Source of the DNA: a virus | UHGV virus genome: UHGV-0197631 | Strand: one strand, 5' to 3' | Length of the DNA stretch: 43,736 nt | Part shown: in pieces, positions 1 through 43,736 of the stretch | Numbering within the stretch: position 1 is the stretch's first letter | How the letters are laid out: the number at the start of each line of letters is the position of its first letter | Notes under the pieces: model-generated | Database searches by the model: none | Seen by the model: the letters and a program-made list of their open reading frames with translations, nothing else | What the model was told of the DNA's origin: nothing | Made by a program: the position numbers and the translations under genes

Positions 1-97
1 CTGAAATCCCGCGCCAGCCGTTCAATACCGGCACCGATGCGCACCGATGTCCAGCCATTCCACTCCCGGCCATTTACCCGTAGCGTGACATTGTCGT

Positions 98-1423
98 TCA
101 TTGCACTGGCACCTTCAGAGGGATCACCGGCACAAAGCCGGGATGCGTAATGGCATTACGCCGGATAATGTCCGCGTCACGCGCCGCGTTATCAAACCAG
201 GTCGCCGCCAGCACCAGCGCGGGTAAAACCTCATCCGGTGTGCGCTGAATGATCCGTGCAGACTGTTCAAGGCGCGTGTTGATATCCGCATTCAGATCTG
301 CTTTCACCCGGCGCAGCGCCAGAAACAGCGCATCACTGGTTGTACGGGACAACTCCTTATCAATTGCCGTATTCAGTGTGTCGCGAATGTCAGTCAGTTC
401 TTCCCACGTCGGCAGGTCAACCGTGTTTTTCACCGCCGGTGCATTGTTCAGTGCCGGATGCGTGACGGAAGGCCAGCCAGTGCTCTGCGCGGGTGTTGTT
501 GACTGCCCCATTGTGGCATTCTGCATCACCGCGGAAGTTGTGGGCGCAGGCAATCGTGTGACGGCATACGCCGCTTCGCTGATTGCGGTCGTACGAAGGG
601 TGCTGGCAACCACGTTACGCTGCTGCGTCGCCGTGGCGTTGGTTTTACTGTCCGTTTTCCAGACGCCGCGCGGTTGCAGATCGCTGCCGAGGCTGACACC
701 GGAAAGCGTTTTGATCATGGTGACCAGGTCGCTGGCGTTACCATAAAGGCGTTTCCCGGTACGCCACATTTTCTGCACCTGCTCAACGAAATTTTTGCCT
801 GACGATGGCGGCGGCAGAAGTACCGAGATATCCCCCTGCAACAGCCTGGCGGCATCCGATACGGCAGAATCCACCACTTTCATCGCATCAGAAACATACC
901 CAAGCATTGTGCTGACATTACCGACGACGTCGTTCTGCACAAAATCTGCCACGCCATCGATACTGAAACCACTGAAGCTGTCACTGATGCAGTCATCCAG
1001 TGCAGAACAGGATGACATCAGCGTCTGCGCCGTCGCCGCACCTGAAGTGGGGTAAGAGAGTTCTCCCGCTTCGACAAACTTCAGGTCAAAGCGGACAATA
1101 CGCCCTTCACTCTTCGATGTGCTGACCCGAACTTCCCCGTCAACACAGACTTTCAGCTCACCGTAAGTCGGATGGACAAGCGTGCCGGGACCGGGTTTAT
1201 TCAGCGCGTCAATCAGGCGATCGCGCTGGTCAAAGCAGTCATCTCCCACCACATAAGCTGTGATGGACGGGCGGAAAGTGATTTTCCCCAGGTCTTCGGT
1301 ATAGGGTTTGTCGCGGTTCGGGTATTCGTGCGTTTCCACACGACGACCGGTTCCCGCACTTTCTTCTTCAACCTTAAACGGCACACCGCGAAATGACGCG
1401 TCCTGAAGTCTGTCTTTCCACGT
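98..1423 (-). CDS. Mu-like tail protein, DNA circulation protein family
   Basis: ORF 98..1468; N-terminus (MTWKDRLQDASFRGVPFKVEE...) resembles Mu gpN-type DNA circulation proteins and lies directly downstream of the tape measure gene; start set at ATG 1423, which has a GGAG Shine-Dalgarno 7 nt upstream. Confidence 0.6.
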   Translation of the reverse strand, partial: TWKDRLQDASFRGVPFKVEEESAGTGRRVETHEYPNRDKPYTEDLGKITFRPSITAYVVGDDCFDQRDRLIDALNKPGPGTLVHPTYGELKVCVDGEVRVSTSKSEGRIVRFDLKFVEAGELSYPTSGAATAQTLMSSCSALDDCISDSFSGFSIDGVADFVQNDVVGNVSTMLGYVSDAMKVVDSAVSDAARLLQGDISVLLPPPSSGKNFVEQVQKMWRTGKRLYGNASDLVTMIKTLSGVSLGSDLQPRGVWKTDSKTNATATQQRNVVASTLRTTAISEAAYAVTRLPAPTTSAVMQNATMGQSTTPAQSTGWPSVTHPALNNAPAVKNTVDLPTWEELTDIRDTLNTAIDKELSRTTSDALFLALRRVKADLNADINTRLEQSARIIQRTPDEVLPALVLAATWFDNAARDADIIRRNAITHPGFVPVIPLKVPVQ

Positions 1424-1486
1424 CATATAAACTCCGTACATAAAAAATCCCACCGGAGTGGGACTCATTAACAGATTAATTTTTCA

Positions 1487-3322
1487 TTACCTGCCAAAGC
1501 GCGTATAGCCAACATCATGGCTGACATCAAAACCGCTGGATCGCGTTTCCATAACCCGCATACCCGGAGGCGAATTCATAAAAGAGACCTTGATCTCACC
1601 ATCAACTTTTGGCGCAGAAGCTTTGTTAATCATGAAGGGATTCGGGCCTGTGGCACCGGAGGCGTTGTTTGACTGAGCCGGATCTACCGCCGGATAAGGT
1701 GTGTATCCCCGCGCCGGTATTCCCGTCCCATAAGCATCATAAGCACCCGCGCCCCACTGCGCAGAGTTAATGGCATCGACCGTGTCACCGGAACTGTCGG
1801 TAAACCACTCAATAATTGGCTTCAGCTTGTCCCACATATCCTGAAACCACTTAACAACCGGCCCCCAGTTATTGATCACCATCCCCAGCGGCGACCAGGC
1901 AAAAACTTTCTTAAGGAGTTCCCAGCCAGCCTCAAAATAAGGACCAATGGTTTCCCAGAGTTTCTTAAAATAAGGTCCGACAACATCCCAGTTAGTGATA
2001 ATTAATCCCGCAGCCAGGGCTATCGCCGTCGCAATCATGCCAATCGGCGTCATCGACATGATCCTGCTGACAATACTGATGGCACCGCCAACGCCCATCA
2101 ATCCCAGTTTCAGAATCGCAAGACCAGCAGCAAGCCCGACGACGCCGCGAATAACCCGGGGATTTTCATCCGCAAACTTCGTGAATTTCTCCCCCAACTC
2201 CCCCAGCCATTGCGTGATATTTTTAGCGTCACCAGAAAATGCGCCGCCAATAGCCGCAAGGCCGTTAGTTGCGGTCCCTGTCATTGCCTCCCACAGGTTG
2301 GACAGCGTACCAAGCTGTGCCTGAACACGTTTATTCAGGCTGGCCTGTTTATTCATCTTCTGCTGGATCTGATCGTAGCCATCCTTTCCTTTATCGATTA
2401 GTGCATTGACCACCTGAAGGGTTTCGGCATCATCACCAAATATTGCCTTAAGTACACCAGTTCGTTTAACGTCGGTCAGTTTTCGCAGCTTTGCCAGTTG
2501 CCTGAACATGTTATCAAGACCGCCAAAACTCCCTTTGCCGTCAGTAAAATCGAGCTGTACCCCGAGTTTCTGGCGGGCCATGATTTTATTGACGTCCCTG
2601 ATTTTCTTAACGCTTAATCCGGACTGGATAACTTTTCGCAGGGCGTTACCTGCCGACTCCCCGTTCATCCCCATCTGATCCATCATGACGCTGATGGGGG
2701 CAAGGCTCTGTGCAGCCTGAAGACCGTCCTTGTTCACCATCTTCAGAACAGAGCTGGTTTTAGTGAAGAAGGACAACATGTTGGTATCGTCCACGCCCAG
2801 ATAAAACGCCTTCTGGATAGTGTCGAACAGCCCCATCATGTCTTCTGACGCCGTTCCGGTAGCATCCTGCATCTTTGCAGCAAACTCAGCAGCCGCTTCC
2901 GGTGTTTTTTTCAGTTGTACCGCAAGATAAGCTGTCGCTTTACCCACACCACTCAGAATGTTTTCTGCCGGGATCCCCTGACGCACCAGCATCTGCATCA
3001 TGTTCTGGAAATCAGCCGTTGTACCGGGTAGCTGGTTACCCAGGCCAATAGCCAGTTTATTGATGTCCTGCAAGCGCTTTCCAATCTCGCCGTTCGCATC
3101 CATCATAGCGACTTTCAGCCCGGTGGCGGCGTTTTCCTGATCGGCATAAGATTTCAGGGAAAGCGTCAGACCCGCTGCCAGTCCGCCACCAAGCGCCAGC
3201 CCACCCTGTGACGCTTCTTCCGCCTGGCGTTTAAATCCCCGGATTTTCTTTTGCATTTTCGACAGCGCGGGAGAAAGCCTGTCGACACCGGTGATCAACG
3301 CCTTAAGCTCAAATTCAGCCAT
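1487..3322 (-). CDS. phage tail tape measure protein
   Basis: 611 aa, Gly/Ala-rich with hydrophobic central segments, positioned between tail chaperone and the downstream tail gene as in contractile and non-contractile tails. Confidence 0.8.
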   Translation of the reverse strand: MAEFELKALITGVDRLSPALSKMQKKIRGFKRQAEEASQGGLALGGGLAAGLTLSLKSYADQENAATGLKVAMMDANGEIGKRLQDINKLAIGLGNQLPGTTADFQNMMQMLVRQGIPAENILSGVGKATAYLAVQLKKTPEAAAEFAAKMQDATGTASEDMMGLFDTIQKAFYLGVDDTNMLSFFTKTSSVLKMVNKDGLQAAQSLAPISVMMDQMGMNGESAGNALRKVIQSGLSVKKIRDVNKIMARQKLGVQLDFTDGKGSFGGLDNMFRQLAKLRKLTDVKRTGVLKAIFGDDAETLQVVNALIDKGKDGYDQIQQKMNKQASLNKRVQAQLGTLSNLWEAMTGTATNGLAAIGGAFSGDAKNITQWLGELGEKFTKFADENPRVIRGVVGLAAGLAILKLGLMGVGGAISIVSRIMSMTPIGMIATAIALAAGLIITNWDVVGPYFKKLWETIGPYFEAGWELLKKVFAWSPLGMVINNWGPVVKWFQDMWDKLKPIIEWFTDSSGDTVDAINSAQWGAGAYDAYGTGIPARGYTPYPAVDPAQSNNASGATGPNPFMINKASAPKVDGEIKVSFMNSPPGMRVMETRSSGFDVSHDVGYTRFGR

Positions 3323-3497
3323 GTGTGCGTTTCTCCTGCTCTATCCTGTTTGCCTGACTGACCAGTAAGGGAATTTCACTGATCGGCATATTCAGCAATT
3401 CGAAAGGATTAATGCGCCAGTAACTGGCGCAGTCAAAGAAGCGATCAGTGAGGTATTCAGCCGTCAGGCCTGGAGGAAAAAACCAGCCACAAGCCAC
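3315..3497 (-). CDS. tail assembly chaperone -1 frame extension (gpT-like part of a G-T fusion)
   Basis: 60-codon ORF in the -1 frame overlapping the chaperone 3' end by 34 nt; no ATG (GTG in ORF track); ends 8 nt inside the tape measure start. Confidence 0.5.
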   Translation of the reverse strand: MACGWFFPPGLTAEYLTDRFFDCASYWRINPFELLNMPISEIPLLVSQANRIEQEKRTHG

Positions 3498-3733
3498 GCC
3501 GCTGCATTCAGGTCTGCCGGAGACATCTGGTCGACAGAGCTTTGCGGCACTTTCGCCAGCCGCACAATGTATTTCGATACCACATGCGCCAGAAGTCTGA
3601 CGGACTCATCCTGATTCATCTGGTAGGGATACCCCAGCTCGCGGACATCTTTCCCGGTGGGCTCATCAAACTCCAGTACGGAGAGTGTCTCGCCATGAGC
3701 GGTAATCGGTTTCTTTAACTCAAGCTCTTTCAT
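3464..3733 (-). CDS. tail assembly chaperone (gpG-like, frame 0)
   Basis: 89 aa ORF between tail tube and tape measure; ends ...AGFFLQA with a slippery run near its 3' end. Confidence 0.6.
   Translation of the reverse strand: MKELELKKPITAHGETLSVLEFDEPTGKDVRELGYPYQMNQDESVRLLAHVVSKYIVRLAKVPQSSVDQMSPADLNAAAWLVAGFFLQA
3476..3482 (-). other. candidate -1 programmed frameshift slippery heptamer T TTT TTC
   Basis: Minus-strand sequence GCT GGT TTT TTC CTC: heptamer T_TTT_TTC in frame 0; after -1 slip the reading continues as TTT TTT CCT CCA, which is exactly the 3315..3497 ORF. Confidence 0.5.
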
Positions 3734-4089
3734 TACTGGTAATCCCCTTCTTCACCGTGGAACTCAAGATCAACCGTCCCTTCTTCGGCATTATGGTTTG
3801 CTTCGCCGTGCAGCCAGGCAGACGACAGTACATAGACCTGACCGTTCGCCAGCTCGGCTGTGATGGTCATCTCATCAGACGAGGTGATTTTGCTCACCGG
3901 AAAATTCTTCGGCACCTTGAAGGTCCCTTTAACATAAGGCGCACGGTGAGTTTCCTTGCGGTCCACTGAACCGTCCAGGCCGATGATGTCATCATTGACC
4001 GTCCTGTTCATGGGCACCTCAATGCCGCCGGTCAGCGATAGCTGCTGACCGTCAATTTTGAAATAACAGGTTCCCCCGATACGGGCCAT
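3733..4089 (-). CDS. contractile tail tube protein
   Basis: 118 aa, immediately downstream of sheath gene with start/stop overlap; size and position typical of Mu/P2-type tube. Confidence 0.65.
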   Translation of the reverse strand: MARIGGTCYFKIDGQQLSLTGGIEVPMNRTVNDDIIGLDGSVDRKETHRAPYVKGTFKVPKNFPVSKITSSDEMTITAELANGQVYVLSSAWLHGEANHNAEEGTVDLEFHGEEGDYQ

Positions 4090-5585
4090 TATGCGGACTC
4101 CTCTGAATACTGAAGACGGAACTGGTTAACCACGGCAAAGACACGCAACTGGTTAACATAGTCAGGCGGGAACAGCGTGTTCAGGCGGTTCGGATCGCTG
4201 GCATCACGCTCCACAACCAGGTACTGCTTAAAAAGTTCGTAGTTTTCCACGATCCCCGCACGCTCAAGCTGACGGTAGGTTGCCAGCAGTTCCCCTTTGA
4301 TCACCGCCGGGGTGACAATCGCCTGACCGGGACCAAAGCGGGTACCGTCGCTGGCAAGCTTGTGACGCCCGTACTTACTGGTAATGACGGATTTCAGTTT
4401 GCGCAGTACATACGCACTGGTATGCAGCGTCTCGCTGTCGAGGTAGCTGTTATCCGCAACCCCGTAAGCGTTTTTCCTGTACGTGGTGACATCACGCTGA
4501 ATGCGCAGTACCCCGCTTTCGACATACGCCGTTGCCACGCCATGAGACAGCAGGGTCTGTTGTTCGGTCATCGTGAACCGTTTCCCCTTCGGCGCAGGCA
4601 GCATACCCACCAGCTCACCGGTCTGCGTGGGACGTGCCGGATCGTTGCGGATAAACACCGCTGCGCGGGCGGTACGGCTTGCCGCCAGCTCGTCGGCAGG
4701 CGTCTGGGTCTCTTTTTCGTACCCCGCCAGGGTAATGTGCTGCTGGTTAAACTGGTCACCTGCGGTCACCAGTTCTGACAGCGTGCCGATCTTTGCCGTA
4801 TACACATGACCATACAGCTGACGCGCATAGCTCCAGCGACCGCTGGTATCGTTCATCTCGGTCACCAGCGTGTTAACGGAGGCCGTGTCGTTGAACGGCA
4901 GGCCGATATAATCAAACGGCTCATCCGCCATTGCAGCCACCGCGCCGGTGAGAACCGGAGCACCCGTTCCGGCGGTACCCGTCGCCACGGCAATCTGTAC
5001 GCCCGCTGGCAGCACTTCGCCCCCACCAAAGCCGTAGTAATTGAGGCTGACAGGAATTTCATTCCCGCAAAGCCCCTTATGGCGAGCGGTCAATGTAACC
5101 ACACCAGCCGAAGATGAGGCCGTAAACGGCAGGGCCGGAACGGCATTGATGGCATCTTTGATACTGCTGGCAATCGTCGCGACGTTATCGCCGTTGGTCA
5201 GCGGTGCCTGCACGCGGGTACGTCCCACATAAACATTCACCGTGCCGGTTTCGGTTGCTGCCCCGGTCACCGTCAGCGTAACTGTTGCCGCCGCGCCTGT
5301 GGATTCAGGAACGGCAATCACATACAGCTCGCCAAACGGGTCAGTCTGGCGATAAGCCTCGACCATACGCGCCAGCTGACTTCCCGCACCACAAATCTGG
5401 CGTGCATAGTCTGCCGACGGCATCAGTACCAGACTGTTGGCAACAATCTCTGCACCGTTATTGGCATGACCAATCAGCAGCGATGCTCCGCTGTCCTGTG
5501 CAGTATTCGCCGCCTGGTTATCCATTTCCGCATAAAACAACGGAACCAGCGTATTCGACGGAATGGTGTTAAAGCTTATCGTCAT
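4089..5585 (-). CDS. contractile tail sheath protein
   Basis: 498 aa; position and size; Gly/Thr/Ala-rich composition typical of myovirus sheath proteins. Confidence 0.75.
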   Translation of the reverse strand: MTISFNTIPSNTLVPLFYAEMDNQAANTAQDSGASLLIGHANNGAEIVANSLVLMPSADYARQICGAGSQLARMVEAYRQTDPFGELYVIAVPESTGAAATVTLTVTGAATETGTVNVYVGRTRVQAPLTNGDNVATIASSIKDAINAVPALPFTASSSAGVVTLTARHKGLCGNEIPVSLNYYGFGGGEVLPAGVQIAVATGTAGTGAPVLTGAVAAMADEPFDYIGLPFNDTASVNTLVTEMNDTSGRWSYARQLYGHVYTAKIGTLSELVTAGDQFNQQHITLAGYEKETQTPADELAASRTARAAVFIRNDPARPTQTGELVGMLPAPKGKRFTMTEQQTLLSHGVATAYVESGVLRIQRDVTTYRKNAYGVADNSYLDSETLHTSAYVLRKLKSVITSKYGRHKLASDGTRFGPGQAIVTPAVIKGELLATYRQLERAGIVENYELFKQYLVVERDASDPNRLNTLFPPDYVNQLRVFAVVNQFRLQYSEESA

Positions 5586-5747
5586 CGGTATTCACCTTTT
5601 TATTCACGCGCCGGATATCACCCGCTGCTTCACGGCGCAGCCAGTAGTTGTTCTCGTCAACATTTCGCCCTTCGGCGGGCAAAAGGTCGCCGCGGGCAGG
5701 GTCAGGAACTGACCGCCCTTTAACAGGTTTCACAAACATGAAGATTC

Positions 5748-6308
5748 TCAGGTAGGAAGGGTTATTTCGGTGTGATGTTCGATATCGCCGTCAGGCCCGT
5801 TACCGGGATCGAGATAATCAACATCAATCGCCAGCGTTCGCAGTTCATCCAGACTGTTCAGGTCATCCTGCTGGCGGGTATCGTCTTCGGTCAGCTCGCT
5901 GATGACCGAAAAATCGAACTGATAAATCAGCTCATGACGATTCAGATCCAGCAGCGTGCCGCCGTCATAGGTAATCGGGTTACCGCACGCCTCCGGGTTC
6001 CAGCCCAGCAGAGCCTTAAAGAGCATCTGCCGGACATCGTCCACCACATCATACGAGGCAAACTGACCGCGCTCATCACGCCCGTTACTCAGTATGACAA
6101 CCACGGAGAAACCCTCTTTCAGCTCCTGCCAGTAGTCGGTCTGGCTTTTGTTTTCTCCCGGAGAATCATCACCCGGTACCACATACGCCGCCGGGAGTCT
6201 CAGCTTTCCGACCTCCGGCAGATTTTTGAACGGCTCCGCGCCTGCCACCCGGTTTTCAAAATACGGACAGCGGGCACGCAGTGCAGCAATAACGGGCGTC
6301 AGTTTCAT
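5748..6308 (-). CDS. phage tail/neck completion protein (Mu gp37-like), function uncertain
   Basis: 186 aa ORF between head-tail joining genes and sheath; assignment by position only. Confidence 0.4.
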   Translation of the reverse strand: MKLTPVIAALRARCPYFENRVAGAEPFKNLPEVGKLRLPAAYVVPGDDSPGENKSQTDYWQELKEGFSVVVILSNGRDERGQFASYDVVDDVRQMLFKALLGWNPEACGNPITYDGGTLLDLNRHELIYQFDFSVISELTEDDTRQQDDLNSLDELRTLAIDVDYLDPGNGPDGDIEHHTEITLPT

Positions 6309-6811
6309 CTGTGTCGTCGCTCCGGCTTCAGTGATTTACGCAATTCCCGCGCCAGAAAATAGCGTGTCCAGCTGCGGTTCTTTTCAAGAGTTTCCACCAT
6401 GAAGTTATTACGTGGAGCCAGTCGCCAGCCGCTGCCACCGGATGCACCACGATGATGGCCGCGACGACGCTTTGCCCCTCGCCTCACGCCATAGAACAAA
6501 AAAGCCGGATAAAAATCACCGGTGATACGGCGGTTTCCCTCTCCATTACGCTGGTTAGGGGCTATACGTGCCATAAAACCAGGGCGATGTTTACTGGCTC
6601 TGGGTACCATGTAACCAATTGAACGAGCCAGGCGTCCGGTCTGATAACCGGGGTTTTCACCCGGTGCCGACCGCGCACGGCGCATCACCAGCCGACGGGC
6701 ATCACGCATATGACGCTGACCAATCGTGACAAACGCCCGCCGGACACGGGCGCGGTTAAAGCGCATCTCCGCGGGCTGCTGAAAATCAACGTGCAAAAAG
6801 GAAGTCGTCAT
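6305..6811 (-). CDS. virion morphogenesis protein (HK97 gp10-like), basic
   Basis: 168 aa, very Arg-rich; 4-nt overlap with the downstream gene; position between head-tail adaptor and tail completion. Confidence 0.4.
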   Translation of the reverse strand: MTTSFLHVDFQQPAEMRFNRARVRRAFVTIGQRHMRDARRLVMRRARSAPGENPGYQTGRLARSIGYMVPRASKHRPGFMARIAPNQRNGEGNRRITGDFYPAFLFYGVRRGAKRRRGHHRGASGGSGWRLAPRNNFMVETLEKNRSWTRYFLARELRKSLKPERRHR

Positions 6812-7196
6812 TGTTGCCTCCGTGACTCTGCCTACATTCGCCCAGCTCCGTACACTCCAGCAGCAGAAAGCGCCGCGCCCCGTTCAGATCGCGCTGACGT
6901 TTCACCCGGTACACACTGTCACCGCAGACCACCTCATAATCAGCGGTGATCCCCCGGCGGTAACGAATGGTGATGTAATGGGTGATGGCGTCCCCGGTCT
7001 GCGCGGTTTCCTGCCAGGTGGTGGCACTGGTCTGGATAACCTTCGCCCATGTCCGGAACGTAACCGGGTATTGAGGCTCCACGCCAAAGTTATCCGCGGG
7101 CATATCCACCCGCTGGCGGATCAGGACGCGTTTATTCAGTTCACCGGGGTCCGGCAGAATGTAGGTTGCGCTGGTCTGCGCCTGACGAATTTTCAT
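6786..7196 (-). CDS. head-tail adaptor / head closure protein
   Basis: 136 aa; position in head-tail joining block downstream of gp6-like connector. Confidence 0.45.
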   Translation of the reverse strand: MKIRQAQTSATYILPDPGELNKRVLIRQRVDMPADNFGVEPQYPVTFRTWAKVIQTSATTWQETAQTGDAITHYITIRYRRGITADYEVVCGDSVYRVKRQRDLNGARRFLLLECTELGECRQSHGGNNDDFLFAR

Positions 7197-7516
7197 TGCG
7201 GGAAATACCTGTACGGGCCGACAAGCCAGTTAAAGCTCATTGGCAACTCCATTTTCTCAACGTCTGTAACCGACGAGCGATTTTCGTAAAAATGGCTGAT
7301 AAGCATCAGCATCCCCAGACGAATATCATCCGGCAGGTGCAGCCCGTCCGGATCGCTGTCCGGAATGGTTTCATCCGGAGCATAGAGCTTCCGGTTCAGA
7401 TACGTTTCCGTCCGCTTTTGCGCCGCACAGGCCAGCAGTTGCAGATGGCGGTCATCAGCATCGAAATCCTCATCCAGCCGGAGTTGGGCTTTAATCTCTT
7501 CCATTGTCAGAAGCAT
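7193..7516 (-). CDS. head-tail connector protein (gp6-like)
   Basis: 107 aa acidic protein immediately after the capsid block; 4-nt overlap with the next gene. Confidence 0.45.
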   Translation of the reverse strand: MLLTMEEIKAQLRLDEDFDADDRHLQLLACAAQKRTETYLNRKLYAPDETIPDSDPDGLHLPDDIRLGMLMLISHFYENRSSVTDVEKMELPMSFNWLVGPYRYFPQ

Positions 7517-7518
7517 AC

Positions 7519-7719
7519 TCAGCCCTCTTTACTGGTCGTGGCTTTTTTCTCTTTTGTCGCTTTACTGCTTTTTGCACTGGTTCCGCGCTCTGCTAACCCG
7601 GCCTGAAGTGCAATCTCCTGCACCCGGGCAGGAAGCGCCCCGTCGTCATACTCACCGGCCCGAATGACCTCAACACGCATACCGTCCGGTGACCATTTCA
7701 GATCTTGTTTCAGGATCAT
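7519..7719 (-). CDS. small hypothetical protein (Lys/Ser/Thr-rich C-terminus)
   Basis: 66 aa ORF wedged between major capsid and connector genes. Confidence 0.35.
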   Translation of the reverse strand: MILKQDLKWSPDGMRVEVIRAGEYDDGALPARVQEIALQAGLAERGTSAKSSKATKEKKATTSKEG

Positions 7720-7768
7720 GATTCTTCACCCGTCAGAACAGGGGGCGCGGTTCCGCGCCCCTGAGTGA

Positions 7769-8974
7769 TTACGCCGCTGCAATCTTCAGCAGTTTGATGG
7801 CCTGCGAATCGACCAGCATGCCGCCGGTGCGCTTGGTGGTATAAAAACCGACAAACGGTTTATTGGTGTACGGATCGCGAAGAATGCGGGTACCGATACG
7901 GTCAACGATGGTGTAACCCCGTTTGAAGTTACCAAATGCAATGGCTTTCGCATCCGCGGCAATATCCGGCATCTGCTCGTTTTCAGCGATACCGTAACCC
8001 GCCAGAGAGGATGGCTGCCCCAGTTCCAGCCCAGGACGCCACAGATAGTTACCCTCGGTGTCTTTCAGCAGACGGATGGCAAACAGGCTGTTGTTGTTCA
8101 TCATGAACTTCGCGCCAGTGCGGTGTGCCTTACGCAGCGTGTAAATCAGTTTGATAATGGCGTCTGCGGTCACCGCGGTCGCTTCGCCGGATACAATATG
8201 CTGAAGTTTGCCGAACGCCCGGACCTTGTCGGTTTCATCAGTGGATTCATACGCCAGGAACCCTTTCGGCTTCTTGGTGCCATCGCCTGAGGTAAAGGCA
8301 ATTTCTTCCTGTTCGGCAAATTCGGTTGCCAGCTCGCTGTTGATCCAGGCCTCCACGTTGAAGAAGGCATCGTCCAGCATTTTCTGGGTAGCCTGCGGGT
8401 TGCCGTAAATTTCCCCCATGAGAGGTTCAATCAGCTCCAGTCTGGAGGTGGCAGTCTGGGATCGCGTATCCGTTTCCCCCACCCATCCGGAAGCCGTACC
8501 GCCCAGATTCACCAGTTTTTTGTAGTCGGAACCGCCAACGGTGATCACCGTGGCTTCCTGACGCATCACCACTTCATCTTTCAGCAGGTTAAGAATGTTG
8601 CGATCCAGTTCTTCCGGCACGGCGTAGCCACCGTCTTCATCGGTACCCACCTGCAATGCCTTACGCTCCAGATCGCGCAGACCGTCTTCACGGCCTTTAC
8701 GCAGGAAGCCCACAAACGCCTCTTTATGCTCGGTGGCCAGTTTATTTTGCGCACCACCTGCCGGACGTTTCAGCTCAAGCAGCTCTTTTTCAAGGTCGCT
8801 TTTGAGATTTTCCAGCTCGCTGAGTTTCCCGTTCAGGGTTTCCACCTGCCCGGCAAGCTTGCCTTTTTCCTGCTCAATCGCATCCACGCGCTTGTCGTTC
8901 TTTGCTTTGAAGTCGTCAAACTTCTGCTGCAGCTCCTGCGCGACCTGTTCGACATCTTTAATATCAACCGCCAT
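7769..8974 (-). CDS. major capsid protein, HK97 family, with N-terminal coiled-coil delta domain
   Basis: 401 aa; N-terminal ~100 aa coiled-coil (scaffold-like delta domain) followed by the capsid fold region; directly downstream of prohead protease. Confidence 0.85.
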   Translation of the reverse strand: MAVDIKDVEQVAQELQQKFDDFKAKNDKRVDAIEQEKGKLAGQVETLNGKLSELENLKSDLEKELLELKRPAGGAQNKLATEHKEAFVGFLRKGREDGLRDLERKALQVGTDEDGGYAVPEELDRNILNLLKDEVVMRQEATVITVGGSDYKKLVNLGGTASGWVGETDTRSQTATSRLELIEPLMGEIYGNPQATQKMLDDAFFNVEAWINSELATEFAEQEEIAFTSGDGTKKPKGFLAYESTDETDKVRAFGKLQHIVSGEATAVTADAIIKLIYTLRKAHRTGAKFMMNNNSLFAIRLLKDTEGNYLWRPGLELGQPSSLAGYGIAENEQMPDIAADAKAIAFGNFKRGYTIVDRIGTRILRDPYTNKPFVGFYTTKRTGGMLVDSQAIKLLKIAAA

Positions 8975-8988
8975 CGTATTTCTCCTGA

Positions 8989-9675
8989 TTAGAAGTTCAG
9001 ATTTTTCAGTGCATTCAGTGCAGAGCCCACATCCTCAGCGTCGCGCAGGGACAGTGCGCCATAGCCCCCGGCCATGAATGCTTTGGCCTGGGTACGGGAG
9101 AGTCCGACATCACGCAGGACTCTTTCGATTTTTTTCTGTTCGGGGATTTCCCCGCGGGCCAGTGCGTTCTTGACGTCGCTGATCCGCGCCTCGTCGTTAG
9201 ACGGGAACGTCACCAGGCTGACTTCCCAGAGGTCGATTTCTTTCAGCAGAAAGGCTTCTTTGCTCCGGTCGTATTCCCAGTCTTTCAGGACGTACCCAAT
9301 AGAAAGGCCGGTTAACGAACCGGCCTTCATGTGTGCATGTGCGCGTTTTGCGAGGGGATCATCATCAATAAGCAACCGTCCCCTGACGTAAAGCCCGACA
9401 TCGTCTTCCTTCATTTCGGTGTAAACACCGATGGGTTCATCCATGCGGTGCTGCCAGAGCAGCGCAGGTAACGCTTTTCTGTCACTCCACGCCCGCAGGG
9501 AAGCAGCAAATGCCCCGGACATCACCACATCATCGTGGCTGTCCTTTACACCAAAGACGGAGCCATACCCTTCAAACTCACCGGAGTCACTGACAGATTT
9601 CAGACTCAGCGGTACATCAAGACGTTGTTTCGTCTGCATTGGCGTTATCCTTCTGCTTACCGGCTTTACTGCCAT
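8989..9675 (-). CDS. prohead maturation protease, HK97 gp4 family
   Basis: 228 aa; position between portal and capsid; sequence character of S78 prohead proteases. Confidence 0.8.
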   Translation of the reverse strand: MAVKPVSRRITPMQTKQRLDVPLSLKSVSDSGEFEGYGSVFGVKDSHDDVVMSGAFAASLRAWSDRKALPALLWQHRMDEPIGVYTEMKEDDVGLYVRGRLLIDDDPLAKRAHAHMKAGSLTGLSIGYVLKDWEYDRSKEAFLLKEIDLWEVSLVTFPSNDEARISDVKNALARGEIPEQKKIERVLRDVGLSRTQAKAFMAGGYGALSLRDAEDVGSALNALKNLNF

Positions 9676-10858
9676 CGGAGGGTTTCGTGGTCATGTTCAT
9701 CGGTGTGAGATAGACATCACCACCGGGTCGTGGATTCATATCTTCCAGGTCGCGGCAGTCATTGGGAGAGTAAATTCCCCAGTTGATCCCGGTGGCGTAG
9801 GCTTCAAAACGGGACTTCATATCCCCGCGCAGTAACGCCCCGGCGTTAAATTTGGCGTAATAAACGCCCTGCTTACTTTTTCGTACCAGTCCGGTGTTGA
9901 TCCGCTGTTCGATGCGGGTCAGATACGGCACCAGTGAATAGTTGATAAATCCCAGCCCCAGCTCTTCGATATTGTTGAAGGTGGCGCGATCGGTGTTCTG
10001 CACCATGTGCAACGGCACCCGGAACAGACGACAGATTTCTTCAAGCTGAAACTTGCGGGTTTCCAGGAACTGGCTGTCCTCGGCGTTCAGCGCCATCGAC
10101 TTCCAGTCCAGCCCCATCTCAAGGATCATCGGGCGGTGAGCATTGCCAAGCCCGGTGTGACGCTCCTCAAAATCTTTCTTCAGGCGCTCATAAGCCTGAT
10201 CTGACAGCGTCTGCTCTGTACGCAACACACCCGACGTCACCGCGCCATTGCTGAACAGTCTGGCCCCGTGCTCTTCGGTCGCTGCCGCCAGCGATATTGC
10301 CTCGCGGGCATAGGCGATGGGATTCAGCCCCACCAGTCCGTCCAGCGTCAGCGTGCGCACATGCCAGATATCCTCCTGGCTCAGTACATCCGCGGAGCCA
10401 TCCGGGAATGTGACCTGATAGACCGGTTCCCAGCTACTGTTAAGCTTCGGTACCACACAGCCGGGATCGACGGGCAGCAGTTCAGCCACTTCGCCAAATG
10501 CTTTCACTTTGTAGGCGTAAAAGTTTCCCCTCAGGCACAGACAGGTGACCACCAGCTCCCAGAACTCCTGCGGCGTCATATAGCCATTGGGATGCGTGGA
10601 GATCAGCTTATGCAGACGTTCGCCGGTGGCTCTCTGTTTAAGGCTGCCGTTCAGGTGATACAGATTGCAGGGCAACATCCCGACCGACTCCGCCAGCACC
10701 CTGACACAGGAAAAAACCGCCGTCAGTCGCATGGCCCGCTGGCTGCTGATCTGCTTTCCGGTATAGGTGTCGTAGGACAACCCGATAGCATCCGCCAGCT
10801 CTGCTGGCGTGGTCACCGGTGCGTCACTTTTTCGTTGAAATAATCCCGAAAAGAACAC
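9617..10858 (-). CDS. portal protein, HK97 family
   Basis: 413 aa; downstream of large terminase, overlaps the protease gene start. Confidence 0.8.
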   Translation of the reverse strand: MFFSGLFQRKSDAPVTTPAELADAIGLSYDTYTGKQISSQRAMRLTAVFSCVRVLAESVGMLPCNLYHLNGSLKQRATGERLHKLISTHPNGYMTPQEFWELVVTCLCLRGNFYAYKVKAFGEVAELLPVDPGCVVPKLNSSWEPVYQVTFPDGSADVLSQEDIWHVRTLTLDGLVGLNPIAYAREAISLAAATEEHGARLFSNGAVTSGVLRTEQTLSDQAYERLKKDFEERHTGLGNAHRPMILEMGLDWKSMALNAEDSQFLETRKFQLEEICRLFRVPLHMVQNTDRATFNNIEELGLGFINYSLVPYLTRIEQRINTGLVRKSKQGVYYAKFNAGALLRGDMKSRFEAYATGINWGIYSPNDCRDLEDMNPRPGGDVYLTPMNMTTKPSDGSKAGKQKDNANADETTS

Positions 10859-11040
10859 TATTTACCTCCGCCGACAGACGACTGTGTACGGTCGAGATAT
10901 CGCGCCACCAGCCACGACCAGAACAGGCACAACGCCCCGGCAACAACAAACCCCGCCGGGGGATAAATCAGCCAGGCACCATACGCCAGCAAAAGCGCCC
11001 CCAGCACGCCCACCAGAGGCGCGAGAATCAGCATGATCAT
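10858..11040 (-). CDS. small two-helix membrane protein
   Basis: 60 aa, two hydrophobic segments ([23 protein letters not shown]; [15 protein letters not shown]); sits between terminase and portal. Confidence 0.35.
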
Positions 11041-11051
11041 AATTACCTCAG

Positions 11052-12785
11052 TTAAAGCGAGCGGATCCCATAGGACTCAATGTGGTCAGACAGCGTGTCT
11101 TCTTTCTCGTACAGCATGGCTCTGCCAACCGCCATAATCAGCGCAACTGCACCATCGATTTTGTTTTCCGCCTGCTCTTTGACGGGCTTCACCACATCAT
11201 CGTTACCTGGCATGTTTTTGCCGACCACATTGCCGATACACCAGGTCATGATGGGATTGCCGTCATGATGAAAGCGTCCCGATTCAATCGCTGCTTCCAG
11301 CTCTTTCATCGGATCGGACATATTGGCGAAGTTCTGGACGATAGTGACGGGATTCAGATCTTCATCAGCAAGGTCATGTGACAGCCCGGTCGCCCCGAAG
11401 GGGTCGATGGGTGACTCACTGACCGGGCTGATTTTGTTCGCCGCTTTGGCCTCCTCGAGGATGTAGCGATAATCCACCTCTGCACCATCGGTAACGGTCA
11501 GGACGCCCATTTCCACCCATTTCTGAAAGCGTTCGGCTGTCCGTCTATCTTCATTTTTCTCGACGCTGTACACCGTGTCATACGGTACCCAGAAGCGCGG
11601 GGCCACACTGTAGTAATGCGTTTTACCGTCAATCTCGCGGGTATAAAGTCGCGCCATGCTGTTCATATCCAGCTTACGCGCCAGGTCAAAGGCCAGAATG
11701 CACGGCTGCCCCTCGAACTGCTCAAGGGTCAGTGATTTATCCTCGCAGCTCTGCCAGCTCACCAGGTTGAAATACGCCGAACGCGCCGACACCCAGATAT
11801 TGAGGTGTTTTGTTTTAAAGACGTTTGCCAGACGGGCGTTATTTTTCGCACGCTGCTGCTGACTTAACAAAAATTCGCGATAAACCGACACGCCAATATT
11901 TGGATTGGCTTTTTCCAGCACCTGCGGGTCGGTCCAGTCGTCACCTTCATCAACGGTATAGATGATCCCGAACAGTTCATCGTTAGGCACCGAGCCGTTG
12001 AGCATCTCGATGACTTCCCGCCGCTTGTCGTAGCACGGCCCCTCAATGTTGTACCCGGCGGTGGTGATGGCCCACATCAGTGGCTGACGTCGCGCCCCCA
12101 TCCCGGTAAGCATTGTGGTATAAAGCGCATCGGTGGCATGCTCGTGATATTCATCCACCACCGCACAGTGGGGTGATGAGCCATCACCGGGGTTGCCGAT
12201 CAGCGGTTCAAACCGCGCGCCATCCTCCGGACGGTTCATGTTTGAGGCGTTAACCTCAATCCCGAACGCTTCCGTCAGCATGGGTGTGCGTTTACACATC
12301 AGTCGCGCCGGGCGAAAGACTTCCCACGCCTGTTTCTCTGTCGTGGCACCGGAATACACTTCCGCGCCAAACTCGTTATCACAGGCAAAACAATACAGGG
12401 CAACACCGGCAGAGATTGCTGATTTGCCGTTCTTACGGGGGATTTCGGTGTACACCTCCCGGAAGCGGCGCAACCGGGTGCCTTTATTGACCCAGCCAAA
12501 CGCACAGCAGATCACAAATAGCTGCCACGGCTCCAGCGTGATGGGCATCCGTTTGAATGCCCACTCCCCCTTGGTGTGCGGCAACAGCTGAATAAATTTC
12601 GCGGCCCGTTCAGCCAGGTCCTTGTCGAAGCGGTAACGAAACGACTTACTTTTTTCCGCCATCAGGTCATCAAGATGGCGCTGGCAGGCCTGAATCACAA
12701 ACTGGCAGGCCACAATCTTTCCGCGCACGACATTCCGGGCATACTGATTGGCAGCATTTACGTTGGGGTAAGATTTCCGGCTCAT
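11052..12785 (-). CDS. terminase large subunit
   Basis: 577 aa; ATPase N-terminal region and nuclease C-terminal region character; precedes portal. Confidence 0.85.
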
Positions 12786-12798
12786 GATTCGATGATTT

Positions 12799-13293
12799 TC
12801 AGATTGTCAGAAACGGGTTAGTGGCTTTCTTCTTCCCCGCCAGGCCAATCAGACGCTGGCGGCTGCTGGGGTCGAGTCCGAGCATTGCCCCCGTACTGCT
12901 CATCTCGGACTCCTGTTCTTTTTTGGCGGTCAGCTCCGGATTTTTGACCCTGCCGCCCATTGCACCGGTGATGGTGTTGCCCTGTCTGGCAATATTTTTC
13001 ACGGCACGTCGCCAGAACTCGTAGGCCACGCACCACCGCTCAAGCACCGCGAGGTCAGTCACGCACAACAGGCCCTGACCGCAGAGTTCTTTGGTTGTCA
13101 GTTGCCACATGATCGTGGCGAGAGGGAGATTTTCTTCTGCGAACCACTCCGGTGGCTCAACACCTTTGATGGGCGTAAAAACAGGTTCATCTTTATTCAG
13201 GGCTCGCTTGCCGGGGTTTCCGGCCAGCGCCTTGCGCGCCGTTGGCTTGGGGCGACGCCCGGAACGCCCCGCCGTTCCAGCCATATGCGGCAC
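12799..13293 (-). CDS. terminase small subunit
   Basis: 164 aa, basic N-terminus, directly upstream of terminase large subunit. Confidence 0.75.
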
Positions 13294-13409
13294 TCCTGGT
13301 TAAATTTCATTTTTCGCGGGTATAAAAAAACGATGGGGCGGGCAGTCCGGAAGACGTCAGGTCACAGAGATTTGACCCGCCCCTCCCCTCAGACAGTTGA
13401 GAATTATTA
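13294..13409. other. putative cos / packaging recognition region
   Basis: Intergenic region between HNH endonuclease and terminase small subunit, the conserved cos location in HK97-like phages; contains GC-rich inverted repeat GGGGCGGG...CCCGCCCC. Confidence 0.35.
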
Positions 13410-13760
13410 TCACTTAAGTCGTTCACGGGCCGTCTTCGCCTTATGACACGGCCAGCACAGACTCTGCAGATTACAGTCGGCATCAGTGCCGCCATGCGCT
13501 TTAGGGATGATGTGGTCAACGGTTTTCGCTTCACGCACCACACCGGCACGCAGACATAACTGACATAAACCTTTGTCACGTTTCAGCACACGCGCGCGGA
13601 TAACGTCCCACTTCGAACCGTAGCCGCGCTGATGACGGGATTGTCCTGGCTTGTATTGCTTCCAGCCTTCGCTTTTGTGGCTTTCGCAATAGCCTGACGG
13701 GTCAGTGGTTGTAGAGCTGCAGCCGCGAATACGGCAGGCCTTTGGGATTCGTGGTGGCAT
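13410..13760 (-). CDS. HNH endonuclease (terminase-associated)
   Basis: 116 aa with Cys pairs and H-x-x-H elements (CxxC...DHIIPKAHGGTD...CWPCH); located just upstream of terminase as in HK97-like phages. Confidence 0.8.
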   Translation of the reverse strand: MPPRIPKACRIRGCSSTTTDPSGYCESHKSEGWKQYKPGQSRHQRGYGSKWDVIRARVLKRDKGLCQLCLRAGVVREAKTVDHIIPKAHGGTDADCNLQSLCWPCHKAKTARERLK

Positions 13761-13785
13761 TTATCAATCTCCACTCAATTCCTTT

Positions 13786-14310
13786 CTACTTCGTCATCAT
13801 TTTACTAAGTTCCTGAGGAGTCAATTCCCATGTAATAAACCGAGAAGACTCCAAAACATCATCTTCTCCGAGCAAGTATTTACGTATATTATTCATGAAG
13901 ACCCTATAATCTGGGGCATCATTCTTGTGCGACAGAATTTTAGACAATTCCGTTGCTAGATCAGCTGGTAACCATAAAAAAGCCTCATTTGTTAATTGTC
14001 TTAATCTTTTTCTGTCATATGGATTTGTCATCCATTCAGACATAAGCTCGGCAATTAATGCCGACTTCATTCTTATCTCATGTTGCCTTTTTTGCTTATC
14101 CAGAATAACAGTGTTTGCTGTTTTTATTGTTTCAAGCATAACATCGTATTCATGCTTGACTGCATTCTGCACAGTGCTTTGTAGCCAAGTTCTCCCAATA
14201 AAAAACATTAAAGGGAGTATTACAACCCAAGCGATTACATTTGCTATCCAACCAGCGTCCATATCTATCCTCATGAAAATAAAAATAATTAACACACAAG
14301 CTGTTAGCAT
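13786..14310 (-). CDS. AT-rich moron: membrane-anchored protein of unknown function
   Basis: 174 aa; N-terminal hydrophobic helices; markedly lower GC than flanking phage genes; between lysis cassette and HNH. Confidence 0.5.
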   Translation of the reverse strand: MLTACVLIIFIFMRIDMDAGWIANVIAWVVILPLMFFIGRTWLQSTVQNAVKHEYDVMLETIKTANTVILDKQKRQHEIRMKSALIAELMSEWMTNPYDRKRLRQLTNEAFLWLPADLATELSKILSHKNDAPDYRVFMNNIRKYLLGEDDVLESSRFITWELTPQELSKMMTK

Positions 14311-14321
14311 ATAACATTATT

Positions 14322-14579
14322 TCAATGATTACTTCTTTTGCTTTCTATTTTGCGGATTGCAACTTTATCTTGATTACATTGATTTAATGCTGATAACAAA
14401 TTCACATTCAAATCAAGACTTGCACCATACGTCAGTGGGTCGGGTATAAACGGTACAGGAGTATCAGAAGTCAAGCTGACTGGTAGTGGTGTATTCGGAA
14501 TGCTCACGTAAACTGTTCGCGTACTTCCGCAACCTGTCAGCAGCGGCAGCAGGTACAGGACGGGCAGCACAATCATCAT
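14322..14579 (-). CDS. o-spanin Rz1 (outer-membrane lipoprotein), out of frame within and beyond Rz
   Basis: Begins MMIVLPVLYLLPLLTGC (lipobox LTGC), proline-rich mature part; start at ATG 14579 inside the Rz gene in a different frame, extends past the Rz stop. Confidence 0.65.
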   Translation of the reverse strand: MMIVLPVLYLLPLLTGCGSTRTVYVSIPNTPLPVSLTSDTPVPFIPDPLTYGASLDLNVNLLSALNQCNQDKVAIRKIESKRSNH

Positions 14580-14856
14580 CCGCAACAGCCACTTTGATAT
14601 CTTCCTGGGTTCTCTGTGACTCCAGTGCGATCTGCTGTTTTGCATGCTGGTTAGCCTCCAGAACAGTATTGACGATTTGCATTGATTGCAGGACGTTATT
14701 GGTAATGGCAGTTGCTGATTCAGCATTTCGTACAGCCTCATCAGCACGTTTCTTTTCGTGCTGATATTTGCTGTAGTAGTGGTTAGCAGACCAGATGAAA
14801 GAACCGATGACAATAAAGAAGAATGCAGCGATAACCAGCTTATAGCTCAACTTCAT
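14464..14856 (-). CDS. i-spanin Rz
   Basis: 130 aa, N-terminal TM helix followed by coiled-coil; immediately downstream of endolysin. Confidence 0.75.
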   Translation of the reverse strand: MKLSYKLVIAAFFFIVIGSFIWSANHYYSKYQHEKKRADEAVRNAESATAITNNVLQSMQIVNTVLEANQHAKQQIALESQRTQEDIKVAVADDDCAARPVPAAAADRLRKYANSLREHSEYTTTSQLDF

Positions 14857-15316
14857 TTACCACCCCACCAGCATCTTTAAACATGGAAATCAGGTCACCG
14901 ATTTTATGTTCATACTGACCGTAACCTGCACCAGGTAACGACGCCCAGATATTGCTGCAACGGTCGATTGCCTGACGAATATCGCCACGGTCAATCATCG
15001 GTAAAGCGCCACGCTCTTTAATCTGCTGCAGCGCCACAGCGTCCTGACTTTCTGGCGAAAAATCTTTCAGGCCAAGCTGCTTGCGGTAGGCATCCCACCA
15101 GCGTGAAAGAAGCTGATACCGGCCTGCGGCTGTTGATTTAAGCTTCGGGTTTAGCGTGACAAGTTTGCGAGGGTGATCGGAGTAATCAGTGAAGAGTTCG
15201 CCACCGACAATAACGTCATAACCGTGGTTACGTGTCGGTTGTCGCCCGTTATCCGTTCCTTCTGACCAGGCCACCATATCCAGGAAAGCTTTACGCTGGG
15301 GATTTAGTTCCTGCAT
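14840..15316 (-). CDS. R: endolysin, lambda R-type lytic transglycosylase
   Basis: 158 aa; near-identical over most of its length to my recollection of lambda R (NQRKAFLDM.AWSEGTDNGRQ.TRNHGYDVIVGGELFTDYSDHPRKLVTLNPKLKST.AGRYQLLSRWWDAYRKQLGLKDFSP). Confidence 0.9.
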   Translation of the reverse strand: MQELNPQRKAFLDMVAWSEGTDNGRQPTRNHGYDVIVGGELFTDYSDHPRKLVTLNPKLKSTAAGRYQLLSRWWDAYRKQLGLKDFSPESQDAVALQQIKERGALPMIDRGDIRQAIDRCSNIWASLPGAGYGQYEHKIGDLISMFKDAGGVVNEVEL

Positions 15317-15319
15317 AAA

Positions 15320-15670
15320 TTACTCCTTCGAGCTACCAAATTTGTTACCGATTACTCGCATTGCAGCCCCACGAATAGCATCGACACCGATCAACCCAAC
15401 GCCACCACCAATGGCAACAGAAAGCGATTTAGGCCATCCGACATACTCAAGAGCGGATGCAAAAGTCAGCGTCAGAGCGCCGCAGAGCAAAATCTCGAGC
15501 GTTTTTCGCTTCCAGCCACCACCACCGCCAAAATAGGCAATGCGCAAGCCAGCCATAACGATCGACATAATTACTGCGCCCAGCGGTGTGTCTCCACGCC
15601 ACCAGCTCTGTAACAATTCAAGTAAGTCAGACCAGGAATGAGGATCGTTATGCATTTTCATAATTCCCAC
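15320..15670 (-). CDS. holin (possible dual-start holin/antiholin)
   Basis: 116 aa with hydrophobic helices; N-terminus MGIMKM offers alternative Met starts; directly upstream of endolysin. Confidence 0.65.
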   Translation of the reverse strand: MGIMKMHNDPHSWSDLLELLQSWWRGDTPLGAVIMSIVMAGLRIAYFGGGGGWKRKTLEILLCGALTLTFASALEYVGWPKSLSVAIGGGVGLIGVDAIRGAAMRVIGNKFGSSKE

Positions 15671-15750
15671 CTCCGGTTATCGGAAGTGCAACGAGTGAAG
15701 GGAAAGAAGCTGGTTATAGCGCTGAGTCGCAAAAGATGCGTAGTGCACAA

Positions 15751-15780
15751 AAAAGGCCGCCCACAGGCAGCCTCTTTTTA
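15751..15780. terminator. stem-loop followed by T-run (intrinsic terminator-like)
   Basis: GGCCGCC cacag GCAGCC stem (one mismatch) flanked by A-run and T-run; between the Cys-rich ORF and holin. Confidence 0.35.
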
Positions 15781-15792
15781 TAATTCATTGAG

Positions 15793-16035
15793 TTAACAAC
15801 ATTTAAATGCTGGTGGTATAGAAGGTTTTTCACCAGAACGGCAAGCCGGACACCATGACTGAACGATATGCCTGCCGTCTCCCATATCCCTATAACCAAA
15901 GTCTATTGTTTTATAAAAAACGTGCACTCCGGCATCAGCAGAACATTTTGGGCAAGATTTATATTCAACGCCATCTTGTTCAACTTCTCGTGAATAACTT
16001 AATGACTGCTCACAAACAGAACAACGCTCCACCAT
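15793..16035 (-). CDS. small Cys-rich (zinc-ribbon-like) protein in the Q-holin moron slot
   Basis: 80 aa with CxxC, CPKC, CPAC pairs; located downstream of the tR'-like terminator where lambdoid phages carry morons. Confidence 0.4.
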   Translation of the reverse strand: MVERCSVCEQSLSYSREVEQDGVEYKSCPKCSADAGVHVFYKTIDFGYRDMGDGRHIVQSWCPACRSGEKPSIPPAFKCC

Positions 16036-16190
16036 ATATGCTCTCCTGTTTTTGATAGAGATTTATGGGTAGCAATTCCATTCAAAAGAAACATTGAAGG
16101 GTGTCACTTTTTCAAAATGAGCGTAGCTGGCTGCCAGTTTTTTGTACAACACACTTTAAGGAAGGAGAGCCTTAAAAACACAATTGACAT

Positions 16191-16220
16191 CAATAAAAAA
16201 CCGCTCGGTGGCGGTTTCTT
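16191..16220 (-). terminator. tR'-like intrinsic terminator of the late leader transcript
   Basis: Minus-strand AAACCGC caccga GCGGTTT stem followed by TTTTTTATTG; lies ~100 nt downstream of the Q gene end. Confidence 0.5.
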
Positions 16221-16323
16221 GAAGATTATCAACGGTAGACACACAAAGCCCATCGTTAGGGAAATCCTAACCATATTTTTTGAAAAATGCAAGCATCATG
16301 TCGCTATCTTCGGCGAAAATTAC

Positions 16324-17076
16324 TTATCTCGTCACCTTTCTCAATTGTGCTTCAGCGTAAGATTCCTCCTGCCAGCACTTTGTAACCAGTTTATCAATGA
16401 CATTTGCATATCCTTTGTACCACTGATAATCAGTCAGGTCCGGTACCAGCTTCTGGACATGATTCCGCGCCAGTGTGGTTGGTAAACGGCTAAACCGGTT
16501 TCCATTGCAACGCCCACAAATCTTATAAACAGGCGTGCCATGAAGCCGGGTTCTTTTTTCATCCAGAACAATACCTTTACCCTTACACCCTCTGCACGCT
16601 GTGCTGACTTCTCCCTTACCATGACAATGCTGACATAGTTCCTTCACCCACTCTTCCTTGATAACAGATTCCCCGCTTCTGGAGTGTTTCACCACTTCGC
16701 GCAATACATTATGAAATCCAGTACCAGCACAATGCTCACAGCGAGCCTTACTTGCCGCAGACCTGGAATAATCAGCAAAGGCAAAATTCACAAGGTAAGG
16801 GATGATCTGTAACCGGGTTTCTTCACTCAATTTGTTCAATGTCGGGTTATCCAGTGCCATCGCGTAATTGAGCAGACCTTCAATCGCAAACTGAGGATCC
16901 TGAACACCAACTTTTGCCAGAAATAAGGCAAACCCAAGCGGTGCTTTCGACTGCACCATCCCCTGCGCAGCCATCACATCCGTAATTGTTAAACCACCAG
17001 AGCCTGTCGCCGGTGCGTCATCGCTCAGTTTTGGAGATTTCGGGGAGTAATATTTCGGTAAGGCTTCAAGGTTCAT
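16324..17076 (-). CDS. late-gene antitermination protein Q (Qin QuuQ-like, Cys-rich zinc-binding type)
   Basis: 250 aa from MNLEALPKYYSPKSPKLSDD; multiple CxxC/HCHGKG motifs; GGAGA Shine-Dalgarno 7 nt upstream of ATG 17076; position before lysis genes. Confidence 0.75.
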   Translation of the reverse strand: MNLEALPKYYSPKSPKLSDDAPATGSGGLTITDVMAAQGMVQSKAPLGFALFLAKVGVQDPQFAIEGLLNYAMALDNPTLNKLSEETRLQIIPYLVNFAFADYSRSAASKARCEHCAGTGFHNVLREVVKHSRSGESVIKEEWVKELCQHCHGKGEVSTACRGCKGKGIVLDEKRTRLHGTPVYKICGRCNGNRFSRLPTTLARNHVQKLVPDLTDYQWYKGYANVIDKLVTKCWQEESYAEAQLRKVTR

Positions 17077-17089
17077 GCTCGTTCTCCAC

Positions 17090-18085
17090 TTACGCCAGCA
17101 CGCCAATTGCCAGCGCACGATCGATAAAACGAAATATCAGCTCCAGCTGGGAGCCATACTTCTCTTCAAATGCCACGGTATCCGCATGCAGCTCGTCGTG
17201 ATGCTTTCTGCACAAAGGCAACACAAAGAGGTCATGCGCTTTTGTACCCATTCCCCCCTGACCGTGGCCTATCAGGTGGTGGGGATCATCAGCTGGCTTT
17301 CCACAACATGCACACGGCTGTGTCTTAACCCAGCGCGTGTACTTTTCATTAACCCAGCGGCGACGTTTTGGGCGTAACATAAAAGACTCCGGCGACTCCG
17401 GATCCACTTTCAGCGCCAGCACCTTTTTCGCTTTATCCTGGATAATGCTGGTGGCAGGAACCGAAGGAACAAGGTCACTCTCCCGGGTGACAGACGGCAC
17501 AACAGGCTTCGGTAATCTCAGTGCCTTACGGGCTGCACTTTCCGGTAAGGCATCCGCCAGGTCATTACGAACCAGCCACCAGCACAGTTCCGGCATTGTC
17601 ACAACGTGACTGTCATCAAAACCGAGATCACGGCGCACAACAGATAACACCCAGCGGGCACAGTTATCCGTTGCCATTGATTCCAGCCCTTCCGTGAACT
17701 GATCGCGCAACTGGTTATCGCAGTGCCAGCACAGACGGATTGCGCCCGGAGCGTGCCGCATTGTGGTCATGTTCTCGCTGTGCCAGTCGGAATGAGGCCA
17801 CTGGCAGCCTTTTTCACGAAGTAACCAGCTTTCAAGACATTCCACGCCACCAGCACGACGGATCACTGCCTCATTGCGGAACACGGCCCGAACGGCAGGA
17901 TCATCCGCCAGCGGTTGTGATGCCGCCGGAACGGCACCACTGGCGAAAGATGAATAACGTTCCGGCTCAGGCTCCAGCAGGACACGCCCCTGCATAAACA
18001 GGGGCATCAGCTCTGAACCTGGCCTGAACAATACGATCCCCATACGCGGGGCAATTTCAGGGGTCAGTAGTGCTCTCACGGTCAC
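17090..18085 (-). CDS. DUF968-like prophage protein with C-terminal Cys/His nuclease-like motif
   Basis: 331 aa; C-terminus CACCGKPADDPHHLIGHGQGGMGTKAHD...LCRKHHDELH; adjacent to Q as in Qin-type prophages. Confidence 0.55.
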   Translation of the reverse strand: MTVRALLTPEIAPRMGIVLFRPGSELMPLFMQGRVLLEPEPERYSSFASGAVPAASQPLADDPAVRAVFRNEAVIRRAGGVECLESWLLREKGCQWPHSDWHSENMTTMRHAPGAIRLCWHCDNQLRDQFTEGLESMATDNCARWVLSVVRRDLGFDDSHVVTMPELCWWLVRNDLADALPESAARKALRLPKPVVPSVTRESDLVPSVPATSIIQDKAKKVLALKVDPESPESFMLRPKRRRWVNEKYTRWVKTQPCACCGKPADDPHHLIGHGQGGMGTKAHDLFVLPLCRKHHDELHADTVAFEEKYGSQLELIFRFIDRALAIGVLA

Positions 18086-18086
18086 C

Positions 18087-18929
18087 TCAATGAACGGTAT
18101 CGAGCAGCTTTAACAGCTCAGGGAATCGGGATTCGAAGAAATGCGGCTGCGTCTCGCGCGGATTTGCGGGACTGGTGATGTTCTTGCCGAACATGCAGCC
18201 TTTCGCTGTCAGCGACCAGAATTTTTTGATGTTGTTAATCGCAGTGCGGCTGTATCGTTCACGTTGTTCAACGATCCCCAGCTTCGCCATCTGGTGATAT
18301 GCCTGATTAGCTGTCAGGCGGATACCATACTGCTTCAGCAGTGCACTCAGTGACAGCGTGGGGCGGCTTGAGCCATCAGGCGCGTCAGCAGGAGCATCAA
18401 TGGCATAGCGCGGTGCCAGATTCGGTAAGCCAACAGCCTCCTGGAGTTTCTGACAGGCACCAAGCACTGATGAGTTAGACAGGTTTAACTCCCTGCGCAT
18501 AAAGTCCAGCAGAATCACACCAGCCTGCATCTTGTCAGCAGCCTGTCCGGATAATTTTTCCGGTGCGCTGGTTACCATGTCGAAAGTACGGATCACTTTC
18601 AGATGGAATGACGGGCTGATCCACATTGCATAGGCATACACCAGTTCCTTGCAGACATAAGTTCCCCGTTCATTTCCCCCATGAATCACACTCACCGGGT
18701 CAACACCCAAATTCTGGGTGTTGGTCAATTCATGAACAAGTTCAACAGTTTGTTGGCTGGAAAGAAACTTTCCTGGCTCCTTGGTTCTGGCATTTGCACC
18801 AGATGCTACTGCTGCGCGATGCAGATCGTTCAGGCTGTAACGTCCATAAGCATCACGACGAACTTCAATACCATCAATGACCATCAGATTATTCATACTT
18901 CGTTTCTCCTCTTGATCAGGCGGCTGCAC
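18087..18929 (-). CDS. KilA-N domain protein
   Basis: 280 aa; N-terminal VIDGIEVRRDAYGRYSLNDLHRA... typical of KilA-N DNA-binding domain. Confidence 0.6.
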   Translation of the reverse strand: MQPPDQEEKRSMNNLMVIDGIEVRRDAYGRYSLNDLHRAAVASGANARTKEPGKFLSSQQTVELVHELTNTQNLGVDPVSVIHGGNERGTYVCKELVYAYAMWISPSFHLKVIRTFDMVTSAPEKLSGQAADKMQAGVILLDFMRRELNLSNSSVLGACQKLQEAVGLPNLAPRYAIDAPADAPDGSSRPTLSLSALLKQYGIRLTANQAYHQMAKLGIVEQRERYSRTAINNIKKFWSLTAKGCMFGKNITSPANPRETQPHFFESRFPELLKLLDTVH

Positions 18930-19305
18930 CCGCCGTTTTCTCGTACTTACTGATAGTGATCTCGACCTTCCCTTCCGGGATAACCGGTCCCCACTCCACC
19001 AGCATTCTTTTCACCTGACTGTCGTCTTCCCACACCCCCGCGTGGGTCAGGGCGTCAAACAGCGCCTTGTTATAGTTGTCCAGATCGCGGATCCTGTTAT
19101 CCGGAGGAAACAACACGATCTCCACTGAAGCAGGTGCCGACGTTGGTTTCGGCAGACGACGTAACTGTTCAACTATTGCTGCGCACGCCGCGCTCTGAAA
19201 TTTTCGCCCCGCCGCGCTTATCAGGCTCTTACCTGCAAACGCCCCTTTGTTGGGGTGTCGCCAGTACGTGTTCACGCTGGGCGGGAAAGGCAGGATCAGC
19301 TTCAT
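18916..19305 (-). CDS. rusA: crossover junction endodeoxyribonuclease RusA (Holliday junction resolvase)
   Basis: 129 aa; LPFPPSVNTYWRH... and acidic catalytic residues (DLDNYNKALFDAL) characteristic of RusA. Confidence 0.75.
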   Translation of the reverse strand: MKLILPFPPSVNTYWRHPNKGAFAGKSLISAAGRKFQSAACAAIVEQLRRLPKPTSAPASVEIVLFPPDNRIRDLDNYNKALFDALTHAGVWEDDSQVKRMLVEWGPVIPEGKVEITISKYEKTAGAAA

Positions 19306-19598
19306 ACTTTCAGGCCCCTCTTATGTAACCAGTGGGTTGCACGCAGCCTGGCGTTTTCCTCACCGGCAAGCAGTGAGCGGATAATCCCGACCGCCTCGCT
19401 GTCGTCGTCCTTCACCGCGGTATGAAGCGTGATGCCCCGGGCCACGCCACGCTTTATCGTGATGACGCCTTTTTTCTCCAGTGCGCGAAGATGCTCCACC
19501 GCTGCATTCACTGAACGGTATCCCAGCATGGTTGCCACCTCCTGATTGGTTGGCGGGAAGCCACGTTCTTTCTGATAAGAAATCAGCATATCCAGCAC
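19302..19598 (-). CDS. LexA-N-like winged-helix DNA-binding protein
   Basis: 98 aa; GFPPTNQEVATMLGYRSVNAAVEHLRALEKKGVI resembles the LexA DNA-binding domain; no peptidase domain. Confidence 0.45.
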   Translation of the reverse strand: MLDMLISYQKERGFPPTNQEVATMLGYRSVNAAVEHLRALEKKGVITIKRGVARGITLHTAVKDDDSEAVGIIRSLLAGEENARLRATHWLHKRGLKV

Positions 19599-19624
19599 CT
19601 ACTGCTGGCATTGAGTTAACGTCG

Positions 19625-20278
19625 TCATGCCGCCATCTCCCTGACCAGTTTTTCCGCCTGCTGGCGAACCTGCGCCAGAAAGGCCTCACCACATGCCTCA
19701 AGTTCATCGCGCCCGATATAGCTGATTGCCGATCCCTTCCAGGTCTTATCGAAAACAGCAATAGCACCAGCGAAGAAAGCGCCTGTCGGCACCTGCTTCT
19801 CATCCTTCGGGATAAACCAGACAGGCAGTTCAAAACCAATACGCCCGCGAATAAAAGCAATATGGTCTGCATCTTCCGGCCACCACACTTCGCTGGTGGC
19901 AGCTTTGATCAGGAAAACATAACGCCCGCCCTTATCACGCATGGCACTGGCATGTTTCATGATGTAACGCATGCCGGTGATGTATTGCCCCTCATGCTGA
20001 CTGGCGCGGCTGTATGGGGGATTACCAAAGGCAGCACCTTTAAGCTCCGCAAGACGTTCTGACCAGTCATGCGCCAGCGCGTTGTCTTCCGCCGTGTAAT
20101 ACGCAGCACATTTGGTGTTATCACCGTCAGTGAACAGATCCAGAACAAACGGGCCAAACAGGGTGTTAATTCCCCAGAAAATGTTGTCCGGCGTGCGCCA
20201 CTGATCGCCCACTTCCTTCAGTTCATGGGCTGGTTTGTTCCGCAGTTCCACCAGCGCCTGGCAATATTTATTACTCAT
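19625..20278 (-). CDS. phage N6-adenine DNA methyltransferase (Dam-like, orphan)
   Basis: Contains NPPY-type motif (FGNPPY); start set at MSNKYCQ (ATG 20278), which overlaps the upstream stop as TAATG; no cognate nuclease adjacent. Confidence 0.7.
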   Translation of the reverse strand: MSNKYCQALVELRNKPAHELKEVGDQWRTPDNIFWGINTLFGPFVLDLFTDGDNTKCAAYYTAEDNALAHDWSERLAELKGAAFGNPPYSRASQHEGQYITGMRYIMKHASAMRDKGGRYVFLIKAATSEVWWPEDADHIAFIRGRIGFELPVWFIPKDEKQVPTGAFFAGAIAVFDKTWKGSAISYIGRDELEACGEAFLAQVRQQAEKLVREMAA

Positions 20279-20772
20279 TAAGCCCCCACGTAATTCCCTG
20301 ACAGATACCACTCTTCACCCGATGCAGCGCGCTTGCTGCTTTTCCGTAAGCACCGCTCACGACGCACCAGAAAATTGTTTCGTTCTGGCTGGGAGTGGCT
20401 TTCACGGAATGCCGCCATCCACACGGTTGCAGCACGACGGTATAAGCCCCTGGACTCCAGTTCTTCCGCCTGGCGGGTCAGGCACAAAATCACCCGGGGA
20501 TCGTTAGTGCCGACATAGAAATTGCGCACAGGTCTGGATTCACGAACTGGTTGCGGTTCCGGCTCCTGCGGTATCTCAGTCAGCCGCGGGAAATGTCTGC
20601 GTGTATCCCCTTCACAACGGTGAGCCACACGCCCACTCTGACGTAACTTGCTTGCTGACTGCTGAACGCGCTGCCGCGAGTAACCAGCAAAAGCATCCGC
20701 AATGTCTCCGGAAGTACACCCCGGATTGGCTTCAATGAATTTCTGAACGTCATTTAACAGACTCATGATCAC
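20278..20772 (-). CDS. hypothetical protein with N-terminal winged-helix-like region
   Basis: 164 aa; basic C-terminal half; translationally coupled to both neighbours. Confidence 0.35.
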   Translation of the reverse strand: MIMSLLNDVQKFIEANPGCTSGDIADAFAGYSRQRVQQSASKLRQSGRVAHRCEGDTRRHFPRLTEIPQEPEPQPVRESRPVRNFYVGTNDPRVILCLTRQAEELESRGLYRRAATVWMAAFRESHSQPERNNFLVRRERCLRKSSKRAASGEEWYLSGNYVGA

Positions 20773-21710
20773 CCCCTGAATCCTGCCGGGATCTGGCTGT
20801 AGTCCACGTTGTCGTAACTGGCTTTGAAGTACGGGTCTTCACGTTTTTCTGTGTGCGTGCTGACGGACGGCGATAAGCGCAGGGAAAGCTCATCCCATTT
20901 TTCCCGCAACTTCGACGGGCTGAGCACGTTACGGCACCAGAACGGATCGCGGCTGACGCGGCTGTACATCTCGCAGATTTGTTTGTGAGTACGACCATCC
21001 TGCACACACATCAGGCGAATTTCGTTTGCCCAGGCTGTCCAGTTAGGTTCTTTGGGACGAACCACCTCGCCGTCACATTCGGCGGCCTGCTCGTACAGGG
21101 CGATGATTTTTTTCCAGAGCCACTGTGCGCAGGTCAAATCATCCTGCGTTCCCCACTGGCGCTTTTTAGAGCTGAATACAACCGCATCAGGATGACGAGT
21201 TAAAAAATCCTGTTCATCCTTCTTCATGTCCGGTTGCGAAGCGTCCGGACGAGAAGTTTTTTTATCTGACGGATCATGTTTTGATTTTACTGACGGATCC
21301 CCGCCAGATTCTGACGGGTGAAAACCCGCTTTTTTGCCAGATTTCGACGCATCAAATTTTGACGGGTCAGATTTTGATGCGTCAGATTTTGACGGGTCAG
21401 AATCTGACAGTTGAGAAAATGCCGCTGCCTGAAGCTTCGCAACGTTAAGCTGATAAACATTCGACGCATTGCGGTTACCCTGGCGACGCGCCTTACGCGT
21501 TAACCAGCCTTCTGCTTCCAGCCGTGCGATAGCCGTTCTGACGGTACTCATCCCCGCGCCAATCTGGCGGGCAATGGTTTCAATTGATGGCCAGCACACA
21601 CCTTCGTCATTACTGAAATCAGCCAGGCGGGCCATAATTGCCACGCTGGATAACTTCATGCCTGACGCAGCGCAACCATCCCATACATAGCCGGTTAATT
21701 TAGTGCTCAT
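20769..21710 (-). CDS. replication initiation protein (HTH N-terminal domain, iteron-containing)
   Basis: 313 aa; N-terminal HTH (SSVAIMARLADFSNDEGVCWPSIETIARQIGAGMSTVRTAIARLEAEGW); repetitive SDPSKSDASKSDPSK peptide encoded by DNA iterons; lambda O-like position after cro/cII. Confidence 0.6.
   Translation of the reverse strand: MSTKLTGYVWDGCAASGMKLSSVAIMARLADFSNDEGVCWPSIETIARQIGAGMSTVRTAIARLEAEGWLTRKARRQGNRNASNVYQLNVAKLQAAAFSQLSDSDPSKSDASKSDPSKFDASKSGKKAGFHPSESGGDPSVKSKHDPSDKKTSRPDASQPDMKKDEQDFLTRHPDAVVFSSKKRQWGTQDDLTCAQWLWKKIIALYEQAAECDGEVVRPKEPNWTAWANEIRLMCVQDGRTHKQICEMYSRVSRDPFWCRNVLSPSKLREKWDELSLRLSPSVSTHTEKREDPYFKASYDNVDYSQIPAGFRG
21255..21415. repeat. iterons (direct repeats of ~18 bp, GATTTTGACGGGTCAGA-like): candidate origin of replication
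   Basis: At least 5 tandem degenerate copies (tcaaattttgacgggtcag / attttgatgcgtcag / attttgacgggtcag / atctgacggatc...) inside the replication protein gene. Confidence 0.55.
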
Positions 21711-22058
21711 GACCGACCTCTATTTCCCTGAATTTACGACGAAACTGTTCGAGCGGGCTGAAGCACTCATGCTCATAGCCTTCGCGGAGGTAGATAACCC
21801 GTTGTGTTTCCGGCTCCCAACGAATGACTCTGACGGGTACTCCGTAGTGATCTTTGAACCAGCGGTTAACTTGTCGCAAAGGACTGTCTCCTTCTGCCGG
21901 TTGAAATCACCCACAGCCCACTCAGCAAAGCTGTGGGTTACAATTTCCCTGTCACCTGGTACATTAACTGCATAGCAATACTCCACCTTCGCTTTTCCAC
22001 CCGGTACAGGAAGCGCAATCAGTTGCGAGCGACGGTAGTGTGTTGTTAAACTGTTCAT
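21700..22058 (-). pseudogene. frameshifted small gene upstream of the replication gene
   Basis: N-terminal part in one frame ([10 protein letters not shown]...AEWAVGDF); protein-like continuation in another frame (...[56 protein letters not shown]) that ends overlapping the replication gene ATG; the original frame decays into Ser-rich low complexity. Confidence 0.4.
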
Positions 22059-22684
22059 GCGTTAGTTTCTCCACAGTCACGACACGCCACGGCGCCCGGA
22101 GCTGCACACTCGCGGGCGTCATTACTTTCTGAAATGCAAAAGATTTTGTAGACCAGTGCTGCATGCTCCTGCAGCTTCGAAATTGAGAGATACAGCTCGT
22201 CGTTAATTGCTGTCTGCTCGTGTGGCTCCACTACCCCATCTTCGATTGCCGAACGAATCTGCTTTGAGTAACTCCCGATCTGTTCGATGACTTCCAGCAG
22301 GCGCTGGTTTATATCGGCGTTCTCTACTTCCTCAATTTCAGGAAGCGATACGAACACCCCACCAGCAGACTGTGCGACAGCATCCGCAATGTAGTGAGTG
22401 CCAGCTGCGCGCTGTAAAACCATTGCCCATCCCAGCGGGAAAATCTGATCGCCATCGGCACGAAGGCGGTTAAATAATGCGTTCTCTGTTACATCCAGCC
22501 AGTCAGCAGCTTCAGCGTAACCACCCGGCAACGCCGCGATAGTTTTTCTGACAGCTTTCACGTACCACTCAGGCTGTTTTTCTACTTTCCAGTGATGCTT
22601 ACCCACGGTTAACTCCTCGTTTCTGTGGTTACGTTTACGCAACTGAACCGCTAACTTTTGAATAGCACTCTGGTAATCCATCAT
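22055..22684 (-). CDS. phage regulatory protein (CII/YdaT-like position), identity uncertain
   Basis: Long ORF downstream of cro; start tentatively at MMDYQ (ATG 22684); position corresponds to cII/ydaT of lambdoid and Rac-type prophages. Confidence 0.35.
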
Positions 22685-22898
22685 TTGGATTTGGATAAAT
22701 ATCAGGACGCAGCTCATGGGGGGTTACGGACCAGTTCCCCAGCTCACAAAGTTGTAAAACTCGTTCCGACGGGACTTGATTGTTAATTACCCAATTAGCG
22801 ACAGATTGAGTAGATTTAAAACCAAAGCGACGAGCTACTTCAGATAAAGACTTTCCCGCAGCCTTTACTGCTTTCTCGGTGTAGTTTTGAGATGACAT
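22635..22898 (-). CDS. cro: Cro-like HTH repressor
   Basis: 87 aa HTH protein divergent from the cI gene across an operator-containing intergenic region. Confidence 0.65.
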   Translation of the reverse strand: MSSQNYTEKAVKAAGKSLSEVARRFGFKSTQSVANWVINNQVPSERVLQLCELGNWSVTPHELRPDIYPNPNDGLPECYSKVSGSVA

Positions 22899-22930
22899 AT
22901 CTTTCTCCTCTGAAATCCAGAGGGGATAAT

Positions 22931-22968
22931 GCTACTTAAAGTAGCAAATTGCAACTACTTAAAATAGA
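22931..22968. promoter_or_regulatory. OR-like operator region (17-bp palindrome TGCTACTTAAAGTAGCA plus degenerate copy)
   Basis: Perfect 17-bp palindrome at 22930-22946 and related CTACTTAAAATAG 20 bp downstream, between divergent cro and cI. Confidence 0.5.
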
Positions 22969-22969
22969 A

Positions 22970-23710
22970 ATGACGAGCGTATGTGATGTGAGTAATCTTC
23001 TACCTATGGTAGAAGAACAGAAGTATCCAGATTTCGCCAAGAGACTAAACGAGTTAATGACAAACAAGGGAATTTCTGTCACCCAACTCAAAAGTCTTGT
23101 TGGCGTTACATATGAAATGGCGCGGCGATACACAATCGGCGCAGCGAAGCCTCGTGCCTCTGTCATGAATAAACTTGCGTTGGCTCTGGGGGTATCGGCT
23201 TCATATTTAGAATATGGTGTTGGCGAGAGAGAAGGATGTAAGGAAATGGCAAGCATCCCCAATCCAACAAAACCCGACGTATACAGGATAGAAGTTTTAG
23301 ATCTTAGCGTTAGCGCAGGACCTGGAACCTATATGCTTTCAGACTATGTTGATGTGCTCTACGCCATTGAGTTCACAACAGAACATGCCCGTTCTCTTTT
23401 CGGTAACCGTTCTCAGGATGATATTAAGGTTATGACTGTAAATGGCGATAGTATGTCCCCTACTCTCGTTTCCGGAGATCGACTGTTTGTCGACATTTCT
23501 GTTCGTCACTTCCAGACTGATGGAATTTACTCTTTCGTTTACGGTAAGACTTTTCATGTTAAACGTCTTCAAATGCAAGGTGACAAGCTAGCCGTTCTTT
23601 CGGATAACCCTGCCTATGAGAAATGGTACATCGATGAAAAATCGCAGGATCAGCTTTATGTAATGGGCAAGGCGTTGATTCATGAGTCAATAAAATACAA
23701 TCGGTTATAG
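22970..23710 (+). CDS. cI: CI-type repressor (HTH_XRE + S24 LexA-like peptidase domain)
   Basis: N-terminal HTH, C-terminal Ser/Lys dyad context (NGDSMSPT ... HVKRL); ORF opens at TTG 22949, ATG candidates at 22970 and 23006. Confidence 0.75.
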   Translation: MTSVCDVSNLLPMVEEQKYPDFAKRLNELMTNKGISVTQLKSLVGVTYEMARRYTIGAAKPRASVMNKLALALGVSASYLEYGVGEREGCKEMASIPNPTKPDVYRIEVLDLSVSAGPGTYMLSDYVDVLYAIEFTTEHARSLFGNRSQDDIKVMTVNGDSMSPTLVSGDRLFVDISVRHFQTDGIYSFVYGKTFHVKRLQMQGDKLAVLSDNPAYEKWYIDEKSQDQLYVMGKALIHESIKYNRL

Positions 23711-23725
23711 TTCTAAGGGCATATA

Positions 23726-24073
23726 ATGGCTAGTGAGCAGGGATTCGAAAAGATTAACATGGATATGTTGGTCTCTTATTTCTCAGAAAAGAATATATAT
23801 CTAAAATGTACACTATGTGGACACGACAGATTGACTGTGCCTCAAGTCAGCGCGAATGTGGGCATGCCATGTACTATGAAACTTGGTAGTTATGTGAATG
23901 TTTTTACTGAAAAAAGCATTTATTCTGATACTGCTAACCAGTATTACTTTTCACTAATATGCAACAATTGTGGAAATGAAATTCATATAAATGCGTTTTC
24001 AGTTTTGAACTGGGTAAATGAAAAGTTCCCAGCAAAAACGGAAGATGAAAAAAATGCCGACGCCGCAAAATAA
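23726..24073 (+). CDS. hypothetical zinc-ribbon-like protein in the rexA-equivalent slot
   Basis: 115 aa; two CxxC pairs (CTLCGH ... CNNCGNE); AT-rich; 16 nt downstream of cI on the same strand. Confidence 0.45.
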   Translation: MASEQGFEKINMDMLVSYFSEKNIYLKCTLCGHDRLTVPQVSANVGMPCTMKLGSYVNVFTEKSIYSDTANQYYFSLICNNCGNEIHINAFSVLNWVNEKFPAKTEDEKNADAAK

Positions 24074-24425
24074 TGTAGTACCATTTAATAGTGAACTTCC
24101 CACAATTAGAAGACACGGTGGAGATGGCGGAGGTGATGACATGCTTGAAGCCCGAGTCGCTAAGTTAGAAGCGAATGTTGAGGATATAAAAACAAATCTC
24201 GCAGAGATGAGAGCTGACATTCGTGATTTGCGAAACGCTCTCTCCGACACCCGACGCGATGTCGCTGTTATCCTTCAAAAACAAATAGATATAGATGAAA
24301 AGTTGTCAAAAAAACCTAGCCTAAGTGAAGTCAACAGCGCTATTTCATCAGCCGTAAATAAACAGATCGCATGGACTGTTGCAACAGGCTTGGCGATTTT
24401 AGGTCTCGCCAAATTTATGTTTTGA
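24045..24425 (+). CDS. hypothetical coiled-coil protein with C-terminal transmembrane anchor (rexB-equivalent slot)
   Basis: Start at MKKMPTPQ overlapping the upstream stop; central heptad-like region (LEARVAKLEANVEDIKTNLAEMRADIRDLRNAL); C-terminal IAWTVATGLAILGLAKFMF. Confidence 0.45.
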   Translation: MKKMPTPQNNVVPFNSELPTIRRHGGDGGGDDMLEARVAKLEANVEDIKTNLAEMRADIRDLRNALSDTRRDVAVILQKQIDIDEKLSKKPSLSEVNSAISSAVNKQIAWTVATGLAILGLAKFMF

Positions 24426-24756
24426 TAAGTTTTTGACTATGACCTGCCCTAGTTTTCTTACTATCGAGGCTAAATCACACAATCCATTGAGTAGTAAATT
24501 CCCTACCGTTTTACACTTAGCCTCCAAAAACTCAACAATACTCTCATGATTGACTTCTCCCCACTTGATGATTAACTAGATCACATACTGATCTCAGCCA
24601 CAATGAAACAATCCATCACGTTCTACAACTCAGCTAACTTCACAATATAATTTTTTGATCATAGCCCCCAAAATATTTTACCTGTAAATTCAATGAATTA
24701 ATTTCAAAATGCGTTTTCATGCCCTTAACTTCTACTTTTTGTAGTTGATTTTTGCA

Positions 24757-24773
24757 ACTTTAAGTAGCAATAT
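24757..24773. promoter_or_regulatory. OL-like operator copy
   Basis: TGCAACTTTAAGTAGCA matches the OR palindrome TGCTACTTAAAGTAGCA at 15 of 17 positions (right half-site identical), ~1.8 kb from OR. Confidence 0.4.
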
Positions 24774-24896
24774 CATTTTACCGACAACGAACAGGCAGGA
24801 CGCCCACGAAGTAGCCGCTTGGGGCATATGAAGTCCAGGATGACTCGTTGAGTCATGTTGTGCCACTAGGCACTCATGTTAAAGCAGGTGTATGAA

Positions 24897-25172
24897 ATGA
24901 AAGTCCAGATTTTAAACAATAACTGTGAAGTCGTTTGGTCATACGACATAGCCGCCCCTGTAGATCAGAGCGGCGATAGCTGGACCAATGGGAAACATCA
25001 GATTATGGCTGGAGTTGTGTTCTCTTTACGCCGTGCTTTGGAACAGGCTGAAGTATTTCCATCAGACCCTGAATGGAAATGGCCTTTTTCTATTTGTCCA
25101 AATTCGGAGAGCACATTTCAGAAAATTGGTCAGAAAGTCGCACTCGAAGAGCATCAGCCAACTGTTTCCTGA
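24897..25172 (+). CDS. hypothetical protein (first ORF downstream of OL-like operator)
   Basis: Start MKVQILNN with AGGTG upstream; overlaps convergent ORF 25090..25335, so one of the two may be spurious. Confidence 0.3.
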   Translation: MKVQILNNNCEVVWSYDIAAPVDQSGDSWTNGKHQIMAGVVFSLRRALEQAEVFPSDPEWKWPFSICPNSESTFQKIGQKVALEEHQPTVS

Positions 25173-25335
25173 TTTTTTCAGGTAACTCGTCGGCATCGCA
25201 GAAACAACAACGCTCGATCATGTTGAAAGCCGATTCGTAGAACTGTTTCTGCTGAGTGTCGCTGAGACAGGAAAAGAGCGACGTTACGATGATTTTATTA
25301 ATTGCATTATCAAGTTCTTTTTCATCAAAAGTCAT
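25090..25335 (-). CDS. hypothetical acidic protein
   Basis: 81 aa; AGGAAA Shine-Dalgarno 8 nt upstream of ATG 25335. Confidence 0.35.
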   Translation of the reverse strand: MTFDEKELDNAINKIIVTSLFSCLSDTQQKQFYESAFNMIERCCFCDADELPEKIRKQLADALRVRLSDQFSEMCSPNLDK

Positions 25336-25591
25336 TTGATTTTCCTTTTATGTATACGGGCTTAAAAGGATACCACCGAGCCTGAAGTGGTGAAAAGACA
25401 GGCACATAACAGCTAAGTATTTTCAACCAAAGAGAATCCTTAGCGTTGTGGTGAATGCGGCTCAGCGCACGCGGGTTAAGGTTGAGGCTGACAGTCGACC
25501 TTCTGTGGATACCCACCCGCCTGGTGTGCAACCTTCGCCAGGCACCGGGAGGCACCCGGCACCACAACTTTATGCTGTGTGTAGTCTTGGC

Positions 25592-25635
25592 GGTACCAGC
25601 TTGTACCCTTGCTTCCGGCTGGTACCGTCCTTTTT
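25592..25635 (+). terminator. intrinsic terminator-like hairpin in PL-side operon
   Basis: GGTACCAGC ...17 nt... GCTGGTACC perfect 9-bp stem followed by GTCCTTTTT. Confidence 0.45.
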
Positions 25636-25723
25636 ACAAAACAGAGAAGAGCATCACCGGACGACGGGCTCATAACCCAATCCATCCGGGCGGCAGTCAC
25701 CGCAGGTGTTCTTCTCTGTTTTG
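25636..25723. repeat. perfect 15-bp inverted repeat enclosing 58 nt (ACAAAACAGAGAAGA ... TCTTCTCTGTTTTGT)
   Basis: Read directly from sequence; lies in a GC-rich non-coding block 25340-25754. Confidence 0.6.
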
Positions 25724-25772
25724 TGGAGAAACTAACCGACCTTGCAGGGTCGATATGATGAGGAGCAGCAAA

Positions 25773-26135
25773 ATGGCTAGCGAACGCAGTACTGATGTGC
25801 AGGCATTTATCGGGGAGCTGGACGGCGGCGTATTTGAAACCAAAATCGGCGCAGTTCTCAGTGAAGTCGCTTCCGGTGTGATGAACACGAAAACCAAAGG
25901 TAAGGTCTCACTCAACCTGGAAATCGAACCGTTTGATGAGAACCGAGTGAAAATCAAACACAAACTCTCATATGTTCGCCCGACTAACCGCGGGAAAATT
26001 TCCGAAGAAGACACCACCGAAACGCCGATGTATGTCAATCGCGGTGGTCGCCTGACTATTCTGCAGGAAGACCAGGGACAGTTACTGACTCTTGCCGGTG
26101 AACCTGACGGAAAACTCCGCGCAGCAGGTCGTTAA
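25773..26135 (+). CDS. hypothetical prophage protein (YfdP-like position)
   Basis: 120 aa from MASERS with AGGAG Shine-Dalgarno 8 nt upstream; the longer upstream extension of the ORF is not protein-like. Confidence 0.55.
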   Translation: MASERSTDVQAFIGELDGGVFETKIGAVLSEVASGVMNTKTKGKVSLNLEIEPFDENRVKIKHKLSYVRPTNRGKISEEDTTETPMYVNRGGRLTILQEDQGQLLTLAGEPDGKLRAAGR

Positions 26136-26200
26136 TATCGTTTTTAATTAACTGATTATTTATCTCATCACTGAATATCTTTATATAGTGAGGACTTATT

Positions 26201-27025
26201 ATGTCTCAGAACTTAGACGCAACCGCAATTAATCAAATCCATGCCCTTATTTCTGCTCAGGGTGTTAATGAAATTATCAGTAAGATTGGTGCCGATGCTG
26301 TGGCATTGCCTGAGAATTTCCGCATTCATGATCTGGAAAAATTTAATTTAAATCGCTTCCGTTTCCGTGGTGCGCTTTCCACTGCCAGCATCGATGACTT
26401 TACCCGTTATTCTAAAGATCTTGCAGATGAAGGCACCCGCTGCTTTATCGATGCTGATAATATGCGTGCCGTCAGTGTGCTTAACCTGGGAACTATTGAT
26501 GAACCAGGTCACGCAGATAACACCGCCACACTCAAACTGAAAAAGACAGCACCGTTCTCTGCTCTGTTGTCTGTTAACGGCGAGCGTAACTCCCAGAAGT
26601 CACTGGCAGAATGGATTGAAGACTGGGCCGACTATCTTGTGGGCTTTGATGCTAATGGTGACGCTATTCAGGCAACAAAAGCGGCTGCGGCTGTCCGTAA
26701 AATCACGATTGAAGCAAACCAGACCGCTGATTTTGAAGATAATGACTTCAGCGGCAAACGCTCCCTGATGGAGTCTGTCGAAGCGAAGACCAAAGACATT
26801 ATGCCAGTGGCATTTGAATTTAAATGCGTTCCGTTTGAAGGTCTGAAAGAACGTCCGTTTAAATTACGCCTCAGTATTATCACTGGCGATCGTCCTGTAC
26901 TGGTTCTACGCATTATTCAGCTGGAGGCGGTGCAGGAAGAAATGGCTAACGAATTTCGTGATCTGCTTGTTGAGAAATTCAAGGACAGCAAAGTAGAAAC
27001 CTTTATTGGTACTTTCACCGCCTGA
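26201..27025 (+). CDS. DUF2303-like prophage protein (YfdQ-like, from memory)
   Basis: 274 aa; length and N-terminus [21 protein letters not shown] match my recollection of CPS-53 YfdQ. Confidence 0.6.
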
Positions 27026-27037
27026 TTTCATTACTGC

Positions 27038-27059
27038 AAATGCCCCTGCGGGGGCATTT
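27038..27059 (+). terminator. hairpin AAATGCCCC tgcg GGGGCATTT
   Basis: Perfect 9-bp stem, 4-nt loop, 12 nt after the stop of the preceding gene. Confidence 0.45.
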
Positions 27060-27152
27060 ATGGAAACGTAATTTACTCAATAATCGCCGGATGGTGAGGG
27101 ATTCTTTTTACCAGAATTCAGCGCGGTGCAGCGCATATACGTGGAGAACAAA

Positions 27153-27689
27153 ATGTCATTTATTAAAACTTTTTCCGGGAAGCATTTTTATTATGACAGG
27201 ATAAATAAAGACGACATCGATATTAACGATATCGCGGTTTCCCTTTCAAATATCTGTCGCTTTGCCGGTCATCTTTCGCACTTCTACAGCGTCGCCCAAC
27301 ATGCGGTTCTTTGCAGCCAGCTGGTGCCGCAGGAATTTGCTTTTGAAGCGTTAATGCATGATGCAACAGAAGCGTATTGCCAGGACATTCCCGCACCACT
27401 GAAACGCCTTCTTCCTGACTATAAACAAATGGAAGAAAAAATAGACGCCGTAATCCGTGAGAAATACGGGTTACCCCCAGTTATGAGTACGCCCGTGAAA
27501 TATGCCGATCTCATCATGCTGGCAACCGAACGCCGCGATCTCGGGCTTGATGATGGCTCTTTCTGGCCTGTACTGGAAGGTATCCCGGCAACAGAGATGT
27601 TCAACGTGATTCCACTGGCTCCAGGCCATGCCTACGGGATGTTTATGGAACGCTTTAACGAATTATCGGAGTTACGCAAATGCGCATGA
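27153..27689 (+). CDS. HD-domain phosphohydrolase (YfdR-like 5'-deoxynucleotidase family)
   Basis: H...HD motif (RFAGHL ... LMHDATEAY) and further D residues; start at MSFIKTF. Confidence 0.6.
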   Translation: MSFIKTFSGKHFYYDRINKDDIDINDIAVSLSNICRFAGHLSHFYSVAQHAVLCSQLVPQEFAFEALMHDATEAYCQDIPAPLKRLLPDYKQMEEKIDAVIREKYGLPPVMSTPVKYADLIMLATERRDLGLDDGSFWPVLEGIPATEMFNVIPLAPGHAYGMFMERFNELSELRKCA

Positions 27690-28042
27690 ATGTTTTCGAA
27701 ATGGAAGGGTTTCTTCGTGGGAGATGTGTACCGCGAGATCTGAAAGTGAATGAAACGGATGCTGAATACCTAGTGCGTAAATTCGATGCGCTTGAAGCTA
27801 AATGTGCAGCACAGGAAAACAAAGTAATACCAGTGTCAACTGAACTGCCACCAGCAAATGAAAGTGTTTTGTTATTCGATGCTAACGGAGAAGGCTGGCT
27901 AATTGGCTGGCGTTCTCTCTGGTACACCTGGGGACAAAAAGAAACCGGAGAATGGCAGTGGACATTTCAGGTCGGGGACCTTGAAAACGTCAATATCACT
28001 CACTGGGCAGTAATGCCAAAAGCACCGGAGGCTGGAGCATAA
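27680..28042 (+). CDS. hypothetical prophage protein (YfdS/DUF551-like position)
   Basis: 120 aa, Trp-rich C-terminus; overlaps neighbours by 10 and 1 nt. Confidence 0.45.
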   Translation: MRMNVFEMEGFLRGRCVPRDLKVNETDAEYLVRKFDALEAKCAAQENKVIPVSTELPPANESVLLFDANGEGWLIGWRSLWYTWGQKETGEWQWTFQVGDLENVNITHWAVMPKAPEAGA

Positions 28043-28347
28043 TGACCACTTTTACCGACAAAGAACTGATTAAAGAAATTAAAGAGCGTATCAGCAGCCT
28101 TGACGTGCGAGACGATATTGAGCGCCGTGCTTATGAAATCGCACTCCTATCTCTGGAAGTAGAACCAGATGAACGCGAAGCTTATGAATTATTCATGGAA
28201 AAGCGTTTTGGTGACTTAGTAGATCGTCGGAGAGCAAAAAACGGCGATAACGAATACATGGCATGGAATATGACTCTCGGTTGGATCGTCTGGCAGCAAC
28301 GAGCTGGTATCCATTTCTCAAAAATCTCACAGCAAGAGGTGAAATAA
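28042..28347 (+). CDS. hypothetical prophage protein (YfdT-like position)
   Basis: 101 aa; translationally coupled. Confidence 0.45.
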   Translation: MTTFTDKELIKEIKERISSLDVRDDIERRAYEIALLSLEVEPDEREAYELFMEKRFGDLVDRRRAKNGDNEYMAWNMTLGWIVWQQRAGIHFSKISQQEVK

Positions 28348-28697
28348 TGGAGCCATACAGCCTCACACTCGATGAGGCCTGTCATTTTCTCAAGATATCC
28401 AGACCGACTGCCATTAACTGGATACGCACAGGGCGTCTTCAGGCAACACGCAAAGATCCCACTAAGAATAAATCTCCTTACCTCACAACACGACAAGCCT
28501 GCATTGCGGCTCTTCAGTCTCCGCTGCATACTGTCCAGGTGAGCGCGGGTGATGGCATAACAGAGGAAAGAAAATGTCACTCTTCCGCAGAGGTGAAATA
28601 TGGTACGCCAGTTTCACATTGCCGAACGGTAAAAGATTTAAACAGTCTCTTGGAACAAAGGACAAAAGGCAGGCGACAGAACTCCATGACAAGCTAA
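28347..28697 (+). CDS. xis: excisionase-like HTH protein (Xis)
   Basis: [33 protein letters not shown] is an HTH_17/AlpA-Xis type motif; AGAGGTG Shine-Dalgarno upstream; ORF overlaps the int start, so the true C-terminus is uncertain. Confidence 0.5.
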
Positions 28698-29737
28698 AGG
28701 CTGAAGCATGGCGGGTCAGCAAACTTGGTGAAATACCTGATATAACGTTCGAGGAAGCGTGTGTCAGGTGGCTTGAAGAGAAAGCACATAAAAAATCACT
28801 GGACGATGACAAAAGCCGGATCGGATTCTGGCTTCAACATTTCGCAGGAATGCAACTAAGAGACATTACTGAATCAAAAATTTATTCAGCAATGCAGAAA
28901 ATGACGAACCGGCGTCATGAGGAAAACTGGAAACTCAGGGCAGAAGCATGCAGAAAAAAAGGGAAACCTGTTCCAGAATACACGCCAAAACCAGCGTCCG
29001 TTGCAACGAAGGCTACGCATCTTTCATTTATAAAGGCCCTACTAAGAGCCGCAGAGCGTGAATGGAAAATGCTGGATAAGGCACCAATTATTAAAGTGCC
29101 TCAACCAAAGAATAAACGGATCCGCTGGCTGGAGCCCCATGAAGCACAAAGGCTGATTGATGAATGTCCGGAGCCATTAAAGTCTGTTGTTGAATTTGCA
29201 CTGGCAACAGGCTTAAGACGCTCGAACATCATCAACCTTGAATGGCAACAAATAGATATGCAGCGCCGGGTGGCATGGATAAACCCGGAAGAGAGTAAAT
29301 CAAACCGCGCAATTGGCGTTGCGCTGAATGATACTGCATGTCGCGTATTGAAAAAACAAATCGGGAATCATCACCGTTGGGTATTTGTGTACAAGGAAAG
29401 CTGTACCAAACCAGACGGAACGAAAGCGCCAACAGTAAGGAAGATGCGGTATGACGCAAACACAGCCTGGAAAGCGGCGCTGAGACGGGCTGGTATTGAT
29501 GATTTCAGATTTCACGACTTGAGACACACCTGGGCAAGTTGGCTGGTTCAAGCCGGAGTCCCGTTGTCAGTGTTACAGGAAATGGGAGGCTGGGAGTCTA
29601 TCGAAATGGTTCGTCGATATGCTCACCTTGCACCTAATCACCTTACCGAACACGCACGGCAAATAGACTCGATCCTGAACCCATCGGTCCCAAATTTGTC
29701 CCAGTCAAAAAATAAGGAAGGTACAAATGATGTGTAA
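28574..29737 (+). CDS. int: tyrosine integrase (lambda-type)
   Basis: 387 aa; catalytic-region motifs ([10 protein letters not shown] ... RRYAHL); ends 14 nt before the tRNA-Thr-derived att core. Confidence 0.85.
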
Positions 29738-29751
29738 CTTATTGATTTAAA

Positions 29752-29800
29752 TGGTGCCGATAATAGGAGTCGAACCTACGACCTTCGCATTACGAATGCG
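29752..29800 (-). other. att core: 49-nt 3' portion of tRNA-Thr(CGU) (thrW-type), not a complete tRNA gene
   Basis: Reverse complement reads CGCATTCGTAATGCGAAGGTCGTAGGTTCGACTCCTATTATCGGCACCA (anticodon loop with CGT, T-arm, acceptor 3' end, CCA); D-arm and 5' acceptor half are absent. Confidence 0.7.
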
Positions 29801-29984
29801 ACGTTAATATACTTTCAACTGTTTGAATAGTCACTCTAAAACTCATTTTTATCATTATAAAACATACTATTACCATAAATCACCTATTGATTAAAATTGA
29901 CAGGTGTTGATGTTTATTCCCGCAATTTACTTACACCAGCCGTTACATTACTGTAAGACAGAAATCCTCAACTGGAACCAGACT

Positions 29985-31283
29985 ATGGCGCTTTCAAGAC
30001 AAAAACTCACCTTCGAAAGACTTCGCAGATTTACTTTACCGGAAGGAAAAAAACAAACCTTCCTTTGGGATGCGGATGTTACAACTCTGGCATGCCGAGC
30101 AACTAGCGGAGCAAAAGCCTTCGTATTCCAAAGCGTTTATGCGGGAAAAACCCTTCGCATGACCATTGGCAACATTAATGACTGGAGGATTGATGAAGCA
30201 AGGAGCGAGGCAAGACGGTTACAAACATTGATCGATACCGGGATAGATCCGCGAATTGCTAAGGCTGTAAAAATCGCAGAAGCAGCATCTCAGCAGGCAG
30301 AATCACGTAAAACAAAAGTGACTTTCTCCGTCGCCTGGGAAGACTATCTTCAGGAATTGCGAAACGGTATCAGTGCAAAAACCAAGCGTCCATATTCTAC
30401 TCGATACATTGCAGATCACATCAACTTGTCCAGCCGTGGAGGGGAAAGTAAAAAAAGAGGTCAGGGCCCAACCTCAGCTGGACCATTAGCTTGTTTGCTC
30501 GACCTACCGCTATCAGATCTAACACCGGACTATATTGCTGCATGGCTGAGTACAGAAAGACAAAATAGACCGACTGTCACTGCCCATGCTTATCGCCTGC
30601 TGCGTGCTTTCATCAAATGGAGTAATTATCAGAAAAAATATCAGGGAATTATTTCTGGCGATCTTGCACAAGATTACAACGTAAAAAAAATGGTGCCAGT
30701 GTCTGCGAGCAAAGCCGATGATTGCTTGCAAAAAGAACAACTCAAAAGCTGGTTTAGATCCGTGCGTGGCCTTAGTAGCCCTGTTGCGTCAGCGTATCTT
30801 CAGGTGCTTTTACTTACCGGTGCGCGGCGTGAAGAAATTGCGTCACTTCGCTGGTCAGACGTCGATTTCAAATGGGCAAGCATGCGAATTAAAGACAAAA
30901 TCGAAGGAGAACGCATCATCCCTCTCACACCTTATGTTTCTAGCCTATTAAACGCGCTGTCCGCAGCCCCAAATGCTGAGGTAAGTAAGGAGAATTGGGT
31001 TTTCAGAAGTCATAGCAAAAGCGGCAAAATTATTGAACCTCGTTCAGCACACAATCGGGCTTTAGCGCAGGCTGAATTACCGCACATTAGTGTACATGGG
31101 CTACGCCGTAGTTTTGGTACGCTTGCCGAGTGGGTTGAAGTGCCAACTGGTATTGTTGCGCAGATTATGGGCCATAAGCCTAGTGCTCTTGCTGAGAAAC
31201 ACTATCGCCGCCGTCCACTGGATCTGCTGAGAAAATGGCATGAGAAAATTGAGACCTGGATCTTAGAACAGGCTGATATTTGA
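29985..31283 (+). CDS. tyrosine integrase (P4/CP4-57-type)
   Basis: Start at MALSRQKLTFERL; N-terminal arm-binding-like region, C-terminal catalytic region (HGLRRSFGT ... HY); second integrase abutting the same att core. Confidence 0.8.
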   Translation: MALSRQKLTFERLRRFTLPEGKKQTFLWDADVTTLACRATSGAKAFVFQSVYAGKTLRMTIGNINDWRIDEARSEARRLQTLIDTGIDPRIAKAVKIAEAASQQAESRKTKVTFSVAWEDYLQELRNGISAKTKRPYSTRYIADHINLSSRGGESKKRGQGPTSAGPLACLLDLPLSDLTPDYIAAWLSTERQNRPTVTAHAYRLLRAFIKWSNYQKKYQGIISGDLAQDYNVKKMVPVSASKADDCLQKEQLKSWFRSVRGLSSPVASAYLQVLLLTGARREEIASLRWSDVDFKWASMRIKDKIEGERIIPLTPYVSSLLNALSAAPNAEVSKENWVFRSHSKSGKIIEPRSAHNRALAQAELPHISVHGLRRSFGTLAEWVEVPTGIVAQIMGHKPSALAEKHYRRRPLDLLRKWHEKIETWILEQADI

Positions 31284-31418
31284 AAATAAATCGATGTTGA
31301 TTAGTGTTGATTTTATTATAAATCAATTAGTTATAAACAAATCGCTTAGTTGACATCACTAAGCTTTATGGTGACAATTCTTCCACTTTAATACATTAAC
31401 TCAAAGAGGATACATGGA

Positions 31419-31862
31419 ATGAATAATCCAGCTTTTGACATACCAGAGCGGGAGATGCTTATCATCATAGATTCAAATGCTGAATCAACATGTCCAGAAG
31501 TTAATTGGGCCGAATGCGAGGCACAGGTTAACGCTCTGTTTAAAAATGCCTATAGTGAAACTAAATGCTTCATTGCTCGTGCTAAGGTAAGATTCTCGCA
31601 GCACATGAGAAGTATTAGCCGTACAGTTTTGCAATGCTTCTCATCCCCACGTCTTCAATCCAAAAACCGTGCTTCAAGATCTCGCCGTAGCCATAGCTCT
31701 TCACGGAGCAGCGGCCGCTCAGCCAAATCTAGTGATAGTGACAGTTCCCCCTCGGACCCCTTACCTCTTCATAACCTATCTCTAAGTCTTCATTTAAATC
31801 TCTCTTCGCTTTTTTCACTTTTTAGCATGGCTCATACCTCTATCGACGAGGTGATCAAATGA
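31419..31862 (+). CDS. hypothetical protein with Ser/Arg-rich low-complexity C-terminus (possibly degraded)
   Basis: 147 aa; C-terminal half is SRSRRSHSSSRSSGRSAKSSDSDSS..., atypical for a folded protein. Confidence 0.25.
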   Translation: MNNPAFDIPEREMLIIIDSNAESTCPEVNWAECEAQVNALFKNAYSETKCFIARAKVRFSQHMRSISRTVLQCFSSPRLQSKNRASRSRRSHSSSRSSGRSAKSSDSDSSPSDPLPLHNLSLSLHLNLSSLFSLFSMAHTSIDEVIK

Positions 31863-32098
31863 GCGGCATCCTATTATCTCAGTTACCTAAAGATATTCCT
31901 GCATCTTCCCTGATTTACGTAAAGGAAGTCGCCAGCCTTCTCGGACTACAGCCTCAGACGATCAGGAAGTGGATTTGCCATGATTCATTGCCTGAAGGGC
32001 TACCAACACCAAAAAAGCTAAACAGAAAAAACTGCTGGCTAAGAACCGATATTGAATCCTTTATTGCAACAAAGTTTTCAAATAACAGTAAATTCTGA
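31859..32098 (+). CDS. alpA: AlpA-family transcriptional regulator / excisionase-like
   Basis: 79 aa with HTH_17-like motif (YVKEVASLLGLQPQTIRKWI); position after integrase as in CP4-57. Confidence 0.65.
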   Translation: MSGILLSQLPKDIPASSLIYVKEVASLLGLQPQTIRKWICHDSLPEGLPTPKKLNRKNCWLRTDIESFIATKFSNNSKF

Positions 32099-32106
32099 GG
32101 CAAAAG

Positions 32107-33498
32107 ATGGAAAAACTTCCTTACCCAATTGATGCCTTTCCAATAATCATGAGAAATGCTGCCTATGAAGAGCATAATATCACTAAAGCTCCCATGGCAA
32201 TGATAGGGTCTGCAATGTTGAGCGCAGTATCCTTGGCTTGCCAAAGCAAAGTTGATGTAGAAAGGCCTGGAGGACTTAAAGGTCCAACATCTCTTTTTTT
32301 TGTTACAATCGCAGAATCAGGCGAACGAAAAAGTGCAATTGACAAAAATGTATTTTCTGCGATACATGAATGCGAAAAAATGTTCGCACAGCAACACGCC
32401 GAAGAAATGAATTGGTATTCCGGTGCCGTTGAGATCTATGAAGCAGAAAAGAAAGCTCTATTTTCCAAATTAAAAATGCAGATAAAAAAAGGTCTTGATA
32501 CCTCTCAAACCAAAGATGATATCGATGAATTAAATTCAAAAAAGCCTGTCCTTCCCCGTTCACGAAAATTAATCATGAGTGACACCACTCCAGCGGCATT
32601 AAAAGATCATTTATCTGGGGAAGGTCGATCGGTCGGCATTCTCTCAGATGAAGGTGGTGTGGTGTTTGGTGGTTCGGCACTGAATAATCCTTCGCTCATC
32701 AATACAATATGGAGTGGCGGGGATGTACATATTGACAGGAAAAACAGGGCACCAGTGACTATATCTGATGCAAGACTCACATTATCAATTATGGTTCAGC
32801 AAAATTTATTGAATACATTTCAAAGAAGCAATAATAAAATTGCAAAGGATTCAGGATTTAATGCCAGATGCCTATTCAGCCATCCTGTATCAACTCAAGG
32901 GTATCGGCAGATATATAATCCAGTAATATCCAGGGAACATATGCCAATTTTTAACGGACGCATTAAGGAACTCATTTTATCTGGTTTACATAATGACAGA
33001 GTGCTGTTGCAATTTTCACCAGCCGCAGCCAGCGCATGGATCGACTGGTATAATTTCATTGAAACTCAAATGGCCTCAACAGGAGAACTATTTAATATCA
33101 GAGATTGTGCATCAAAAATTGCCGAGAACACAGCAAGAATCGCAGCATTAATGCACTTCTTCAGAGGTGATGAGGGCGATATAACCCTCATAGCTATGGA
33201 TGCGGCCGAAAAAATCAGCACATGGTATCTCGAAGAATATCAACATTTTTTCACAAGTAGCAATAATAGCAACGACGAAAATGAACTATTCGACTGGATT
33301 ATACATTATTGCCGTTACCATGGTCTGGCACGTTTGAAGAAAAACATCATTCTTCAATATGGACCAGTTCGACTCAGGAGTAAAAAGACTATAGAACCAT
33401 TGCTGAATAACCTTGCGTATACTCAGAAAATTCTTTTTGAAACTAGGGGAAGAACCACTTACTTAATCCCAGTAAAATTAGGATCACGGCATTTATAA
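32107..33498 (+). CDS. DUF3987-like protein (YfjI-like, P4-type island replication-associated)
   Basis: 463 aa; synteny int-alpA-DUF3987 matches CP4-57-type islands. Confidence 0.55.
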   Translation: MEKLPYPIDAFPIIMRNAAYEEHNITKAPMAMIGSAMLSAVSLACQSKVDVERPGGLKGPTSLFFVTIAESGERKSAIDKNVFSAIHECEKMFAQQHAEEMNWYSGAVEIYEAEKKALFSKLKMQIKKGLDTSQTKDDIDELNSKKPVLPRSRKLIMSDTTPAALKDHLSGEGRSVGILSDEGGVVFGGSALNNPSLINTIWSGGDVHIDRKNRAPVTISDARLTLSIMVQQNLLNTFQRSNNKIAKDSGFNARCLFSHPVSTQGYRQIYNPVISREHMPIFNGRIKELILSGLHNDRVLLQFSPAAASAWIDWYNFIETQMASTGELFNIRDCASKIAENTARIAALMHFFRGDEGDITLIAMDAAEKISTWYLEEYQHFFTSSNNSNDENELFDWIIHYCRYHGLARLKKNIILQYGPVRLRSKKTIEPLLNNLAYTQKILFETRGRTTYLIPVKLGSRHL

Positions 33499-33690
33499 GT
33501 TAAATAGAATGAATCTAACTGCAGAGTTATTTTTACGTAAAAAACAAACTCTCAGTGAAATAAATGACACAAAATCAAGTTGGATAGGTATTATTACACC
33601 TGACCTTATTATTTATATCTATTCATCTTGTTATATATACATTATACAACATCAACTGAATTAATCCTTATAGATAGATGGGTATATACT

Positions 33691-34308
33691 ATGAAACAAT
33701 ATCAAGGATCACATGGTCTTCATGTGGCAGCCTGGCGTGATAGCATAATTGATGTTCTTGACAATGCTTCAAATGAATTTAGTCGCATTATGGCTGTGCG
33801 AGTAGACCTTCACCATCCAAGGATATTGGATAACGGAGACACTGTTTGCTGCTTCCCTAATCTCAAGTCAGGTGAAATTTCGAGGTTTATTAACTCCCTA
33901 AAAGCGATGCTTGCTGCTCATGAATATCGACGAGCACAGAATGGAACCCGAATCTACCCAAACACTTTACGCGATATGTGGGCTAAGGAGTACTCTCAAT
34001 CAGGAAAATGCCATTATCATGCCTGTCTTGTATTTAATAAAGATGCATATTACCACCTTGGTAGCTATGATGATGATTGCCTGAGGGGCATGATTATAAA
34101 CGCCTGGTACAGCGCATTAGGGTTACAGCCTGAGGATTGTCCTGGGCTGGTTCATTTCCCTGAAAACGGGAAATATATTCTAGACAAAAATAAACCAGGT
34201 TTTATTTTTGATTATCATGCCCTACTAAAGCGGCTCGAATATCTTACCAAGGTTGACTCGAAGGTTTTTGGGGAAGGTGATAGGAATTTTGGGTGCAGTC
34301 GGGGTTAA
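33691..34308 (+). CDS. inovirus Gp2-family protein (YfjJ-like)
   Basis: Start at MKQYQGSHG; synteny after DUF3987 gene. Confidence 0.5.
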   Translation: MKQYQGSHGLHVAAWRDSIIDVLDNASNEFSRIMAVRVDLHHPRILDNGDTVCCFPNLKSGEISRFINSLKAMLAAHEYRRAQNGTRIYPNTLRDMWAKEYSQSGKCHYHACLVFNKDAYYHLGSYDDDCLRGMIINAWYSALGLQPEDCPGLVHFPENGKYILDKNKPGFIFDYHALLKRLEYLTKVDSKVFGEGDRNFGCSRG

Positions 34309-34361
34309 TCATTTAACTAGGCCTTGTTATACATATTAGCAAGGCCTAAAGCTCAACTAAC

Positions 34362-35336
34362 CTACAGAAGACGAATTAACTCTTCCCGTGAAATCCTGCG
34401 ACGATGTACCTCATCATGGCAAACATTACAGAGAGTAATTAAGTTATCCAGTGTATTTTCTCCGCCATCAGCATGATGTTCAATATGATGTAACTCGAGG
34501 AATGTTCTGGGGTCATTTGCGATTTTACGGGCATGAGACCAGTGGCAGTGCCTGCATGCATGATGGTCACGCTCAAGTACAGCGACACGTACAGGATCGG
34601 GGATCTTTCGGTCATGCACTTCAGCCTGTCGATCTTCCTCGAGTAAATAAGCTCCGACTTCTAGCTCCGGTCTACCGGAATTTTTGGTGGCGATTGGCCA
34701 GCCATCTTCTGTACGTAGCTCACGTGTTCGTCGCGCCCACTCCTTGCTATCGTTTGCAAGGTATCGTAGTTCTTCGCCAGTCACGGGACGGCCAACGTTC
34801 TTACGCAGATAAGACAGAATTTTATCTTTCGTGGAGATTTTGCTTCGTCTGAGGACATTAGCTTCATTCCACCGCAGAGCTGCTTCCCTGTCCTGTTCTG
34901 CTGTCATCAGCGCATAAACGTCGGTTTTAAGAACGTTAATCGCACTGGCATGGAGCTCTTCCAGTGTAACCTCTCCTTGTTCGATCATTTCCTTCAACGT
35001 AGTGCCGCTTAATACGGACCAACCAAACTGCACACGCAGCTCTCTGATCCTTCTGGCATATTCACTGATACCCGCAACAACCATCAGTTCGTCACCATGG
35101 ATGATGACGCCGGGATATTTGAGTAAATAAGCCAGAATTCGGTCACGGGCTGAATTGCAATTCTCATCATTCATCAAAGAACTGCCTAAATCCCGCAGCA
35201 AATGATTGGCGGGGATTAATGCCAAAACCTGTTCCCGTAGGGAATCATCCTTGAGCTTAAACTCAAAGTCGGTAATCAACGCCAGAAGCTGTTTACGCAG
35301 CGTTTCCGGTACGCTCTTCTTCGATCTTCTCGCCAT
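34362..35336 (-). CDS. HNH endonuclease with tandem N-terminal repeat domains (putative restriction endonuclease)
   Basis: C-terminal HNH motif (HHACRHCHWSH...ELHHIEHHADGGENTLDNLITLCNVCHDEVH); two similar internal segments (EYARRIRELRVQFGWSV / EWARRTRELRTEDGWPI); overlaps the methyltransferase gene by 44 nt. Confidence 0.65.
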   Translation of the reverse strand: MARRSKKSVPETLRKQLLALITDFEFKLKDDSLREQVLALIPANHLLRDLGSSLMNDENCNSARDRILAYLLKYPGVIIHGDELMVVAGISEYARRIRELRVQFGWSVLSGTTLKEMIEQGEVTLEELHASAINVLKTDVYALMTAEQDREAALRWNEANVLRRSKISTKDKILSYLRKNVGRPVTGEELRYLANDSKEWARRTRELRTEDGWPIATKNSGRPELEVGAYLLEEDRQAEVHDRKIPDPVRVAVLERDHHACRHCHWSHARKIANDPRTFLELHHIEHHADGGENTLDNLITLCNVCHDEVHRRRISREELIRLL

Positions 35337-36423
35337 TTTGAATTAGGTATTCCATTAAATTGAGAACGTAGGTCGCAATCTTCTGCGCAAAAACTGGTGG
35401 TACTGCATTGCCAATTTGCCTTGCGATTTCGGTTTTTGAACCCACAAAAACAAATTCATCCGGGAAACTCATCAGGCGCGCGGCTTCACGATGCGTAATT
35501 GGACGATGTTGCTCTGGATGTAGATAACGCCCCTTCTCAGGCTTAAAGAACTCCGTGCGGATCGTGACAGAAGGCCTCTCCCACCACAAACGGCCAAACA
35601 AATCCGTTCCACCCGAGGTTTTTTTAATCCAGCAGGCAGGGGTAATGTCAGGTCTATTCTTTTGCAAATCAAACCGGTTTCCCCCTACCGGAACAGCTCG
35701 GTAGCGTTCCTGCGAAAGCGCAGTTGGATTTCGACCAAAGTGGAGATCTAATGGGGGTGGAAGATCACGCACCTCAGTCCCAACCGGCTCAGGCAAATCA
35801 CCTATAAAATCTCTGACTGTCAGCCAGGCTGGTAGATCCGCCCCCTTATCAGGATTCTGGTGCGACTGTACAGGTGGGAACGTTGGGATGCTATTCAGCA
35901 GGAATCGCTCTTTTTTAATTCCAATTGCAATAGCACGTTTGCGCGTCTGCGGAGCCCCGTAGTCGGCTGTGTTAAGGACAGAAGGATTCAGAAGCAGAAA
36001 ACCCATGCTTTCAGCACGAGCACAAATGTCCTGAAATTCATCACTGGACAAGAGGCCCGGAACATTTTCCATCACAAATACAGAAGCAGAAGACCTCTCA
36101 ATGATATCCATATACGGCTCCCAGAGCGCCCGTCGATGGTCCCTTTCTCGGTTCTTGTTGAGCAGGCTGAATCCCTGGCATGGCGGGCCGCCGATAACAA
36201 TATCAGCCTCAGGAATGCTGTTTTCAGCAATCCACTCTTCGATGTTCGCTACAATGCCATGCTCGCCAAAGTTGGCATTGTATGTACTGATAGCCGCCTT
36301 GTCATTGTCCAGAGCTAGGACGCTTTCAAAATGAGCGCCATTTTCCCCCTTCATGAAGCCGCAGGATAAACCGCCAGCGCCACAAAACAGATCAATGACT
36401 TTTAATTTATTGATTTTACTCAT
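35293..36423 (-). CDS. DNA (cytosine-5)-methyltransferase
   Basis: Motif I FCGAGG, motif IV PPCQGFS, ENV motif; 376 aa. Confidence 0.85.
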   Translation of the reverse strand: MSKINKLKVIDLFCGAGGLSCGFMKGENGAHFESVLALDNDKAAISTYNANFGEHGIVANIEEWIAENSIPEADIVIGGPPCQGFSLLNKNRERDHRRALWEPYMDIIERSSASVFVMENVPGLLSSDEFQDICARAESMGFLLLNPSVLNTADYGAPQTRKRAIAIGIKKERFLLNSIPTFPPVQSHQNPDKGADLPAWLTVRDFIGDLPEPVGTEVRDLPPPLDLHFGRNPTALSQERYRAVPVGGNRFDLQKNRPDITPACWIKKTSGGTDLFGRLWWERPSVTIRTEFFKPEKGRYLHPEQHRPITHREAARLMSFPDEFVFVGSKTEIARQIGNAVPPVFAQKIATYVLNLMEYLIQNGEKIEEERTGNAA

Positions 36424-36734
36424 TAAAATATAATCCTAGTTCCTACATACATATTCATGGTTAAGTATATCATAATGCGAAACTGTATGTATCCACAGTA
36501 ACAAGGTGATACGTTGTGAAAAATGCTTGGAAGTATATTGCTAGCATCATATCCCTTAATATCGATGAAAAGCAGTTTAATTATTGCTCGTAGCGGACTT
36601 TTCGACGCTTCGGGCCGTCCGCTCAGTGCCATTAGCAGACATTTTTGATATGTGGTTCCTACTAACCTGATTGTCTTAAAGAGTTTATAATTGTGCTGGA
36701 AAAGAAATTCTGATCATTATGTAGGAGAAACGTT

Positions 36735-37571
36735 GTGGCTAACGAAAATACCGAGTACGAGAAACTTACCCAAGAGATCTACCAGGCCATATGCAATGCT
36801 GAGGGAGTTAAGAATTTATCAGTTCAGCATAATGTAAAAGTCCCAGGAAAATCTGGCTGTAACCACCAGATAGATGTTTACTGGGAATTTGAAATAATGG
36901 GTGTAACACACCGCGTGGCCATCGAATGTAAAAACTATTCAAGCGAAGTTTCTGTTGGGAAAGTACGCGACTTTTTCGGTGTACTACATGATATCAGTAA
37001 TGTGAATGGTATTTTCGTGACCAAAGTTGGTTACCAAAGTGGAGCTGTAAAATTTGCCAATCACTACGGTATCAATCTGAAAGAAATACGATTCCCAACA
37101 GCAACAGACTGGAAAGGAAGAGTAAAAGATATTGTCATAACAATCACTGCGTTCTTTGCTAATATCAAAGAGCGAAACATTCATTTTGATTTTGAGTGGA
37201 TCCGTGAAAACACAAATGTGAAAGAAGGAGATCGCCTAGTACTTTCAGGCATGGCTGATGAGATAAAAATAGTTGATGCGAATGGAGAACTAATCACAAC
37301 CCTATACGACATTGAAAATGAACTCCCGCGAGATGTTGAGATAATTGATAAAACCTTTGAAAAAAAATTCAATGAGGCATTCATTACTACTCCATCTGGC
37401 GATAAATTTAAAATTTACGGGATCAGCTATTTGTACGATGTTGTTTCTGAATCTGAAACATCGATTAGCGAAGGCGATTTGATTGCTCGTGCAATACTCA
37501 AAGATGTCGGTTCGGGAGCAATAAAATTCTTTGACCAAAGCGGGAATATTCGTGATGTTCGGGATGTGTAA
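36735..37571 (+). CDS. Mrr-like PD-(D/E)xK nuclease domain protein with uncharacterised C-terminal domain
   Basis: GTG start with AGGAGA Shine-Dalgarno; N-terminal QIDVYWEF...VAIECKNY (D...ExK) with Mrr-type context; ~150 aa C-terminal region of no recognisable family; AT-rich. Confidence 0.5.
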   Translation: MANENTEYEKLTQEIYQAICNAEGVKNLSVQHNVKVPGKSGCNHQIDVYWEFEIMGVTHRVAIECKNYSSEVSVGKVRDFFGVLHDISNVNGIFVTKVGYQSGAVKFANHYGINLKEIRFPTATDWKGRVKDIVITITAFFANIKERNIHFDFEWIRENTNVKEGDRLVLSGMADEIKIVDANGELITTLYDIENELPRDVEIIDKTFEKKFNEAFITTPSGDKFKIYGISYLYDVVSESETSISEGDLIARAILKDVGSGAIKFFDQSGNIRDVRDV

Positions 37572-37839
37572 CTAAATATATCAAGTGAAGTTATTCGTAA
37601 TGTGAACAGCCATGACTTTCGTGGCTATTTTCATTGCAGGTAAAAAACTTACTTCAGCTTCTCGCGCAAAGCTGTTCTTGATGTCTCCGAGACTGTCCGC
37701 CCCCTGCCAAAAGCTGACATTGCCAACATCGAAGGACATTGCTCTATGAGGCGCAGGTCAAACGCATTACAGGATCTTAGTGAGCAGGTTTCGGCATTCA
37801 AAAAATAAAGGCAAGGTGGAAACCACCATGCCTATTAAA

Positions 37840-38868
37840 CTAAGCGTTATCTATGTATTTCAATGCATAGCTTTCGAAGCTGTTTATTTTATTAAAATAA
37901 TCAGGAATAAATGCATGGACAAATGTATCAAGGTCAGTATTAATCGTGTTTGTATTGATTAATTCAATCATGTGTTCAGGTTCGCTGTCCAAAAAGAGAA
38001 TTGCAAGTATGAGACCGAACTTTGGTGCTATTTCTCTAAATATCAAATAAGTAAGTTCACCGTAAGGCTTCACGCTTTCATTCAAAATGCCAGAGATATA
38101 CTCCCTGCCATTCATGCCGCGTTTATTATAGGAATCTATAATTTCGTAAAAATCGCTGCCATCGATATCAACTTCAGGGTCAAAATCATTGAGTGATACA
38201 TCGTTGTTTAGACAATATCTTACTGTTGAAATACACAAGTAAAGAAAAAGAAGGGTTCCCAGACTACCTTGGCGTTTTACTGGATTTCCGGACTCTGATA
38301 GGTATCGATATTGGCAATAGTACGCAATGGTTTCACACAAACTAATATGACGTATCAAGAGACTATCATCATTACAAGCGCGTGATATACTAAAATCAGC
38401 GGCATGACCGAGTTCATGCACAAAGAGGTCTGTAGATGTCACTCCAAATGGATCATCTTGAGTAAAAATGAAATGTTCATCATCTCTGTTGGAAATACAA
38501 AAACCCTCAGAACTTTTTCTGATTTGATTCTCAATATGAAGCCACTCAACCTTGTTCAGATTAACTTTTAGGCAATTCTCAACAAAATCGCGCGCTACAT
38601 TAAATTCACGCTCTGAAATAGGATTGCCTAATGAAGATGGGTCAGTGGAACTCAAACGCTTCAGAAATTCAGAAGAAAAATATAAAGGCGAAACCAGATC
38701 AACAAGAGCCGTGACTGAATTCAGGAGTTTATTGTGCACATCCCCTACAATTTCTTCGCCAGTCCTGTGTAATGCCTCATCAAATTCCTGGAAAGAGTTT
38801 CCATTTTTAGTAGCAATCACGCATTGCGTTTCAAGTTCATAGTATTTTTTTCGCAGTATTGAATGCAT
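37840..38868 (-). CDS. HExxH motif protein (putative metallopeptidase-like), unknown function
   Basis: Single HExxH (VHELGHAAD) in 342 aa; AT-rich; convergent with the Mrr-like gene. Confidence 0.4.
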   Translation of the reverse strand: MHSILRKKYYELETQCVIATKNGNSFQEFDEALHRTGEEIVGDVHNKLLNSVTALVDLVSPLYFSSEFLKRLSSTDPSSLGNPISEREFNVARDFVENCLKVNLNKVEWLHIENQIRKSSEGFCISNRDDEHFIFTQDDPFGVTSTDLFVHELGHAADFSISRACNDDSLLIRHISLCETIAYYCQYRYLSESGNPVKRQGSLGTLLFLYLCISTVRYCLNNDVSLNDFDPEVDIDGSDFYEIIDSYNKRGMNGREYISGILNESVKPYGELTYLIFREIAPKFGLILAILFLDSEPEHMIELINTNTINTDLDTFVHAFIPDYFNKINSFESYALKYIDNA

Positions 38869-39387
38869 AATTCTCACCAAATATAAATTAAGTATATTAT
38901 TTAAGAACGATATCCTTCTTTTGCAGAATCACTATATCATCTTCTTTCTTACTTTGGCAGGTTTAACAATCCGTCTGTAATGTCTAGCATTCTAAATGCG
39001 TTCTATGCCTTTAATGTACCCCTGCTGTCGATGTTATATCACCTTGCTTTTCGGTGTACCGGTAGCGTGATAAGATGCGTATTGAATCATTGACACTGAT
39101 TGATGTAGAACTAGACATCAACTCAACATAAGTTAAATTTTCCCGTCAGAAACGGCCTGCTCGACATTTATTAAAAAAGGCAATATTTGTCCTTTATCAA
39201 CTCAGTTGTTAGCAAAAGTCCGAACCTCCGCTCATCGCTCGAAGCGGTCTGTTGATGTTTACTGTGAAACAGGCAGATTCGTGCAAGTAGCGGACAATGT
39301 AAGAAAAAATAACGGGTCGGACTAACCTTGCGAAGGCTTTCTAAGTCTGTCTGCAAACATCTCTTCAAAAGGCTGAGGCCCTTATTG

Positions 39388-39678
39388 GGTAATGACTCCA
39401 ACTTACTGATAGTGTTTTATGTTCAGATAATGCCCGATGACCTTGTAATGCAGCTCCACCGATTTTGAGAACGACAGTGACTTCCGTCCCAGCCTTGCCA
39501 GATGTTGTCTCAGATTCAGGTTATGTCGCTCAATGCGCTGAGTGTAACGCTTGCTGATAACGTGCAGCTTTCCCTTCAGGCGTGATTCATACAGCGGCCA
39601 GCCATCCGTCATCCATACCACGACCTCAAAGGCCGACAGCAGGCCCAGAAGACGCTCCAGCGTGGCCAACGTGCGTTA
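39388..39678 (-). mobile_element. IS1 remnant (terminal inverted repeat plus 3' end of insB)
   Basis: Begins with IS1 terminal repeat GGTAATGACTCCAACTTA...; encodes the InsB C-terminus ([66 protein letters not shown]); similarity stops near 39678. Confidence 0.8.
39403..39669 (-). pseudogene. insB: insB C-terminal fragment of IS1
   Basis: 88-codon ORF matching the InsB C-terminus from memory; N-terminal part of the transposase absent. Confidence 0.75.
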
Positions 39679-39773
39679 CCTAACAATAAACCTGTTTAAA
39701 TATCCAGATAAAAACATTCAATCTGGGTCAAATGAGTGATACAGTTTCACCCATAAGACCCAATGGAGGCAAT

Positions 39774-41207
39774 ATGTCTGAATTTGAATTACTGGCGCAG
39801 GATCTGCTTGAGAAAGCAGAAGCGGAAGAACAACTGCGACAGGAAAATGATAAAAAGCTGCTCGGGCAGGTGCTGGAAATCTATGACCAGAAGTACGTGG
39901 CTGAACTGCTTAGAAAAGTTGGTAAAAATGAGTGGAGTCGCGAGACTCTTAATCGCTGGATTAATGGTAAGTGCTCACCTAAGACGCTGACGTTAGCCGA
40001 AGAGGAACTTCTACGAAAAATGCTTCCGGAAGCGCCTGCACATCACCCTGACTATGCCTTCCGGTTTATTGACCTGTTTGCTGGGATTGGAGGTATACGG
40101 AAGGGCTTCGAAACCATCGGTGGCCAGTGCGTTTTTACCAGTGAATGGAATAAAGAGGCTGTGCGCACATATAAAGCTAACTGGTTTAACGATGCTCAGG
40201 AACACACTTTCAATCTCGATATTCGGGAAGTCACGCTCAGTGATAAACCTGAAGTACCTGAAAACGATGCCTATGCTTACATTAATGAGCATGTGCCGGA
40301 TCATGATGTACTTCTAGCAGGTTTCCCCTGTCAACCGTTCAGCCTTGCGGGCGTAAGCAAGAAAAACTCGCTCGGGCGCGCGCATGGTTTCGAATGTGAG
40401 GCTCAGGGAACGCTTTTCTTCGATGTGGCGCGTATTATACGCGCAAAAAAACCTGCCATCTTTGTTCTTGAAAACGTTAAAAACCTGAAGAGCCATGACA
40501 AGGGTAAAACCTTTAAAGTCATCATGGATACCCTCGACGAACTGGGCTATGAAGTTGCGGATGCAGCTGAGATGGGCAAAAACGATCCTAAAGTTATCGA
40601 CGGAAAGCACTTTTTACCTCAGCACCGAGAACGTATCGTTTTGGTCGGTTTCCGTCGTGATCTGAACATTCACCAGGGCTTTACCCTGCGCGATATTAGT
40701 CGTTTTTATCCGGAACAGCGTCCGTCATTTGGCGAACTGCTGGAACCCGTGGTTGACAGCAAATATATACTGACGCCGAAACTCTGGGAGTATCTCTATA
40801 ACTACGCCAAAAAGCACGCAGCTAAGGGTAACGGATTCGGTTTTGGCCTCGTTAATCCTGAAAATAAAGAAAGCATTGCCCGTACGCTTTCTGCTCGCTA
40901 TCACAAAGACGGGTCTGAAATTCTGATAGACCGTGGCTGGGATATGGCCACAGGTGAAACAGACTTCGCGAACGAAGAAAATCAGGCGCATCGGCCCCGC
41001 AGGCTGACTCCACGAGAGTGCGCGCGCCTTATGGGTTTTGAAAAAGTAGATGGCAGGCCTTTTCGCATTCCTGTGTCAGACACTCAGTCGTACAGGCAGT
41101 TCGGTAACTCCGTAGTGGTGCCCGTGTTTGAAGCCGTAGCCAAACTGCTTGAACCTTATATCCTGAAAGCGGTTAATGCCGATTCGTGCAAGGTTGAACG
41201 AATCTGA
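39774..41207 (+). CDS. ecoRIIM: EcoRII-type DNA (cytosine-5)-methyltransferase (Dcm-like, CCWGG specificity inferred)
   Basis: From [12 protein letters not shown] with GGAGG Shine-Dalgarno; motifs FAGIGG, PCQPFS, ENV; collinear with E. coli Dcm and with M.EcoRII as I recall it. Confidence 0.85.
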
Positions 41208-41212
41208 TCGCT

Positions 41213-41236
41213 CCTCCCGGTATTTATGCCGGGAGA
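41213..41236. terminator. bidirectional hairpin between convergent ecoRIIM and ecoRIIR
   Basis: TCCCGG tatttatg CCGGGA stem-loop in the 33-nt gap between the two stops. Confidence 0.45.
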
Positions 41237-41240
41237 TAAT

Positions 41241-42449
41241 CTATGGAATATCTGCGTAAAGCCCTGTCAGCTCAGCAATAAACGCACCTAGCGTCATTAG
41301 CTCAGCTCTCACCGCCTCCGGGTATTTTTTGTGCAGCGATGATGGCACGACCAATCTGACACCCGACTCCCGCATCTCCCGATATTGAGCCAGAGAAACT
41401 CCCTCTTGGAGTGTAAACAGATGCACCTGATGAATTTTATCGGCCTCATTCAGTATCTGACGCCAGCGATCCTTACAGGTAGTCTTGACTGCCAGCATGC
41501 GCAGATTTTCTACGGGAAACTCAGTATCGTGGTAAGCCCCTGCGGAAGGGAAAAGGAAATCGGGTTTTTTATTACCTTCTGTGATGGCCTGCGTCGCAAA
41601 GTGTCGCAGGCCGTGCTCAATGAATAGATGCTCCAGGTGCAGTTCCAGCGACTTCCCGGCTCTGGATTTACGGCGATTGCTGACAGAATTGGCCAGCGCA
41701 ATAAATTCATCCACAGAGCCAAATCCTTTCCGGATGATATCCAGAACATGCAGTTCCTCAACCAATAGAAATATGTCGTACTCCACGCGCCGGCGGTCAA
41801 GAAGTTGCTCATCCGGATCAAGGGAATTTTTCACATAATGGCTGGCTGCATACTGAATAATTTCACTTCCCGACGGAAAGCGCAGGTGCCAGTCTTCAGG
41901 TAGAATATATTTATGATTTACTGGCGCTTGCTGTAGAGATAGTCCGCCTAGAATCTGTCCTGCGGGGCCGGATATAAGCGCTCCGGGTATAACTTCACCA
42001 ATAGCGGTCTCAATGACGTCCTCTTCATCAGTGCTGGCGCATACCCAAATATTTACTTCCTTACAGTCCCCCCCTTGCTCATCAAGCTTGAAAGCCAGGA
42101 GCGTCAGAGCCCCTGTATTTTCAGGATTCTGAAGTGGGCTGCCTCTACCCCAGCGGGTAATCCTTTTTTCATTCCGGGTTTTACCAAAATGACGGCTGTT
42201 ATAATAAATTGCCCGGGCTTCGCTGTCAGGGCAATCATGCGATGACACATGTGCGGTGAGAAAAACCGAAGGGTTCAGTTCACGGGTATGGTTGATAGAC
42301 GGAAAGAGTTTTTCAACGATACCTGAAGGGATATAAAGCCCTACCTGGTGACCACCTGTTGCGCCGGTATCGTTGGCGGAAAGGCGTTTGATGTAGACGA
42401 AGTAATTCTCACATGCGATCTCAAGTAGCCAGTTGTGGAAAACCGACAT
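41241..42449 (-). CDS. ecoRIIR: EcoRII-type restriction endonuclease
   Basis: 402 aa from MSVFHNWLLEIACENYFVYIKRLSANDTGATGGHQVGLYIP, matching my recollection of R.EcoRII; GGGG Shine-Dalgarno 6 nt upstream of ATG 42449; convergent with the methyltransferase as in the EcoRII system. Confidence 0.85.
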   Translation of the reverse strand: MSVFHNWLLEIACENYFVYIKRLSANDTGATGGHQVGLYIPSGIVEKLFPSINHTRELNPSVFLTAHVSSHDCPDSEARAIYYNSRHFGKTRNEKRITRWGRGSPLQNPENTGALTLLAFKLDEQGGDCKEVNIWVCASTDEEDVIETAIGEVIPGALISGPAGQILGGLSLQQAPVNHKYILPEDWHLRFPSGSEIIQYAASHYVKNSLDPDEQLLDRRRVEYDIFLLVEELHVLDIIRKGFGSVDEFIALANSVSNRRKSRAGKSLELHLEHLFIEHGLRHFATQAITEGNKKPDFLFPSAGAYHDTEFPVENLRMLAVKTTCKDRWRQILNEADKIHQVHLFTLQEGVSLAQYREMRESGVRLVVPSSLHKKYPEAVRAELMTLGAFIAELTGLYADIP

Positions 42450-42607
42450 AAGCATCCCCTGTTACCCTGAAACTCTACTCACCATTTTTTCATGATTATA
42501 TACAAACAGCCAGAAAGGCTGTTACAGACGATTTGATCTGCAACCTATTGGTTAAATTAATGTATCAAAAACGATGGTTTTTGTGACAGTCTTGAAAAGT
42601 CCTGACT

Positions 42608-42632
42608 TGTCATTTTCAGAAGACGACTGCAC
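42608..42632. repeat. Tn402/Tn5053-family 25-bp terminal inverted repeat (IRt-like)
   Basis: TGTCATTTTCAGAAGACGACTGCAC, close to the remembered IRt of Tn402/class 1 integrons; coincides with an abrupt rise in GC content. Confidence 0.55.
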
Positions 42633-42750
42633 CAATTGACGGGGCGTAACGCCAGGTGTGCAGTCGGCTCCTGACCACGCAATATCAGAAGTCATCTGCA
42701 CCAATCTCGACTATGCTCAATACTCGTGTGCACCAAAGCGAGGTGTGAGC

Positions 42751-43233
42751 ATGGCGTCAGACACATTACCAATTGCCGAGCAGGGCGTGGCCACCCTGCC
42801 CGATGCGGCATGGGCACAGGCCCGGCACCGGACCGAAATCATCGGGCCGCTGGCAGCGCTTGAAGTGGTTGGGCATGAAGCCGCCGATGCCGCTGCTCAA
42901 GCGCTGGGCCTATCCAGGCGGCAGGTGTATGTCCTGATCCGGCGTGCCCGGCAAGGTGCTGGGTTTGTGACGGACCTGGTTCCCGGCCAGTCCGGCGGCG
43001 GAAAAGGCAAGGGACGCTTGCCGGAATCAGTTGAGCGCATCATCCGCGAGTTGCTGCAAAAGCGCTTCCTGACCAAGCAGAAGCGTAGCCTGGCGGCGTT
43101 CCACCGCGAGGTCGCGCAGGCTTGCAAAGCGCAAAAGCTACGGGTGCCGGCGCGCAACACTTTGGCCCTGCGGATCGCCGGCCTCGACCCGCTCAAGGCC
43201 ACTCGCCGCCGGGAAGGGGTCGGTTCCGGCTGA
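42751..43233 (+). pseudogene. tniA: tniA (Tn402/Tn5053-family transposase), truncated after ~160 codons
   Basis: N-terminus IAEQGVATLPDAAWAQARHRTEIIGPLAA...GLSRRQVYVLIRRARQGAGFVTDLVPGQSGGGKGKGRLPE matches TniA from memory; reading frame ends at the inserted Tn3-family inverted repeat. Confidence 0.65.
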
Positions 43234-43253
43234 GGGCGAAATGACACCCTAAG
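43216..43253. repeat. 38-bp terminal inverted repeat of a Tn3-family transposon
   Basis: GGGGTCGGTTCCGGCTGAGGGCGAAATGACACCCTAAG: starts GGGG, ends TAAG, and contains the tnpA stop codon, as in Tn3/Tn21-family ends. Confidence 0.55.
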
Positions 43254-43736
43254 CTTTCGGTTCCTTGGGCCAAAGATATTCGCCAGTCAGTAGAATGTGC
43301 GCCCAGCCCAATGGGGATATGTGGGGAAGAAATTCAGGGGGAACATCCAACCCTTCGTTCCGCCGCTCCGTGACGGCATGACCAAGATGGACGGTATTCC
43401 AGTAAATGATCACCGCAGTCAATAAATTGAGCCCAGCGATTCGGTAGTGCTGCCCCTCTGTCGTGCGATCGCGAATTTCCCCCTGCCTCCCGATACGGAG
43501 CGCATTTTTGAGCGCATGGTGGGCCTCTCCCTTGTTAAGACCGATCTGAGCACGCCGCTGCATGTCCGTATCCAGGATCCACTCAATAATGAAAAGGGTC
43601 CGTTCAATACGACCAACTTCACGAAGCGCAACTGCAAGGTTGTTTTGTCGTGGGTAAGAAGCGAGCTTGCGCAGGAGTTGGCTGGGCCTGATTTTGCCAG
43701 CGGTCATCGTCGCGGCACAACGGAAAATATCAGGCC
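43249..43736 (-). CDS. tnpA: Tn3-family transposase TnpA, C-terminal part (gene continues beyond window end)
   Basis: C-terminal region (LLTAVIIYWNTVHLGHAVTERR...HISPLGWAHILLTGEYLW) typical of Tn3-family TnpA; stop lies inside the 38-bp repeat. Confidence 0.65.
   Translation of the reverse strand, partial: PDIFRCAATMTAGKIRPSQLLRKLASYPRQNNLAVALREVGRIERTLFIIEWILDTDMQRRAQIGLNKGEAHHALKNALRIGRQGEIRDRTTEGQHYRIAGLNLLTAVIIYWNTVHLGHAVTERRNEGLDVPPEFLPHISPLGWAHILLTGEYLWPKEPKA

Follow-up and report, generated by a model that had tools for sequence, protein, structure and literature searches.

Organization of the tail locus

The DNA analyzed here, referred to as the window, is the 43,736-nucleotide virus genome UHGV-0197631. 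It carries part of an SfV/SfI-type prophage with a Mu-like contractile tail, and its tail genes share 98–99% identity with their counterparts in SfI, SfV and SfII, which are isolated phages. The genes around the site of interest (Table 1) are Mu-like and not P2-like in character, comprising a DUF2635 gene, a sheath and a tube gene of the Mu type, and a DNA-circularisation protein gene. The tail tube gene and the tape measure gene flank a minus-strand open reading frame that runs from the ATG at 3733 to a TGA at 3466-3464. Its product matches Pfam PF10109 with an E-value of 1.9e-16 and 60.3 bits (cutoff 25), residues 4-86 aligning to positions 2-78 of the 79-position profile. The Pfam description of this family reads 'Phage tail assembly chaperone proteins, E, or 41 or 14'. 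NCBIfam gave no match.

The genes of this cluster are tightly packed. The stop codon of the tube gene overlaps the chaperone start in the sequence TAATG, while the tape measure ATG (3322-3320) overlaps the stop codon of a second, −1 frame extension (ATGGCTGA), within which the AGGAG of the tape measure gene (3337-3333) is also situated. Neither strand yielded a promoter-like site, and the sole terminator-like site lies on the plus strand. A search of positions 3250-3560 against Rfam returned 0 matches at E<=1. Matches in the PDB were to light-harvesting proteins, covering residues 74-121 across the predicted junction, and were taken as spurious.

Table 1. Tail genes and frameshift-associated features of the window
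Feature	Coordinates	Strand	Description
Tail sheath gene	4089..5585	−	498 aa; Pfam PF04984, PF17482, PF17481
Tail tube gene	3733..4089	−	118 aa; PF10618 Tail_tube, E=2.4e-33
Tail assembly chaperone ORF (G / P2 gpE equivalent), zero frame	3464..3733	−	89 aa; ORF list and PF10109 Phage_TAC_7
Slippery heptamer T_TTT_TTC	3476..3482	−	X_XXY_YYZ phase, GG[T TTT TTC]; sequence and conservation
−1 frame extension (putative T / P2 E' equivalent)	3315..3476	−	53 sense codons and TGA; C at 3476 read twice
Predicted G-T fusion	join 3733..3476, 3476..3315 (span 3315..3733)	−	139 aa: G residues 1-86 and 53 more; derived from sequence
Perfect 8-bp hairpin UGCGCCAG-UUA-CUGGCGCA	3413..3431	−	Inside extension, 44 nt 3' of heptamer; not a canonical stimulator
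Tape measure gene	1487..3322	−	611 aa; PF10145 PhageMin_Tail, E=6.5e-27

The slip site and its reading frames

The 3' end of the chaperone gene reads GCT GGT TTT TTC CTC CAG GCC TGA, and a T_TTT_TTC heptamer therefore occupies 3482-3476 in the X_XXY_YYZ phase, with TTT as the P-site and TTC as the A-site codon. It is the only in-phase heptamer of this form within the chaperone frame, and 12 nt separate it from the end of the stop codon. The first codon following a −1 slip would be CCT (3476-3474), from which the −1 frame is open to the TGA at 3317-3315, that is, 149 nt past the chaperone stop and with an 8 nt overlap with the tape measure ATG. The original prediction had placed the end of the chaperone frame shortly after the heptamer and had an overlapping −1 frame run into the start of the tape measure gene; both the positions and the frames are as it described. 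In the +1 frame a stop codon follows 7 nt after that of the chaperone, which rules out a +1/−2 shift of the kind found in Mu. A single frame split by a sequencing error or frameshift mutation was also ruled out, the two-frame layout being present in 91 of 91 related loci.

T_TTT_TTC is found in the window 27 times against 13.6 expected, and the last 40 codons of the 115 open reading frames of at least 80 aa hold 20 in-phase X_XXY_YYZ heptamers. Because the heptamer is this frequent, one sequence is weak proof, and the significance of the site rests on its position and conservation.

Conservation among related loci

Related loci were sought with a four-sequence chaperone alignment, and the comparison set consisted of 91 diverged or species-representative loci with 51 distinct sequences. 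The set includes ten diverged phages, whose chaperones are 35-80% identical to that of the window, and 80 genome loci from Enterobacteriaceae, Burkholderia, Pseudomonas, Methylophaga and Rhodocyclaceae. An in-phase T_TTT_TT[C/T/G] is situated at an invariant Phe column in all ten diverged phages and all 80 genome loci. Across the whole set the form T_TTT_TT[C/T] accounts for 88 of 91 loci and T_TTT_TTG for the other three, always at the identical alignment column. The codon preceding the TTT of the heptamer is GGT, AGT, CGT, AAT, CCT or GAT among the 51 distinct sequences, such that the encoded amino acid varies and the third-position T is constant, despite a usage of T at third positions of merely 6-37% in those chaperone genes.

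The −1 frame is likewise maintained, extending 92-152 nt beyond the chaperone stop in every locus and ending no more than 11 nt from the tape measure start in 90 of 91. The exception is a locus (L114) in which the −1 frame continues for 61 nt beyond the automatically called tape measure start. The shift site is bracketed in another locus (L110), where no more than 10 nt of open −1 frame precede the heptamer and the chaperone frame closes 9 nt beyond it. Pseudomonas loci with the SfV-like type of tail also retain this layout; one paper interprets them as pyocin-like particles, and their putative lytic genes appear functional (PMC2647930).

A further 80 near-identical copies from IMG/VR, with chaperones 100% identical to that of the window, inform on population variants and not on divergence. 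Of these, 76 retain the canonical heptamer together with an extension that is intact at 53 or 55 residues. In three copies GGG replaces GGT, with loss of the X base: L025 has regained a T6 run that is shifted by one base relative to the original phase, and L056 and L062 have T5 only, with the extension frame intact. The extension of one more copy (L023) is rearranged.

The extension as coding sequence

The pN/pS ratio of the extension is 0.26 in the −1 frame, compared with 1.23 and 1.13 in the other two frames, and its variable columns fall at the three codon positions 26, 15 and 38 times. The two frames share 66 nt in the SfIV/ST64B group, and there too it is the −1 frame that is constrained (pN/pS of 0.39 vs 0.87-0.98). 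By these measures, the −1 frame is the sole frame of the extension under purifying selection. At the protein level, an alignment of the extensions shows the conserved pattern [YF]W..P...RI. That of the window matches the PHROGs family phrog_32181 (E=2e-41), for which the listed function is unknown. When the fusion was used as a tblastn query, both halves were recovered as two pieces in different frames from 23 phage records, with identity down to 39%.

Relation to known chaperone frameshifts

The closest characterized relative of the pair is P2 E/E+E', to which it is homologous as judged by sequence comparison. P2 E and E+E' are described as proteins of 91 and 142 aa, the longer being produced by a −1 shift at TTTTTTG (Christie 2002; Xu 2004; cited in PMC3091744), and the −1 site is marked in the P2 RefSeq record. 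The corresponding products of the window would be 89 and 139 aa. Both zero-frame proteins belong to PF10109, P2 E with 47.8 bits and the window chaperone with 60.3, and residues 7-85 of the former and 4-86 of the latter align to the same profile positions, ending at the A-site codon. The heptamers share one alignment column, reading GTC GGT TTT TTG in P2 and GCT GGT TTT TTC in the window, and the extension of each ends 8 nt into the tape measure gene. Homology of the extensions themselves is remote: a profile of 20 extensions aligned to P2 E' with hhalign (91% probability, E=1e-6, 36 columns), while pairwise BLASTP against P2 E+E' was not significant (E=0.56). The window extension did not match Pfam PF06528 (Phage_P2_GpE) even at E=10, and one of its 20 relatives did so with E=0.0098. 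The two systems differ in the Z base (G in P2, C in the window), in the distance from heptamer to chaperone stop (21 nt in P2, 12 nt in the window), and in context, the P2 pair belonging to the FETUD tail operon whereas the neighbors in the window are Mu-like.

Lambda G/GT, the model put forward in the original prediction, remains apt for the general arrangement, though not as the nearest relative. In lambda, a −1 shift takes place at G_GGA_AAG (Levin 1993; Xu 2013, 2014; summarized in PMC5009743), and the same summary gives roughly one GT per 30 G. Common to lambda and the window are the slot flanked by the major tail and tape measure genes, and a short product with a −1 extended product from a single start. 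By analogy, a low-level shift that sets the ratio of the two forms (~30:1 in lambda) and their absence from the virion would be expected for the window. The heptamer and its tRNAs differ, being Gly/Lys in lambda and Phe/Phe here, and the lambda tail is non-contractile. A function in assembly is transferred to the window by analogy alone. No lambda G or T family is among the Pfam matches of the window proteins.

Phage Mu has the closest set of tail genes (sheath L, tube M, gp38/DUF2635, tape measure gp42 and circularisation protein N), with a chaperone gene in the corresponding slot. Its gp41/42 had been proposed as a parallel, and this is borne out for the slot but not for the shift: the Mu chaperone shift is −2 (PMC5009743; PMC2628397), and gp42 is the tape measure protein and not a frameshift product. 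Mu gp41 is a 144-aa protein with a PF23746 (Gp41_Mu) score of 119.5 bits, and falls just short of the PF10109 threshold (24.7 vs 25 bits), whereas the window chaperone matches PF10109 and not PF23746. It has no in-phase X_XXY_YYZ heptamer, and its −1 frame extends just 38 nt beyond the gp41 stop, the +1/−2 frame being open for 130 nt. The alternative-frame extension of Mu nevertheless bears a weak resemblance to the extension family of the window (hhalign 51%, E=1.5e-4).

Proposed mechanism

The conserved heptamer, selection in the −1 frame and homology to P2 all back the programmed −1 frameshift originally suggested for the chaperone pair. Very probably, the prophage makes a short and a long tail chaperone by a −1 ribosomal slip on TTTTTTC, a type of shift that experiments have demonstrated in P2, the long form being a 139-aa fusion. 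Most ribosomes would remain in the zero frame and terminate at 3466-3464 to yield the 89-aa chaperone. A minority would slip on U_UUU_UUC (3482-3476), where two Phe-tRNAs on UUU-UUC could re-pair one base back on UUU-UUU, and would then read 53 more codons to the UGA at 3317-3315. The fusion would thus share its N-terminus with the short form. We infer the ribosomal nature of the shift, its efficiency and its assembly function. By analogy with lambda G/GT and P2 E/E+E', the shared N-terminal part may coat the tape measure protein and the extension may recruit tube subunits; tail assembly would require that the long form be kept at a low, fixed ratio to the short one, with both forms absent from the virion.

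Stimulatory elements and efficiency of the shift

A canonical stimulator 3' of the heptamer was not found in the window: a 103-nt segment taken from the heptamer onward is no more stably folded than its shuffles (z=-1.0), and the 60 nt downstream of it gave z=+0.26. At 5-9 nt downstream, the enterobacterial group has only a weak 3-4 bp hairpin as a conserved structure, and no family-wide structure was detected at this distance by window folds, per-lineage folds or RNAalifold on three lineage groups. A strong stem-loop at this distance is confined to the Burkholderia lineage (z=-3.2 and -3.5). An upstream stimulator resembling a Shine–Dalgarno sequence is not conserved, as the six bases that precede the codons of the slip site are free to vary. 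For P2, too, the account in PMC3091744 reports no downstream hairpin.

Heptamers of the form H_HH.U_UU.Y are among the efficient −1 motifs in Escherichia coli (PMC4066793). In the reporter used in that study, bare UUUUUUC shifted at only 0.12%, and stimulators raised this to 0.9% and 7.6% (PMC4066793 supplement); efficiency in the window could therefore be very low. However, the same reporter gave only 0.28% for bare lambda G_GGA_AAG and 0.12% for bare P2 UUUUUUG (PMC4066793), yet lambda makes about one GT per 30 G and P2 reportedly shifts 2-3 fold more than lambda, according to the summary in PMC5009743. Because no canonical stimulator is present, efficiency in the window is probably around one to a few percent.

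The hairpin within the extension (Table 1) appears in both the MFE and centroid folds and is unique in the window. All 16 nucleotides of its stem are invariant in ten enterobacterial lineages, in which just one loop base varies, and the four degenerate codons of the stem are all invariant as against 17% of such codons overall. As zero-frame ribosomes stop 33 nt before it, only ribosomes that had already shifted would reach it. It is conceivable, if unlikely, that the hairpin is a lineage-specific RNA element which, at a non-canonical distance, tunes the G:GT ratio or couples shifted ribosomes to the translation or stability of the tape measure message.

Alternative explanations

An improbable route to the same long product is transcriptional slippage, whereby RNA polymerase would add one U in the T6 run (3482-3477) and part of the mRNAs would carry the extension in frame. 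One inserted U would give the same G-F-F-P-P junction, and hence mass spectrometry of the long product cannot tell this from a ribosomal slip. The slip site is a homopolymer of six T, or seven in the SfIV/ST64B group, and E. coli genes have a deficit of U and A heptamers in every phase, attributed in part to such slippage (PMC4066793). A T before TTT TTY and TTT over TTC also maximize the length of the run, so these conserved features do not discriminate between the two processes, and the out-of-phase T6 regained by L025 looks as if run length outweighed phase. Slippage by E. coli RNA polymerase is, however, generally appreciable only at runs of about 8-9 or more, and the run is only T6 followed by C in 77 of the 80 genome loci. 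The extension frame also remains intact in L056 and L062, with their T5 runs, the homologous P2 case has been described as a translational frameshift, and the phase of the run is constant in 91 of 91 loci, though homology alone would fix the phase as well.

It is more improbable still that no functional second product is made here, the heptamer and −1 frame being relics with negligible shifting, or the 141-nt gap a mere spacer holding the ribosome-binding site of the tape measure gene. The low reporter value for bare UUUUUUC and the lack of a canonical stimulator would suit this reading, as would the defective state of many E. coli prophages and the X base lost from 3/80 close copies. Against it stand the restriction of purifying selection to the −1 frame of the extension, the heptamer and extension kept intact in 76/80 near-identical IMG/VR copies, the maintenance of the arrangement in Pseudomonas loci whose putative lytic genes appear functional, and the 98-99% identity of the tail genes to those of isolated phages.

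Least credible of all is a separate small gene of 60 aa starting at its own GTG (3497) with no fusion: the mechanical frame 3315-3497 does open with this GTG and not with an ATG, as originally noted, phage vB_EcoM-689R6 annotates exactly that frame as a hypothetical protein and PHROGs keeps it as a family of its own, but the GTG has no Shine–Dalgarno-like motif upstream, in 11 of 22 lineages the −1 frame offers no ATG, GTG or TTG before the conserved core is reached, the few candidate starts in the 22 lineages checked are not conserved in position and lack such a motif, the −1 frame of L110 has just 10 nt ahead of the heptamer, and a separate gene would leave unexplained why an in-phase slippery heptamer is conserved at the nucleotide level.

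Annotation

A −1 ribosomal frameshift in this pair would be an ordinary feature of a known kind, simply unannotated, from which the established G/GT principle gains nothing new; its value lies mainly in annotation. None of the database records inspected for this phage group marks a frameshift. The inspected PGAP, RefSeq and original GenBank records leave the 141-nt stretch empty, and elsewhere it is handled as a stand-alone hypothetical protein (vB_EcoM-689R6) or a family of 'unknown function' (phrog_32181). Annotating join(3733..3476,3476..3315) would give the latter, an orphan family, a known function. Where the presumed pyocin-like particles of Pseudomonas are to be engineered, the heptamer and extension would have to stay intact. 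The prophage type was matched in 1063 of 5426 complete E. coli genomes, and is also that of the serotype-converting Shigella phages SfI, SfII and SfV.

Organization of the tail chaperone locus

Downstream of the tail tube gene, the window carries what is, judging from its sequence, a genuine member of the well-known class of tail-chaperone frameshifts. It had not been annotated before, and its closest counterpart is the E/E+E' pair of P2. The value of the finding is chiefly for annotation. Neighboring genes of this cluster abut or overlap, except that 141 nt lie between the chaperone stop and the tape measure ATG. The chaperone ORF matches the family described in Pfam as 'Phage tail assembly chaperone proteins, E, or 41 or 14' and has the 3' end ...GCT GGT TTT TTC CTC CAG GCC TGA. 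Within it, the codon phase of the chaperone places the T_TTT_TTC heptamer (3482-3476) in X_XXY_YYZ phase, and the stop codon ends 12 nt later. From the C at 3476 the -1 frame translates as PPGLTAEYLTDRFFDCASYWRINPFELLNMPISEIPLLVSQANRIEQEKRTHG and terminates at a TGA (3317-3315) that overlaps the tape measure ATG (ATGGCTGA); the +1 frame is shut 7 nt past the chaperone stop. The original prediction, of a chaperone ORF ending soon after T_TTT_TTC and an overlapping -1 ORF reaching the tape measure start, is accurate in every particular of sequence and frame.

Coordinates of the tail genes and the hairpin within the -1 extension
Feature	Position	Strand	Details
Tail sheath	5585-4089	minus	498 aa
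Tail tube	4089-3733	minus	118 aa
Tail assembly chaperone ORF	3733-3464	minus	89 aa; Pfam PF10109 match, E=1.9e-16
Perfect 8-bp hairpin (inverted repeat)	3431-3413	minus	RNA UGCGCCAG-UUA-CUGGCGCA; across the ten enterobacterial lineages TGCGCCAG-nTA-CTGGCGCA
Tape measure gene	3322-1487	minus	611 aa
DNA-circularisation protein gene	1468-98	minus	next after tape measure gene

The heptamer in one sequence alone is not by itself beyond chance. The window contains 27 copies of TTTTTTC where 13.6 are expected, and the last 40 codons of 115 mechanically defined ORFs of at least 80 aa hold 20 in-phase X_XXY_YYZ heptamers, several of which have a long open -1 frame that is merely the frame of the next gene. 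One such case served as a control that the combination can arise by chance: a 107-aa head-tail ORF (7193-7516, minus) has T_TTC_CCG in phase 6 nt ahead of its stop, followed by a -1 frame open for 407 nt, which is the next gene (6786-7196) with its own ATG. The chaperone is unusual in that its open -1 frame, instead of belonging to the following gene, fills an otherwise empty gap exactly and ends on that gene's start.

Conservation of the slip site

With the predicted 139-aa fusion of chaperone and extension as tblastn query, 23 phage records matched over both halves, each half as a separate piece in its own frame, at identities down to 39%. Ten diverged phages were dissected (EPP-1, AH07, F1055, SfIV, ST64B, phiP27, BgVeeders33, DVM-2008, PG1 and PBb002), along with 80 loci, one genome per species, from Enterobacteriaceae, Burkholderia, Pseudomonas, Methylophaga and Rhodocyclaceae. 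An in-phase T_TTT_TT[C/T/G] stands at an invariant Phe column of the chaperone alignment in 91 of 91 loci, window included, although the 80 genome loci contain many Pseudomonas elements that are close relatives of one another, so that independent lineages effectively number closer to 20. The -1 frame is likewise open in all 91 for 92-152 nt past the chaperone stop, while the +1 frame is usually short. The -1 frame ends no more than 11 nt from the tape measure start in 90; in the exception (L114), the automatically called start lies 61 nt ahead of the end of the -1 frame. The distance from heptamer to chaperone stop varies from 9 to 66 nt, and the heptamer is thus tied to the protein column and not to the stop. 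At one locus (L110) the -1 frame opens 10 nt ahead of the heptamer and the chaperone stop follows 9 nt past it, a bracketing that places the shift at the heptamer itself.

Among 51 distinct sequences, the codon preceding TTT is GGT, AGT, CGT, AAT, CCT or GAT, which amounts to six amino acids with T in the third position every time; the two codons further upstream vary freely. Third-position T accounts for only 6-37% in these genes, and TTT for two of 31 Phe codons elsewhere in the two genes (12 lineages with GC of at least 59%). Dozens of loci, mostly from Pseudomonas genomes (L111-L176) and including the P. fluorescens Q8r1-96 element DVM-2008 (L094), keep the chaperone, an in-phase T_TTT_TTC and the -1 extension at a GC content of ~0.60-0.62, with TTT rare among the few Phe codons of the two genes. 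The Q8r1-96 element is an SfV-like tail cluster without head genes and has been read as pyocin-like (PMC2647930).

T_TTT_TTC is kept in 77 of 80 near-identical IMG/VR copies. The other three (L025, L056 and L062) have GGG for GGT (equivalent to window 3476-3484) and so lose the X base, with the extension ORF intact in each; L025 also has TTT for TTC, which restores a run of six T one base out of phase. This last copy is a small point for transcriptional slippage, whereby one added U would give an identical protein product, but that alternative is rated low because the T run is only six long. Since either mechanism yields the same protein, mass spectrometry of the junction peptide cannot tell ribosomal from transcriptional slippage.

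The -1 extension as a protein

Strictly past the chaperone stop, the pooled pN/pS of ten enterobacterial lineages with identical geometry is 0.26 in the -1 frame, versus 1.23 and 1.13 in the other two frames, and the variable columns per codon position number 26, 15 and 38. In the SfIV/ST64B/phiP27 group both frames stay open together for 66 nt past the heptamer, and over this overlap it is the -1 frame that is constrained (0.39 versus 0.87-0.98), indicating that selection on the -1 reading begins directly after the slip site. Twenty aligned extensions have a conserved ...[YF]-[DN]-x-A-x-[YF]-W-x-x-x-P...R-I... pattern, and on such comparative grounds the extension is predicted to encode protein.

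The claim that the -1 ORF lacks a start of its own is supported by a survey of 22 representative lineages: in 11, the -1 frame has no ATG, GTG or TTG upstream of the conserved core, and the few candidates in the set, GTG 3497 of the window included, have neither an SD-like motif nor positional conservation. Independent initiation of the -1 ORF and the absence of any functional second product are both disfavored, being opposed by this survey, the conservation of the heptamer and the selection signal. A -1 frameshift in the chaperone pair, as originally proposed, is most likely the right reading, given the conserved in-phase heptamer, selection on the -1 frame and lack of a conserved start. Experimental data on this phage group were not found in the accessible literature.

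Relation to the P2 and Mu chaperones

P2 produces E (91 aa) and E+E' (142 aa) via a -1 shift at TTTTTTG (PMC3091744), and its RefSeq record includes the join and the shift site. Its slip region reads GTC GGT TTT TTG. As in the window, the extension reaches 8 nt into the tape measure gene before it stops, and both chaperones align to positions 2-78 of the 79 in the PF10109 profile, ending on the A-site codon. Pairwise BLASTP between the window and P2 was not significant, and the window extension did not match Pfam Phage_P2_GpE. A profile built from 20 extensions matched P2 E' with 91% probability (E=1e-6), one relative among the extensions reaches the Phage_P2_GpE model (E=0.0098), and PBb002 has a P2-like FHWPPSEL motif. 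The slip site, the PF10109 alignment and the extension profile together argue that the window pair is a diverged homologue of P2 E/E+E', set amid Mu-like tail genes.

Mu gp41 is a PF23746 protein with a borderline match to PF10109. In Mu, the -1 frame closes early and the +1/-2 frame is open, the reverse of the window, and reviews give its shift as -2 (PMC5009743, PMC2628397). The +1/-2 extension after gp41 (L092, 3950-4117) matches the window extension family weakly (hhalign 51%, E=1.5e-4), which suggests that one C-terminal module is reached via different frames in related tails.

Mechanism and candidate stimulators

Two Phe-tRNAs would slip in tandem, from UUU-UUC to UUU-UUU. In E. coli, heptamers of the form H_HH.U_UU.Y count among the efficient -1 motifs; in a reporter, UUUUUUC by itself shifted at 0.12%, rising to 0.89% when the IS911 stimulator was present and to 7.6% when the IS3 pseudoknot was, and lambda G_GGA_AAG and P2 UUUUUUG, likewise bare, shifted at 0.28% and 0.12%, respectively (PMC4066793). 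Lambda yields about one GT per 30 G, and P2 shifting is 2-3 fold above that of lambda (PMC5009743). As these native rates are higher, the bare reporter appears to under-predict native sites, and we infer an efficiency of approximately one to a few percent in the window.

In agreement with what PMC3091744 reports for P2, no canonical stimulator was found in folds of the window, and folds of single lineages and of lineage groups revealed none common to the family. Folding the window gives nothing remarkable (z about -1, and +0.26 for the 60 nt that follow the heptamer); the one element spaced correctly is a weak hairpin of 3-4 bp with poor conservation. There is no structure shared across lineage groups, nor a conserved upstream SD-like motif among the 51 distinct sequences. 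Unlike the window, Burkholderia phage BgVeeders33 (L091) and a Burkholderia prophage (L109) have a strong stem-loop at canonical spacing, ~7 nt past T_TTT_TTC (-26.8 and -31.9 kcal/mol; z=-3.2 and -3.5 versus shuffles). Folds were computed for these two of the three Burkholderia loci; the third, a prophage (L108), is nearly identical in sequence to L091. The stimulator may be lineage-specific.

The perfect hairpin inside the extension, unique within the window, lies 44 nt past the heptamer, within the C-A-S-Y-W-R-I codons. A canonical stimulator would lie closer, and ribosomes in the zero frame terminate 33 nt before reaching this hairpin. All 16 stem bases are invariant in the ten enterobacterial lineages, where one loop base alone varies; the hairpin is absent from the other lineage groups. 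The four degenerate, amino-acid-conserved codons in the stem are all nucleotide-invariant, versus 12 of 70 (17%) across both ORFs. Among the other invariant codons are the heptamer Gly codon, the dual-coded codon after it, one in the tape measure SD, and four elsewhere in the chaperone and extension.

Source of the region and existing annotation

Over this region the window shares 98-99% identity with the Shigella serotype-converting phages SfI, SfV and SfII, as well as with several phages of E. coli. Its first 25 kb are collinear with such phages, and segment 3200-3800 is matched in 1063 of 5426 complete E. coli genomes. The frameshift is marked in none of the records inspected. The 141 nt are blank in RefSeq SfI, in GenBank SfV and in E. 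coli AR_0055 as annotated by PGAP, vB_EcoM-689R6 lists the -1 ORF as a separate hypothetical protein, and the PHROGs entry for the extension stretch (phrog_32181) is of 'unknown function'.

Several rearrangements were seen among relatives. In AR_0055 (L004), a 495-nt hypothetical gene (locus 5411-5905) separates the tape measure and DNA-circularisation genes, which are just 18 nt apart in the window (1468-1487); it is a cargo gene inserted or deleted between otherwise near-identical prophages. In one IMG/VR copy (L023), similarity breaks within the extension, at the equivalent of window ~3385-3390, and the -1 frame runs on for ~500 more codons into foreign sequence. E. coli C10 (hit H48) probably carries the same rearrangement; its match covers just 71% of the query, and the adjoining annotation is a VapE domain-containing protein. 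Elsewhere in the window, a tRNA fragment (29763-29820, minus) that matches Rfam (model positions 9-63) and is not detected by ARAGORN comes after a tyrosine integrase (28574-29737). Beyond the fragment lie a second integrase (29904-31283), which has an Arm DNA-binding domain, and a DUF3987 protein (32107-33498). The stretch 28574-33498 looks like two integrative elements arranged in tandem at a single tRNA-derived attachment site.

What the first reader, a model, noticed from the sequence alone, without database searches (positions are those of the whole stretch)
13786..14310. AT-rich moron between packaging and lysis modules encoding a membrane-anchored protein
The 174-aa gene has strikingly lower GC than both the HNH/terminase and lysis genes around it and begins with hydrophobic helices followed by a soluble domain. 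Morons at this position in lambdoid prophages frequently encode exclusion, virulence or anti-defence functions expressed from the lysogen.
Basis: inference. Interest (0 to 1): 0.5.

Follow-up and report, generated by a model that had tools for sequence, protein, structure and literature searches.

The report
Mobile membrane-anchored prophage cargo gene
An AT-rich extra gene between the lysis and DNA-packaging genes of an E. coli prophage encodes a small, uncharacterised inner-membrane-tethered protein whose relatives also travel as single-gene integron cassettes, making it a plausible but untested phage-exclusion factor.

Summary
The real gene is most likely 158 aa (13786-14262, minus strand, starting at M17 of the 174-aa ORF). 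It has one N-terminal transmembrane helix, not several. Its GC is 37%, against 47-59% in the flanking genes.

It is true cargo. Only 1 of 5,426 complete E. coli genomes has it at this slot. About 2,900 share the flanks but carry other cargo (Iss/Bor, DUF6979, a GrlR-like gene, antisense hypotheticals) or nothing.

The family has about 350 clusters and no Pfam, PHROG, PADLOC or PDB relative. In many mosaic lambdoid prophages it sits between the spanin and terminase genes, co-oriented with the late operon. About half of those copies carry their own intrinsic terminator. In Vibrio it is a single-gene integron cassette bounded by attC sites.

Predicted topology is N-out/C-in. The conserved part is a near-neutral cytoplasmic helical bundle with no catalytic motif.

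The copy in this window has no terminator and no convincing promoter, so it is probably read with the late operon. Best guess (about 0.4): an autonomous accessory gene that excludes or aborts infecting phages at the inner membrane. The function is untested.

The parts
13786..14262 (-). Most likely coding sequence, 158 aa plus stop: a single-pass membrane protein with a cytoplasmic helical domain
   Evidence: SD GAGGA lies 5 nt upstream of the ATG at 14262. All homologues start at this position. PGAP aa in RMDEC465. Purifying selection.
14263..14310 (-). In-frame 5' extension of the maximal 174-aa ORF. Probably an untranslated leader; contains the SD at 14268-14272.
   Evidence: No SD before the ATG at 14310. 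No homologue has the extension.
14191..14250 (-). Codons for the N-terminal transmembrane anchor (residues about 5-24)
   Evidence: Kyte-Doolittle 2.2 over 19 aa. 146 of 156 family members have one such segment. K+R is 0.35 before it and 3.34 after it, predicting N-out/C-in. Sequence is poorly conserved, 1.3 bits.
13930..14082 (-). Codons for the most conserved core (residues 61-111: ...IRMKSALIAELMSEW...LRQLTNEAFLWLPADLATELSKIL...)
   Evidence: 2.5 bits per column over 79 diverse members. Invariant or near-invariant: W77, L90, L96-W97-L98-P99, L110, R127. Forms a helical bundle with pLDDT 91.
13762..14323 (.). Cargo segment: the stretch that is replaced by other cargo, or absent, in related E. 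coli prophages
   Evidence: Homology to alternative-cargo prophages ends at 13761 and resumes at 14324. In the empty-site relative L050, the Rz1 stop is followed by 26 nt and then the HNH ATG. The cargo is 99.5% identical to RMDEC465, while the flanks are 97%, 97% and 89%.
14316..14324 (-). Only promoter-like feature upstream: an extended -10-like TGaAATAAT overlapping the Rz1 stop codon (weak, not above chance)
   Evidence: Relaxed scan: one site, against a shuffle expectation of 3.8 +/- 2.6 hits. The stricter scan found none on this strand.
14322..14856 (-). Upstream context: Rz (14464-14856) with embedded Rz1/LysC (14322-14579), the end of the lysis cassette
   Evidence: phrog_214 Rz-like spanin at 6e-47 and DUF2570. 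lysC annotation in the syntenic RMDEC465.
13410..13760 (-). Downstream context: HNH endonuclease that opens the packaging module (then P27-family TerS and TerL)
   Evidence: PF01844 at 5e-15 and phrog_144 at 3e-44.

Best explanation
This is a horizontally mobile, single-gene accessory cargo of moron type, lodged in the known cargo hotspot between the spanin genes and the packaging genes of a lambdoid (HNH/P27-terminase) prophage. It encodes a 158-aa bitopic inner-membrane protein. The protein has a short acidic N-terminus outside, one generic TM anchor, a stalk helix of variable length, and a conserved, near-neutral helical-bundle domain in the cytoplasm. Shown here: the cargo status, the family's mobility across platforms, the predicted architecture, and purifying selection. 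Inferred: the cytoplasmic bundle is a protein-binding module held at the inner face of the membrane. There it interferes with an infecting phage, either by blocking genome entry or an early membrane-associated step (superinfection exclusion in the manner of HK97 gp15 or the integron protein Deva), or by sensing a phage product and aborting infection. That benefits whichever element carries it. In this particular phage the gene has lost the leader and terminator seen in its relatives. It is probably transcribed with the Q-dependent late operon, so any expression in the lysogen would have to come from a weak or unrecognised promoter.
For: Cargo status: the gene is present in 1 of 5,426 complete E. 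coli genomes at this slot. About 2,937 genomes share the flanks with other cargo or none. The junctions are sharp at 13761 and 14324. Foreign composition: GC is 0.37, and the homologue is below its locus GC in every locus examined, for example 0.42 against 0.65 in Pseudomonas. Autonomy: Vibrio homologues are single-gene integron cassettes bounded by attC sites, in at least three different array contexts, including the rplT-intI superintegron. Others lie in IS/relaxase regions, TA-rich islets, or beside Hhe or an AAA_15/21 ATPase. Moron signature in relatives: 13 of 31 loci, and 4 of 6 close homologues, have a canonical and conserved intrinsic terminator directly after the stop codon. HK97 gp15 has the same layout. 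No conserved partner gene was seen; upstream neighbours are lysis or Q genes and downstream neighbours are terminases of several unrelated families. Architecture: a single TM segment, with 98% of members carrying more K+R after it than before it. AF2 pLDDT is 83 for the full protein and 91 for the domain. The TM sequence is not conserved, the core is, pI is about 6.5, there is no Cys and no catalytic motif. Precedent: this slot hosts the Tai defence locus in phi80 (PMC11364771). At least one third of tested unknown integron cassettes confer phage resistance, about a third of those proteins contain TM helices, and one (Deva) appears to block genome injection (bioRxiv 10.1101/2024.07.02.601719).
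Against: There is no functional evidence for any member. There are no hits to PADLOC models, for this protein or for 79 diverse members. In this window the gene is co-oriented with the late operon and packed tightly into it, with no terminator and no above-chance promoter. In phi80 the co-oriented gene at this slot is the late-expressed counter-defence gene, while the antisense gene is the defence gene. All prophage copies are co-oriented with late genes. Promoter-like sites were found in only 6 of 31 loci. The association with defence genes in non-phage contexts is anecdotal. Integron cassettes also encode many non-defence functions.
Confidence: 0.4

Rival explanations
1. A late-expressed phage accessory protein that acts for the phage during its own lytic cycle. 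It could be a counter-defence or self-immunity factor (like phi80 AtiEcA), or a membrane factor that blocks superinfection or tunes events between lysis and packaging. It would be transcribed only from pR' under Q antitermination.
For: The gene is co-oriented and tightly packed in the late operon, with no promoter or terminator of its own in this window. All prophage homologues are co-oriented with the late genes and lie just after the spanins. In phi80 the co-oriented gene at this slot is the Q-dependent counter-defence gene. In Erwinia the neighbouring gene has an Acb2/Tad1-hairpin anti-defence fold.
Against: The same family occurs as promoterless single-gene integron cassettes and in non-phage islets, where no phage late programme exists. 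About half of the prophage copies carry an intrinsic terminator, which only matters for non-antiterminated transcription. The gene is dispensable: 2,936 of 2,937 related E. coli prophage-bearing genomes lack it, and empty sites exist.
Confidence: 0.25
2. A host-fitness or lysogenic-conversion factor unrelated to phages, such as an envelope-stress, colonisation or virulence modulator. It would be carried as cargo like Bor/Iss at the same slot.
For: Iss/Bor and a GrlR-family regulator occupy the same slot in other E. coli prophages. The family spreads widely on integrons, plasmids and islands in environmental and host-associated Proteobacteria and Bacteroidota. It has the architecture of a membrane-tethered binding module.
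Against: There is no signal peptide, lipobox or surface exposure; the conserved domain is predicted to be cytoplasmic. The taxonomic and ecological range is too broad for a host-specific virulence trait. There is no link to any metabolic or regulatory operon.
Confidence: 0.15
3. A lysis-cassette component: an extra spanin-, holin- or antiholin-like membrane protein that modulates lysis timing.
For: It lies immediately after Rz/Rz1. Its N-terminal TM segment plus long helix superficially resembles an i-spanin. A few members give very weak PHROG hits to Rz-like spanins or holins. The closest homologues follow the same Rz1 3' end.
Against: The predicted topology is N-out/C-in, opposite to that expected of an i-spanin such as Rz or an antiholin such as T4 RI (their N-in/C-out topology is from general knowledge; prediction). 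A complete holin-endolysin-Rz/Rz1 set is already present. Nearly all phages with the same lysis cassette lack the gene. It occurs in integrons and non-phage loci. The PHROG hits involve 1-2 of 79 members, at noise level.
Confidence: 0.05

Closest known systems
HK97 gp15 (moron-encoded superinfection exclusion protein)
   Same: A small protein with an acidic N-terminus followed directly by one TM helix. It is encoded by an extra gene co-oriented inside a late operon, with a terminator immediately downstream. That is the layout of most homologues of this gene. It is annotated 'moron product'. From general knowledge (Cumby et al. 2012, cited), it blocks phage DNA entry at the inner membrane.
   Different: There is no sequence relationship: hhalign probability is 6%, and only the TM residues align. 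gp15 is 62 aa with no conserved cytoplasmic bundle, and it sits in the tail gene cluster rather than at the lysis-packaging junction.
phi80 taiEcA/atiEcA locus (tail assembly inhibition defence and its counter-defence)
   Same: It occupies the same genomic slot, between the Rz/Rz1 genes and the packaging end of a lambdoid phage. The authors describe it as a moron/immunity locus 'upstream of the packaging module' (PMC11364771).
   Different: There is no homology to either protein: hhalign 0.3% and 0.1%. Tai is a 26-kDa protein encoded antisense to the late operon and expressed in the lysogen. Ati is small and co-oriented. The gene here is a single co-oriented gene encoding a membrane protein, with no partner.
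Lambda Bor / E. coli Iss lipoprotein
   Same: It is cargo at the same Rz-to-packaging slot; iss occupies this very slot in related HNH/P27-terminase E. coli prophages. Like this gene, it is an envelope-associated conversion gene.
   Different: Bor/Iss is an outer-membrane lipoprotein with a lipobox signal and is typically antisense with its own promoter (general knowledge). The protein here has no signal peptide or lipobox, its conserved domain is predicted to be cytoplasmic, and it is unrelated in sequence.
Integron-cassette phage-resistance proteins with TM helices (BRiCs such as Deva; V. vulnificus LDILCD_22380)
   Same: Relatives of this gene are bona fide single-gene integron cassettes in Vibrio. 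A third of the validated cassette defence proteins contain TM helices. Deva appears to block genome injection. A V. vulnificus cassette encoding a 'small transmembrane protein' resists T4.
   Different: No sequence link could be made. Those sequences are not in the accessible text or supplements, and PADLOC gives no hit. No member of this family has been tested.
P22 SieA and SieB
   Same: They are prophage-encoded proteins that exclude superinfecting phages. SieA is an inner-membrane protein of similar size (164 aa) encoded in a moron region.
   Different: There is no homology: hhalign 0.2% and 0.5%. They sit at different genomic positions and are antisense with annotated promoters of their own.

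Membership tests
Moron (Hendrix/Juhala sense: an extra, independently transcribed gene inserted in a phage operon) | Present in this phage but absent or replaced at the same site in close relatives | tested here: met
   1 of 5,426 E. coli genomes has it. About 2,937 share the flanks with other cargo or none. The junctions are at 13761 and 14324. An empty site exists in L050.
Moron (Hendrix/Juhala sense: an extra, independently transcribed gene inserted in a phage operon) | Base composition distinct from the surrounding operon | tested here: met
   GC is 0.373 against 0.47-0.59 in the flanks, in the lowest 4.9% of windows.
Moron (Hendrix/Juhala sense: an extra, independently transcribed gene inserted in a phage operon) | Factor-independent terminator immediately downstream | tested here: not met
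   There is none in the 25 nt before HNH or within HNH's 5' end. It is present and conserved in 4 of 6 close homologues and in 13 of 31 loci.
Moron (Hendrix/Juhala sense: an extra, independently transcribed gene inserted in a phage operon) | Own promoter upstream | tested here: inconclusive
   The standard scan found none. The relaxed scan found one extended -10-like TGaAATAAT at 14316-14324, not above the shuffle expectation. 6 of 31 homologue loci have a consensus-like site.
Moron (Hendrix/Juhala sense: an extra, independently transcribed gene inserted in a phage operon) | Expressed from the repressed prophage | not testable with these tools
   This needs RNA-seq, 5'-RACE or reporter fusions in the lysogen.
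Integron gene cassette (applies to homologues, not to this copy) | A single ORF bounded by attC recombination sites within an array next to intI | tested here: met
   In V. vulnificus L044, an attC ends at 5987, the gene is 6001-6426, and the next attC starts at 6423; the array follows rplT and intI. In V. europaeus L004, 126-nt VCR-type repeats recur every 0.8-1.3 kb and the first starts at the stop codon. The window copy has no attC.
Spanin, holin or antiholin lysis proteins | Topology and genetic role of a lysis component: type II N-in/C-out for an i-spanin, and universally present with its lysis cassette | tested here: not met
   The positive-inside rule gives N-out/C-in in 98% of members. 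A canonical S, R and Rz/Rz1 set is already present. The gene is absent from nearly all phages with this cassette.
Known anti-phage defence families (PADLOC-DB v2.0) | Significant match to a defence-protein HMM | tested here: not met
   There are 0 hits for the protein at E<=1. Over 79 diverse members the best recurrence is BrxA in 4 of 79, at 6e-5, which is not consistent.
HK97 gp15, P22 SieA, P22 SieB, phi80 TaiEcA, phi80 AtiEcA | Detectable sequence or profile homology | tested here: not met
   hhalign probabilities are 6%, 0.2%, 0.5%, 0.3% and 0.1%.
Pfam DUF2489 | Match to the Pfam model above the gathering score | tested here: inconclusive
   UniRef labels one distant member (P0231) 'DUF2489 domain-containing'. 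The precomputed Pfam column is empty for it. DUF2489 was not among the 25 families shown for the 79 members scanned. No literature mentions DUF2489.

The most novel reading that the evidence does not exclude
The gene founds a previously unrecognised, widespread family (about 350 clusters at 50% identity, from Enterobacterales to Vibrio, Burkholderia, Pseudomonas and Bacteroidota) of single-gene anti-phage exclusion factors. It would be an inner-membrane-tethered cytoplasmic helical bundle that blocks phage genome entry or triggers abortive infection, shared between prophage late-operon moron slots and integron cassettes. It might be identical in kind to the uncharacterised 'small transmembrane protein' cassette of V. 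vulnificus reported to resist T4.
Probability: 0.3. Interest if true: 0.6.

Novelty: new member of a known kind. Interest (0 to 1): 0.42.

Why it matters
If the family does confer phage exclusion, it would add a compact single-gene system of about 0.5 kb to the defence repertoire. It would show that the same cargo is exchanged between prophage moron hotspots and integron cassette arrays, two reservoirs that are usually studied separately. The family is absent from Pfam, PHROGs and PADLOC, so annotation pipelines cannot see it. The confident structural model (pLDDT 91) and clean domain architecture make it easy to test. If instead it is a late phage function, the contrast between terminator-bearing copies and this terminator-less, operon-fused copy would illustrate how a moron becomes absorbed into a late operon.

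Tried and rejected
1. Direct annotation gave nothing. Pfam, PHROGs, PADLOC and NCBIfam on the protein returned only one spurious sub-threshold NCBIfam hit. tblastn against 50,697 GenBank phages found no match. A PDB profile search found no hit at E<=10.
2. Bulk scans of 79 diverse members at permissive thresholds showed only noise: Bac_rhamnosid6H in 7 of 79, BrxA in 4 of 79, spanin or holin PHROGs in 1-2 of 79.
4. The longer family members (204-316 aa) were scanned for informative fused domains; none was found.
5. The search for related loci with the diverse alignment A2 failed because no block was conserved enough. It worked with A1.
6. A conserved partner gene was sought in more than 40 loci; none was found.
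7. Defence-island enrichment among non-phage neighbours rests on anecdotes only: Hhe, a partial pVip-like radical SAM, a Schlafen/AlbA protein, an AAA_15/21 ATPase.
8. Literature searches for accessions, for the signature motif, for DUF2489, and for the sequence of V. vulnificus cassette LDILCD_22380 found nothing usable.
9. The alternative E. coli cargo (111-aa and 189-aa antisense proteins) has no PADLOC or phage-database match.
10. A HEPN-like Rx4-6H motif was looked for by eye around the conserved R127 and found absent.

Full report
**Observation.** The minus strand carries an ORF at 13786..14310 (174 codons). It lies between the lysis cassette and the packaging module. The lysis cassette is a lambda-family holin (15320-15670), a GH24 lysozyme (14840-15316), Rz (14464-14856) and the embedded Rz1/LysC (14322-14579). 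The packaging module is HNH (13410-13760), a P27-family small terminase (12799-13293) and the large terminase (11052-12785). A Q antiterminator (16324-17118) lies upstream on the same strand. The GC dip is real. Gene GC is 0.373 (GC3 0.358), against HNH 0.556, TerS 0.594, TerL 0.544, Rz 0.468 and lysozyme 0.505. Only 4.9% of same-size windows in the whole 43.7 kb are this AT-rich.

**Gene model.** The first ATG (14310) has no ribosome-binding site. The third ATG (14262, M17) is preceded by GAGGA with a 5-nt spacer. All 36 aligned homologues start at the position of M17. PGAP annotates 158 aa in the only E. coli complete genome that carries the gene. I therefore take 13786-14262 as the CDS. With this start there is one N-terminal hydrophobic helix, not several. 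The gene is under strong purifying selection: against the Erwinia copy, pN is 0.14 while pS is 0.75 and saturated.

**It is cargo in a hotspot.** A 2.1-kb query spanning the locus matches 2,937 of 5,426 complete E. coli genomes, but only one (RMDEC465) contains the gene. Homology to the others stops at 13761, the HNH start codon, and resumes at 14324, the Rz1 stop. Across relatives the slot holds two antisense hypotheticals, a single hypothetical, DUF6979, the serum-survival lipoprotein Iss (the Bor homologue), a GrlR-family regulator, or nothing. In the empty-site relative, the Rz1 stop is followed by 26 nt and then the HNH ATG. The cargo is 99.5% identical between the window and RMDEC465, whereas the flanks are 97%, 97% and 89% identical. 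In phi80, the literature places the Tai defence / Ati counter-defence pair in the equivalent moron locus 'upstream of the packaging module' (PMC11364771).

**The family.** The protein has no Pfam, PHROG, PADLOC or meaningful NCBIfam match. It has no tblastn hit in 50,697 GenBank phage records and no PDB sequence relative. Homologues do exist. There are 37 clusters at E<=1e-3 in the word-indexed search, covering E. coli, Erwinia, Serratia, Hafnia, Citrobacter, Pantoea and Yersinia. An exhaustive profile search found 352 representative clusters, nearly all of 130-190 aa. A second search seeded with the Vibrio member reached Aeromonas, Burkholderia, Janthinobacterium, Thiomicrospira, Metallibacterium and Sulfurovum. 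Species-representative genomes added Providencia, Cedecea, Pseudomonas, Bacteroidota and alphaproteobacterial MAGs. Scans of 79 diverse members against Pfam, PHROGs and PADLOC at permissive thresholds gave no consistent signal. Longer members have no recognisable extra domains.

**Context in phages.** In every enterobacterial locus inspected, the homologue lies after the lysis genes and before the terminase genes, on the same strand. This holds although the holin, endolysin, spanin and terminase families differ between loci. The loci are Pantoea plasmid prophage L003, Erwinia L006, Hafnia L007/8, Serratia L009, Pantoea L010-12, Yersinia L013/14 and Citrobacter L051. A bulk Pfam scan of neighbours in 23 further genome and IMG/VR loci shows the same polarity. 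Upstream are Phage_lysozyme, Phage_lysis (Rz), holins and Q antiterminators. Downstream are TerL, Terminase_2/4/6, HNH and Nu1. Neighbours of at least 100 aa are co-oriented 51:8 upstream and 42:12 downstream. No partner gene is conserved.

**Context outside phages.** In V. vulnificus the homologue is a single-gene cassette in the chromosomal superintegron (rplT, then intI, then the array). An attC ends 14 nt before its start codon and the next attC begins at its stop codon. It also occurs in at least two other array contexts. In V. europaeus it is followed by the first of a series of 126-nt VCR-type repeats and lies just downstream of the anti-phage gene Hhe. Other copies sit between IS elements on a conjugative Vibrio plasmid and beside an AAA_15/21 ATPase in Aeromonas. 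Others lie in an IS/TrwC region of Burkholderia and among ParE, MazE and YhcG-type small genes in Thiomicrospira. Still others are next to PIN, RadC, Schlafen/AlbA or radical-SAM genes. In every locus the gene's GC is below that of its surroundings, for example 0.42 against 0.65 in Pseudomonas oryzihabitans. The family is therefore a self-contained unit that moves between very different mobile platforms. That argues strongly against a role tied to a particular lysis or packaging machine.

**Transcription signals.** In this window the gene starts 59 nt after the Rz1 stop and ends 25 nt before the HNH start. The standard scan finds no sigma-70-like promoter or terminator on the coding strand. 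A relaxed scan finds one extended -10-like TGaAATAAT overlapping the Rz1 stop codon, which is no more than shuffles give. By contrast, 13 of 31 homologue loci have a textbook intrinsic terminator within about 90 nt of the stop. Four of the six closest homologues share essentially the same terminator (CCGCCnnCGGGCGG followed by a T-run) and a leader of about 80 nt with conserved blocks. A terminator inside a Q-antiterminated operon only affects non-antiterminated polymerases. It is the classic moron mark and is also annotated after HK97 gene 15. The copy in this window looks like a moron whose leader was shortened and whose terminator was lost, leaving it fused into the late operon. From sequence alone it should be transcribed late. 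Whether it is also expressed in the lysogen cannot be decided here.

**Mechanism (inference).** The family combines several traits. It is single-gene and autonomous. It is carried by prophages, integrons, plasmids and islands. It is compositionally foreign. It sits in a slot known to host immunity genes. Its product is anchored at the cytoplasmic face of the inner membrane. The best fit is a factor that protects the carrier cell from other phages. It could block genome entry or an early membrane-associated step, as HK97 gp15 does and as proposed for the integron protein Deva. Or it could sense a phage protein and abort infection. The integron literature gives a relevant prior. At least one third of tested cassettes of unknown function confer phage resistance, and about a third of those proteins have TM helices (bioRxiv 10.1101/2024.07.02.601719). 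A V. vulnificus cassette encoding a 'small transmembrane protein' resists T4 (bioRxiv 10.64898/2026.03.17.712381), but I could not establish whether that protein belongs to this family. I put this explanation at about 0.4.

**Rivals.** The main rival (0.25) is a late-expressed phage function such as counter-defence. It is favoured by the universal co-orientation with late genes, by the phi80 precedent that the co-oriented gene at this slot is the counter-defence gene, and by an adjacent Acb2/Tad1-fold gene in Erwinia. It is disfavoured by the integron and non-phage copies and by the terminators. A non-phage host-fitness role (0.15) and a lysis-accessory role (0.05) fit less well. For the lysis role, the predicted topology is opposite to that of an i-spanin or antiholin, a complete lysis set is already present, and almost all phages sharing this lysis cassette lack the gene.

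**Comparison with known systems.** Direct profile comparisons show no homology to HK97 gp15 (6%, TM residues only), P22 SieA (0.2%), P22 SieB (0.5%), phi80 TaiEcA (0.3%) or AtiEcA (0.1%). By architecture and layout the gene works like a gp15-type moron, but it is not a member of any described family. As a moron in the strict sense, this copy meets the insertion and composition criteria, fails the terminator criterion, and is inconclusive for a promoter. Many of its relatives meet the terminator criterion.

**Verdict.** The finding is real and the gene model is refined. The 'moron with a membrane-anchored product' reading is partly supported. Function remains unproven. This is a new, unannotated member of a familiar kind of element: prophage or MGE accessory cargo. 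It has an unusually informative distribution, occupying both prophage moron slots and integron cassettes, which makes it a reasonable candidate for a phage-challenge experiment. Interest is moderate (0.42).

Noticed in passing
window 15671-16323 (ORF 15793-16035, minus strand): A second AT-rich patch lies between Q and the holin. It holds an 80-aa ORF with four CxxC-type cysteine pairs (phrog_7682, unknown function; GC 0.416, GC3 0.26). In the syntenic E. coli prophages L001 and L002 this position holds a DNA methyltransferase instead, so this looks like another cargo-swap site.
   Followed up: partly
L006 6627-6863 (Erwinia billingiae prophage): The gene immediately upstream of the homologue hits PF24729 Acb2_Tad1_hairpin, the fold of anti-CBASS/anti-Thoeris sponges. 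It lies between Rz1 and the homologue, in the late region.
   Followed up: no
L004 71-6414 (Vibrio europaeus pVEu): The 5.7-kb anti-phage gene Hhe ends 170 nt before the homologue, and no recognisable VCR/attC lies between them, although attC repeats follow every later cassette. Hhe plus the homologue may form one composite cassette, or this may be the edge of the array.
   Followed up: partly
window 13762-14323 slot, in E. coli relatives H42 and H43: In avian and bovine E. coli prophages with the same HNH/P27-terminase flanks, this slot carries iss (increased serum survival, the Bor homologue). Other relatives carry DUF6979 or a GrlR-family regulator there.
   Followed up: no
window 14857-15316: The lysozyme gene is only 88.9% identical to RMDEC465, while Rz/Rz1 and HNH are about 97% and the cargo is 99.5%. 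This marks a mosaic recombination boundary inside the lysis cassette.
   Followed up: no
window 23300-24500, 29550-33650 and 36200-38900: These are further low-GC islands (477-nt windows at or below 0.40 GC). Contiguous E. coli homology to the right half of the window ends at about 29.8 kb, just past the integrase (28574-29737). The last 14 kb may therefore be a different island or an unusual integration site.
   Followed up: no
L052 4860-5498 (Logan SRR27593167 contig): A homologue with its leader and terminator is preceded by a remnant of the Rz1 3' end, but the lysis genes are gone and integrase-side genes abut it. This looks like a degraded prophage that kept the cargo gene.
   Followed up: no
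L046 4190-6426 (Aeromonas veronii): A 556-aa AAA_21/AAA_15 ATPase, a domain pair common in defence ATPases (general knowledge), lies 140 nt upstream of the homologue on the same strand. It could be a two-gene unit in that lineage.
   Followed up: no
window 13925-14314 (plus strand): A 129-aa antisense ORF lies entirely within the gene. It is most likely a by-product of the AT-rich composition. It has no support from homologues.
   Followed up: no
L025 (IMGVR_UViG_3300045988_164313): A 34.6-kb IMG/VR viral contig is 100% identical to window 7789-20262. The same phage, with this cargo, has therefore been sampled in a metagenome.
   Followed up: no

Follow-up and report, generated by a model that had tools for sequence, protein, structure and literature searches.

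The DNA analysed here (the window) is the virus genome UHGV-0197631 at its full length of 43,736 nucleotides. On its minus strand, a gene for an antiterminator of the Q-lambda family is followed by a candidate late promoter with a pause element, an intrinsic terminator, a small gene encoding an 80-residue protein with predicted zinc-ribbon character (hereafter ZnR), a second intrinsic terminator and the lysis genes (Table 1). The Q gene, whose bounds are the start and stop assigned by PGAP, also matched the lambda Q structures 7UBM (E = 5.5e-38) and 4MO1 (E = 3.9e-25).

Table 1. Features of the ZnR interval and its surroundings in the window
Feature	Position	Strand	Basis
Prophage N6-adenine methyltransferase (early region)	19628..20278	-	PF05869 Dam, E = 4e-45; tblastn, 98% identity to the phiSTEC1575-Stx2k methyltransferase
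Q antiterminator gene (Q-lambda family, DnaJ-like zinc-finger expansion)	16324..17076	-	PF03589, E = 3e-54; DnaJ_CXXCXGXG, E = 3.5e-7
PR'-like late promoter	16264..16292	-	-35 TTGCAT, 16292-16287; 17-nt spacer; -10 TAGGAT, 16269-16264
Sigma-dependent pause element AACGATGGG (AACGAT, 16257-16252, then GGG)	16249..16257	-	9-mer identical to that of lambda
tR'-type intrinsic terminator	16195..16217	-	Fold energy; compensatory change; SfV/Ayreon annotation; terminator scan
Cargo-module leader (159 nt, GC 0.365)	16036..16194	-	From tR' to the ZnR ATG
ZnR protein, 80 aa (WP_001306866.1, 'hypothetical'; PHROG 7682)	15793..16035	-	phrog_7682, E = 7e-60
Intrinsic terminator of the ZnR module	15749..15772	-	Fold energy; homologous hairpins downstream of ZnR in relatives
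Holin S (lambda-like M-K-M dual start)	15320..15661	-	PF05106, E = 5e-28; PGAP 'phage holin, lambda family'
Endolysin R	14840-15316	-	PGAP annotation of an E. coli locus, 99.9% identical
Rz	14464-14856	-	PGAP annotation of the same E. coli locus; DUF2570 match
Embedded Rz1/LysC	14307-14579	-	PGAP annotation of an E. coli locus, 99.9% identical

The sigma-70 consensus score of the candidate promoter is only 7/12, and we therefore assigned PR' by homology rather than by consensus strength. In an ungapped comparison with lambda PR', the spacing is equal and 33/62 positions are identical, with most of the matches falling between the -35 hexamer and the GGG, and the region is almost unchanged in SfV and Ayreon. 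The pause element lies 6 nt from the -10 hexamer, both here and in lambda. By analogy with lambda, transcription is predicted to start at the A at 16257.

The initial annotation, made from the letters of the sequence, had placed a strong intrinsic terminator about 100 nt after Q on the minus strand, and this was confirmed. The hairpin consists of an arm AAACCGC (16217-16211), a loop CACCGA and an arm GCGGTTT (16204-16198), with a T-run to 16195, and its stem starts 107 nt past the stop codon of Q (16324). RNAfold gave -11.9 kcal/mol (z = -3.6), and 0/200 shuffled sequences folded as well. The stem carries a compensatory A>C / T>G change in SfV and Ayreon, and the counterpart of the hairpin is labelled as a terminator in both of those records. 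Its placement as the tR'-like terminator of a late leader likewise stood, since the candidate promoter upstream is spaced exactly as lambda PR' is and the pause elements of the two are identical; the leader RNA ending there is predicted to be ~63 nt long (61-64 nt). The standard promoter and terminator scan missed PR' as well as both hairpins of the interval, and was replaced by folding and custom scans, the latter of which recovered both hairpins. We think that the standard scan missed them because it prolongs the stems into the A and T runs on either side. An Rfam search of 15000-17500 gave no match at E ≤ 1.

The arrangement is that of the lambda late cassette: Q belongs to PF03589, the order and spacing of -35 hexamer, 17-nt spacer, -10 hexamer, 6 nt and AACGATGGG are identical, and an intrinsic terminator precedes S, R and Rz, the holin having the M-K-M dual start. 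The window differs from lambda in its weaker hexamers (7/12 vs 9/12), in the zinc-finger expansion of Q, in the presence of a protein-coding module and a second terminator between tR' and S, and in the length of the predicted leader, which is only about 63 nt, against about 194 nt in lambda. A homologous Q/PR'/tR' block (87.6% identical) is found in Stx2c and Stx2k phages, SfV and Ayreon, where homology to the window breaks after the T-run and the cargo is bounded by further terminators, followed by the lysis genes. There, the block precedes stx2 with tRNAs, a DNA methylase or other ORFs, which bears out the suggestion that this slot is the one occupied by Stx and other cargo in related phages; the cargo of the window is instead ZnR, with no detected promoter of its own.

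The cargo module starts with a mosaic junction, since homology to SfV and Ayreon ceases right past the T-run of tR'. Its leader contains a hairpin (TTTAAGG/CCTTAAA, 16176-16155) and a Shine-Dalgarno (SD) sequence AGGAG (16047-16043) 7 nt before the ATG, and the 3′ part can be aligned with the leaders of ZnR homologues in Q21-family prophages. In the leaders of homologues the SD region tends to be paired (mean probability 0.82 vs 0.64 for shuffles). This is not so in the window, where the SD is not sequestered (0.52 vs 0.77), and an SD-sequestering structure was therefore rejected for its leader. A further hairpin ahead of the holin gene, also noted in the initial annotation, was recovered as GGCTGCC / TGTG / GGCGGCC (15772-15755) followed by T6 (15754-15749), with a fold energy of -19.6 kcal/mol (z = -4.8; 0/200 shuffles as good), and the PF05106 holin gene starts 88 nt past it. 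The hairpin is part of the conserved module of the ZnR gene: in 15/21 Q21-family loci, ZnR is followed by a hairpin of the GGCTGCC..GGCGGCC type and a T-run, with compensatory variants among them.

The small ORF with three Cys pairs is present as described, with CxxC pairs at residues 5/8, 28/31 and 62/65 and, in addition, C79 and C80. Its match to phrog_7682 is full-length (residues 1-80 on profile positions 1-80, E = 7.2e-60), although PHROG 7682 has no annotation and does not cover the wider cellular ZnR family. In an alignment of 20 clusters (55-99% identity) the length is kept and C5, C8, C28, C31, H38, C62, C65 and C79 are invariant; among 56 diverse ZnR sequences, the six cysteines of the CxxC pairs are invariant, and H38 and C79 are found in ≥90%. 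Length and all eight ligand residues are kept across phyla, and dN/dS is 0.09-0.18. Judged by this conservation, the ORF is a real gene under purifying selection, even though some RefSeq genomes leave it unannotated. The eight ligands are predicted to form two zinc sites, C5/C8/C28/C31 and H38/C62/C65/C79 or an alternative pairing. The AlphaFold2 model of the protein has a pLDDT of 84, and a residue count makes the window protein near neutral or slightly acidic.

ZnR belongs to a wide, two-zinc, uncharacterised family, of which we collected 289 representatives at E ≤ 0.001 and for which there is no Pfam family. Searches of the PDB by sequence, and Foldseek searches of the PDB and BFVD, gave no significant structural match; PADLOC returned nothing for ZnR, and NCBIfam gave a sub-threshold match to the FmdB ribbon only. 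No mechanism could be read from fold or sequence matches. Lar and YnfU were rejected as relatives, given that they gave generic-ribbon matches below threshold, and a nuclease identity of the HNH / beta-beta-alpha-Me type was rejected because hhalign against HNH domains gave a probability of 0.7%. Our literature search on the DUF names, WP_001306866.1, PHROG 7682 and zinc proteins of DpnII systems found nothing relevant.

A classical moron brings its own promoter. In the leader between tR' and ZnR (16036-16194), no site scored ≥8/12 and one scored 7/12, compared with 3.7 expected by chance. PR' itself scores 7/12, so an equally weak promoter before the ZnR ORF could have evaded the scans. Because the scans detected no promoter for ZnR, its expression is expected to depend on Q, and among the protein-coding genes of the late transcript it would come first, rather than being a self-contained moron. 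The GC content of the module is 0.40 vs 0.51, and the GC3 of ZnR is 0.26 vs 0.45-0.49 for the neighbouring genes. Low GC, together with the sharp break in homology and the private terminator, suggests that ZnR is a mobile module.

The ZnR module was found in 24 of 5,426 complete E. coli genomes, and the Q/PR'/tR' block in about 1,100. A tblastn search with the ZnR protein against 50,697 deposited phage genomes found no copy. At 25 loci of the window type and at about 40 other enterobacterial prophage loci, ZnR comes after Q and before the lysis genes; these loci span two Q families and the holin families 3_1, 2_1, 8 and 3_7, and ZnR is often located 85-130 nt upstream of the holin gene. In prophages of the Q21 family, ZnR sits between a conserved late-promoter-like element, TAACGCGTACGC...GTTAAGAGTGG, and the first terminator. 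The element is 133-156 nt upstream of the ZnR ATG, and 20/21 loci have no terminator between the two, so that ZnR is probably within a leader that is transcribed without Q. In a Stx1a phage, the same element is followed by a terminator about 60 nt further on. Defence cargo on the reverse strand separates Q from the late-promoter-like element in Q21-family prophages, including Stx1a phages, and defence genes near ZnR in the Q21 family comprise GmrSD, HEPN, and RelA_SpoT with NA37.

The designation of ZnR as a Q-dependent moron of unknown function thus needs qualification. A cargo that is expected to depend on Q and has its own terminator, patchy presence and deviant GC agrees with it, whereas the promoter of a classical moron was not detected, and a gene that recurs in the slot between Q and lysis, in prophages with two families of Q and several of holin, is not a sporadic insertion. 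Its function is narrowed by the link of the family to Dam-class methyltransferases and DpnII-type cassettes elsewhere.

That link came from the gene neighbourhoods of 24 distant loci, drawn from the ~289 family representatives. At 16 of these 24 non-enterobacterial loci, a Dam-class (D12) methyltransferase is at most three genes away from ZnR, and the D12 cassettes also contain either a nuclease of the DpnII family or a DUF6997 protein. The nuclease (PF04556, E = 6e-112) is found in the cassettes L041, L044 and L122, and a cassette of the DpnII type comprises the D12 methyltransferase, usually an N6_N4 methyltransferase, and the nuclease. ZnR also occurs fused to other domains (HNH, DndB and NOV_C), with the ZnR domain N-terminal in the HNH nucleases. 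At locus L042, the gene order is D12 methyltransferase, ZnR-x-HNH fusion and N6_N4 methyltransferase, placing the fusion in the nuclease slot; the middle domain of the HNH fusions has no similarity to the DUF6997 protein. The short ZnR forms of DpnII cassettes share the core FGYRDMGDGR..QS.C..CR with the phage clade. The specificity of these cassettes for GATC would follow from their family membership.

Such a neighbourhood is not found everywhere. No methyltransferase is near the Photorhabdus copies of ZnR or at 8 of the 24 distant loci, and the window lacks the D12-class methyltransferase and nuclease that adjoin ZnR in the 16 distant homologues. Its sole adenine methyltransferase is the PF05869 enzyme, 3.6 kb off, and a Dam-type enzyme is also present in relatives without ZnR. 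An adenine methyltransferase does adjoin ZnR at seven prophage loci (L017, L018, L021, L022, L089, L101 and L102); methyltransferases are, however, common in the slot between Q and S, as in SfV and Ayreon, so this adjacency could be the coincidence of a shared hotspot. GATC sites, considered as a possible operator, number 0 in 15700-16330 and are not enriched across the window.

We read the interval as the late-gene control region of a lambdoid E. coli prophage of the Q-lambda family with one cargo gene. RNA polymerase would start at PR' and pause at AACGAT (16257-16252). Without Q, it would stop at tR' (16217-16195) and release the ~63-nt leader RNA; Q would load at the pause and render the polymerase insensitive to terminators. 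The role of the pause element and the logic of a Q-lambda-type cassette are described in PMC9388147, and comparison with known cassettes strongly supports this switch for the window. Only the Q-modified polymerase would then pass tR', cross the ZnR gene and the ZnR terminator (15772-15749), and reach S, R and Rz; this read-through into the lysis genes is what we infer from the arrangement.

For the cargo itself, membership in DpnII-type cassettes and the HNH fusions, including the one in the nuclease slot of L042, led us to propose that phage ZnR is a nuclease-free factor that binds DNA or a methyltransferase, and that may be sensitive to methylation state. Made as late transcription begins, it would affect how phage DNA is methylated at adenine during replication, or how far that DNA is exposed to restriction. 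We give the four-step explanation as a whole, a Q-lambda late switch with a mobile ZnR cargo acting on methylation or restriction, a probability of roughly 0.5. Taken alone, the role in methylation or restriction, which is suggested by gene neighbourhood, is a tentative proposal with the odds against it: the near-neutral to slightly acidic character of the window protein is atypical of DNA binders, and late expression is odd timing for classical anti-restriction. A broader version is slightly more doubtful. It holds that ZnR is an unrecognised nuclease-free component of GATC/Dam-type restriction-modification systems, which reads or sets methylation or controls the methyltransferase. Temperate enterobacterial phages would have acquired it and would now encode it where late transcription begins (in the Q21 family, within the Q-independent leader), using it to alter how their own genomes or incoming DNA are methylated at adenine or restricted.

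The same observations have been weighed against other readings. ZnR could be a classical moron or lysogenic-conversion gene. It would then be transcribed in the lysogen without help from Q, whether a weak promoter of its own drives it or some polymerase leaks past tR', and would benefit the host, for example by defending it against other phages or plasmids. Its own terminator, low GC and sharp mosaic boundaries are what such a gene would have, defence genes are among the neighbouring cargo in Q21-family prophages, restriction-type nucleases are fused to members of the family, and the Q21-family ZnR precedes the first terminator and would be Q-independent if its promoter is constitutive like lambda PR'. 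In the window, however, tR' separates PR' from ZnR, the 159-nt leader has no site at ≥8/12 and fewer at 7/12 than chance predicts, PADLOC has no match and ZnR has no effector domain; we regard this reading as unlikely. An anti-restriction decoy, that is, a free copy of a nuclease module that occupies DNA sites or poisons nuclease complexes, would account for the N-terminal position of ZnR in HNH nucleases and for the L042 fusion filling the nuclease slot of a DpnII-like cassette, and co-occurrence with three unrelated nuclease types fits action on a DNA site rather than on one enzyme. Late, Q-dependent expression could not protect an incoming genome, though, and the enterobacterial genomes showed no restriction cassette containing ZnR, both of which make a decoy quite improbable.

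Some sources name homologues of ZnR 'phage FluMu protein Com', after the zinc-ribbon protein (PF10122) that activates translation of the mom DNA-modification gene of Mu. Like Com, ZnR is a small phage protein with the CxxC...CxxC pattern and ties to adenine-modification genes, and an RNA-binding regulator of this kind, acting on the adjacent terminator, the holin mRNA or a methyltransferase mRNA to tune read-through or lysis timing, would suit both the frequent position 85-130 nt ahead of the holin gene and the tendency of homologue leaders to pair the SD region. Com lacks both the second conserved metal site of ZnR and its FG.R...QS.C..CR core. PF10122 was matched neither by the window protein (E ≤ 0.1) nor by five homologues, three of them labelled Com (E ≤ 10), whereas a control sequence of Mu Com matched at 2.7e-9; hhalign against Com gave a probability of 11.9%, confined to the first ribbon. 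Membership in the Mu Com family was rejected on these grounds. The unsequestered SD in the window and the cross-phylum association with restriction-modification, which is unrelated to lysis, also speak against a Com-type regulator, and we consider it very improbable. The missing annotation in some RefSeq genomes might raise the suspicion that ZnR has no function today and is either a chance ORF or what is left of a decayed gene, such as an inactivated HNH-like nuclease; this idea is already close to refuted by the dN/dS, the retention of length and ligands across phyla, and the hhalign result against HNH domains, and we give it hardly any weight.

If ZnR does act on methylation or restriction, its nearest counterparts would be functional analogues only, namely the C proteins and Lar/Ral, small accessories that accompany restriction-modification genes or reside in prophages and tune methylation against cleavage. 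C proteins differ from ZnR in being helix-turn-helix proteins. Lar (PF14354) gave sub-threshold matches from 5/56 ZnR family members (best E = 0.0019), and Ral and Lar differ in acting on type I enzymes. Ral and Lar are not known to be late genes.

The regulatory part of the interval is an ordinary lambda-type switch, already of textbook standing, and offers a natural, testable variant of the lambda cassette, in which the leader is predicted to be 63 nt long and the zinc arm of Q is expanded. The wiring of the Q21-family prophages bears on how Shiga-toxin phages connect their toxin and late genes. ZnR is the more useful lead. This two-zinc domain occurs widely and has neither a Pfam family nor a structural match; phages carry it as their predicted first late gene, and elsewhere it is found in DpnII-type cassettes and at the N-termini of HNH nucleases. 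If ZnR does modulate adenine methylation or restriction, it would represent a new class of accessory in restriction-modification biology, and would account for a conserved prophage gene that is now labelled 'hypothetical' or left unannotated.

Minus-strand reading, folding and a custom scan bore out the elements that the initial annotation had described between the Q antiterminator and holin genes: two hairpins and an 80-aa cysteine-rich ORF, here called ZnR, are all present. A generic scan overlooked both hairpins, apparently by extending their stems into the flanking A/T runs, and for each of them 0/200 shuffles folded equally well. The CxxC pairs of ZnR lie at residues 5/8, 28/31 and 62/65, and genes for endolysin, Rz and Rz1 come after the holin gene. 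The window is an E. coli prophage. Strain SW070919 has a 99.9% identical locus, annotated as KilA-N, DUF968, Q (ydfT), hypothetical protein, holin, GH24 lysin, Rz, Rz1, HNH, and terminase. A 174-aa ORF between the Rz/Rz1 and HNH-terminase genes has an N-terminal hydrophobic stretch and no Pfam match; PGAP places a shorter hypothetical protein there.

Coordinates of features in the window and arrangements at related loci (L-numbers, loci in other genomes; MTase, methyltransferase)
Feature	Position or locus	Strand	Details
Q antiterminator gene	16324-17076	-	PF03589, E = 3e-54
tR': AAACCGC / CACCGA / GCGGTTT + T-run	16217-16195	-	-11.9 kcal/mol, z = -3.6
Leader-start hairpin	16155-16176	-	L007 ~3850-3885; L016 ~4890-4925
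ZnR ORF, 80 aa	15793-16035	-	AGGAG 7 nt 5' of ATG
Second terminator: GGCTGCC / TGTG / GGCGGCC + T6	15772-15749	-	-19.6 kcal/mol, z = -4.8
Lambda-S-type holin gene	15320-15661	-	PF05106, E = 5e-28
174-aa ORF	13786-14310	-	
Dam-type N6-adenine MTase	19628-20278	-	PF05869; early region; 98% identical to that of phiSTEC1575-Stx2k
Integrase	28574-29737		
C5-cytosine MTase	35293-36423	-	
C5-cytosine MTase	39732-41207	+	DNA_meth_N domain
Reverse-strand cargo and TAACGCGTACGCAAAAACTATCGTAA..GTTAAGAGTGGTC element	L005 1378-4000; L007 2084-4000; L009 510-4000; L010 1-2560; L011 795-2570		
DpnII-like cassette	L044		D12 MTase, short ZnR, DpnII nuclease (PF04556, E = 6e-112), N6_N4 MTase
DpnII-like cassette	L122		D12-DpnII fusion, N6_N4 MTase, ZnR
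DpnII-like cassette	L041		ZnR adjoining reverse-strand N6_N4 MTase / DpnII / D12 MTase
DpnII-like cassette	L036, L037, L046, L048-L050, L112, L116, L119		D12 MTase, DUF6996-6997-7226 protein; ZnR immediately before/after pair
DpnII-like cassette	L042		D12 MTase, ZnR-x-HNH, N6_N4 MTase; fusion in nuclease position

The zinc-ribbon arm of lambda Q contacts the Q-binding element and sigma region 4. The window Q matches experimental structures of lambda Q (7UBM, E = 5.5e-38) and belongs to the same family, but a DnaJ-like CXXCXGXG zinc-finger expansion (~residues 120-190 of 250 aa; PGAP name ydfT) stands at the position of the single arm of lambda Q (PMC9388147). When the lambda sequence was set ungapped against the window, the late promoter PR' of lambda and its putative counterpart in the window had equal spacing and an identical pause element, and differed in their hexamers (lambda: TTGACT, 17 nt, TAAATT, 6 nt, AACGATGGG; window: TTGCAT, 17 nt, TAGGAT, 6 nt, AACGATGGG). 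Since the window hexamers match only 7/12 sigma-70 consensus positions, it is homology, not strength, that identifies the promoter. The predicted transcript, by analogy, starts at A 16257 and ends near 16195, a length of ~63 nt.

The block that spans the Q 3' end, PR' and tR' is shared at 87.6% identity by SfV, 15 Stx2c phages, phiSTEC1575-Stx2k, mEp460, and Ayreon, with a compensatory A>C / T>G exchange in the tR' stem, and similarity ends directly after the T-run. Behind it, these relatives carry stx2 and tRNAs, a DNA methylase, or other small ORFs, with additional terminators before the holin gene in every case. The interval between tR' and the holin gene is a known cargo slot, and the assignment of the first hairpin as tR' is sound. 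Close lambda homology supports the reading of the region as a putative Q cassette, whose logic runs from Q through PR', the sigma-dependent pause element and a terminator to the late genes, with processive read-through on a kilobase scale (PMC9388147). The regulatory architecture is ordinary.

The ZnR ORF is a genuine gene and cargo. Homologues formed 20 clusters, 19 of 78-80 aa and one shortened to 55 aa; the 19 could be aligned at 55-98% identity to the window protein, with C5, C8, C28, C31, H38, C62, C65, and C79 invariant. ZnR is a full-length match to PHROG 7682, of unknown function (E = 7e-60). The AT-rich module has a GC content of 0.40, against 0.51 for the prophage, and the gene a GC3 of 0.26, against 0.45-0.49 in Q, S, and R. 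Of 5,426 complete E. coli genomes, just 24 carry the module; a wider query matched ~1,100, mostly in the Q/PR'/tR' part alone, and tblastn against 50,697 deposited phage genomes found no ZnR. A promoter scan of the stretch from tR' to the ATG returned no site of at least 8/12 and one of 7/12 (3.7 expected by chance), so that, apart from tR' leakage, ZnR in this prophage should be transcribed only by Q-modified polymerase. The label "moron" was therefore only partly right: ZnR is cargo with its own terminator, but it is not self-contained, as no promoter was found for it, and its position is conserved. At the RefSeq loci H29-H31, H34, H35, H57, and H59, which come from complete E. coli genomes, the ORF is entirely unannotated, although the wider-interval DNA is at least 97.5% identical.

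The position of ZnR, downstream of Q and ahead of the lysis genes in the same orientation, holds at 25 window-type IMG/VR loci and at ~40 further loci in enterobacterial prophages, whether Q is of the lambda or the Q21 (PF06530) family and with holin families 3_1, 2_1, 8, and 3_7. In the enterobacterial loci the lysis genes follow directly or behind further cargo, and any additional cargo is mostly between Q and ZnR. Of 21 non-redundant Q21-family loci, 15 have a homologous terminator behind ZnR, with variants such as GGCTCGC..GCGGGCC and GGCTCAC..GTGGGCC; where it is absent or weak, the next gene mostly encodes an N6_N4 methyltransferase. Photorhabdus species carry their homologue (L024-L031, L034) on the chromosome, with SMR transporter, L-PSP, and HipA-like genes nearby and neither Q nor lysis genes closer than 5 kb; behind it, a long AT-rich hairpin replaces the GC-rich terminator.

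Q21-family prophages have a conserved element, TAACGCGTACGCAAAAACTATCGTAA-CTGTTAAGAGTGGTC, 133-156 nt 5' of the ZnR ATG, whose start coincides exactly with the onset of between-phage similarity. It is preceded by reverse-strand cargo abutting Q (overlapping it by 11 nt in L005). A terminator-like site occurs in only 1 of 21 Q21-family ZnR leaders; a Stx1a phage has the same element, then CCCGCCGATGCGCGGGTTTTTTT ~60 nt later, then stx1. We infer that the element is a putative late promoter and Q-loading region of the Q21 family, in which case ZnR in these phages would sit downstream of the promoter but ahead of the first terminator, and its transcription would not require Q. The element, as TAACGCGTACGCAAAAACTATCGTAA..GTTAAGAGTGGTC, is also split from Q by reverse-strand cargo in Stx1a phages and a Klebsiella phage, as in Q21-family prophages, and looks like a late promoter that a cargo/defence hotspot has shifted away from Q by 1-2 kb. 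Such cargo includes RelA_SpoT with NA37, HEPN with GmrSD, and M78 peptidase with an HTH protein; in L010 a terminator follows the element by ~60 nt, then stx1.

The window leader aligns with Q21-family leaders from the hairpin TTTAAGG/CCTTAAA on; upstream of it, the lambda-type PR'-tR' stands in place of the conserved element. The window keeps this hairpin despite a promoter module of a different type; it covaries between loci (TTAAG..CTTAA vs ATAAG..CTTAT), and a T-run stands behind it in L106. In homologue leaders (~150 nt 5' of the ATG; L005, L013, L015, L016, L021, L022, L099, L102, and others) the Shine-Dalgarno region has a mean pairing probability of 0.82 vs 0.64 in shuffles, often due to a local hairpin, CCTTGCTA..TAGCAAGG; the window leader has no such tendency (0.52 vs 0.77).

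AlphaFold2 gave a confident small fold for ZnR (pLDDT 84), for which no convincing counterpart emerged. Foldseek returned nothing from PDB and BFVD at E <= 0.001, sequence and profile searches of PDB had no match, and Pfam offered sub-threshold generic ribbons only. Among 1.8 billion representative proteins, a profile search yielded 289 relatives at E <= 0.001. In an alignment of 56 diverse members, C5, C8, K26, C28, P29, C31, S32, C62, C65, and R66 are invariant, and L12, S27, H38, F46, G47, Q59, S60, and C79 nearly so; the eight ligands fit two predicted zinc sites. Longer members carry the ZnR domain before an HNH nuclease with a McrA-like HNH domain, after DndB, or before NOV_C. We dropped two candidate identities, a dead HNH finger (hhalign 0.7%) and Mu Com (no PF10122 match; hhalign 11.9% over the first ribbon only).

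A D12 (Dam-class) methyltransferase lies within three genes of ZnR at 16 of 24 distinct non-enterobacterial loci, and these arrangements are DpnII-like cassettes. The core FGYRDMGDGR..QS.C..CR is common to the phage clade and the short ZnR forms in DpnII cassettes, and adenine methyltransferases adjoin ZnR in enterobacterial prophages (L017, L018, L021, L022, L089, L101, L102). The window has no methyltransferase adjacent to ZnR; its PF05869 enzyme is also carried by ZnR-less relatives. The DUF6996-DUF6997-DUF7226 protein (~430 aa), directly behind the D12 methyltransferase in the place of the cassette's nuclease, is matched by no PHROG or NCBIfam entry and by nothing significant in PDB; it may represent a restriction nuclease that has escaped recognition. 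Past the integrase, and so outside the prophage, are two C5-cytosine methyltransferase genes; the plus-strand one may be dcm.

Since the Dam-class methyltransferase is the shared partner of three unrelated nuclease types, we favour an action of ZnR on the DNA site or the methyltransferase over one on any particular nuclease. The best-supported hypothesis, still tentative (probability about 0.3), is that ZnR acts on the adenine-methylation/restriction axis as a putative nuclease-free factor that binds DNA or a methyltransferase. Next in order comes a conversion or defence gene expressed in the lysogen; ZnR had no PADLOC match. An anti-restriction decoy ranks behind it, followed by an RNA regulator like Com, a name (Mu Com) that some sources attach to ZnR homologues. 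With dN/dS at 0.09-0.18 in pairs with unsaturated synonymous changes, a functionless remnant comes last and is nearly excluded. As a lead, the ZnR family with its placement is of moderate interest.

Follow-up and report, generated by a model that had tools for sequence, protein, structure and literature searches.

The 43,736-nucleotide stretch of viral DNA that we analysed (hereafter the window) is a lambdoid prophage of the SfII/SfIV/CPS-53 type, and the feature of interest lies inside its lambda-O-like replication initiator gene, which is encoded on the minus strand (Table 1). The family phrog_391 'replication initiation O-like' covers the full length of the initiator (E = 1e-134), and the protein is 98% identical to the replication protein of the Shigella phages SfIV and SfII. 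The gene is also widespread in hosts: at thresholds of at least 95% identity and at least 80% coverage it was present in 1576 of 5426 complete E. coli genomes, i.e., in more than one quarter. Upstream neighbours of the initiator gene include cI, cro, and cII-like genes, while genes for PerC/MarR (yfdN-like), a Dam methylase, a LexA DNA-binding domain protein, RusA, KilA-N, DUF968, and Q are found downstream. Just upstream, two ORFs on the minus strand overlap by 160 nt in different frames, one at 21700-21879 (59 aa; phrog_1343, DUF4222 in RefSeq) and the other at 21720-22058 (112 aa; phrog_1170, gp40 of SfIV); both have strong matches to phage families, and annotators differ in which of the two they choose. 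A pair of 16-bp direct repeats, CTACTTAAAGTAGCAA and CTACTTAAAATAGAAA, lies 23 bp apart at 22932-22970, running from the last part of the cro-cI intergenic region into the opening codons of the called cI-like ORF (22949-23710); these are probably operator sites. A scan for sigma-70 promoters between 20500 and 23100 returned nothing above chance.

The initiator is predicted to consist of an N-terminal winged-helix domain, a disordered linker, and a helical C-terminal domain. Pfam places HTH_36 at aa 23-70, and the AlphaFold2 model of the N-domain, with four helices and a two-strand wing (pLDDT 68-87), matched MarR/ArsR-type winged helices in Foldseek, all of them generic winged helices. No match to Rep_3 was found in the initiator, where the only related signals were weak, below-cutoff hits to RP-C N-terminal (E = 0.004) and DnaD_N; a PDB sequence search recovered weak MarR-type matches to the N-domain alone and no DnaT domain, and an NCBIfam search of the protein was uninformative. 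The linker differs in length between homologues. The C-terminal domain, with model helices at aa 189-278 (pLDDT 80-89) followed by a disordered tail, aligns with that of lambda O (tblastn 35.6% identity, E = 8e-19; BLASTP E = 2e-26). One homologue carries the label 'Replication protein 15', and a link to phi80 gp15 was considered on this basis and set aside: phi80 is absent among the 60 listed of 62 phage records matching the N-domain and linker.

Table 1 Positions in the window of the initiator gene, its predicted domains, and the sites of the candidate origin, with the loci used for comparison of C-terminal tails.
Feature	Position	Strand	Description
Replication initiator gene, lambda-O-like	20769-21710	-	313 aa; ORF, HTH_36, phrog_391
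N-terminal winged-helix DNA-binding domain, aa 1-99	21414-21710	-	AlphaFold2, Foldseek, Pfam HTH_36
Predicted disordered interdomain linker, aa 102-165	21216-21407	-	pLDDT 31-46; carries the entire candidate origin
Helical C-terminal domain, aa 175-280	20871-21188	-	Homologous to lambda O C-terminal domain
C-terminal tail SQIPAGFRG	20772-20798	-	8 of 9 residues identical to the E. coli DnaT C-terminus SQIPPGFRG
Iteron 1	21396-21408		GTCAGATTCTGAC on coding strand; perfect 13-bp palindrome
Iteron 2	21381-21393		GTCAAAATCTGAC (coding strand)
Iteron 3	21366-21378		ATCAAAATCTGAC (coding strand)
Iteron 4	21351-21363		GTCAAAATTTGAT (coding strand)
Iteron 5	21336-21348		GTCGAAATCTGGC (coding strand)
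Iteron 6	21303-21315		GTCAGAATCTGGC (coding strand); 33 bp from iteron 5, 20-nt gap between
Conserved box	about 21266-21299		Two GATCCGTCAG half-sites 24 bp apart; encodes DPSVKSKHDPSD
Least stable 40-bp stretch of the initiator gene, candidate DNA-unwinding region	21251-21290		70% AT
Tail comparison loci	L001-L080; L083 1979-2518	- (L083)	

Tandem Repeats Finder detected one array in the linker-coding part of the gene, at 21338-21401, which can be read with a period of 15 (4.3 copies, score 86) or of 30 (2.1 copies, score 100) and which has the top score among the arrays of the 43.7-kb window. Apart from this array, the early region of the prophage (15-30 kb) contains no tandem family with at least three copies. 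When up to two mismatches were allowed, the 12-mer TCAAAATCTGAC had 13 matches in the 43.7-kb window, eight of them within 21303-21408; in shuffles of the whole window the number of matches averaged 4.8 and never exceeded 11, and the array in the initiator gene is clustered beyond chance. Inspection of the region 21303-21408 revealed six full 13-bp dyad-symmetric sites matching GTCARAWTCTGAC, five of which are phased at 15 bp, so that the repeat unit is the 13-mer GTCA-RAWTC-TGAC with variable spacers of 2-3 nt. These iterons occupy nucleotides 303-408 of the gene, coding for about aa 100-136 within the predicted disordered linker, and the peptide read from them is SDSDPSKSDASKSDPSKFDASKS, with all copies in frame. 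A shorter 10-bp binding unit, TGAC-NN-GTCA, was considered and dropped given that its centre is the variable triplet; we prefer the 13-mer because TCA-AAA-TCT-GAC is conserved and TCAGAWTCTG is kept in phiP27. An earlier note on this DNA, made from the letters alone, had described repeats of ~18 bp at 21255-21415 that lie inside the coding sequence and are translated as a repetitive peptide. Both the placement and the translation hold, but the period is 15 bp, or five codons. Between iterons 5 and 6, at 21315-21338, the plus (antisense) strand carries a terminator-like hairpin, CGGGTGAAAACCCG followed by CTTTTTTG; its core, GGTTTTCACCC, recurs in several homologues of the group referred to below as family A, with one possible compensatory change in locus L006.

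An array of this kind could be maintained for its peptide rather than for its DNA. The repeats would then be a low-complexity, slippage-prone linker of DPSKS/DASKS units with no role as DNA, as might be expected from the single reading frame and five-codon period of all copies in the window, the predicted disorder of the linker, and the differing copy number among homologues. Because all copies in the window share one frame, relatives are needed to distinguish the two levels of selection, and we used 80 loci from other species together with phiNP, mEp460, phiP27, the E. coli variant P0038, and lambda, which were treated separately. Silent identity was calculated at third positions of codons specifying the same amino acid, and for family A nine comparisons were pooled (Escherichia, Pantoea, Citrobacter, Providencia, and others). 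In family A silent identity was 84% in the linker compared to 43% in the N-domain and 46% in the C-domain, and in family B it was 85% in the linker compared to 51% (N) and 48% (C) in the flanking domains; these comparisons share ancestry and are phylogenetically non-independent, and concerted evolution of tandem units together with ambiguous alignment of repeats could inflate the identity somewhat. Amino-acid identity in the linker was not above that of the N-domain. Between the window and phiNP, silent identity reached 97% in the iterons compared to 54% in the N-domain; the iterons differ at few nucleotides, and the majority of these differences alter an amino acid. As judged from these alignments, the pattern in the linker is the reverse of ordinary protein-coding constraint. 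Codon choice was also skewed, with the serine codon TCA used at 83 of 164 positions in the linkers compared to 44 of 226 elsewhere in the genes (Fisher p = 1e-10, relatedness ignored).

Relatives also carry their motifs in both orientations or in different frames, giving unrelated peptides. In family B (N-domain MSSKLHGLVWEGCA...), the unit TTGACCCC(T/C)CAA is present on both strands, and one locus (L011) has seven copies of TTGACCCC and two of its reverse complement GGGGTCAA, which encode DP(S/P) or (E/K)GS depending on orientation. The phiP27 motif TTTGACCCTTCAGAWTCTGG occurs in two reading frames, giving FDPSDSG and LTLQNLD, and two frames are likewise used by GGTCAAARTG in mEp460; the iterons of lambda, taken as a control, fall in three frames. 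Taken together, the silent sites, which are far more conserved than in the folded domains at no higher amino-acid identity, and the disregard of frame and orientation show, at the level of comparative analysis, that selection acts on the DNA of the linker rather than on its peptide, a constraint that a disordered peptide can tolerate. A purely peptide role is largely refuted by these comparisons, and we consider it very improbable. The locus thereby offers a clear example of a cis-acting element embedded in a gene, with silent sites under strong selection as a result.

We reconstructed how the repeats are distributed with respect to the two folded domains of the protein. Matches to motif A numbered 48 in family-A linkers and one in family-B linkers, with eight in 86 kb of flanking DNA at family-A loci, while matches to motif B numbered 33 in family-B linkers and one in family-A linkers, with one in the flanking DNA of family-B loci. 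Across 17 loci and three natural hybrids, the motif type strictly tracks the family of the N-terminal domain and not the C-terminal domain, a switch independent of the remaining protein that further argues against a role confined to the peptide. The hybrids are phiNP, which has a family-A N-domain (87% identical) with the same iterons and box joined to an unrelated C-domain; mEp460, whose C-domain is 98% identical from 'SRPDASQPD' on and which combines it with an unrelated N-domain, other repeats, and an A/T-rich stretch of its own; and E. coli P0038, in which a family-B N-domain and family-B repeats are joined to the C-domain of the window. These combinations indicate that the N-domain, repeats, and A/T-rich box have been exchanged as one unit, which would be expected of an initiator DNA-binding domain and its cognate origin. 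The natural specificity pairs of N-domain and iteron (families A and B, the mEp460 type, and the phiP27 type) also provide material for studying initiator-origin co-evolution inside coding sequence. Over 21240-21420 the window and SfIV share 100% identity, and SfIV was recovered as viable phage particles (PMC3851460). A truncated relative was also detected in E. coli K-12 strains (cryptic prophage CPS-53, yfdO; H43/H44), which match query bases 1-709 alone, equivalent to window positions 20769-21477. The K-12 yfdO keeps the iterons, box, and C-domain without the first ~78 codons of the winged helix, so that the candidate origin DNA is retained there without an intact cognate binding domain.

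It is also conceivable that the silent-site conservation is due to a different feature in the same stretch of DNA, such as an antisense transcript or terminator, a promoter within the gene, or a second gene that overlaps it. The terminator-like hairpin with its T-run on the plus strand at 21315-21338 would be consistent with this, as would the short ORFs that overlap the repeats on both strands, although these ORFs are a consequence of the repetition itself. Neither the change of the repeats with the N-terminal DNA-binding domain nor the position of the array opposite lambda's origin (see below) would be accounted for by an antisense element, and we therefore regard an explanation of this type as highly unlikely.

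Directly 3' of the iterons in the coding direction lies the stretch 21251-21290, which a nearest-neighbour profile placed in the 96th percentile of the window for low stability; as a control, the same profile recovered lambda's AT-rich region, at 80% AT, as the least stable part of O. An adjacent AT-rich unwinding region, for which the earlier note had recommended a search, is thus present as a candidate, but its AT content is only 70% compared to 80% in lambda, and this counts against reading the array as an origin. The box that adjoins the iterons is strongly conserved: GAT CCG TCA GTA AAA TCA AAA CAT GAT CCG TCA GAT was found in all 16 homologues examined, one of which has a very divergent N-domain. 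A GATC lies in each GATCCGTCAG half-site, at 21296-21299 and 21272-21275, and the Asp codon of the box is GAT at 31 of 32 positions across the 16 homologues, a choice that preserves two to three GATC sites. A resemblance of the box to the oriC 13-mer consensus was considered and rejected, as the agreement by eye was poor. The window contains four matches to the DnaA box (TTWTNCACA), all of them over 11 kb away from the array. A gene for a Dam-family N6-adenine methyltransferase is located two genes downstream of the initiator, at 19625-20311 on the minus strand, and a methyltransferase gene is also found close downstream of rep in mEp460, phiNP, and locus L019. The GATC sites and the nearby methyltransferase may represent a candidate methylation control of the origin.

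To place the array relative to a characterised origin, we relied on the homology of the initiator to lambda O. In a colinear alignment of the two proteins, the repeat-encoded residues 100-135 pair with lambda O residues 108-141, for which the lambda iterons ITN1-4 code. The DPSVKSKHDPSDKK box in turn pairs with the residues specified by the AT-rich region of lambda, so that the array occupies the place of ori-lambda within a homologous protein. The earlier note had proposed that the repeats are the likely replication origin of the prophage and mirror lambda ori inside gene O, and this proposal is supported by the homology to lambda O, the silent-site conservation, and the co-variation with the N-domain. 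On this evidence we consider it likely that the array is the lambda-type replication origin of the prophage, located within the part of the initiator gene that codes for the disordered linker. A candidate defined at this resolution provides a precise target for tests of prophage replication, and its sites are ones to avoid, or to use, in recoding and engineering these phages; SfII and SfIV, which share the initiator gene, are serotype-converting phages of Shigella.

Following the model established for lambda (Tsurimoto and Matsubara, as cited in PMC8022706; PMC7466680), we infer that the initiator binds the sites, that unwinding begins in the box, and that replication starts here. The winged-helix N-domain would bind the six 13-bp iterons (21303-21408), probably as dimers, and the resulting nucleoprotein complex would destabilise the adjacent A/T-rich box (about 21251-21300), with its two GATC and two half-sites. 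The lambda-O-like C-terminal domain and the tail would then bring in the host replicative helicase.

The candidate shares several features with lambda ori and with the six-iteron origins of 933W and P27, in that it lies between the N-terminal DNA-binding and C-terminal domains of the initiator and consists of an array of dyad-symmetric sites followed by an A/T-rich stretch in the coding direction. In lambda ori and the Stx phages 933W and P27, iteron number varies among relatives and alters the length of the protein (PMC7466680), and lambdoid phages of different initiator specificity carry their own repeats inside the initiator coding region (PMC8022706). Although the C-terminal domain is homologous to that of lambda O, the initiator here has an HTH_36-type winged helix rather than Pfam Phage_rep_O, and its sites are 13 bp at 15-bp phasing compared to 19 bp and a spacing of about two helical turns in lambda. 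There are further differences in the six sites being accompanied by two half-sites, in the weaker A/T-rich stretch with two conserved GATC, and in the lack of a P gene together with a DnaT-like tail, whereas lambda O ends in NTDWIYGVDL. As in P22 (gene 18) and phage L (gene 18), the initiator and origin form one exchangeable unit, but the repeats are unrelated (11-bp TGTCCAACGGA in phage L, ~20 bp in P22), and the P22 and L modules pair the initiator with a phage DnaB-type helicase (gp12) that is absent here.

Plasmid iteron origins such as those of pSC101, R6K, F, and P1 have sites for a winged-helix initiator beside an A/T-rich region, in some cases with GATC. The candidate resembles the Rep_3 plasmid origins in its tandem sites for a winged-helix initiator beside an A/T-rich unwinding region. 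Rep_3 plasmid iterons are 17-22 bp long, are phased at ~22 bp, and lie outside the rep gene, and their initiators have two winged-helix domains; these origins usually need DnaA boxes, whereas none is near the array here. Origins inside O-like genes are textbook knowledge, and the element described here is very probably of this expected kind, resembling the lambda origin in its layout and differing from it in the DNA-binding domain and in the sites. The literature that we searched on SfV/SfII/SfIV, CPS-53 yfdO, phiNP, and lambdoid iterons does not describe this origin or these iteron families; the 2002 SfV genome paper falls outside that scope and might mention them briefly.

Several observations count against reading the array as an origin. 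Phasing at 15 bp, or ~1.4 helical turns, would turn adjacent sites to nearly opposite sides of the helix, in contrast to the spacing of about two turns in lambda, and the complex may therefore be organised differently. DnaA boxes near the array and a phage helicase loader are both lacking. In addition, two natural variants, P0015 (287 aa) and P0017 (282 aa), are missing most of the 15-bp units, and either few sites suffice or these prophages are defective.

The same sites could bind the initiator for regulatory purposes, such as autorepression, copy-number control by handcuffing, or exclusion of related phages, with replication starting elsewhere. Co-variation with the N-domain shows a link to initiator binding and not to initiation as such, the A/T-rich stretch is modest, and plasmid iterons also have control functions, all of which would be compatible with regulation. 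The position of the array, however, matches that of lambda's origin in a homologous protein, the early region is devoid of any other repeat array, and the exchange of N-domain, repeats, and A/T-rich box together is what would be expected of an initiator and its origin. Given the lambda position and the absence of another array, a regulatory role is less likely than an origin, and we consider it improbable.

No lambda-P-type helicase loader was found downstream of the initiator among the genes of the window. The extreme C-terminus of the initiator instead resembles that of DnaT (Table 1). Within 91 full-length DnaT ortholog clusters, the residues I, P, G, R, and G of the tail are invariant and IPxGFRG is nearly so, while the preceding 15 residues vary. 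We compared tails across 80 loci with a lambda-O-like C-domain, calling P genes with PF06992 or a custom P profile (E from 1e-13 to 1e-132). Where the tail was of the Trp/acidic type (e.g., HWNSPEAWENTL, NTDWINGV, or EWNTxxGW), a lambda-P homologue was the next gene in every case; where it was of the (I/V)PxGFR[GSV] type, a P gene was next in none, and a DnaC-like gene was next in three. Across these 80 loci, the type of initiator tail is thus predictive of the presence of a P gene, as far as the profile-based calls indicate.

A tentative explanation is that SQIPAGFRG mimics the C-terminus of host DnaT and docks the origin-bound initiator to host DnaB-DnaC or to another DnaT partner, thereby replacing lambda P; on the basis of tail similarity and gene neighbourhood we regard this as possible but doubtful. 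The mode of DnaB/DnaC recruitment by DnaT has been described as unknown (PMC13377028). The 2026 preprimosome structure paper does not take up the extreme C-terminus of DnaT, and a text search of the literature for PPGFRG found nothing relevant. This observation is the part of the analysis likeliest to surprise a specialist: it may explain how P-less lambdoid replication modules load the host helicase, and, if true, mimicry of the tail would point to an unknown element of the handover from DnaT to DnaB/DnaC in replication restart.

A different arrangement was observed in phiP27 (L088 2501-5555), in which a related N-domain and related iterons are joined to an unrelated C-terminal part, with genes for a DnaC-like loader and a DnaB-type helicase next in order. 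This arrangement suggests that the origin-recognition module has been combined with at least three solutions for helicase recruitment.

Follow-up and report, generated by a model that had tools for sequence, protein, structure and literature searches.

Predicted operator clusters bracket the repressor gene and a cargo slot in a probable immunity region of an Escherichia coli lambdoid prophage

Does the viral genome UHGV-0197631 contain a lambda-like genetic switch, and what are the genes that its operators would enclose? The question is raised by 17-bp palindromes that lie between divergent cro and cI genes and again beyond two genes that follow cI. The first-pass annotation of the window (i.e. 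the whole 43,736-nucleotide stretch analysed here) read this arrangement as the OR...OL geometry of phage lambda and the intervening genes as rex-equivalents. The answer that best explains our results, with a probability of about 85%, is that this part of the window serves as the genetic switch, or immunity region, of an E. coli lambdoid prophage, with OR/OL operators and a cargo slot.

The repressor and cro genes are divergent and parted by a multi-site operator, as in lambda-type switches. The cI gene (23006–23710, + strand) encodes a 234-aa repressor with HTH_3 and Peptidase_S24 domains (Pfam), which contains Ala104-Gly105, the Ser in GDSM and Lys186 of an S24 autopeptidase domain; the start given by PGAP agrees in most related loci. 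The cro-like gene (22635–22898, − strand) encodes an 87-aa HTH protein of the YdaS/Cro type (Pfam YdaS_toxin, 4.6e-11) that belongs to PHROG 35 (transcriptional repressor). PGAP calls it a 'transcriptional regulator' in the E. coli GB089 locus, which is 99.8% identical to the window. A CII (CP76) gene is located downstream of cro.

Five repressor-type palindromes in two clusters bracket cI and the cargo slot, and the half-site of the 17-bp dyad is T(G/T)CTACTT. OR1 (TGCTACTTAAAGTAGCA, 22930–22946) lies between the divergent cro and cI genes and is perfectly symmetric (8+1+8), a perfect palindrome as the first-pass annotation had described it. The related copy said to lie 20 bp away is present as a weaker site (OR2, AACTACTTAAAATAGAA, 22953–22969), but it starts 23 bp from the start of OR1, leaving a gap of 6 bp. 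Likewise, the near-identical distal copy exists (OL1, TGCAACTTTAAGTAGCA), 1823 bp from OR1, but it occupies 24753–24769, and the earlier placement at 24757–24773 is 4 nt too high. Two sites can be added to these three: OL2 (TTCTACTTTTTGTAGTT, 24730–24746), 23 bp upstream of OL1, and an OR3 candidate (TTCTACCTATGGTAGAA, 22998–23014), 45 bp from OR2, with 7+7 symmetric arms across the cI ATG. Three dyads are thereby placed in the 107-bp cro–cI intergenic region and the start of cI. The resulting counts are three sites at OR and two at OL, rather than the three at each operator of a lambda-type switch. Nothing site-like occurs within ~100 bp upstream of OL2, where the flanks are unrelated between lineages, and no further operator of the HK022 kind turned up in a search ~300 bp downstream of OR/PR. 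Two other matches, a half-site inside cro (22834–22848) and an in-ORF match at 38799–38815, were considered as extra operators and judged to be chance.

Chance matches deserve attention for the five sites as well, given that the intergenic regions are AT-rich and the motif centre (TTAAA) is low in complexity. For these 17-mers, the chance reading has a negligible probability and is refuted by statistics and comparative data. The 17-mer with ≤3 mismatches occurs twice in the window against 0.07 occurrences expected, and none of 100 dinucleotide shuffles reaches two; the core (CTACTTNNNGTAG) with ≤1 mismatch has 9 strand-hits against 1.11 expected. With a leave-one-out PWM, all five sites rank first or second among 43,720 positions. 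The individually weakest are OR3 and OL2, for which 0.7 and 0.3 hits, respectively, are expected per shuffled window. The sites are also conserved and linked in relatives, as described below.

Both clusters coincide with candidate promoters. The PR candidate (22926–22954, − strand) would consist of a −35 TTGCAA (22949–22954), a 17-bp spacer and a −10 CATTAT (22926–22931); the PL candidate (24745–24773, + strand) would consist of a −35 TTGATT, a 17-bp spacer and a −10 CAATAT, and the genes downstream of it are all on the + strand. The two lie in a 54-nt inverted repeat (22925–22978 with 24721–24774, 78% complementary) that corresponds to OR/PR and OL/PL. They share a module in which O2 lies over the −35 and O1 sits in the 17-bp spacer and touches a CANNAT −10. 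OR1 and OL1 overlap the −10 of PR and PL, respectively, and OR2 and OL2 each overlap the corresponding −35 by 2 nt, with OR2 also abutting the −35 of the PRM candidate. Matches to the sigma-70 consensus (8/12 for PR and 7/12 for PL) are below the threshold of the consensus scanner, which called none of PR, PL and PRM. We assigned all three by hand, using the register of the inverted repeat and the conserved A2 and T6, which are kept throughout the PL −10 variants found among relatives (i.e. CAACAT, CATCAT and CAGAAT).

We compared these clusters among the relatives that carry this cI, i.e. nine E. coli prophages and 38 IMG/VR contigs. OR1 is kept in all related loci with at most one change, OR2 is invariant in an alignment of relatives (A1), and OL2 is kept in every OL-bearing locus although the upstream flanks are unrelated. 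Conservation of OR3 within the family is not independent evidence, because this site overlaps coding sequence. The operator clusters stay conserved where their flanks are unrelated: the OL2/−35/OL1/−10 block is kept between lineages that share nothing on its upstream side and, in one case, nothing on its downstream side either. Linkage counts, which come from one prophage lineage and do not represent independent events, are as follows: (i) OR and OL are present in 9/9 E. coli loci; (ii) a search of IMG/VR with the OL pattern finds OR upstream in 27 of 34 loci, and in the other seven, which are truncated, OR was found on the same contigs; and (iii) a search with the OR pattern yields four extra IMG/VR contigs, with OL present in three of them and the fourth not long enough to show it. 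Both clusters are present wherever the related sequence extends far enough. A megablast search with the 59-bp OL block returned 17 genomes, a number that reflects the 28-nt word limit and not absence of the block. The distance between OR1 and OL1 falls into at least six classes (1823, 1915, 1963–65, 2247, 2387–97 and 2729 bp), since different cargos replace one another in the stretch from cI to OL.

That PR and PL are inverted copies does not by itself imply a second operator, as similarity alone follows from common descent. The distal copy could be no more than what a promoter duplication or mosaic recombination left behind, with the palindromes at 24730–24769 not bound by repressor, and the OL block does coincide exactly with the mosaic border that separates variable cargo from conserved leader. 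We consider this very improbable, since (i) the dyad symmetry of OL1 is kept in every lineage despite base differences (GCAACTTTAAGTAGC, GCTACTTTAAGTAGC, GCTACTTTTAGTAGC and GCTACTTTTGGTAGC), the CTAC/GTAG arms being its conserved part; (ii) the 23-bp O1–O2 spacing is identical at both ends; (iii) OL goes with cI in every long-enough contig despite at least six cargos; and (iv) homologous OL sites are annotated in HK022, whose CI loops OL to OR in vivo (PMC8053113). The lambda-like OR...OL geometry is the reading that we retain: a second cluster of the same specificity lies beyond cI over an outward promoter, and the two clusters, as inverted copies of one operator–promoter module, bracket cI and variable cargo as in lambda.

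The proposed switch would work as follows. A LexA-like self-cleaving CI, and presumably Cro too, would recognize the 17-bp dyads. In a lysogen, CI dimers bound cooperatively to O1 and O2 would shut PR and PL, and CI would probably bridge OR and OL by looping, by analogy with the CI proteins of HK022 and lambda. Transcription of cI may start from the PRM candidate (22970–22998, + strand), with a −35 ATGACG, a 17-bp spacer and a −10 TAATCT. This −10 ends 7 nt before the cI ATG at 23006, which suggests a leaderless cI mRNA; no Shine-Dalgarno sequence was found ahead of the ATG, and an Enterobacter locus (L007) repeats the geometry (TATAAT tgaacct ATG). The leaderless mRNA would run on into the two cargo genes. 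In the window, no intrinsic terminator is predicted between the second cargo gene and OL; in the variant with a ParA cargo, a terminator is predicted directly after ParA. The centre of OR2 lies at about −44/−45 from the predicted PRM start compared to −42 in lambda, so CI activation of PRM from OR2 cannot be assumed. Excess CI would throttle PRM by binding to OR3, over the cI ATG and the PRM −10/+1, and repression would end with SOS-activated self-cleavage at Ala104-Gly105. The DNA from cI to OL would be a cargo slot that is expressed together with the repressor.

The closest template for this layout is HK022 rather than lambda. The HK022 layout was taken from the annotated record X16093 (Oberto et al. 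1989), and its immunity region is treated by Carlson & Little 1993 (as cited in PMC8053113). The window CI and HK022 CI are full-length homologues (42% aa identity over residues 1–234). In both switches oR comprises three sites, the third of them spanning the cI ATG, and PL is overlaid by two neighbouring oL sites; an O1–O2 spacing of 23–24 bp, an S24 self-cleaving repressor and an RNA element directly downstream of PL are shared as well. The annotated HK022 oR3 site (TGAACTTATGGTTCA) occupies the place homologous to that of the OR3 candidate. By contrast, the half-site (GAAC/GTAC in HK022 and CTAC in the window) and the recognition helix differ. Site positions differ as well: oR2 is in the spacer and oR1 downstream of the −10 in HK022, whereas O1 is inside the promoter spacer in the window. 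OR2 and OR3 are 33 bp apart in HK022 and 45 bp apart in the window, and OR and OL are separated by ~0.7 kb without cargo in HK022 and by 1.8 kb with cargo in the window. HK022 has put RNAs downstream of PL and PR and a nun gene; in the window, the covariance model of the leader RNA finds a single element that has no match in HK022, and the first PL ORF encodes a protein of the SfV orf33 family.

As in the window, the PRM–cI and PR–cro units of lambda are divergent, cI is flanked by operators, and accessory genes transcribed in the direction of cI separate it from OL; lambda also shares the 17-bp dyads 23–24 bp apart and, probably, a leaderless cI mRNA. It differs in having six sites instead of five, an OR3 between the PRM −35 and −10 instead of over the start codon, an OR1–OL1 distance of 2407 bp instead of 1823 bp, and rexAB, of which the window has no homologues. 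The match between the two repressors is marginal and local (E 0.11; 22% across 76 aa in the C-terminal domain). Neither an N gene nor a nut site could be recognised in the window, and a structured RNA occupies that place.

The closest repressor among sequenced phages is that of HK639 (58% aa identity), which belongs to the same repressor subfamily. In HK639, too, cargo genes separate cI from PL, and an RNA element is annotated on the downstream side of PL; this element is put-like and is not matched by the window RNA model, and the HK639 operators (ATAACnnnnGTTAT) indicate a different immunity specificity.

Recognition helices and half-sites covary across the relatives. The helix TYEMARRY goes with CTAC in the window, TPKA(I/V)SKW with GAAC in HK022 and L007, and SQPAIQK with ATAAC in HK639; a Citrobacter prophage has the half-site TTAAC. 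The OR3 arms change along with the half-site of each phage (GAAC/GTTC in HK022, GAAC/GTAC in L007 and CTAC/GTAG in the window). The Citrobacter and Enterobacter loci are the only two distant relatives found in a search of genome contigs with cI, and they serve for half-site comparison and not for linkage. Judging from its CTAC half-site and TYEMARRY helix, the window represents a new immunity specificity within the HK022-like branch of lambdoid switches. This immunity type is absent at the DNA level from the 50,697 sequenced phage records of INPHARED and occurs in ~4% of complete E. coli genomes (206/5426). HK022, HK639, the Citrobacter prophage and the window offer a natural series for repressor–operator co-evolution; the general understanding of lambdoid switches is unchanged by these operators.

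The operators also delimit a cargo slot linked to the repressor, and at least six different modules are exchanged in it. Since one of these is a recognised defence system, new prophage exclusion genes may usefully be sought there. In the window the slot contains two genes on the cI strand, the first of which begins 16 bp past cI. Cargo gene 1 (23726–24073, + strand) encodes a 115-aa protein with two CxxC motifs and no TM segment (PHROG 4293, unknown function). Cargo gene 2 (24045–24425, + strand) encodes a 126-aa protein (PHROG 3556) with a GGDDML motif, a coiled coil and a single hydrophobic segment at residues 108–126, i.e. a C-terminal TM segment of a tail-anchored protein. The earlier reading of these genes as rex-equivalents holds for the slot and the strand, which agree with the position of rexAB on the lambda map, but it does not extend to the proteins: BLASTP against lambda RexA and RexB gave best E-values of 7.2 and 2.4 in a three-sequence database. 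Our results support Rex equivalence as a positional analogy only. Neither gene belongs to a significant Pfam or NCBIfam family. PADLOC 2.0 found nothing significant (best E-values of 7.7e-3 for gene 1 and 2.8e-4 for gene 2, over short stretches), and the best weak stretch in gene 2 is its coiled-coil region.

It is possible, though doubtful, that the two genes are functional Rex equivalents, i.e. a sensor and a membrane effector that abort infection by other phages. Like rexA and rexB, they are a pair in the slot after cI, are probably cotranscribed with it, and have one soluble and one membrane product; RexA and RexB are 279 and 144 aa long compared to 115 and 126 aa here, and RexB has several TM segments compared to one in gene 2. 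In other phages, homologues of gene 2 are again found directly after repressor genes, with changing upstream partners. They occupy the cI–oL slot of HK544/VT1-Sakai, occur in Pectobacterium and Klebsiella prophages and a sibling of the window (L062), and follow mnt in a P22-like phage, between mnt and gp16. A counterpart of gene 1 was sought upstream of the gene-2 family in HK544 and UPF_BP1, and the partners there are not similar. This recurrence beside repressors would suit a Rex-like role, but a Hafnia homologue adjoins tail genes and the S107 pair lies between Rha genes and a tape-measure gene, neither of them next to a repressor, and one source labels a homologue 'Hemolysin XhlA', a lysis-associated type. 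The slot itself holds genes matching PD-Lambda-2_A (3.5e-41), PD-Lambda-2_B (7e-49) and PD-T4-9_C (1e-13) in sibling L063 (PADLOC), while no PADLOC model convincingly matches the window genes, and the ParA-like ATPase that fills the slot in other siblings need not be a defence gene.

The less expected item of this region is a conserved structured leader RNA beside PL (24786–24849, + strand), recognised from covariation in an alignment of the predicted PL transcript (A6). It has an outer helix (24786–91 with 24844–49), a hairpin (24818–22 with 24835–39) and an invariant core (GGCAGGACGCCCACGAAGUAGCCG). Pairing is kept in 96.9% of alignment cells compared to 22–47% when the partners are slid, and 10 of 14 pairs have compensatory changes; single-sequence folds (z = −1.1 and +0.6) are not informative. 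The RNA begins ~10–15 nt after the predicted PL start in both the window and SfV, as expected if PL fires rightwards there. The window has one copy and none on the PR side. No Rfam family matches the PL leader, either in a search of the whole window at the gathering threshold or in one of 24700–24960 at E ≤ 10. The only Rfam hit, a tRNA-like partial match at 29763–29820, is not confirmed by ARAGORN.

The position of this RNA recalls that of HK022 put. Both are structured RNAs of ~65 nt that start ~10–15 nt into the PL transcript, and they share the short strings ACGAAC.GGC and CAGGAUGA. Their architectures differ: put has two long stems, whereas the outer helix of the leader RNA encloses two hairpins, a small one and a 5-bp one whose loop has 12 nt. 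No relationship to put was detectable: a covariance model of 14 sequences finds the window's copy only and nothing in HK022 or HK639. As a tentative suggestion, about which we have real doubts, the leader RNA might represent a second, independent class of processive antiterminator RNAs that act in cis and without protein, i.e. a functional put analogue for N-less lambdoid phages. If so, an antiterminator RNA would be linked to, yet exchangeable with, any immunity module at the PL −10/+1 boundary. The leader RNA is common to SfV, SfII, SfIV, ST64B, ZF40, mEp237 and mEp460, and is also present in Yersinia, Pantoea and Klebsiella phages and in about a quarter of complete E. coli genomes. The first ORF of the PL operon (24897–25172, + strand) encodes a protein of the SfV orf33 family (91–98 aa; PHROG 3195, 6e-70) and is a PGAP CDS in GB089.

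The window contains an E. coli lambdoid prophage: its 22600–24900 region matches E. coli strain GB089 at 99.8% identity, and it is flanked by homologues of ymfL and yfdN, yfdP, yfdQ and yfdR. The minus strand carries cro (22635–22898; YdaS/HTH type), then a CII/CP76-like gene and replication genes. The plus-strand gene cI (23006–23710) encodes HTH_3 and Peptidase_S24 domains, with Ala104-Gly105, the Ser of GDSM and Lys186 present. Two small plus-strand genes (gene 1, 23726–24073; gene 2, 24045–24425) lie 3' of cI, followed by ~300 bp of AT-rich non-coding DNA and the plus-strand early genes. PGAP places the cI start differently between genomes (i.e. an upstream TTG giving 253 aa in comparison locus L008, 4548–5309; an ATG giving the 234-aa form in L001, 3407–4111). 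We favour the 234-aa ATG start at 23006, on the basis of the HK022/HK639 cI alignment and the predicted OR3/PRM geometry.

Five predicted repressor dyads form the switch. OR1 (TGCTACTTAAAGTAGCA, 22930–22946) is an exact 8+1+8 palindrome, as the first-pass annotation had it. The related copy that it placed 20 bp away exists (OR2, AACTACTTAAAATAGAA, 22953–22969), but the spacing is 23 bp start-to-start; likewise, its distal copy (OL1, TGCAACTTTAAGTAGCA) is real but lies at 24753–24769, 4 nt further left than the reported 24757–24773. Two further sites were absent from that annotation: OL2 (TTCTACTTTTTGTAGTT, 24730–24746), 23 bp before OL1, and an OR3 candidate (TTCTACCTATGGTAGAA, 22998–23014) that spans the cI ATG. 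The site set is far beyond chance: two 17-mers with ≤3 mismatches were found versus 0.07 expected, and nine core motif matches versus 1.1. In leave-one-out PWM scans, none of the five sites ranked lower than second among 43,720 positions, the weakest corresponding singly to 0.7 (OR3) and 0.3 (OL2) chance matches per window. Neither a third OL site nor an HK022-like distal extra operator was found when looked for.

A repeat search matched 22925–22978 with 24721–24774 as a 54-nt inverted repeat (78% complementary), whose two arms, read along the direction of transcription, are a single predicted module. The PR candidate (minus strand) reads TTCTATTTTAAGTAG-TTGCAA-TTTGCTACTTTAAGTAG-CATTAT and the PL candidate (plus strand) TTCTACTTTTTGTAG-TTGATT-TTTGCAACTTTAAGTAG-CAATAT; in both, the -35 has its first two bases within O2, while O1 occupies the spacer of 17 bp and reaches the -10. 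Their hexamers are weak (8/12 and 7/12, respectively), and a sigma-70 consensus scan made no call at PR or PL. Across four OL lineages the PL -10 is CAATAT, CAACAT, CATCAT or CAGAAT, with A2 and T6 invariant. The PRM candidate (ATGACG-17-TAATCT) ends 7 nt 5' of the ATG at 23006, ahead of which there is no Shine-Dalgarno sequence; the Enterobacter relative L007 has TATAAT-7 nt-ATG at the homologous place. We infer that cI mRNA from PRM would be leaderless, as in lambda; given such a start, OR3 would cover the -10/+1 of PRM. The top sigma-70 consensus match of the region (24622–24651, plus strand; TCTACA-18-TATAAT, 10/12) sits upstream of OL, in non-coding DNA specific to this cargo, and is aimed into OL/PL. 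In the window's variant the stretch from gene 2 to OL has no predicted intrinsic terminator, whereas the variant carrying a ParA-like gene has one.

We then compared the switch among relatives. The cI N-terminal domain together with OR occurs in 206 of 5426 complete E. coli genomes and is absent from sequenced phages in a DNA-level search. Both OR and OL are present in every locus long enough (9 E. coli loci and 38 IMG/VR contigs, the latter recovered by the OL pattern or the OR pattern), although these loci are kin and the counts are non-independent events. The OR1–OL1 distance takes values of 1823, 1915, 1963–65, 2247, 2387–97 and 2729 bp. Where lineages differ in cargo, the DNA upstream of OL is unrelated, and in one lineage so is the downstream DNA; the ~50-bp OL2/-35/OL1/-10 block is kept between these unrelated flanks. 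This block is a phylogenetic footprint, and the alignment also shows OL moving together with the repressor and not with neighbouring genes.

The evidence supports the OR/OL interpretation, for which HK022 serves better as a template than lambda does. The HK022 record has two adjacent oL and three oR sites with oR3 over the cI ATG, which is the window's 3+2 layout; lambda has 3+3 sites and an OR1–OL1 distance of 2407 bp. The window's cI shares 58% identity with HK639 cI and 42% with HK022 cI. In contrast to HK022, where O1 lies downstream of the -10, O1 lies within the promoter spacer in the window, and the OR2–OR3 spacing is 45 bp versus 33 bp. OL–OR looping by HK022 CI was demonstrated in vivo (PMC8053113), and by analogy CI may reasonably be expected to loop across 1.8 kb in the window's switch. 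Sequences at the OR3 position (HK022, TGAACttATGgTTCA; L007, TGAACctATGgTACA; window, TCTACctATGgTAGA) indicate that OR3 arms co-vary with the OR1/OR2 half-site of the same phage. Recognition helices follow the half-sites in the same way, i.e. TPKA(I/V)SKW with GAAC (HK022 and L007), SQPAIQK with ATAAC (HK639), TPGVWKW with TTAAC (a Citrobacter prophage) and TYEMARRY with CTAC (window). The immunity specificity is new and uncharacterized, and the kind of switch is well known. A new specificity is by itself ordinary; the cargo slot and the leader RNA deserve follow-up.

The slot (23711–24729) holds at least six alternative modules among prophages of the same immunity type (including L002, L003, L009, L062 and L063), e.g. 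a ParA-like ATPase, a 120 + 210 aa pair and a HigB/HTH/third-gene cassette matching PD-Lambda-2_A, PD-Lambda-2_B and PD-T4-9_C. The last of these, a toxin–antitoxin defence cassette of PD-Lambda-2/PD-T4-9-like type, is found in L063 (1793–3143). With this variety, the slot behaves as a repressor-linked cargo/defence hotspot. In the window, genes 1 and 2 take the place of rexAB, lying on the cI strand 16 bp 3' of cI, and are therefore likely to be co-transcribed with it from PRM. The first-pass annotation's rex-equivalents hold in position but not in homology (best BLASTP E against RexA/RexB 2.4–7.2), so the term is fair as a hypothesis and positional analogy, not as a finding. Pfam, NCBIfam and PADLOC searches gave no convincing family for either gene. 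The 115-aa product of gene 1 is soluble and has two CxxC motifs; that of gene 2 (126 aa) is a coiled-coil protein, tail-anchored, whose GGDDML...LSKKPS core is conserved. The gene-2 family (window 24045–24425; L014 1182–1733; L015 2336–2785; L062 1757–2047; L070 3501–3866; L071 3501–3911) is Enterobacterales-restricted and nameless except for one 'Hemolysin XhlA' label. Its members are found repeatedly as the second of a gene pair with varying, non-homologous upstream partners, directly 3' of repressor genes of several immunity types: in the cI–oL slot of HK544 and VT1-Sakai, in Pectobacterium and Klebsiella prophages of other immunity types, in the sibling contig L062, and after mnt in a P22-like phage, between mnt and gp16, which we take to be the sieA position.

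The sole portion of 22600–24900 common to sequenced phages is ~65 nt directly after PL, where the predicted PL transcript carries a conserved structured RNA (24786–24849, plus strand) at its 5' end. It is carried by SfV, SfII, SfIV, ST64B, ZF40, mEp237 and mEp460, by Yersinia, Pantoea and Klebsiella phages, and by about 1445 of 5426 E. coli genomes. In examined loci with an annotated upstream repressor, the match begins ~100–170 bp past the end of the repressor gene and ~20–25 nt past a -10-like hexamer, independent of immunity type. An ungapped alignment of 14 phage and prophage sequences backs two helices, the outer one of 6 bp and the inner one a 5-bp hairpin: pairing holds in 96.9% of cells versus 22–47% with slid partners, compensatory changes occur at 10 of 14 pairs, and none of 500 shuffles reached the observed values. 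Rfam gave no match even at E≤10. A covariance model hit the window once and the put regions of HK022 and HK639 not at all, and no relation to put is detectable; the position is that of HK022 putL. The first PL ORF contains no arginine-rich N-like motif. This RNA may work in cis as an antiterminator or serve as a leader, a cis-acting antiterminator being our leading guess.

Further downstream, the convergent ORFs 24876–25172 (plus) and 25090–25335 (minus) overlap by 83 bp and have full-length PHROG matches (3195 and 3311, respectively); PGAP annotates the plus-strand ORF alone. A terminator-like hairpin lies on the minus strand (25391–25372), directly upstream of the minus-strand ORF. At 29763–29820 (minus), where ARAGORN reports no tRNA, a partial Rfam tRNA match (33.2 bits, model positions 9–63 of 71) may mark a tRNA fragment or tRNA-like remnant.

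What the first reader, a model, noticed from the sequence alone, without database searches (positions are those of the whole stretch)
23726..24425. Two-gene module in the rexAB-equivalent slot downstream of cI
In lambda the genes cotranscribed with cI from PRM are rexA/rexB, an abortive-infection exclusion system. Here the same slot, between cI and the OL-like operator copy, holds two overlapping AT-rich genes: a 115-aa protein with two CxxC pairs (zinc-ribbon-like) and a ~126-aa protein with a central coiled-coil and a C-terminal transmembrane anchor. Neither resembles RexA/RexB as far as I can tell. A lysogen-expressed sensor plus small membrane effector is the architecture expected for a prophage-encoded superinfection-exclusion system.
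Basis: inference. Interest (0 to 1): 0.75.

Follow-up and report, generated by a model that had tools for sequence, protein, structure and literature searches.

The report
Repressor-linked two-gene prophage cargo module
Right behind the prophage's repressor gene sit two real, conserved genes of unknown function: a small zinc-ribbon protein and a membrane-anchored coiled-coil protein. They belong to a shuffled two-gene family that trails repressor genes in many enterobacterial prophages and most likely excludes rival phages, which is still untested.

Summary
Between cI (23006-23710) and an OL-like operator (24753-24770) lie two AT-rich, overlapping genes. ORF1 (23726-24073) is a 115-aa protein with two invariant CxxC pairs. 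ORF2 (24054/24045-24425) has a disordered N-peptide, a Gly-rich linker, a ~59-residue helix and a C-terminal transmembrane anchor. Neither matches RexA/RexB or any Pfam, NCBIfam, PADLOC, PDB or BFVD family. Both belong only to PHROGs of unknown function.

Comparative work adds three points. (1) In about 90 loci the ORF2 family is always preceded by a tightly coupled small partner gene. Partners come from at least four unrelated families, and the ORF2 N-terminus co-varies with the partner. (2) The pair usually sits just downstream of, and co-oriented with, a maintenance repressor (cI-type, HTH-only, 186-type CI, or Mnt). These positions include lambda's rexAB slot (HK544, VT1-Sakai) and P22's sieA slot. 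(3) A Shine-Dalgarno sequence (GGAGG) plus ATG inside ORF2 is conserved at the nucleotide level, which predicts a second, 94-aa isoform.

The most likely function is a lysogen-expressed phage-exclusion module with a variable specificity subunit and a membrane-anchored coiled-coil subunit. This rests on position and architecture alone. No phenotype exists, and I found no publication on it.

The parts
22930..22970 (.). OR-type operators (two 18-nt palindromic sites) between the divergent cro-like and cI genes
   Evidence: family D1: 22930-22947 and 22953-22970
23006..23710 (+). cI-type repressor (HTH + S24 peptidase). The ORF is open from 22949; the PGAP start corresponds to 23006.
   Evidence: phrog_4 'transcriptional repressor' E=3e-50
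23726..24073 (+). ORF1: 115-aa acidic zinc-ribbon protein with two invariant CxxC pairs (phrog_4293). AAGGG lies 7 nt before the ATG, and the gene starts 15 nt after the cI stop.
24054..24425 (+). ORF2, long form (123 aa; PGAP starts it at 24045; the ORF is open from 24018). It has an N-peptide MPTPQNNVVPFN..., a Gly-rich linker, a coiled coil and a C-terminal TM (phrog_3556).
24129..24143 (+). Internal Shine-Dalgarno GGAGG (24129-24133), a 7-nt spacer and ATG (24141-24143) inside ORF2
   Evidence: GGAGG present in 34/43 distinct homolog sequences; the Gly codon at position -4 is GGA or GGG in 41/43
24141..24425 (+). Predicted short isoform of ORF2 (94 aa: coiled coil + TM only). This is also the conserved core of the family.
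   Evidence: several database entries are annotated from this Met
24363..24422 (+). C-terminal hydrophobic anchor (QIAWTVATGLAILGLAKFMF) at the very end of ORF2
24426..24720 (.). AT-rich non-coding spacer between ORF2 and the OL-like operators. No terminator, Rfam family or convincing ORF was found.
24721..24774 (.). OL-like operator region (18-nt site at 24753-24770, plus the arm of a 54-nt inverted repeat with OR)
   Evidence: D1 and I1

Best explanation
This is a lysogen-expressed, two-component phage-exclusion (superinfection-exclusion or abortive-infection) cassette carried as cargo in the repressor operon.

Shown:
- ORF1 and ORF2 are real, translationally coupled genes directly behind cI, with no room for a terminator.
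- ORF2 belongs to a family with a fixed plan: variable N-terminal peptide or domain, Gly-rich linker, invariant Met, ~60-residue helix, C-terminal membrane anchor.
- That gene is always preceded by a small partner gene from one of at least four unrelated families, ORF1's zinc-ribbon family being one.
- The partner type co-varies with the ORF2 N-terminus.
- Whole pairs, or only the coiled-coil/TM body, are exchanged between prophages.
- The pair trails maintenance-repressor genes, including the rexAB and sieA positions.

Inferred:
- ORF1 binds the N-peptide of long ORF2 at the tip of a cytoplasmic coiled-coil stalk tethered to the inner membrane, and supplies target specificity.
- On recognising a component of an incoming or replicating phage, the ORF2 assembly acts at the membrane. 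It either blocks genome entry or permeabilises the membrane to abort infection.
- The conserved internal SD-ATG yields a 94-aa isoform lacking the partner-binding end. This isoform co-assembles with the long form and sets its activity threshold, much as Esc does for SieB or S107 for S105.
For: Position and coupling:
- The cI stop to ORF1 ATG gap is 15 nt, and ORF1 and ORF2 overlap.

Family context:
- In 80 IMG/VR loci plus others, every ORF2 homolog with readable upstream sequence has a co-oriented partner gene next to it. The gap is -55 to +31 nt in all but three outlier loci.
- Partner families are the Zn-ribbon family (32 loci), a ~150-aa family (30), phrog_12039 (10) and phrog_4231 (9).
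- The gene upstream of the pair is a co-oriented repressor: S24 cI, HTH-only, 186-type CI or Mnt.
- Homologous pairs occur in HK544 and VT1-Sakai between cI and PL/OL.
- In P22-like UPF_BP1 the pair lies between mnt and gene 16. That is where sieA lies in P22 (PMC10883804).
- In Salmonella siphophages the pair lies in the moron cluster just before the tape-measure gene.

Allelic replacement:
- An identical cI protein (WP_023145979.1) carries either this pair or a 120-aa phrog_4293 plus 210-aa phrog_5820 pair.

Modularity:
- The Salmonella and Serratia ORF2 genes keep the same N-peptide as the window but have a different coiled-coil/TM body.
- The ORF2 N-terminus co-varies with the partner family.

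Internal start:
-.

Selection and distribution:
- Strong purifying selection.
- The family is essentially confined to prophages, with only 4 plasmid records.
Against: - There is no phenotype, transcript or protein data.
- No homology to any known defence or exclusion protein was found in PADLOC, Pfam, NCBIfam, PDB or BFVD.
- Guilt by position is weak on its own, because repressor-adjacent cargo also includes non-defence genes.
- ORF2 has essentially no periplasmic part, so it cannot contact an incoming tail in the periplasm the way Ltp or Cor do.
- A single C-terminal TM is an unusual effector.
- The roles of ORF1 and ORF2 could be reversed, with ORF2 as a mere tether.
- The internal-start evidence comes from related, non-independent sequences, and the Gly-rich stretch also has a plausible purely protein-level role as a linker.
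Confidence: 0.5

Rival explanations
1. It is a lysis-associated accessory of the XhlA type. ORF2 would be a tail-anchored coiled-coil membrane protein that assists or times holin-mediated lysis of the prophage's own host, and ORF1 would regulate it.
For: The architecture (coiled coil + C-terminal TM) resembles XhlA. The sequence signals are weak: Pfam XhlA matches 3 of 41 family members (best E=3.4e-4), one Salmonella relative has a 'faint' XhlA hit, PHROG 'hemolysin' families 937 and 1193 score E~0.005, holin/antiholin phrog_10340 scores E=0.011, and one UniRef entry is named 'Hemolysin XhlA'. Dual-start genes are classic for holins.
Against: All these matches are below curated thresholds and sit among dozens of generic coiled-coil hits. 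The window protein itself does not hit XhlA. In every locus examined the pair lies beside a maintenance repressor or in a moron cluster, never in a lysis cassette beside an endolysin or holin.
Confidence: 0.07
2. It is a lysogenic-conversion, host-fitness or addiction module unrelated to phage exclusion. One version is a membrane-stress or toxin-antitoxin-like pair, with ORF2 as a membrane toxin and ORF1 as its neutraliser, that stabilises the prophage or alters host envelope physiology.
For: Lysogen-expressed position. Tight translational coupling of a small soluble protein with a small membrane protein. Partner swapping matched to the ORF2 N-terminus is also what cognate toxin-antidote pairs show. 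E. coli has its own tail-anchored coiled-coil proteins (ElaB, YqjD, YgaM) with stress roles; this last point is from my own knowledge and was not tested.
Against: The gene order (putative antidote first) and a large ~60-residue coiled coil are atypical of known membrane-toxin TA pairs. The near-exclusive association with prophage immunity regions and known exclusion slots, and allelic replacement behind an identical cI, are the pattern of arms-race cargo. TA-like behaviour and defence are not mutually exclusive.
Confidence: 0.2
3. It is a regulator of the prophage's own lysis-lysogeny switch. A membrane-tethered scaffold would sequester or release a regulator (antirepressor, protease adaptor or similar) and so tune induction.
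For: The pair is constantly adjacent to cI, Mnt or 186-type CI genes, and in Salmonella it lies within Arc/Bro-N/ORF6N/KilA-N antirepressor clusters.
Against: The same repressor occurs with very different alleles of the pair, and the same pair type occurs with unrelated repressor classes. This argues against a specific regulatory partnership. Many related immunity regions lack the pair altogether: it is found in only 17 of 5426 complete E. coli genomes at the DNA level.
Confidence: 0.1

Closest known systems
Lambda rexA-rexB
   Same: The same genomic slot: downstream of cI, before OL, co-oriented and apparently cotranscribed. Two genes, one soluble and one membrane protein. Homologs of ORF2 occupy exactly this slot in HK544, whose cI is annotated as similar to lambda's repressor.
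   Different: No sequence similarity. RexB is a polytopic membrane protein and RexA is about 280 aa (my own knowledge). Here the membrane protein has one C-terminal TM and a long coiled coil, and the soluble partner is a 115-aa zinc ribbon that other protein families can replace.
P22 SieA (and the sieA locus of P22-like phages)
   Same: Pairs with an ORF2 homolog occupy the interval between mnt and gene 16 in P22-like phages. That is where sieA lies (PMC10883804). Both are inner-membrane, prophage-expressed cargo.
   Different: SieA is a single protein with several predicted transmembrane segments, sufficient by itself (PMC10883804). The present system has two genes with a single tail anchor. 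No homology to SieA turned up in PHROG or Pfam scans. A direct comparison with the SieA sequence was not done.
P22/lambda SieB-Esc, and dual-start holins (lambda S107/S105)
   Same: One gene is predicted to give a full-length and an N-terminally truncated membrane protein from an in-frame internal start, with the short form modulating the long one. The SieB/Esc and S107/S105 precedents are from my own knowledge. The internal SD-ATG here is shown.
   Different: The existence and role of the short isoform here are inferred only. No sequence relationship was seen. VT1-Sakai carries a separate annotated sieB next to N in addition to this pair.
XhlA (PF10779) tail-anchored coiled-coil proteins of Bacillus prophage lysis cassettes
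   Same: Small size, an N-terminal coiled coil and a C-terminal TM. There are sub-threshold sequence hints in a few family members.
   Different: The hits are not significant for the window protein. The genomic context is the immunity region, not the lysis cassette. The Gly-rich linker, internal start and obligatory upstream partner gene are not known XhlA features.
Actinophage repressor-adjacent two-gene defences (e.g. Gordonia phage CarolAnn, PMC6426606; Mycobacterium phage Butters, PMC7542560)
   Same: Both are prophage-expressed systems. That they pair a soluble with a membrane protein beside the immunity genes and exclude heterotypic phages is recalled from my own knowledge; one search returned only the CarolAnn abstract, and the papers themselves were not read.
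   Different: Different hosts and unrelated sequences. Those systems have demonstrated phenotypes.

Membership tests
RexA/RexB (lambda Rex exclusion system) | Sequence membership in the RexA and RexB families | tested here: not met
   No RexA or RexB family appears among Pfam hits at E<=1. There is no Rex model hit in PADLOC.
RexA/RexB (lambda Rex exclusion system) | Location between cI and OL, co-oriented with cI | tested here: met
   cI ends at 23710, ORF1 starts at 23726, and the OL-like operator lies at 24753-24770.
RexA/RexB (lambda Rex exclusion system) | Expression from PRM in lysogens and exclusion of T4 rII-type phages | not testable with these tools
   Needs RNA-seq of a lysogen and plaque assays.
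PHROG 4293 (unknown function) | Significant full-length profile match | tested here: met
   ORF1 scores E=5.2e-31 over residues 1-107. The alternative allele in strain 181.1 also matches, at E=1.1e-29.
PHROG 3556 / 12602 (unknown function) | Significant profile match | tested here: met
   ORF2 scores E=1.5e-47 against phrog_3556, but only over profile positions 138-265 of 276. It scores E=4.6e-17 against phrog_12602.
CpXC (PF14353) | Score above the Pfam gathering threshold | tested here: not met
   18.3 bits against a cut-off of 25.4, E=0.0025.
XhlA (PF10779) | Score above the Pfam threshold | tested here: not met
   The window protein has no hit. Three of 41 relatives score at best E=3.4e-4, among many generic coiled-coil hits.
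XhlA (PF10779) | Residence in a lysis cassette next to holin and endolysin genes | tested here: not met
   All contexts examined are repressor-adjacent or moron clusters.
Known anti-phage defence systems (PADLOC-DB v2) | Match to any defence-protein model | tested here: not met
   Only weak coiled-coil-type hits (LmuB, JetC; E>=9e-5) and PDC-S64 and PDC-S66 at E~0.002-0.008.
Zinc ribbon fold (generic) | Two CxxC knuckles on a beta-hairpin core | tested here: inconclusive

The most novel reading that the evidence does not exclude
The pair represents an undescribed, widespread class of prophage exclusion system in Enterobacterales. A tail-anchored coiled-coil membrane protein is made in two isoforms from a conserved internal ribosome-binding site, and its long isoform docks interchangeable small specificity proteins (zinc ribbons and at least three other folds). 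The system diversifies by swapping either the specificity subunit together with its docking peptide, or the coiled-coil/TM body, at the Gly-rich junction.
Probability: 0.3. Interest if true: 0.8.

Novelty: new variant of a known kind. Interest (0 to 1): 0.62.

Why it matters
The genes behind prophage repressors are the classic home of exclusion systems such as rexAB, sieA and BstA. Most cargo there is still annotated 'hypothetical'. This work turns one anonymous pair into a defined family with clear rules: an obligatory partner gene, four or more interchangeable partner types, a docking N-terminus, and a nucleotide-level conserved internal start. It has members in tractable phages (HK544, the Stx1 phage of O157 Sakai, P22-like phages).

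That makes it directly testable. If it is an exclusion system, it would be a compact example of modular specificity exchange and of isoform-based control of a membrane effector. It would also help explain interference between co-resident Stx and other lambdoid prophages.

Tried and rejected
- **Family libraries.** Pfam, NCBIfam, PADLOC and PHROG scans of both proteins and of the alternative partners gave only PHROGs of unknown function and coiled-coil noise.
- **PDB by sequence.** A profile search with the ORF2 family returned only generic coiled coils such as Lpp, Jun and gp26.
- **Exhaustive profile search with ORF1.** Only 30 cluster representatives reached E<=1e-3 among 1.84 billion proteins, so this is a small family.
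- **Terminator or RNA element between ORF2 and OL.** No terminator-like site, no Rfam hit, and an unremarkable fold with z=-1.1.
- **Literature.** No paper mentions the protein accessions or ECs2991/ECs2992. The DefensePredictor paper and the portions of its supplements that are held (several files were cut when stored) contain neither the accessions nor the sequence motifs. Brenes & Laub 2025 (Cell Host Microbe) is not held and could not be checked.
- **ORF2 as an artefact of a longer ORF (start at 24018).** Rejected in favour of 24054, because homologs in three other genera begin MPTP....
- **The 'different' cargo behind the same cI in other E. coli.** I first took it for unrelated genes. 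It proved to be a divergent allele of the same architecture: phrog_4293 plus another coiled-coil/TM protein.

Full report
**1. What is in the window**

The region is the immunity module of an E. coli lambdoid prophage related to CPS-53 and SfV. The exact 2-kb stretch recurs at 96-99.8% identity in 17 of 5,426 complete E. coli genomes, where it sits among ymfL, yfdP-yfdT and an integrase beside a tRNA-Thr gene.

- On the minus strand lie a cro-like gene (22635-22898, YdaS/HTH) and a CII/CP76-like gene.
- On the plus strand lies a cI-type repressor with HTH_3 and Peptidase_S24 domains. It ends at 23710.
- An 18-nt palindrome, TGCTACTTAAAGTAGCAA, occurs at 22930-22947 and 22953-22970. An 89%-identical copy lies at 24753-24770, and a 54-nt inverted repeat joins 22925-22978 to 24721-24774. 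These are OR- and OL-type operator sets.

The finding therefore does lie between cI and OL, the place lambda uses for rexA-rexB.

**2. The two genes are real**

ORF1 (23726-24073, 115 aa) starts 15 nt after the cI stop, with AAGGG 7 nt upstream of its ATG. It has CxxC at residues 28-31 and 79-82, and these four cysteines are invariant across 21 homologs down to 22% identity.

ORF2 ends at 24425. PGAP starts it at 24045. Homologs in Pectobacterium, Salmonella and Serratia begin MPTP(D/N/Q)..., matching ATG 24054, which lies 9 nt after GGAAG.

Between the window and a Salmonella prophage:
- ORF1 shows pN 0.07 against pS 0.66 (dN/dS about 0.05), the same as the neighbouring cI at 0.04.
- The ORF2 coiled-coil part shows pN 0.09-0.20 with saturated synonymous sites.

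GC is 34-39% over ORF1 and 36-43% over ORF2, against 42-53% in the flanking genes.

**3. Protein features**

ORF2 (pLDDT 71.5) has a disordered stretch at residues 1-29, one long helix at 30-88, a KKPS break, and a helix at 93-125 whose last ~20 residues (QIAWTVATGLAILGLAKFMF) are the hydrophobic end of the protein. It is thus a tail-anchored protein with essentially no periplasmic part.

Neither protein reaches the curated threshold of any Pfam family, and RexA and RexB are absent even at E<=1. Neither matches any NCBIfam model or PADLOC defence model. Both belong to PHROGs of unknown function: phrog_4293 at E=5e-31 and phrog_3556 at E=1.5e-47.

**4. The family picture**

ORF2 has 84 relatives in Enterobacterales in the large protein database. 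The C-terminal ~94 residues are conserved and the N-termini are variable. ORF1's family is small, with 21 cluster representatives in a profile search and 30 in an exhaustive HMMER scan of 1.84 billion representatives.

I collected 80 IMG/VR loci and a dozen genome or phage loci and analysed them with a script.

- Every ORF2 homolog with readable upstream sequence has a co-oriented ORF next to it. The gap is -55 to +31 nt in all but three outlier loci.
- These partners fall into unrelated families:
  - the zinc-ribbon family of ORF1 (32 loci, 18 distinct sequences);
  - a ~150-aa family without cysteine pairs (30 loci, 24 distinct sequences);
  - phrog_12039 (93 aa, 10 loci);
  - phrog_4231 (94 aa, 9 loci);
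  - a few singletons.
- The N-terminal region of ORF2 co-varies with the partner. It is 26-37 residues with zinc ribbons (often N-V-V/I-P-F), a conserved 76-91-residue domain with phrog_12039, and 55 residues with phrog_4231.
- In Salmonella and Serratia, ORF1 homologs (87% and 53% identical) are followed by an ORF2 that keeps the window's N-peptide (MPTPNNNVVPFNSELPAIKRRGGDGGGDDMLE...). After that point it continues into a different, shorter coiled-coil/TM body.

The N-peptide therefore travels with the partner, and the membrane body is exchangeable. This is the pattern expected if the partner docks on the N-terminus of ORF2.

**5. Where the pair lives**

The gene immediately upstream of the pair is, in the large majority of loci, a co-oriented maintenance repressor. 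The types seen are S24-type cI, HTH-only CI-like proteins, a 186-type CI (Phage_CI_repr + Phage_CI_C), or Mnt.

- **HK544 and VT1-Sakai.** HK544 and the Stx1 prophage VT1-Sakai (Sp15: ECs2991/ECs2992, H0053) carry a phrog_12039 + ORF2-homolog pair between cI and PL/OL. The Sakai record annotates a PRM-transcript terminator just after it.
- **P22-like phages.** In phages such as UPF_BP1 the pair lies downstream of mnt, between mnt and gene 16. A P22 study places sieA between the homologs of genes 16 and 9, and reports that only 22 of 66 P22-like phages carry sieA (PMC10883804).
- **Salmonella siphophages.** A zinc-ribbon + coiled-coil/TM pair sits in a moron cluster with Arc, Bro-N, ORF6N and KilA-N genes just before the tape-measure gene.
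- **Same cI, other allele.** In other E. coli strains the identical cI protein (WP_023145979.1) is followed by a 120-aa phrog_4293 zinc ribbon and a 210-aa coiled-coil/TM protein of another PHROG (5820). This is an allelic replacement with the same architecture.
- **Plasmids.** Only four plasmid records carry an ORF2 relative.

**6. A conserved internal start**

All ORF2 relatives have a Gly-rich stretch followed by a nearly invariant Met. At the DNA level this stretch reads as a Shine-Dalgarno sequence. In the window, GGAGG lies at 24129-24133, followed by 7 nt and then ATG at 24141.

- GGAGG lies within -18 to -4 of that ATG in 34 of 43 distinct sequences.
- The Gly codon at position -4 is GGA in 33 and GGG in 8 of 43 sequences.
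- At position -5, GGA is used 0 times in 25. Elsewhere in these genes GGA is about 28% of Gly codons.
- Neighbouring synonymous sites are randomised, and pS is saturated.

The constraint at -4 is therefore on the nucleotide and not on the amino acid. The same SD-ATG arrangement is present in the two other coiled-coil/TM body types, and gene callers often start these proteins at this Met. I infer a second product of 94 aa (24141-24425) that lacks the partner-docking end. The sequences are related and no protein data exist, so this remains an inference.

**7. Interpretation**

Three things are shown: tight coupling to the repressor gene, occupation of two slots known to hold exclusion genes, and arms-race-like modular replacement. 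The most likely function is exclusion of other phages by the lysogen. In this reading the small partner supplies specificity, and the tail-anchored coiled coil acts at the inner membrane by blocking entry or by permeabilisation. The short isoform would modulate the long one, in the manner of SieB/Esc or S107/S105 (precedents from my own knowledge).

I put this at about 0.5. The alternatives are:
- a non-defence conversion or addiction module (0.2);
- a switch regulator (0.1);
- an XhlA-like lysis accessory (0.07). The XhlA resemblance is architectural, and the sequence hits are sub-threshold and embedded in coiled-coil noise.

**8. Novelty**

I found no publication, defence-database model or curated family covering either protein. 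One relevant paper could not be read.

The kind of system, repressor-operon exclusion cargo, is well known. The components and their organisation are not. These are the interchangeable partner, the docking peptide, the tail-anchored coiled coil and the internal start. This exact allele is rare, at 0.3% of complete E. coli genomes. The family spans Escherichia, Salmonella, Klebsiella, Enterobacter, Serratia, Pectobacterium, Yersinia and others.

Noticed in passing
window 24426-24720: About 295 nt of AT-rich non-coding DNA between ORF2 and the OL-like operators, with strongly negative GC skew (-0.29 to -0.41). No terminator-like site, Rfam match or notable fold was found. A sigma-70-like site lies at 24622-24651 (+). 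Its role (PL leader, remnant of lost cargo or unannotated RNA) is unknown.
   Followed up: partly
window 25447-25566 (+): A partial, sub-threshold match to the Rfam sRNA STnc100 (35.6 bits against a gathering score of 47, E=2e-5). It lies in a region that PGAP annotates as a frameshifted hypothetical gene in identical prophages.
   Followed up: no
window 24876-25335: Two convergent ORFs overlap by 83 nt: 24876-25172 (+, 98 aa, phrog_3195, E=6e-70) and 25090-25335 (-, 81 aa, phrog_3311, E=1e-55). Each is a full-length match to its PHROG. PGAP in strain GB089 calls only the plus-strand one.
   Followed up: no
window 21338-21401: Four copies of a 15-nt tandem repeat (CAGATTTTGACGGGT) inside the replication-initiator-like gene 20769-21710 (-). 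This resembles the ori iterons embedded in lambda-type O genes.
   Followed up: no
window ~24784 and ~24850: Mosaic joints lie just right of the OL-like operators. Similarity to phage SfV and many other lambdoid and ST64B-like phages begins at about 24784, and a widely shared ~65-nt segment (about 24784-24850) accounts for most of the 1,449 E. coli records hit.
   Followed up: partly
L004/L006 5375-5758; L007 5633-5989; L056 2904-3290 (-): Genes next to the pair in other prophages often encode small BamE-like or lipoprotein-signal proteins, which are another cargo type typical of surface or entry exclusion. This suggests these slots accumulate several independent morons.
   Followed up: no
L084 3872-4693: One IMG/VR locus, downstream of a 186-type CI, has two consecutive ORF2-family genes (196 aa and 62 aa). 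A weak ORF1-family hit overlaps the start of the first. This looks like a tandem or degenerate arrangement.
   Followed up: no
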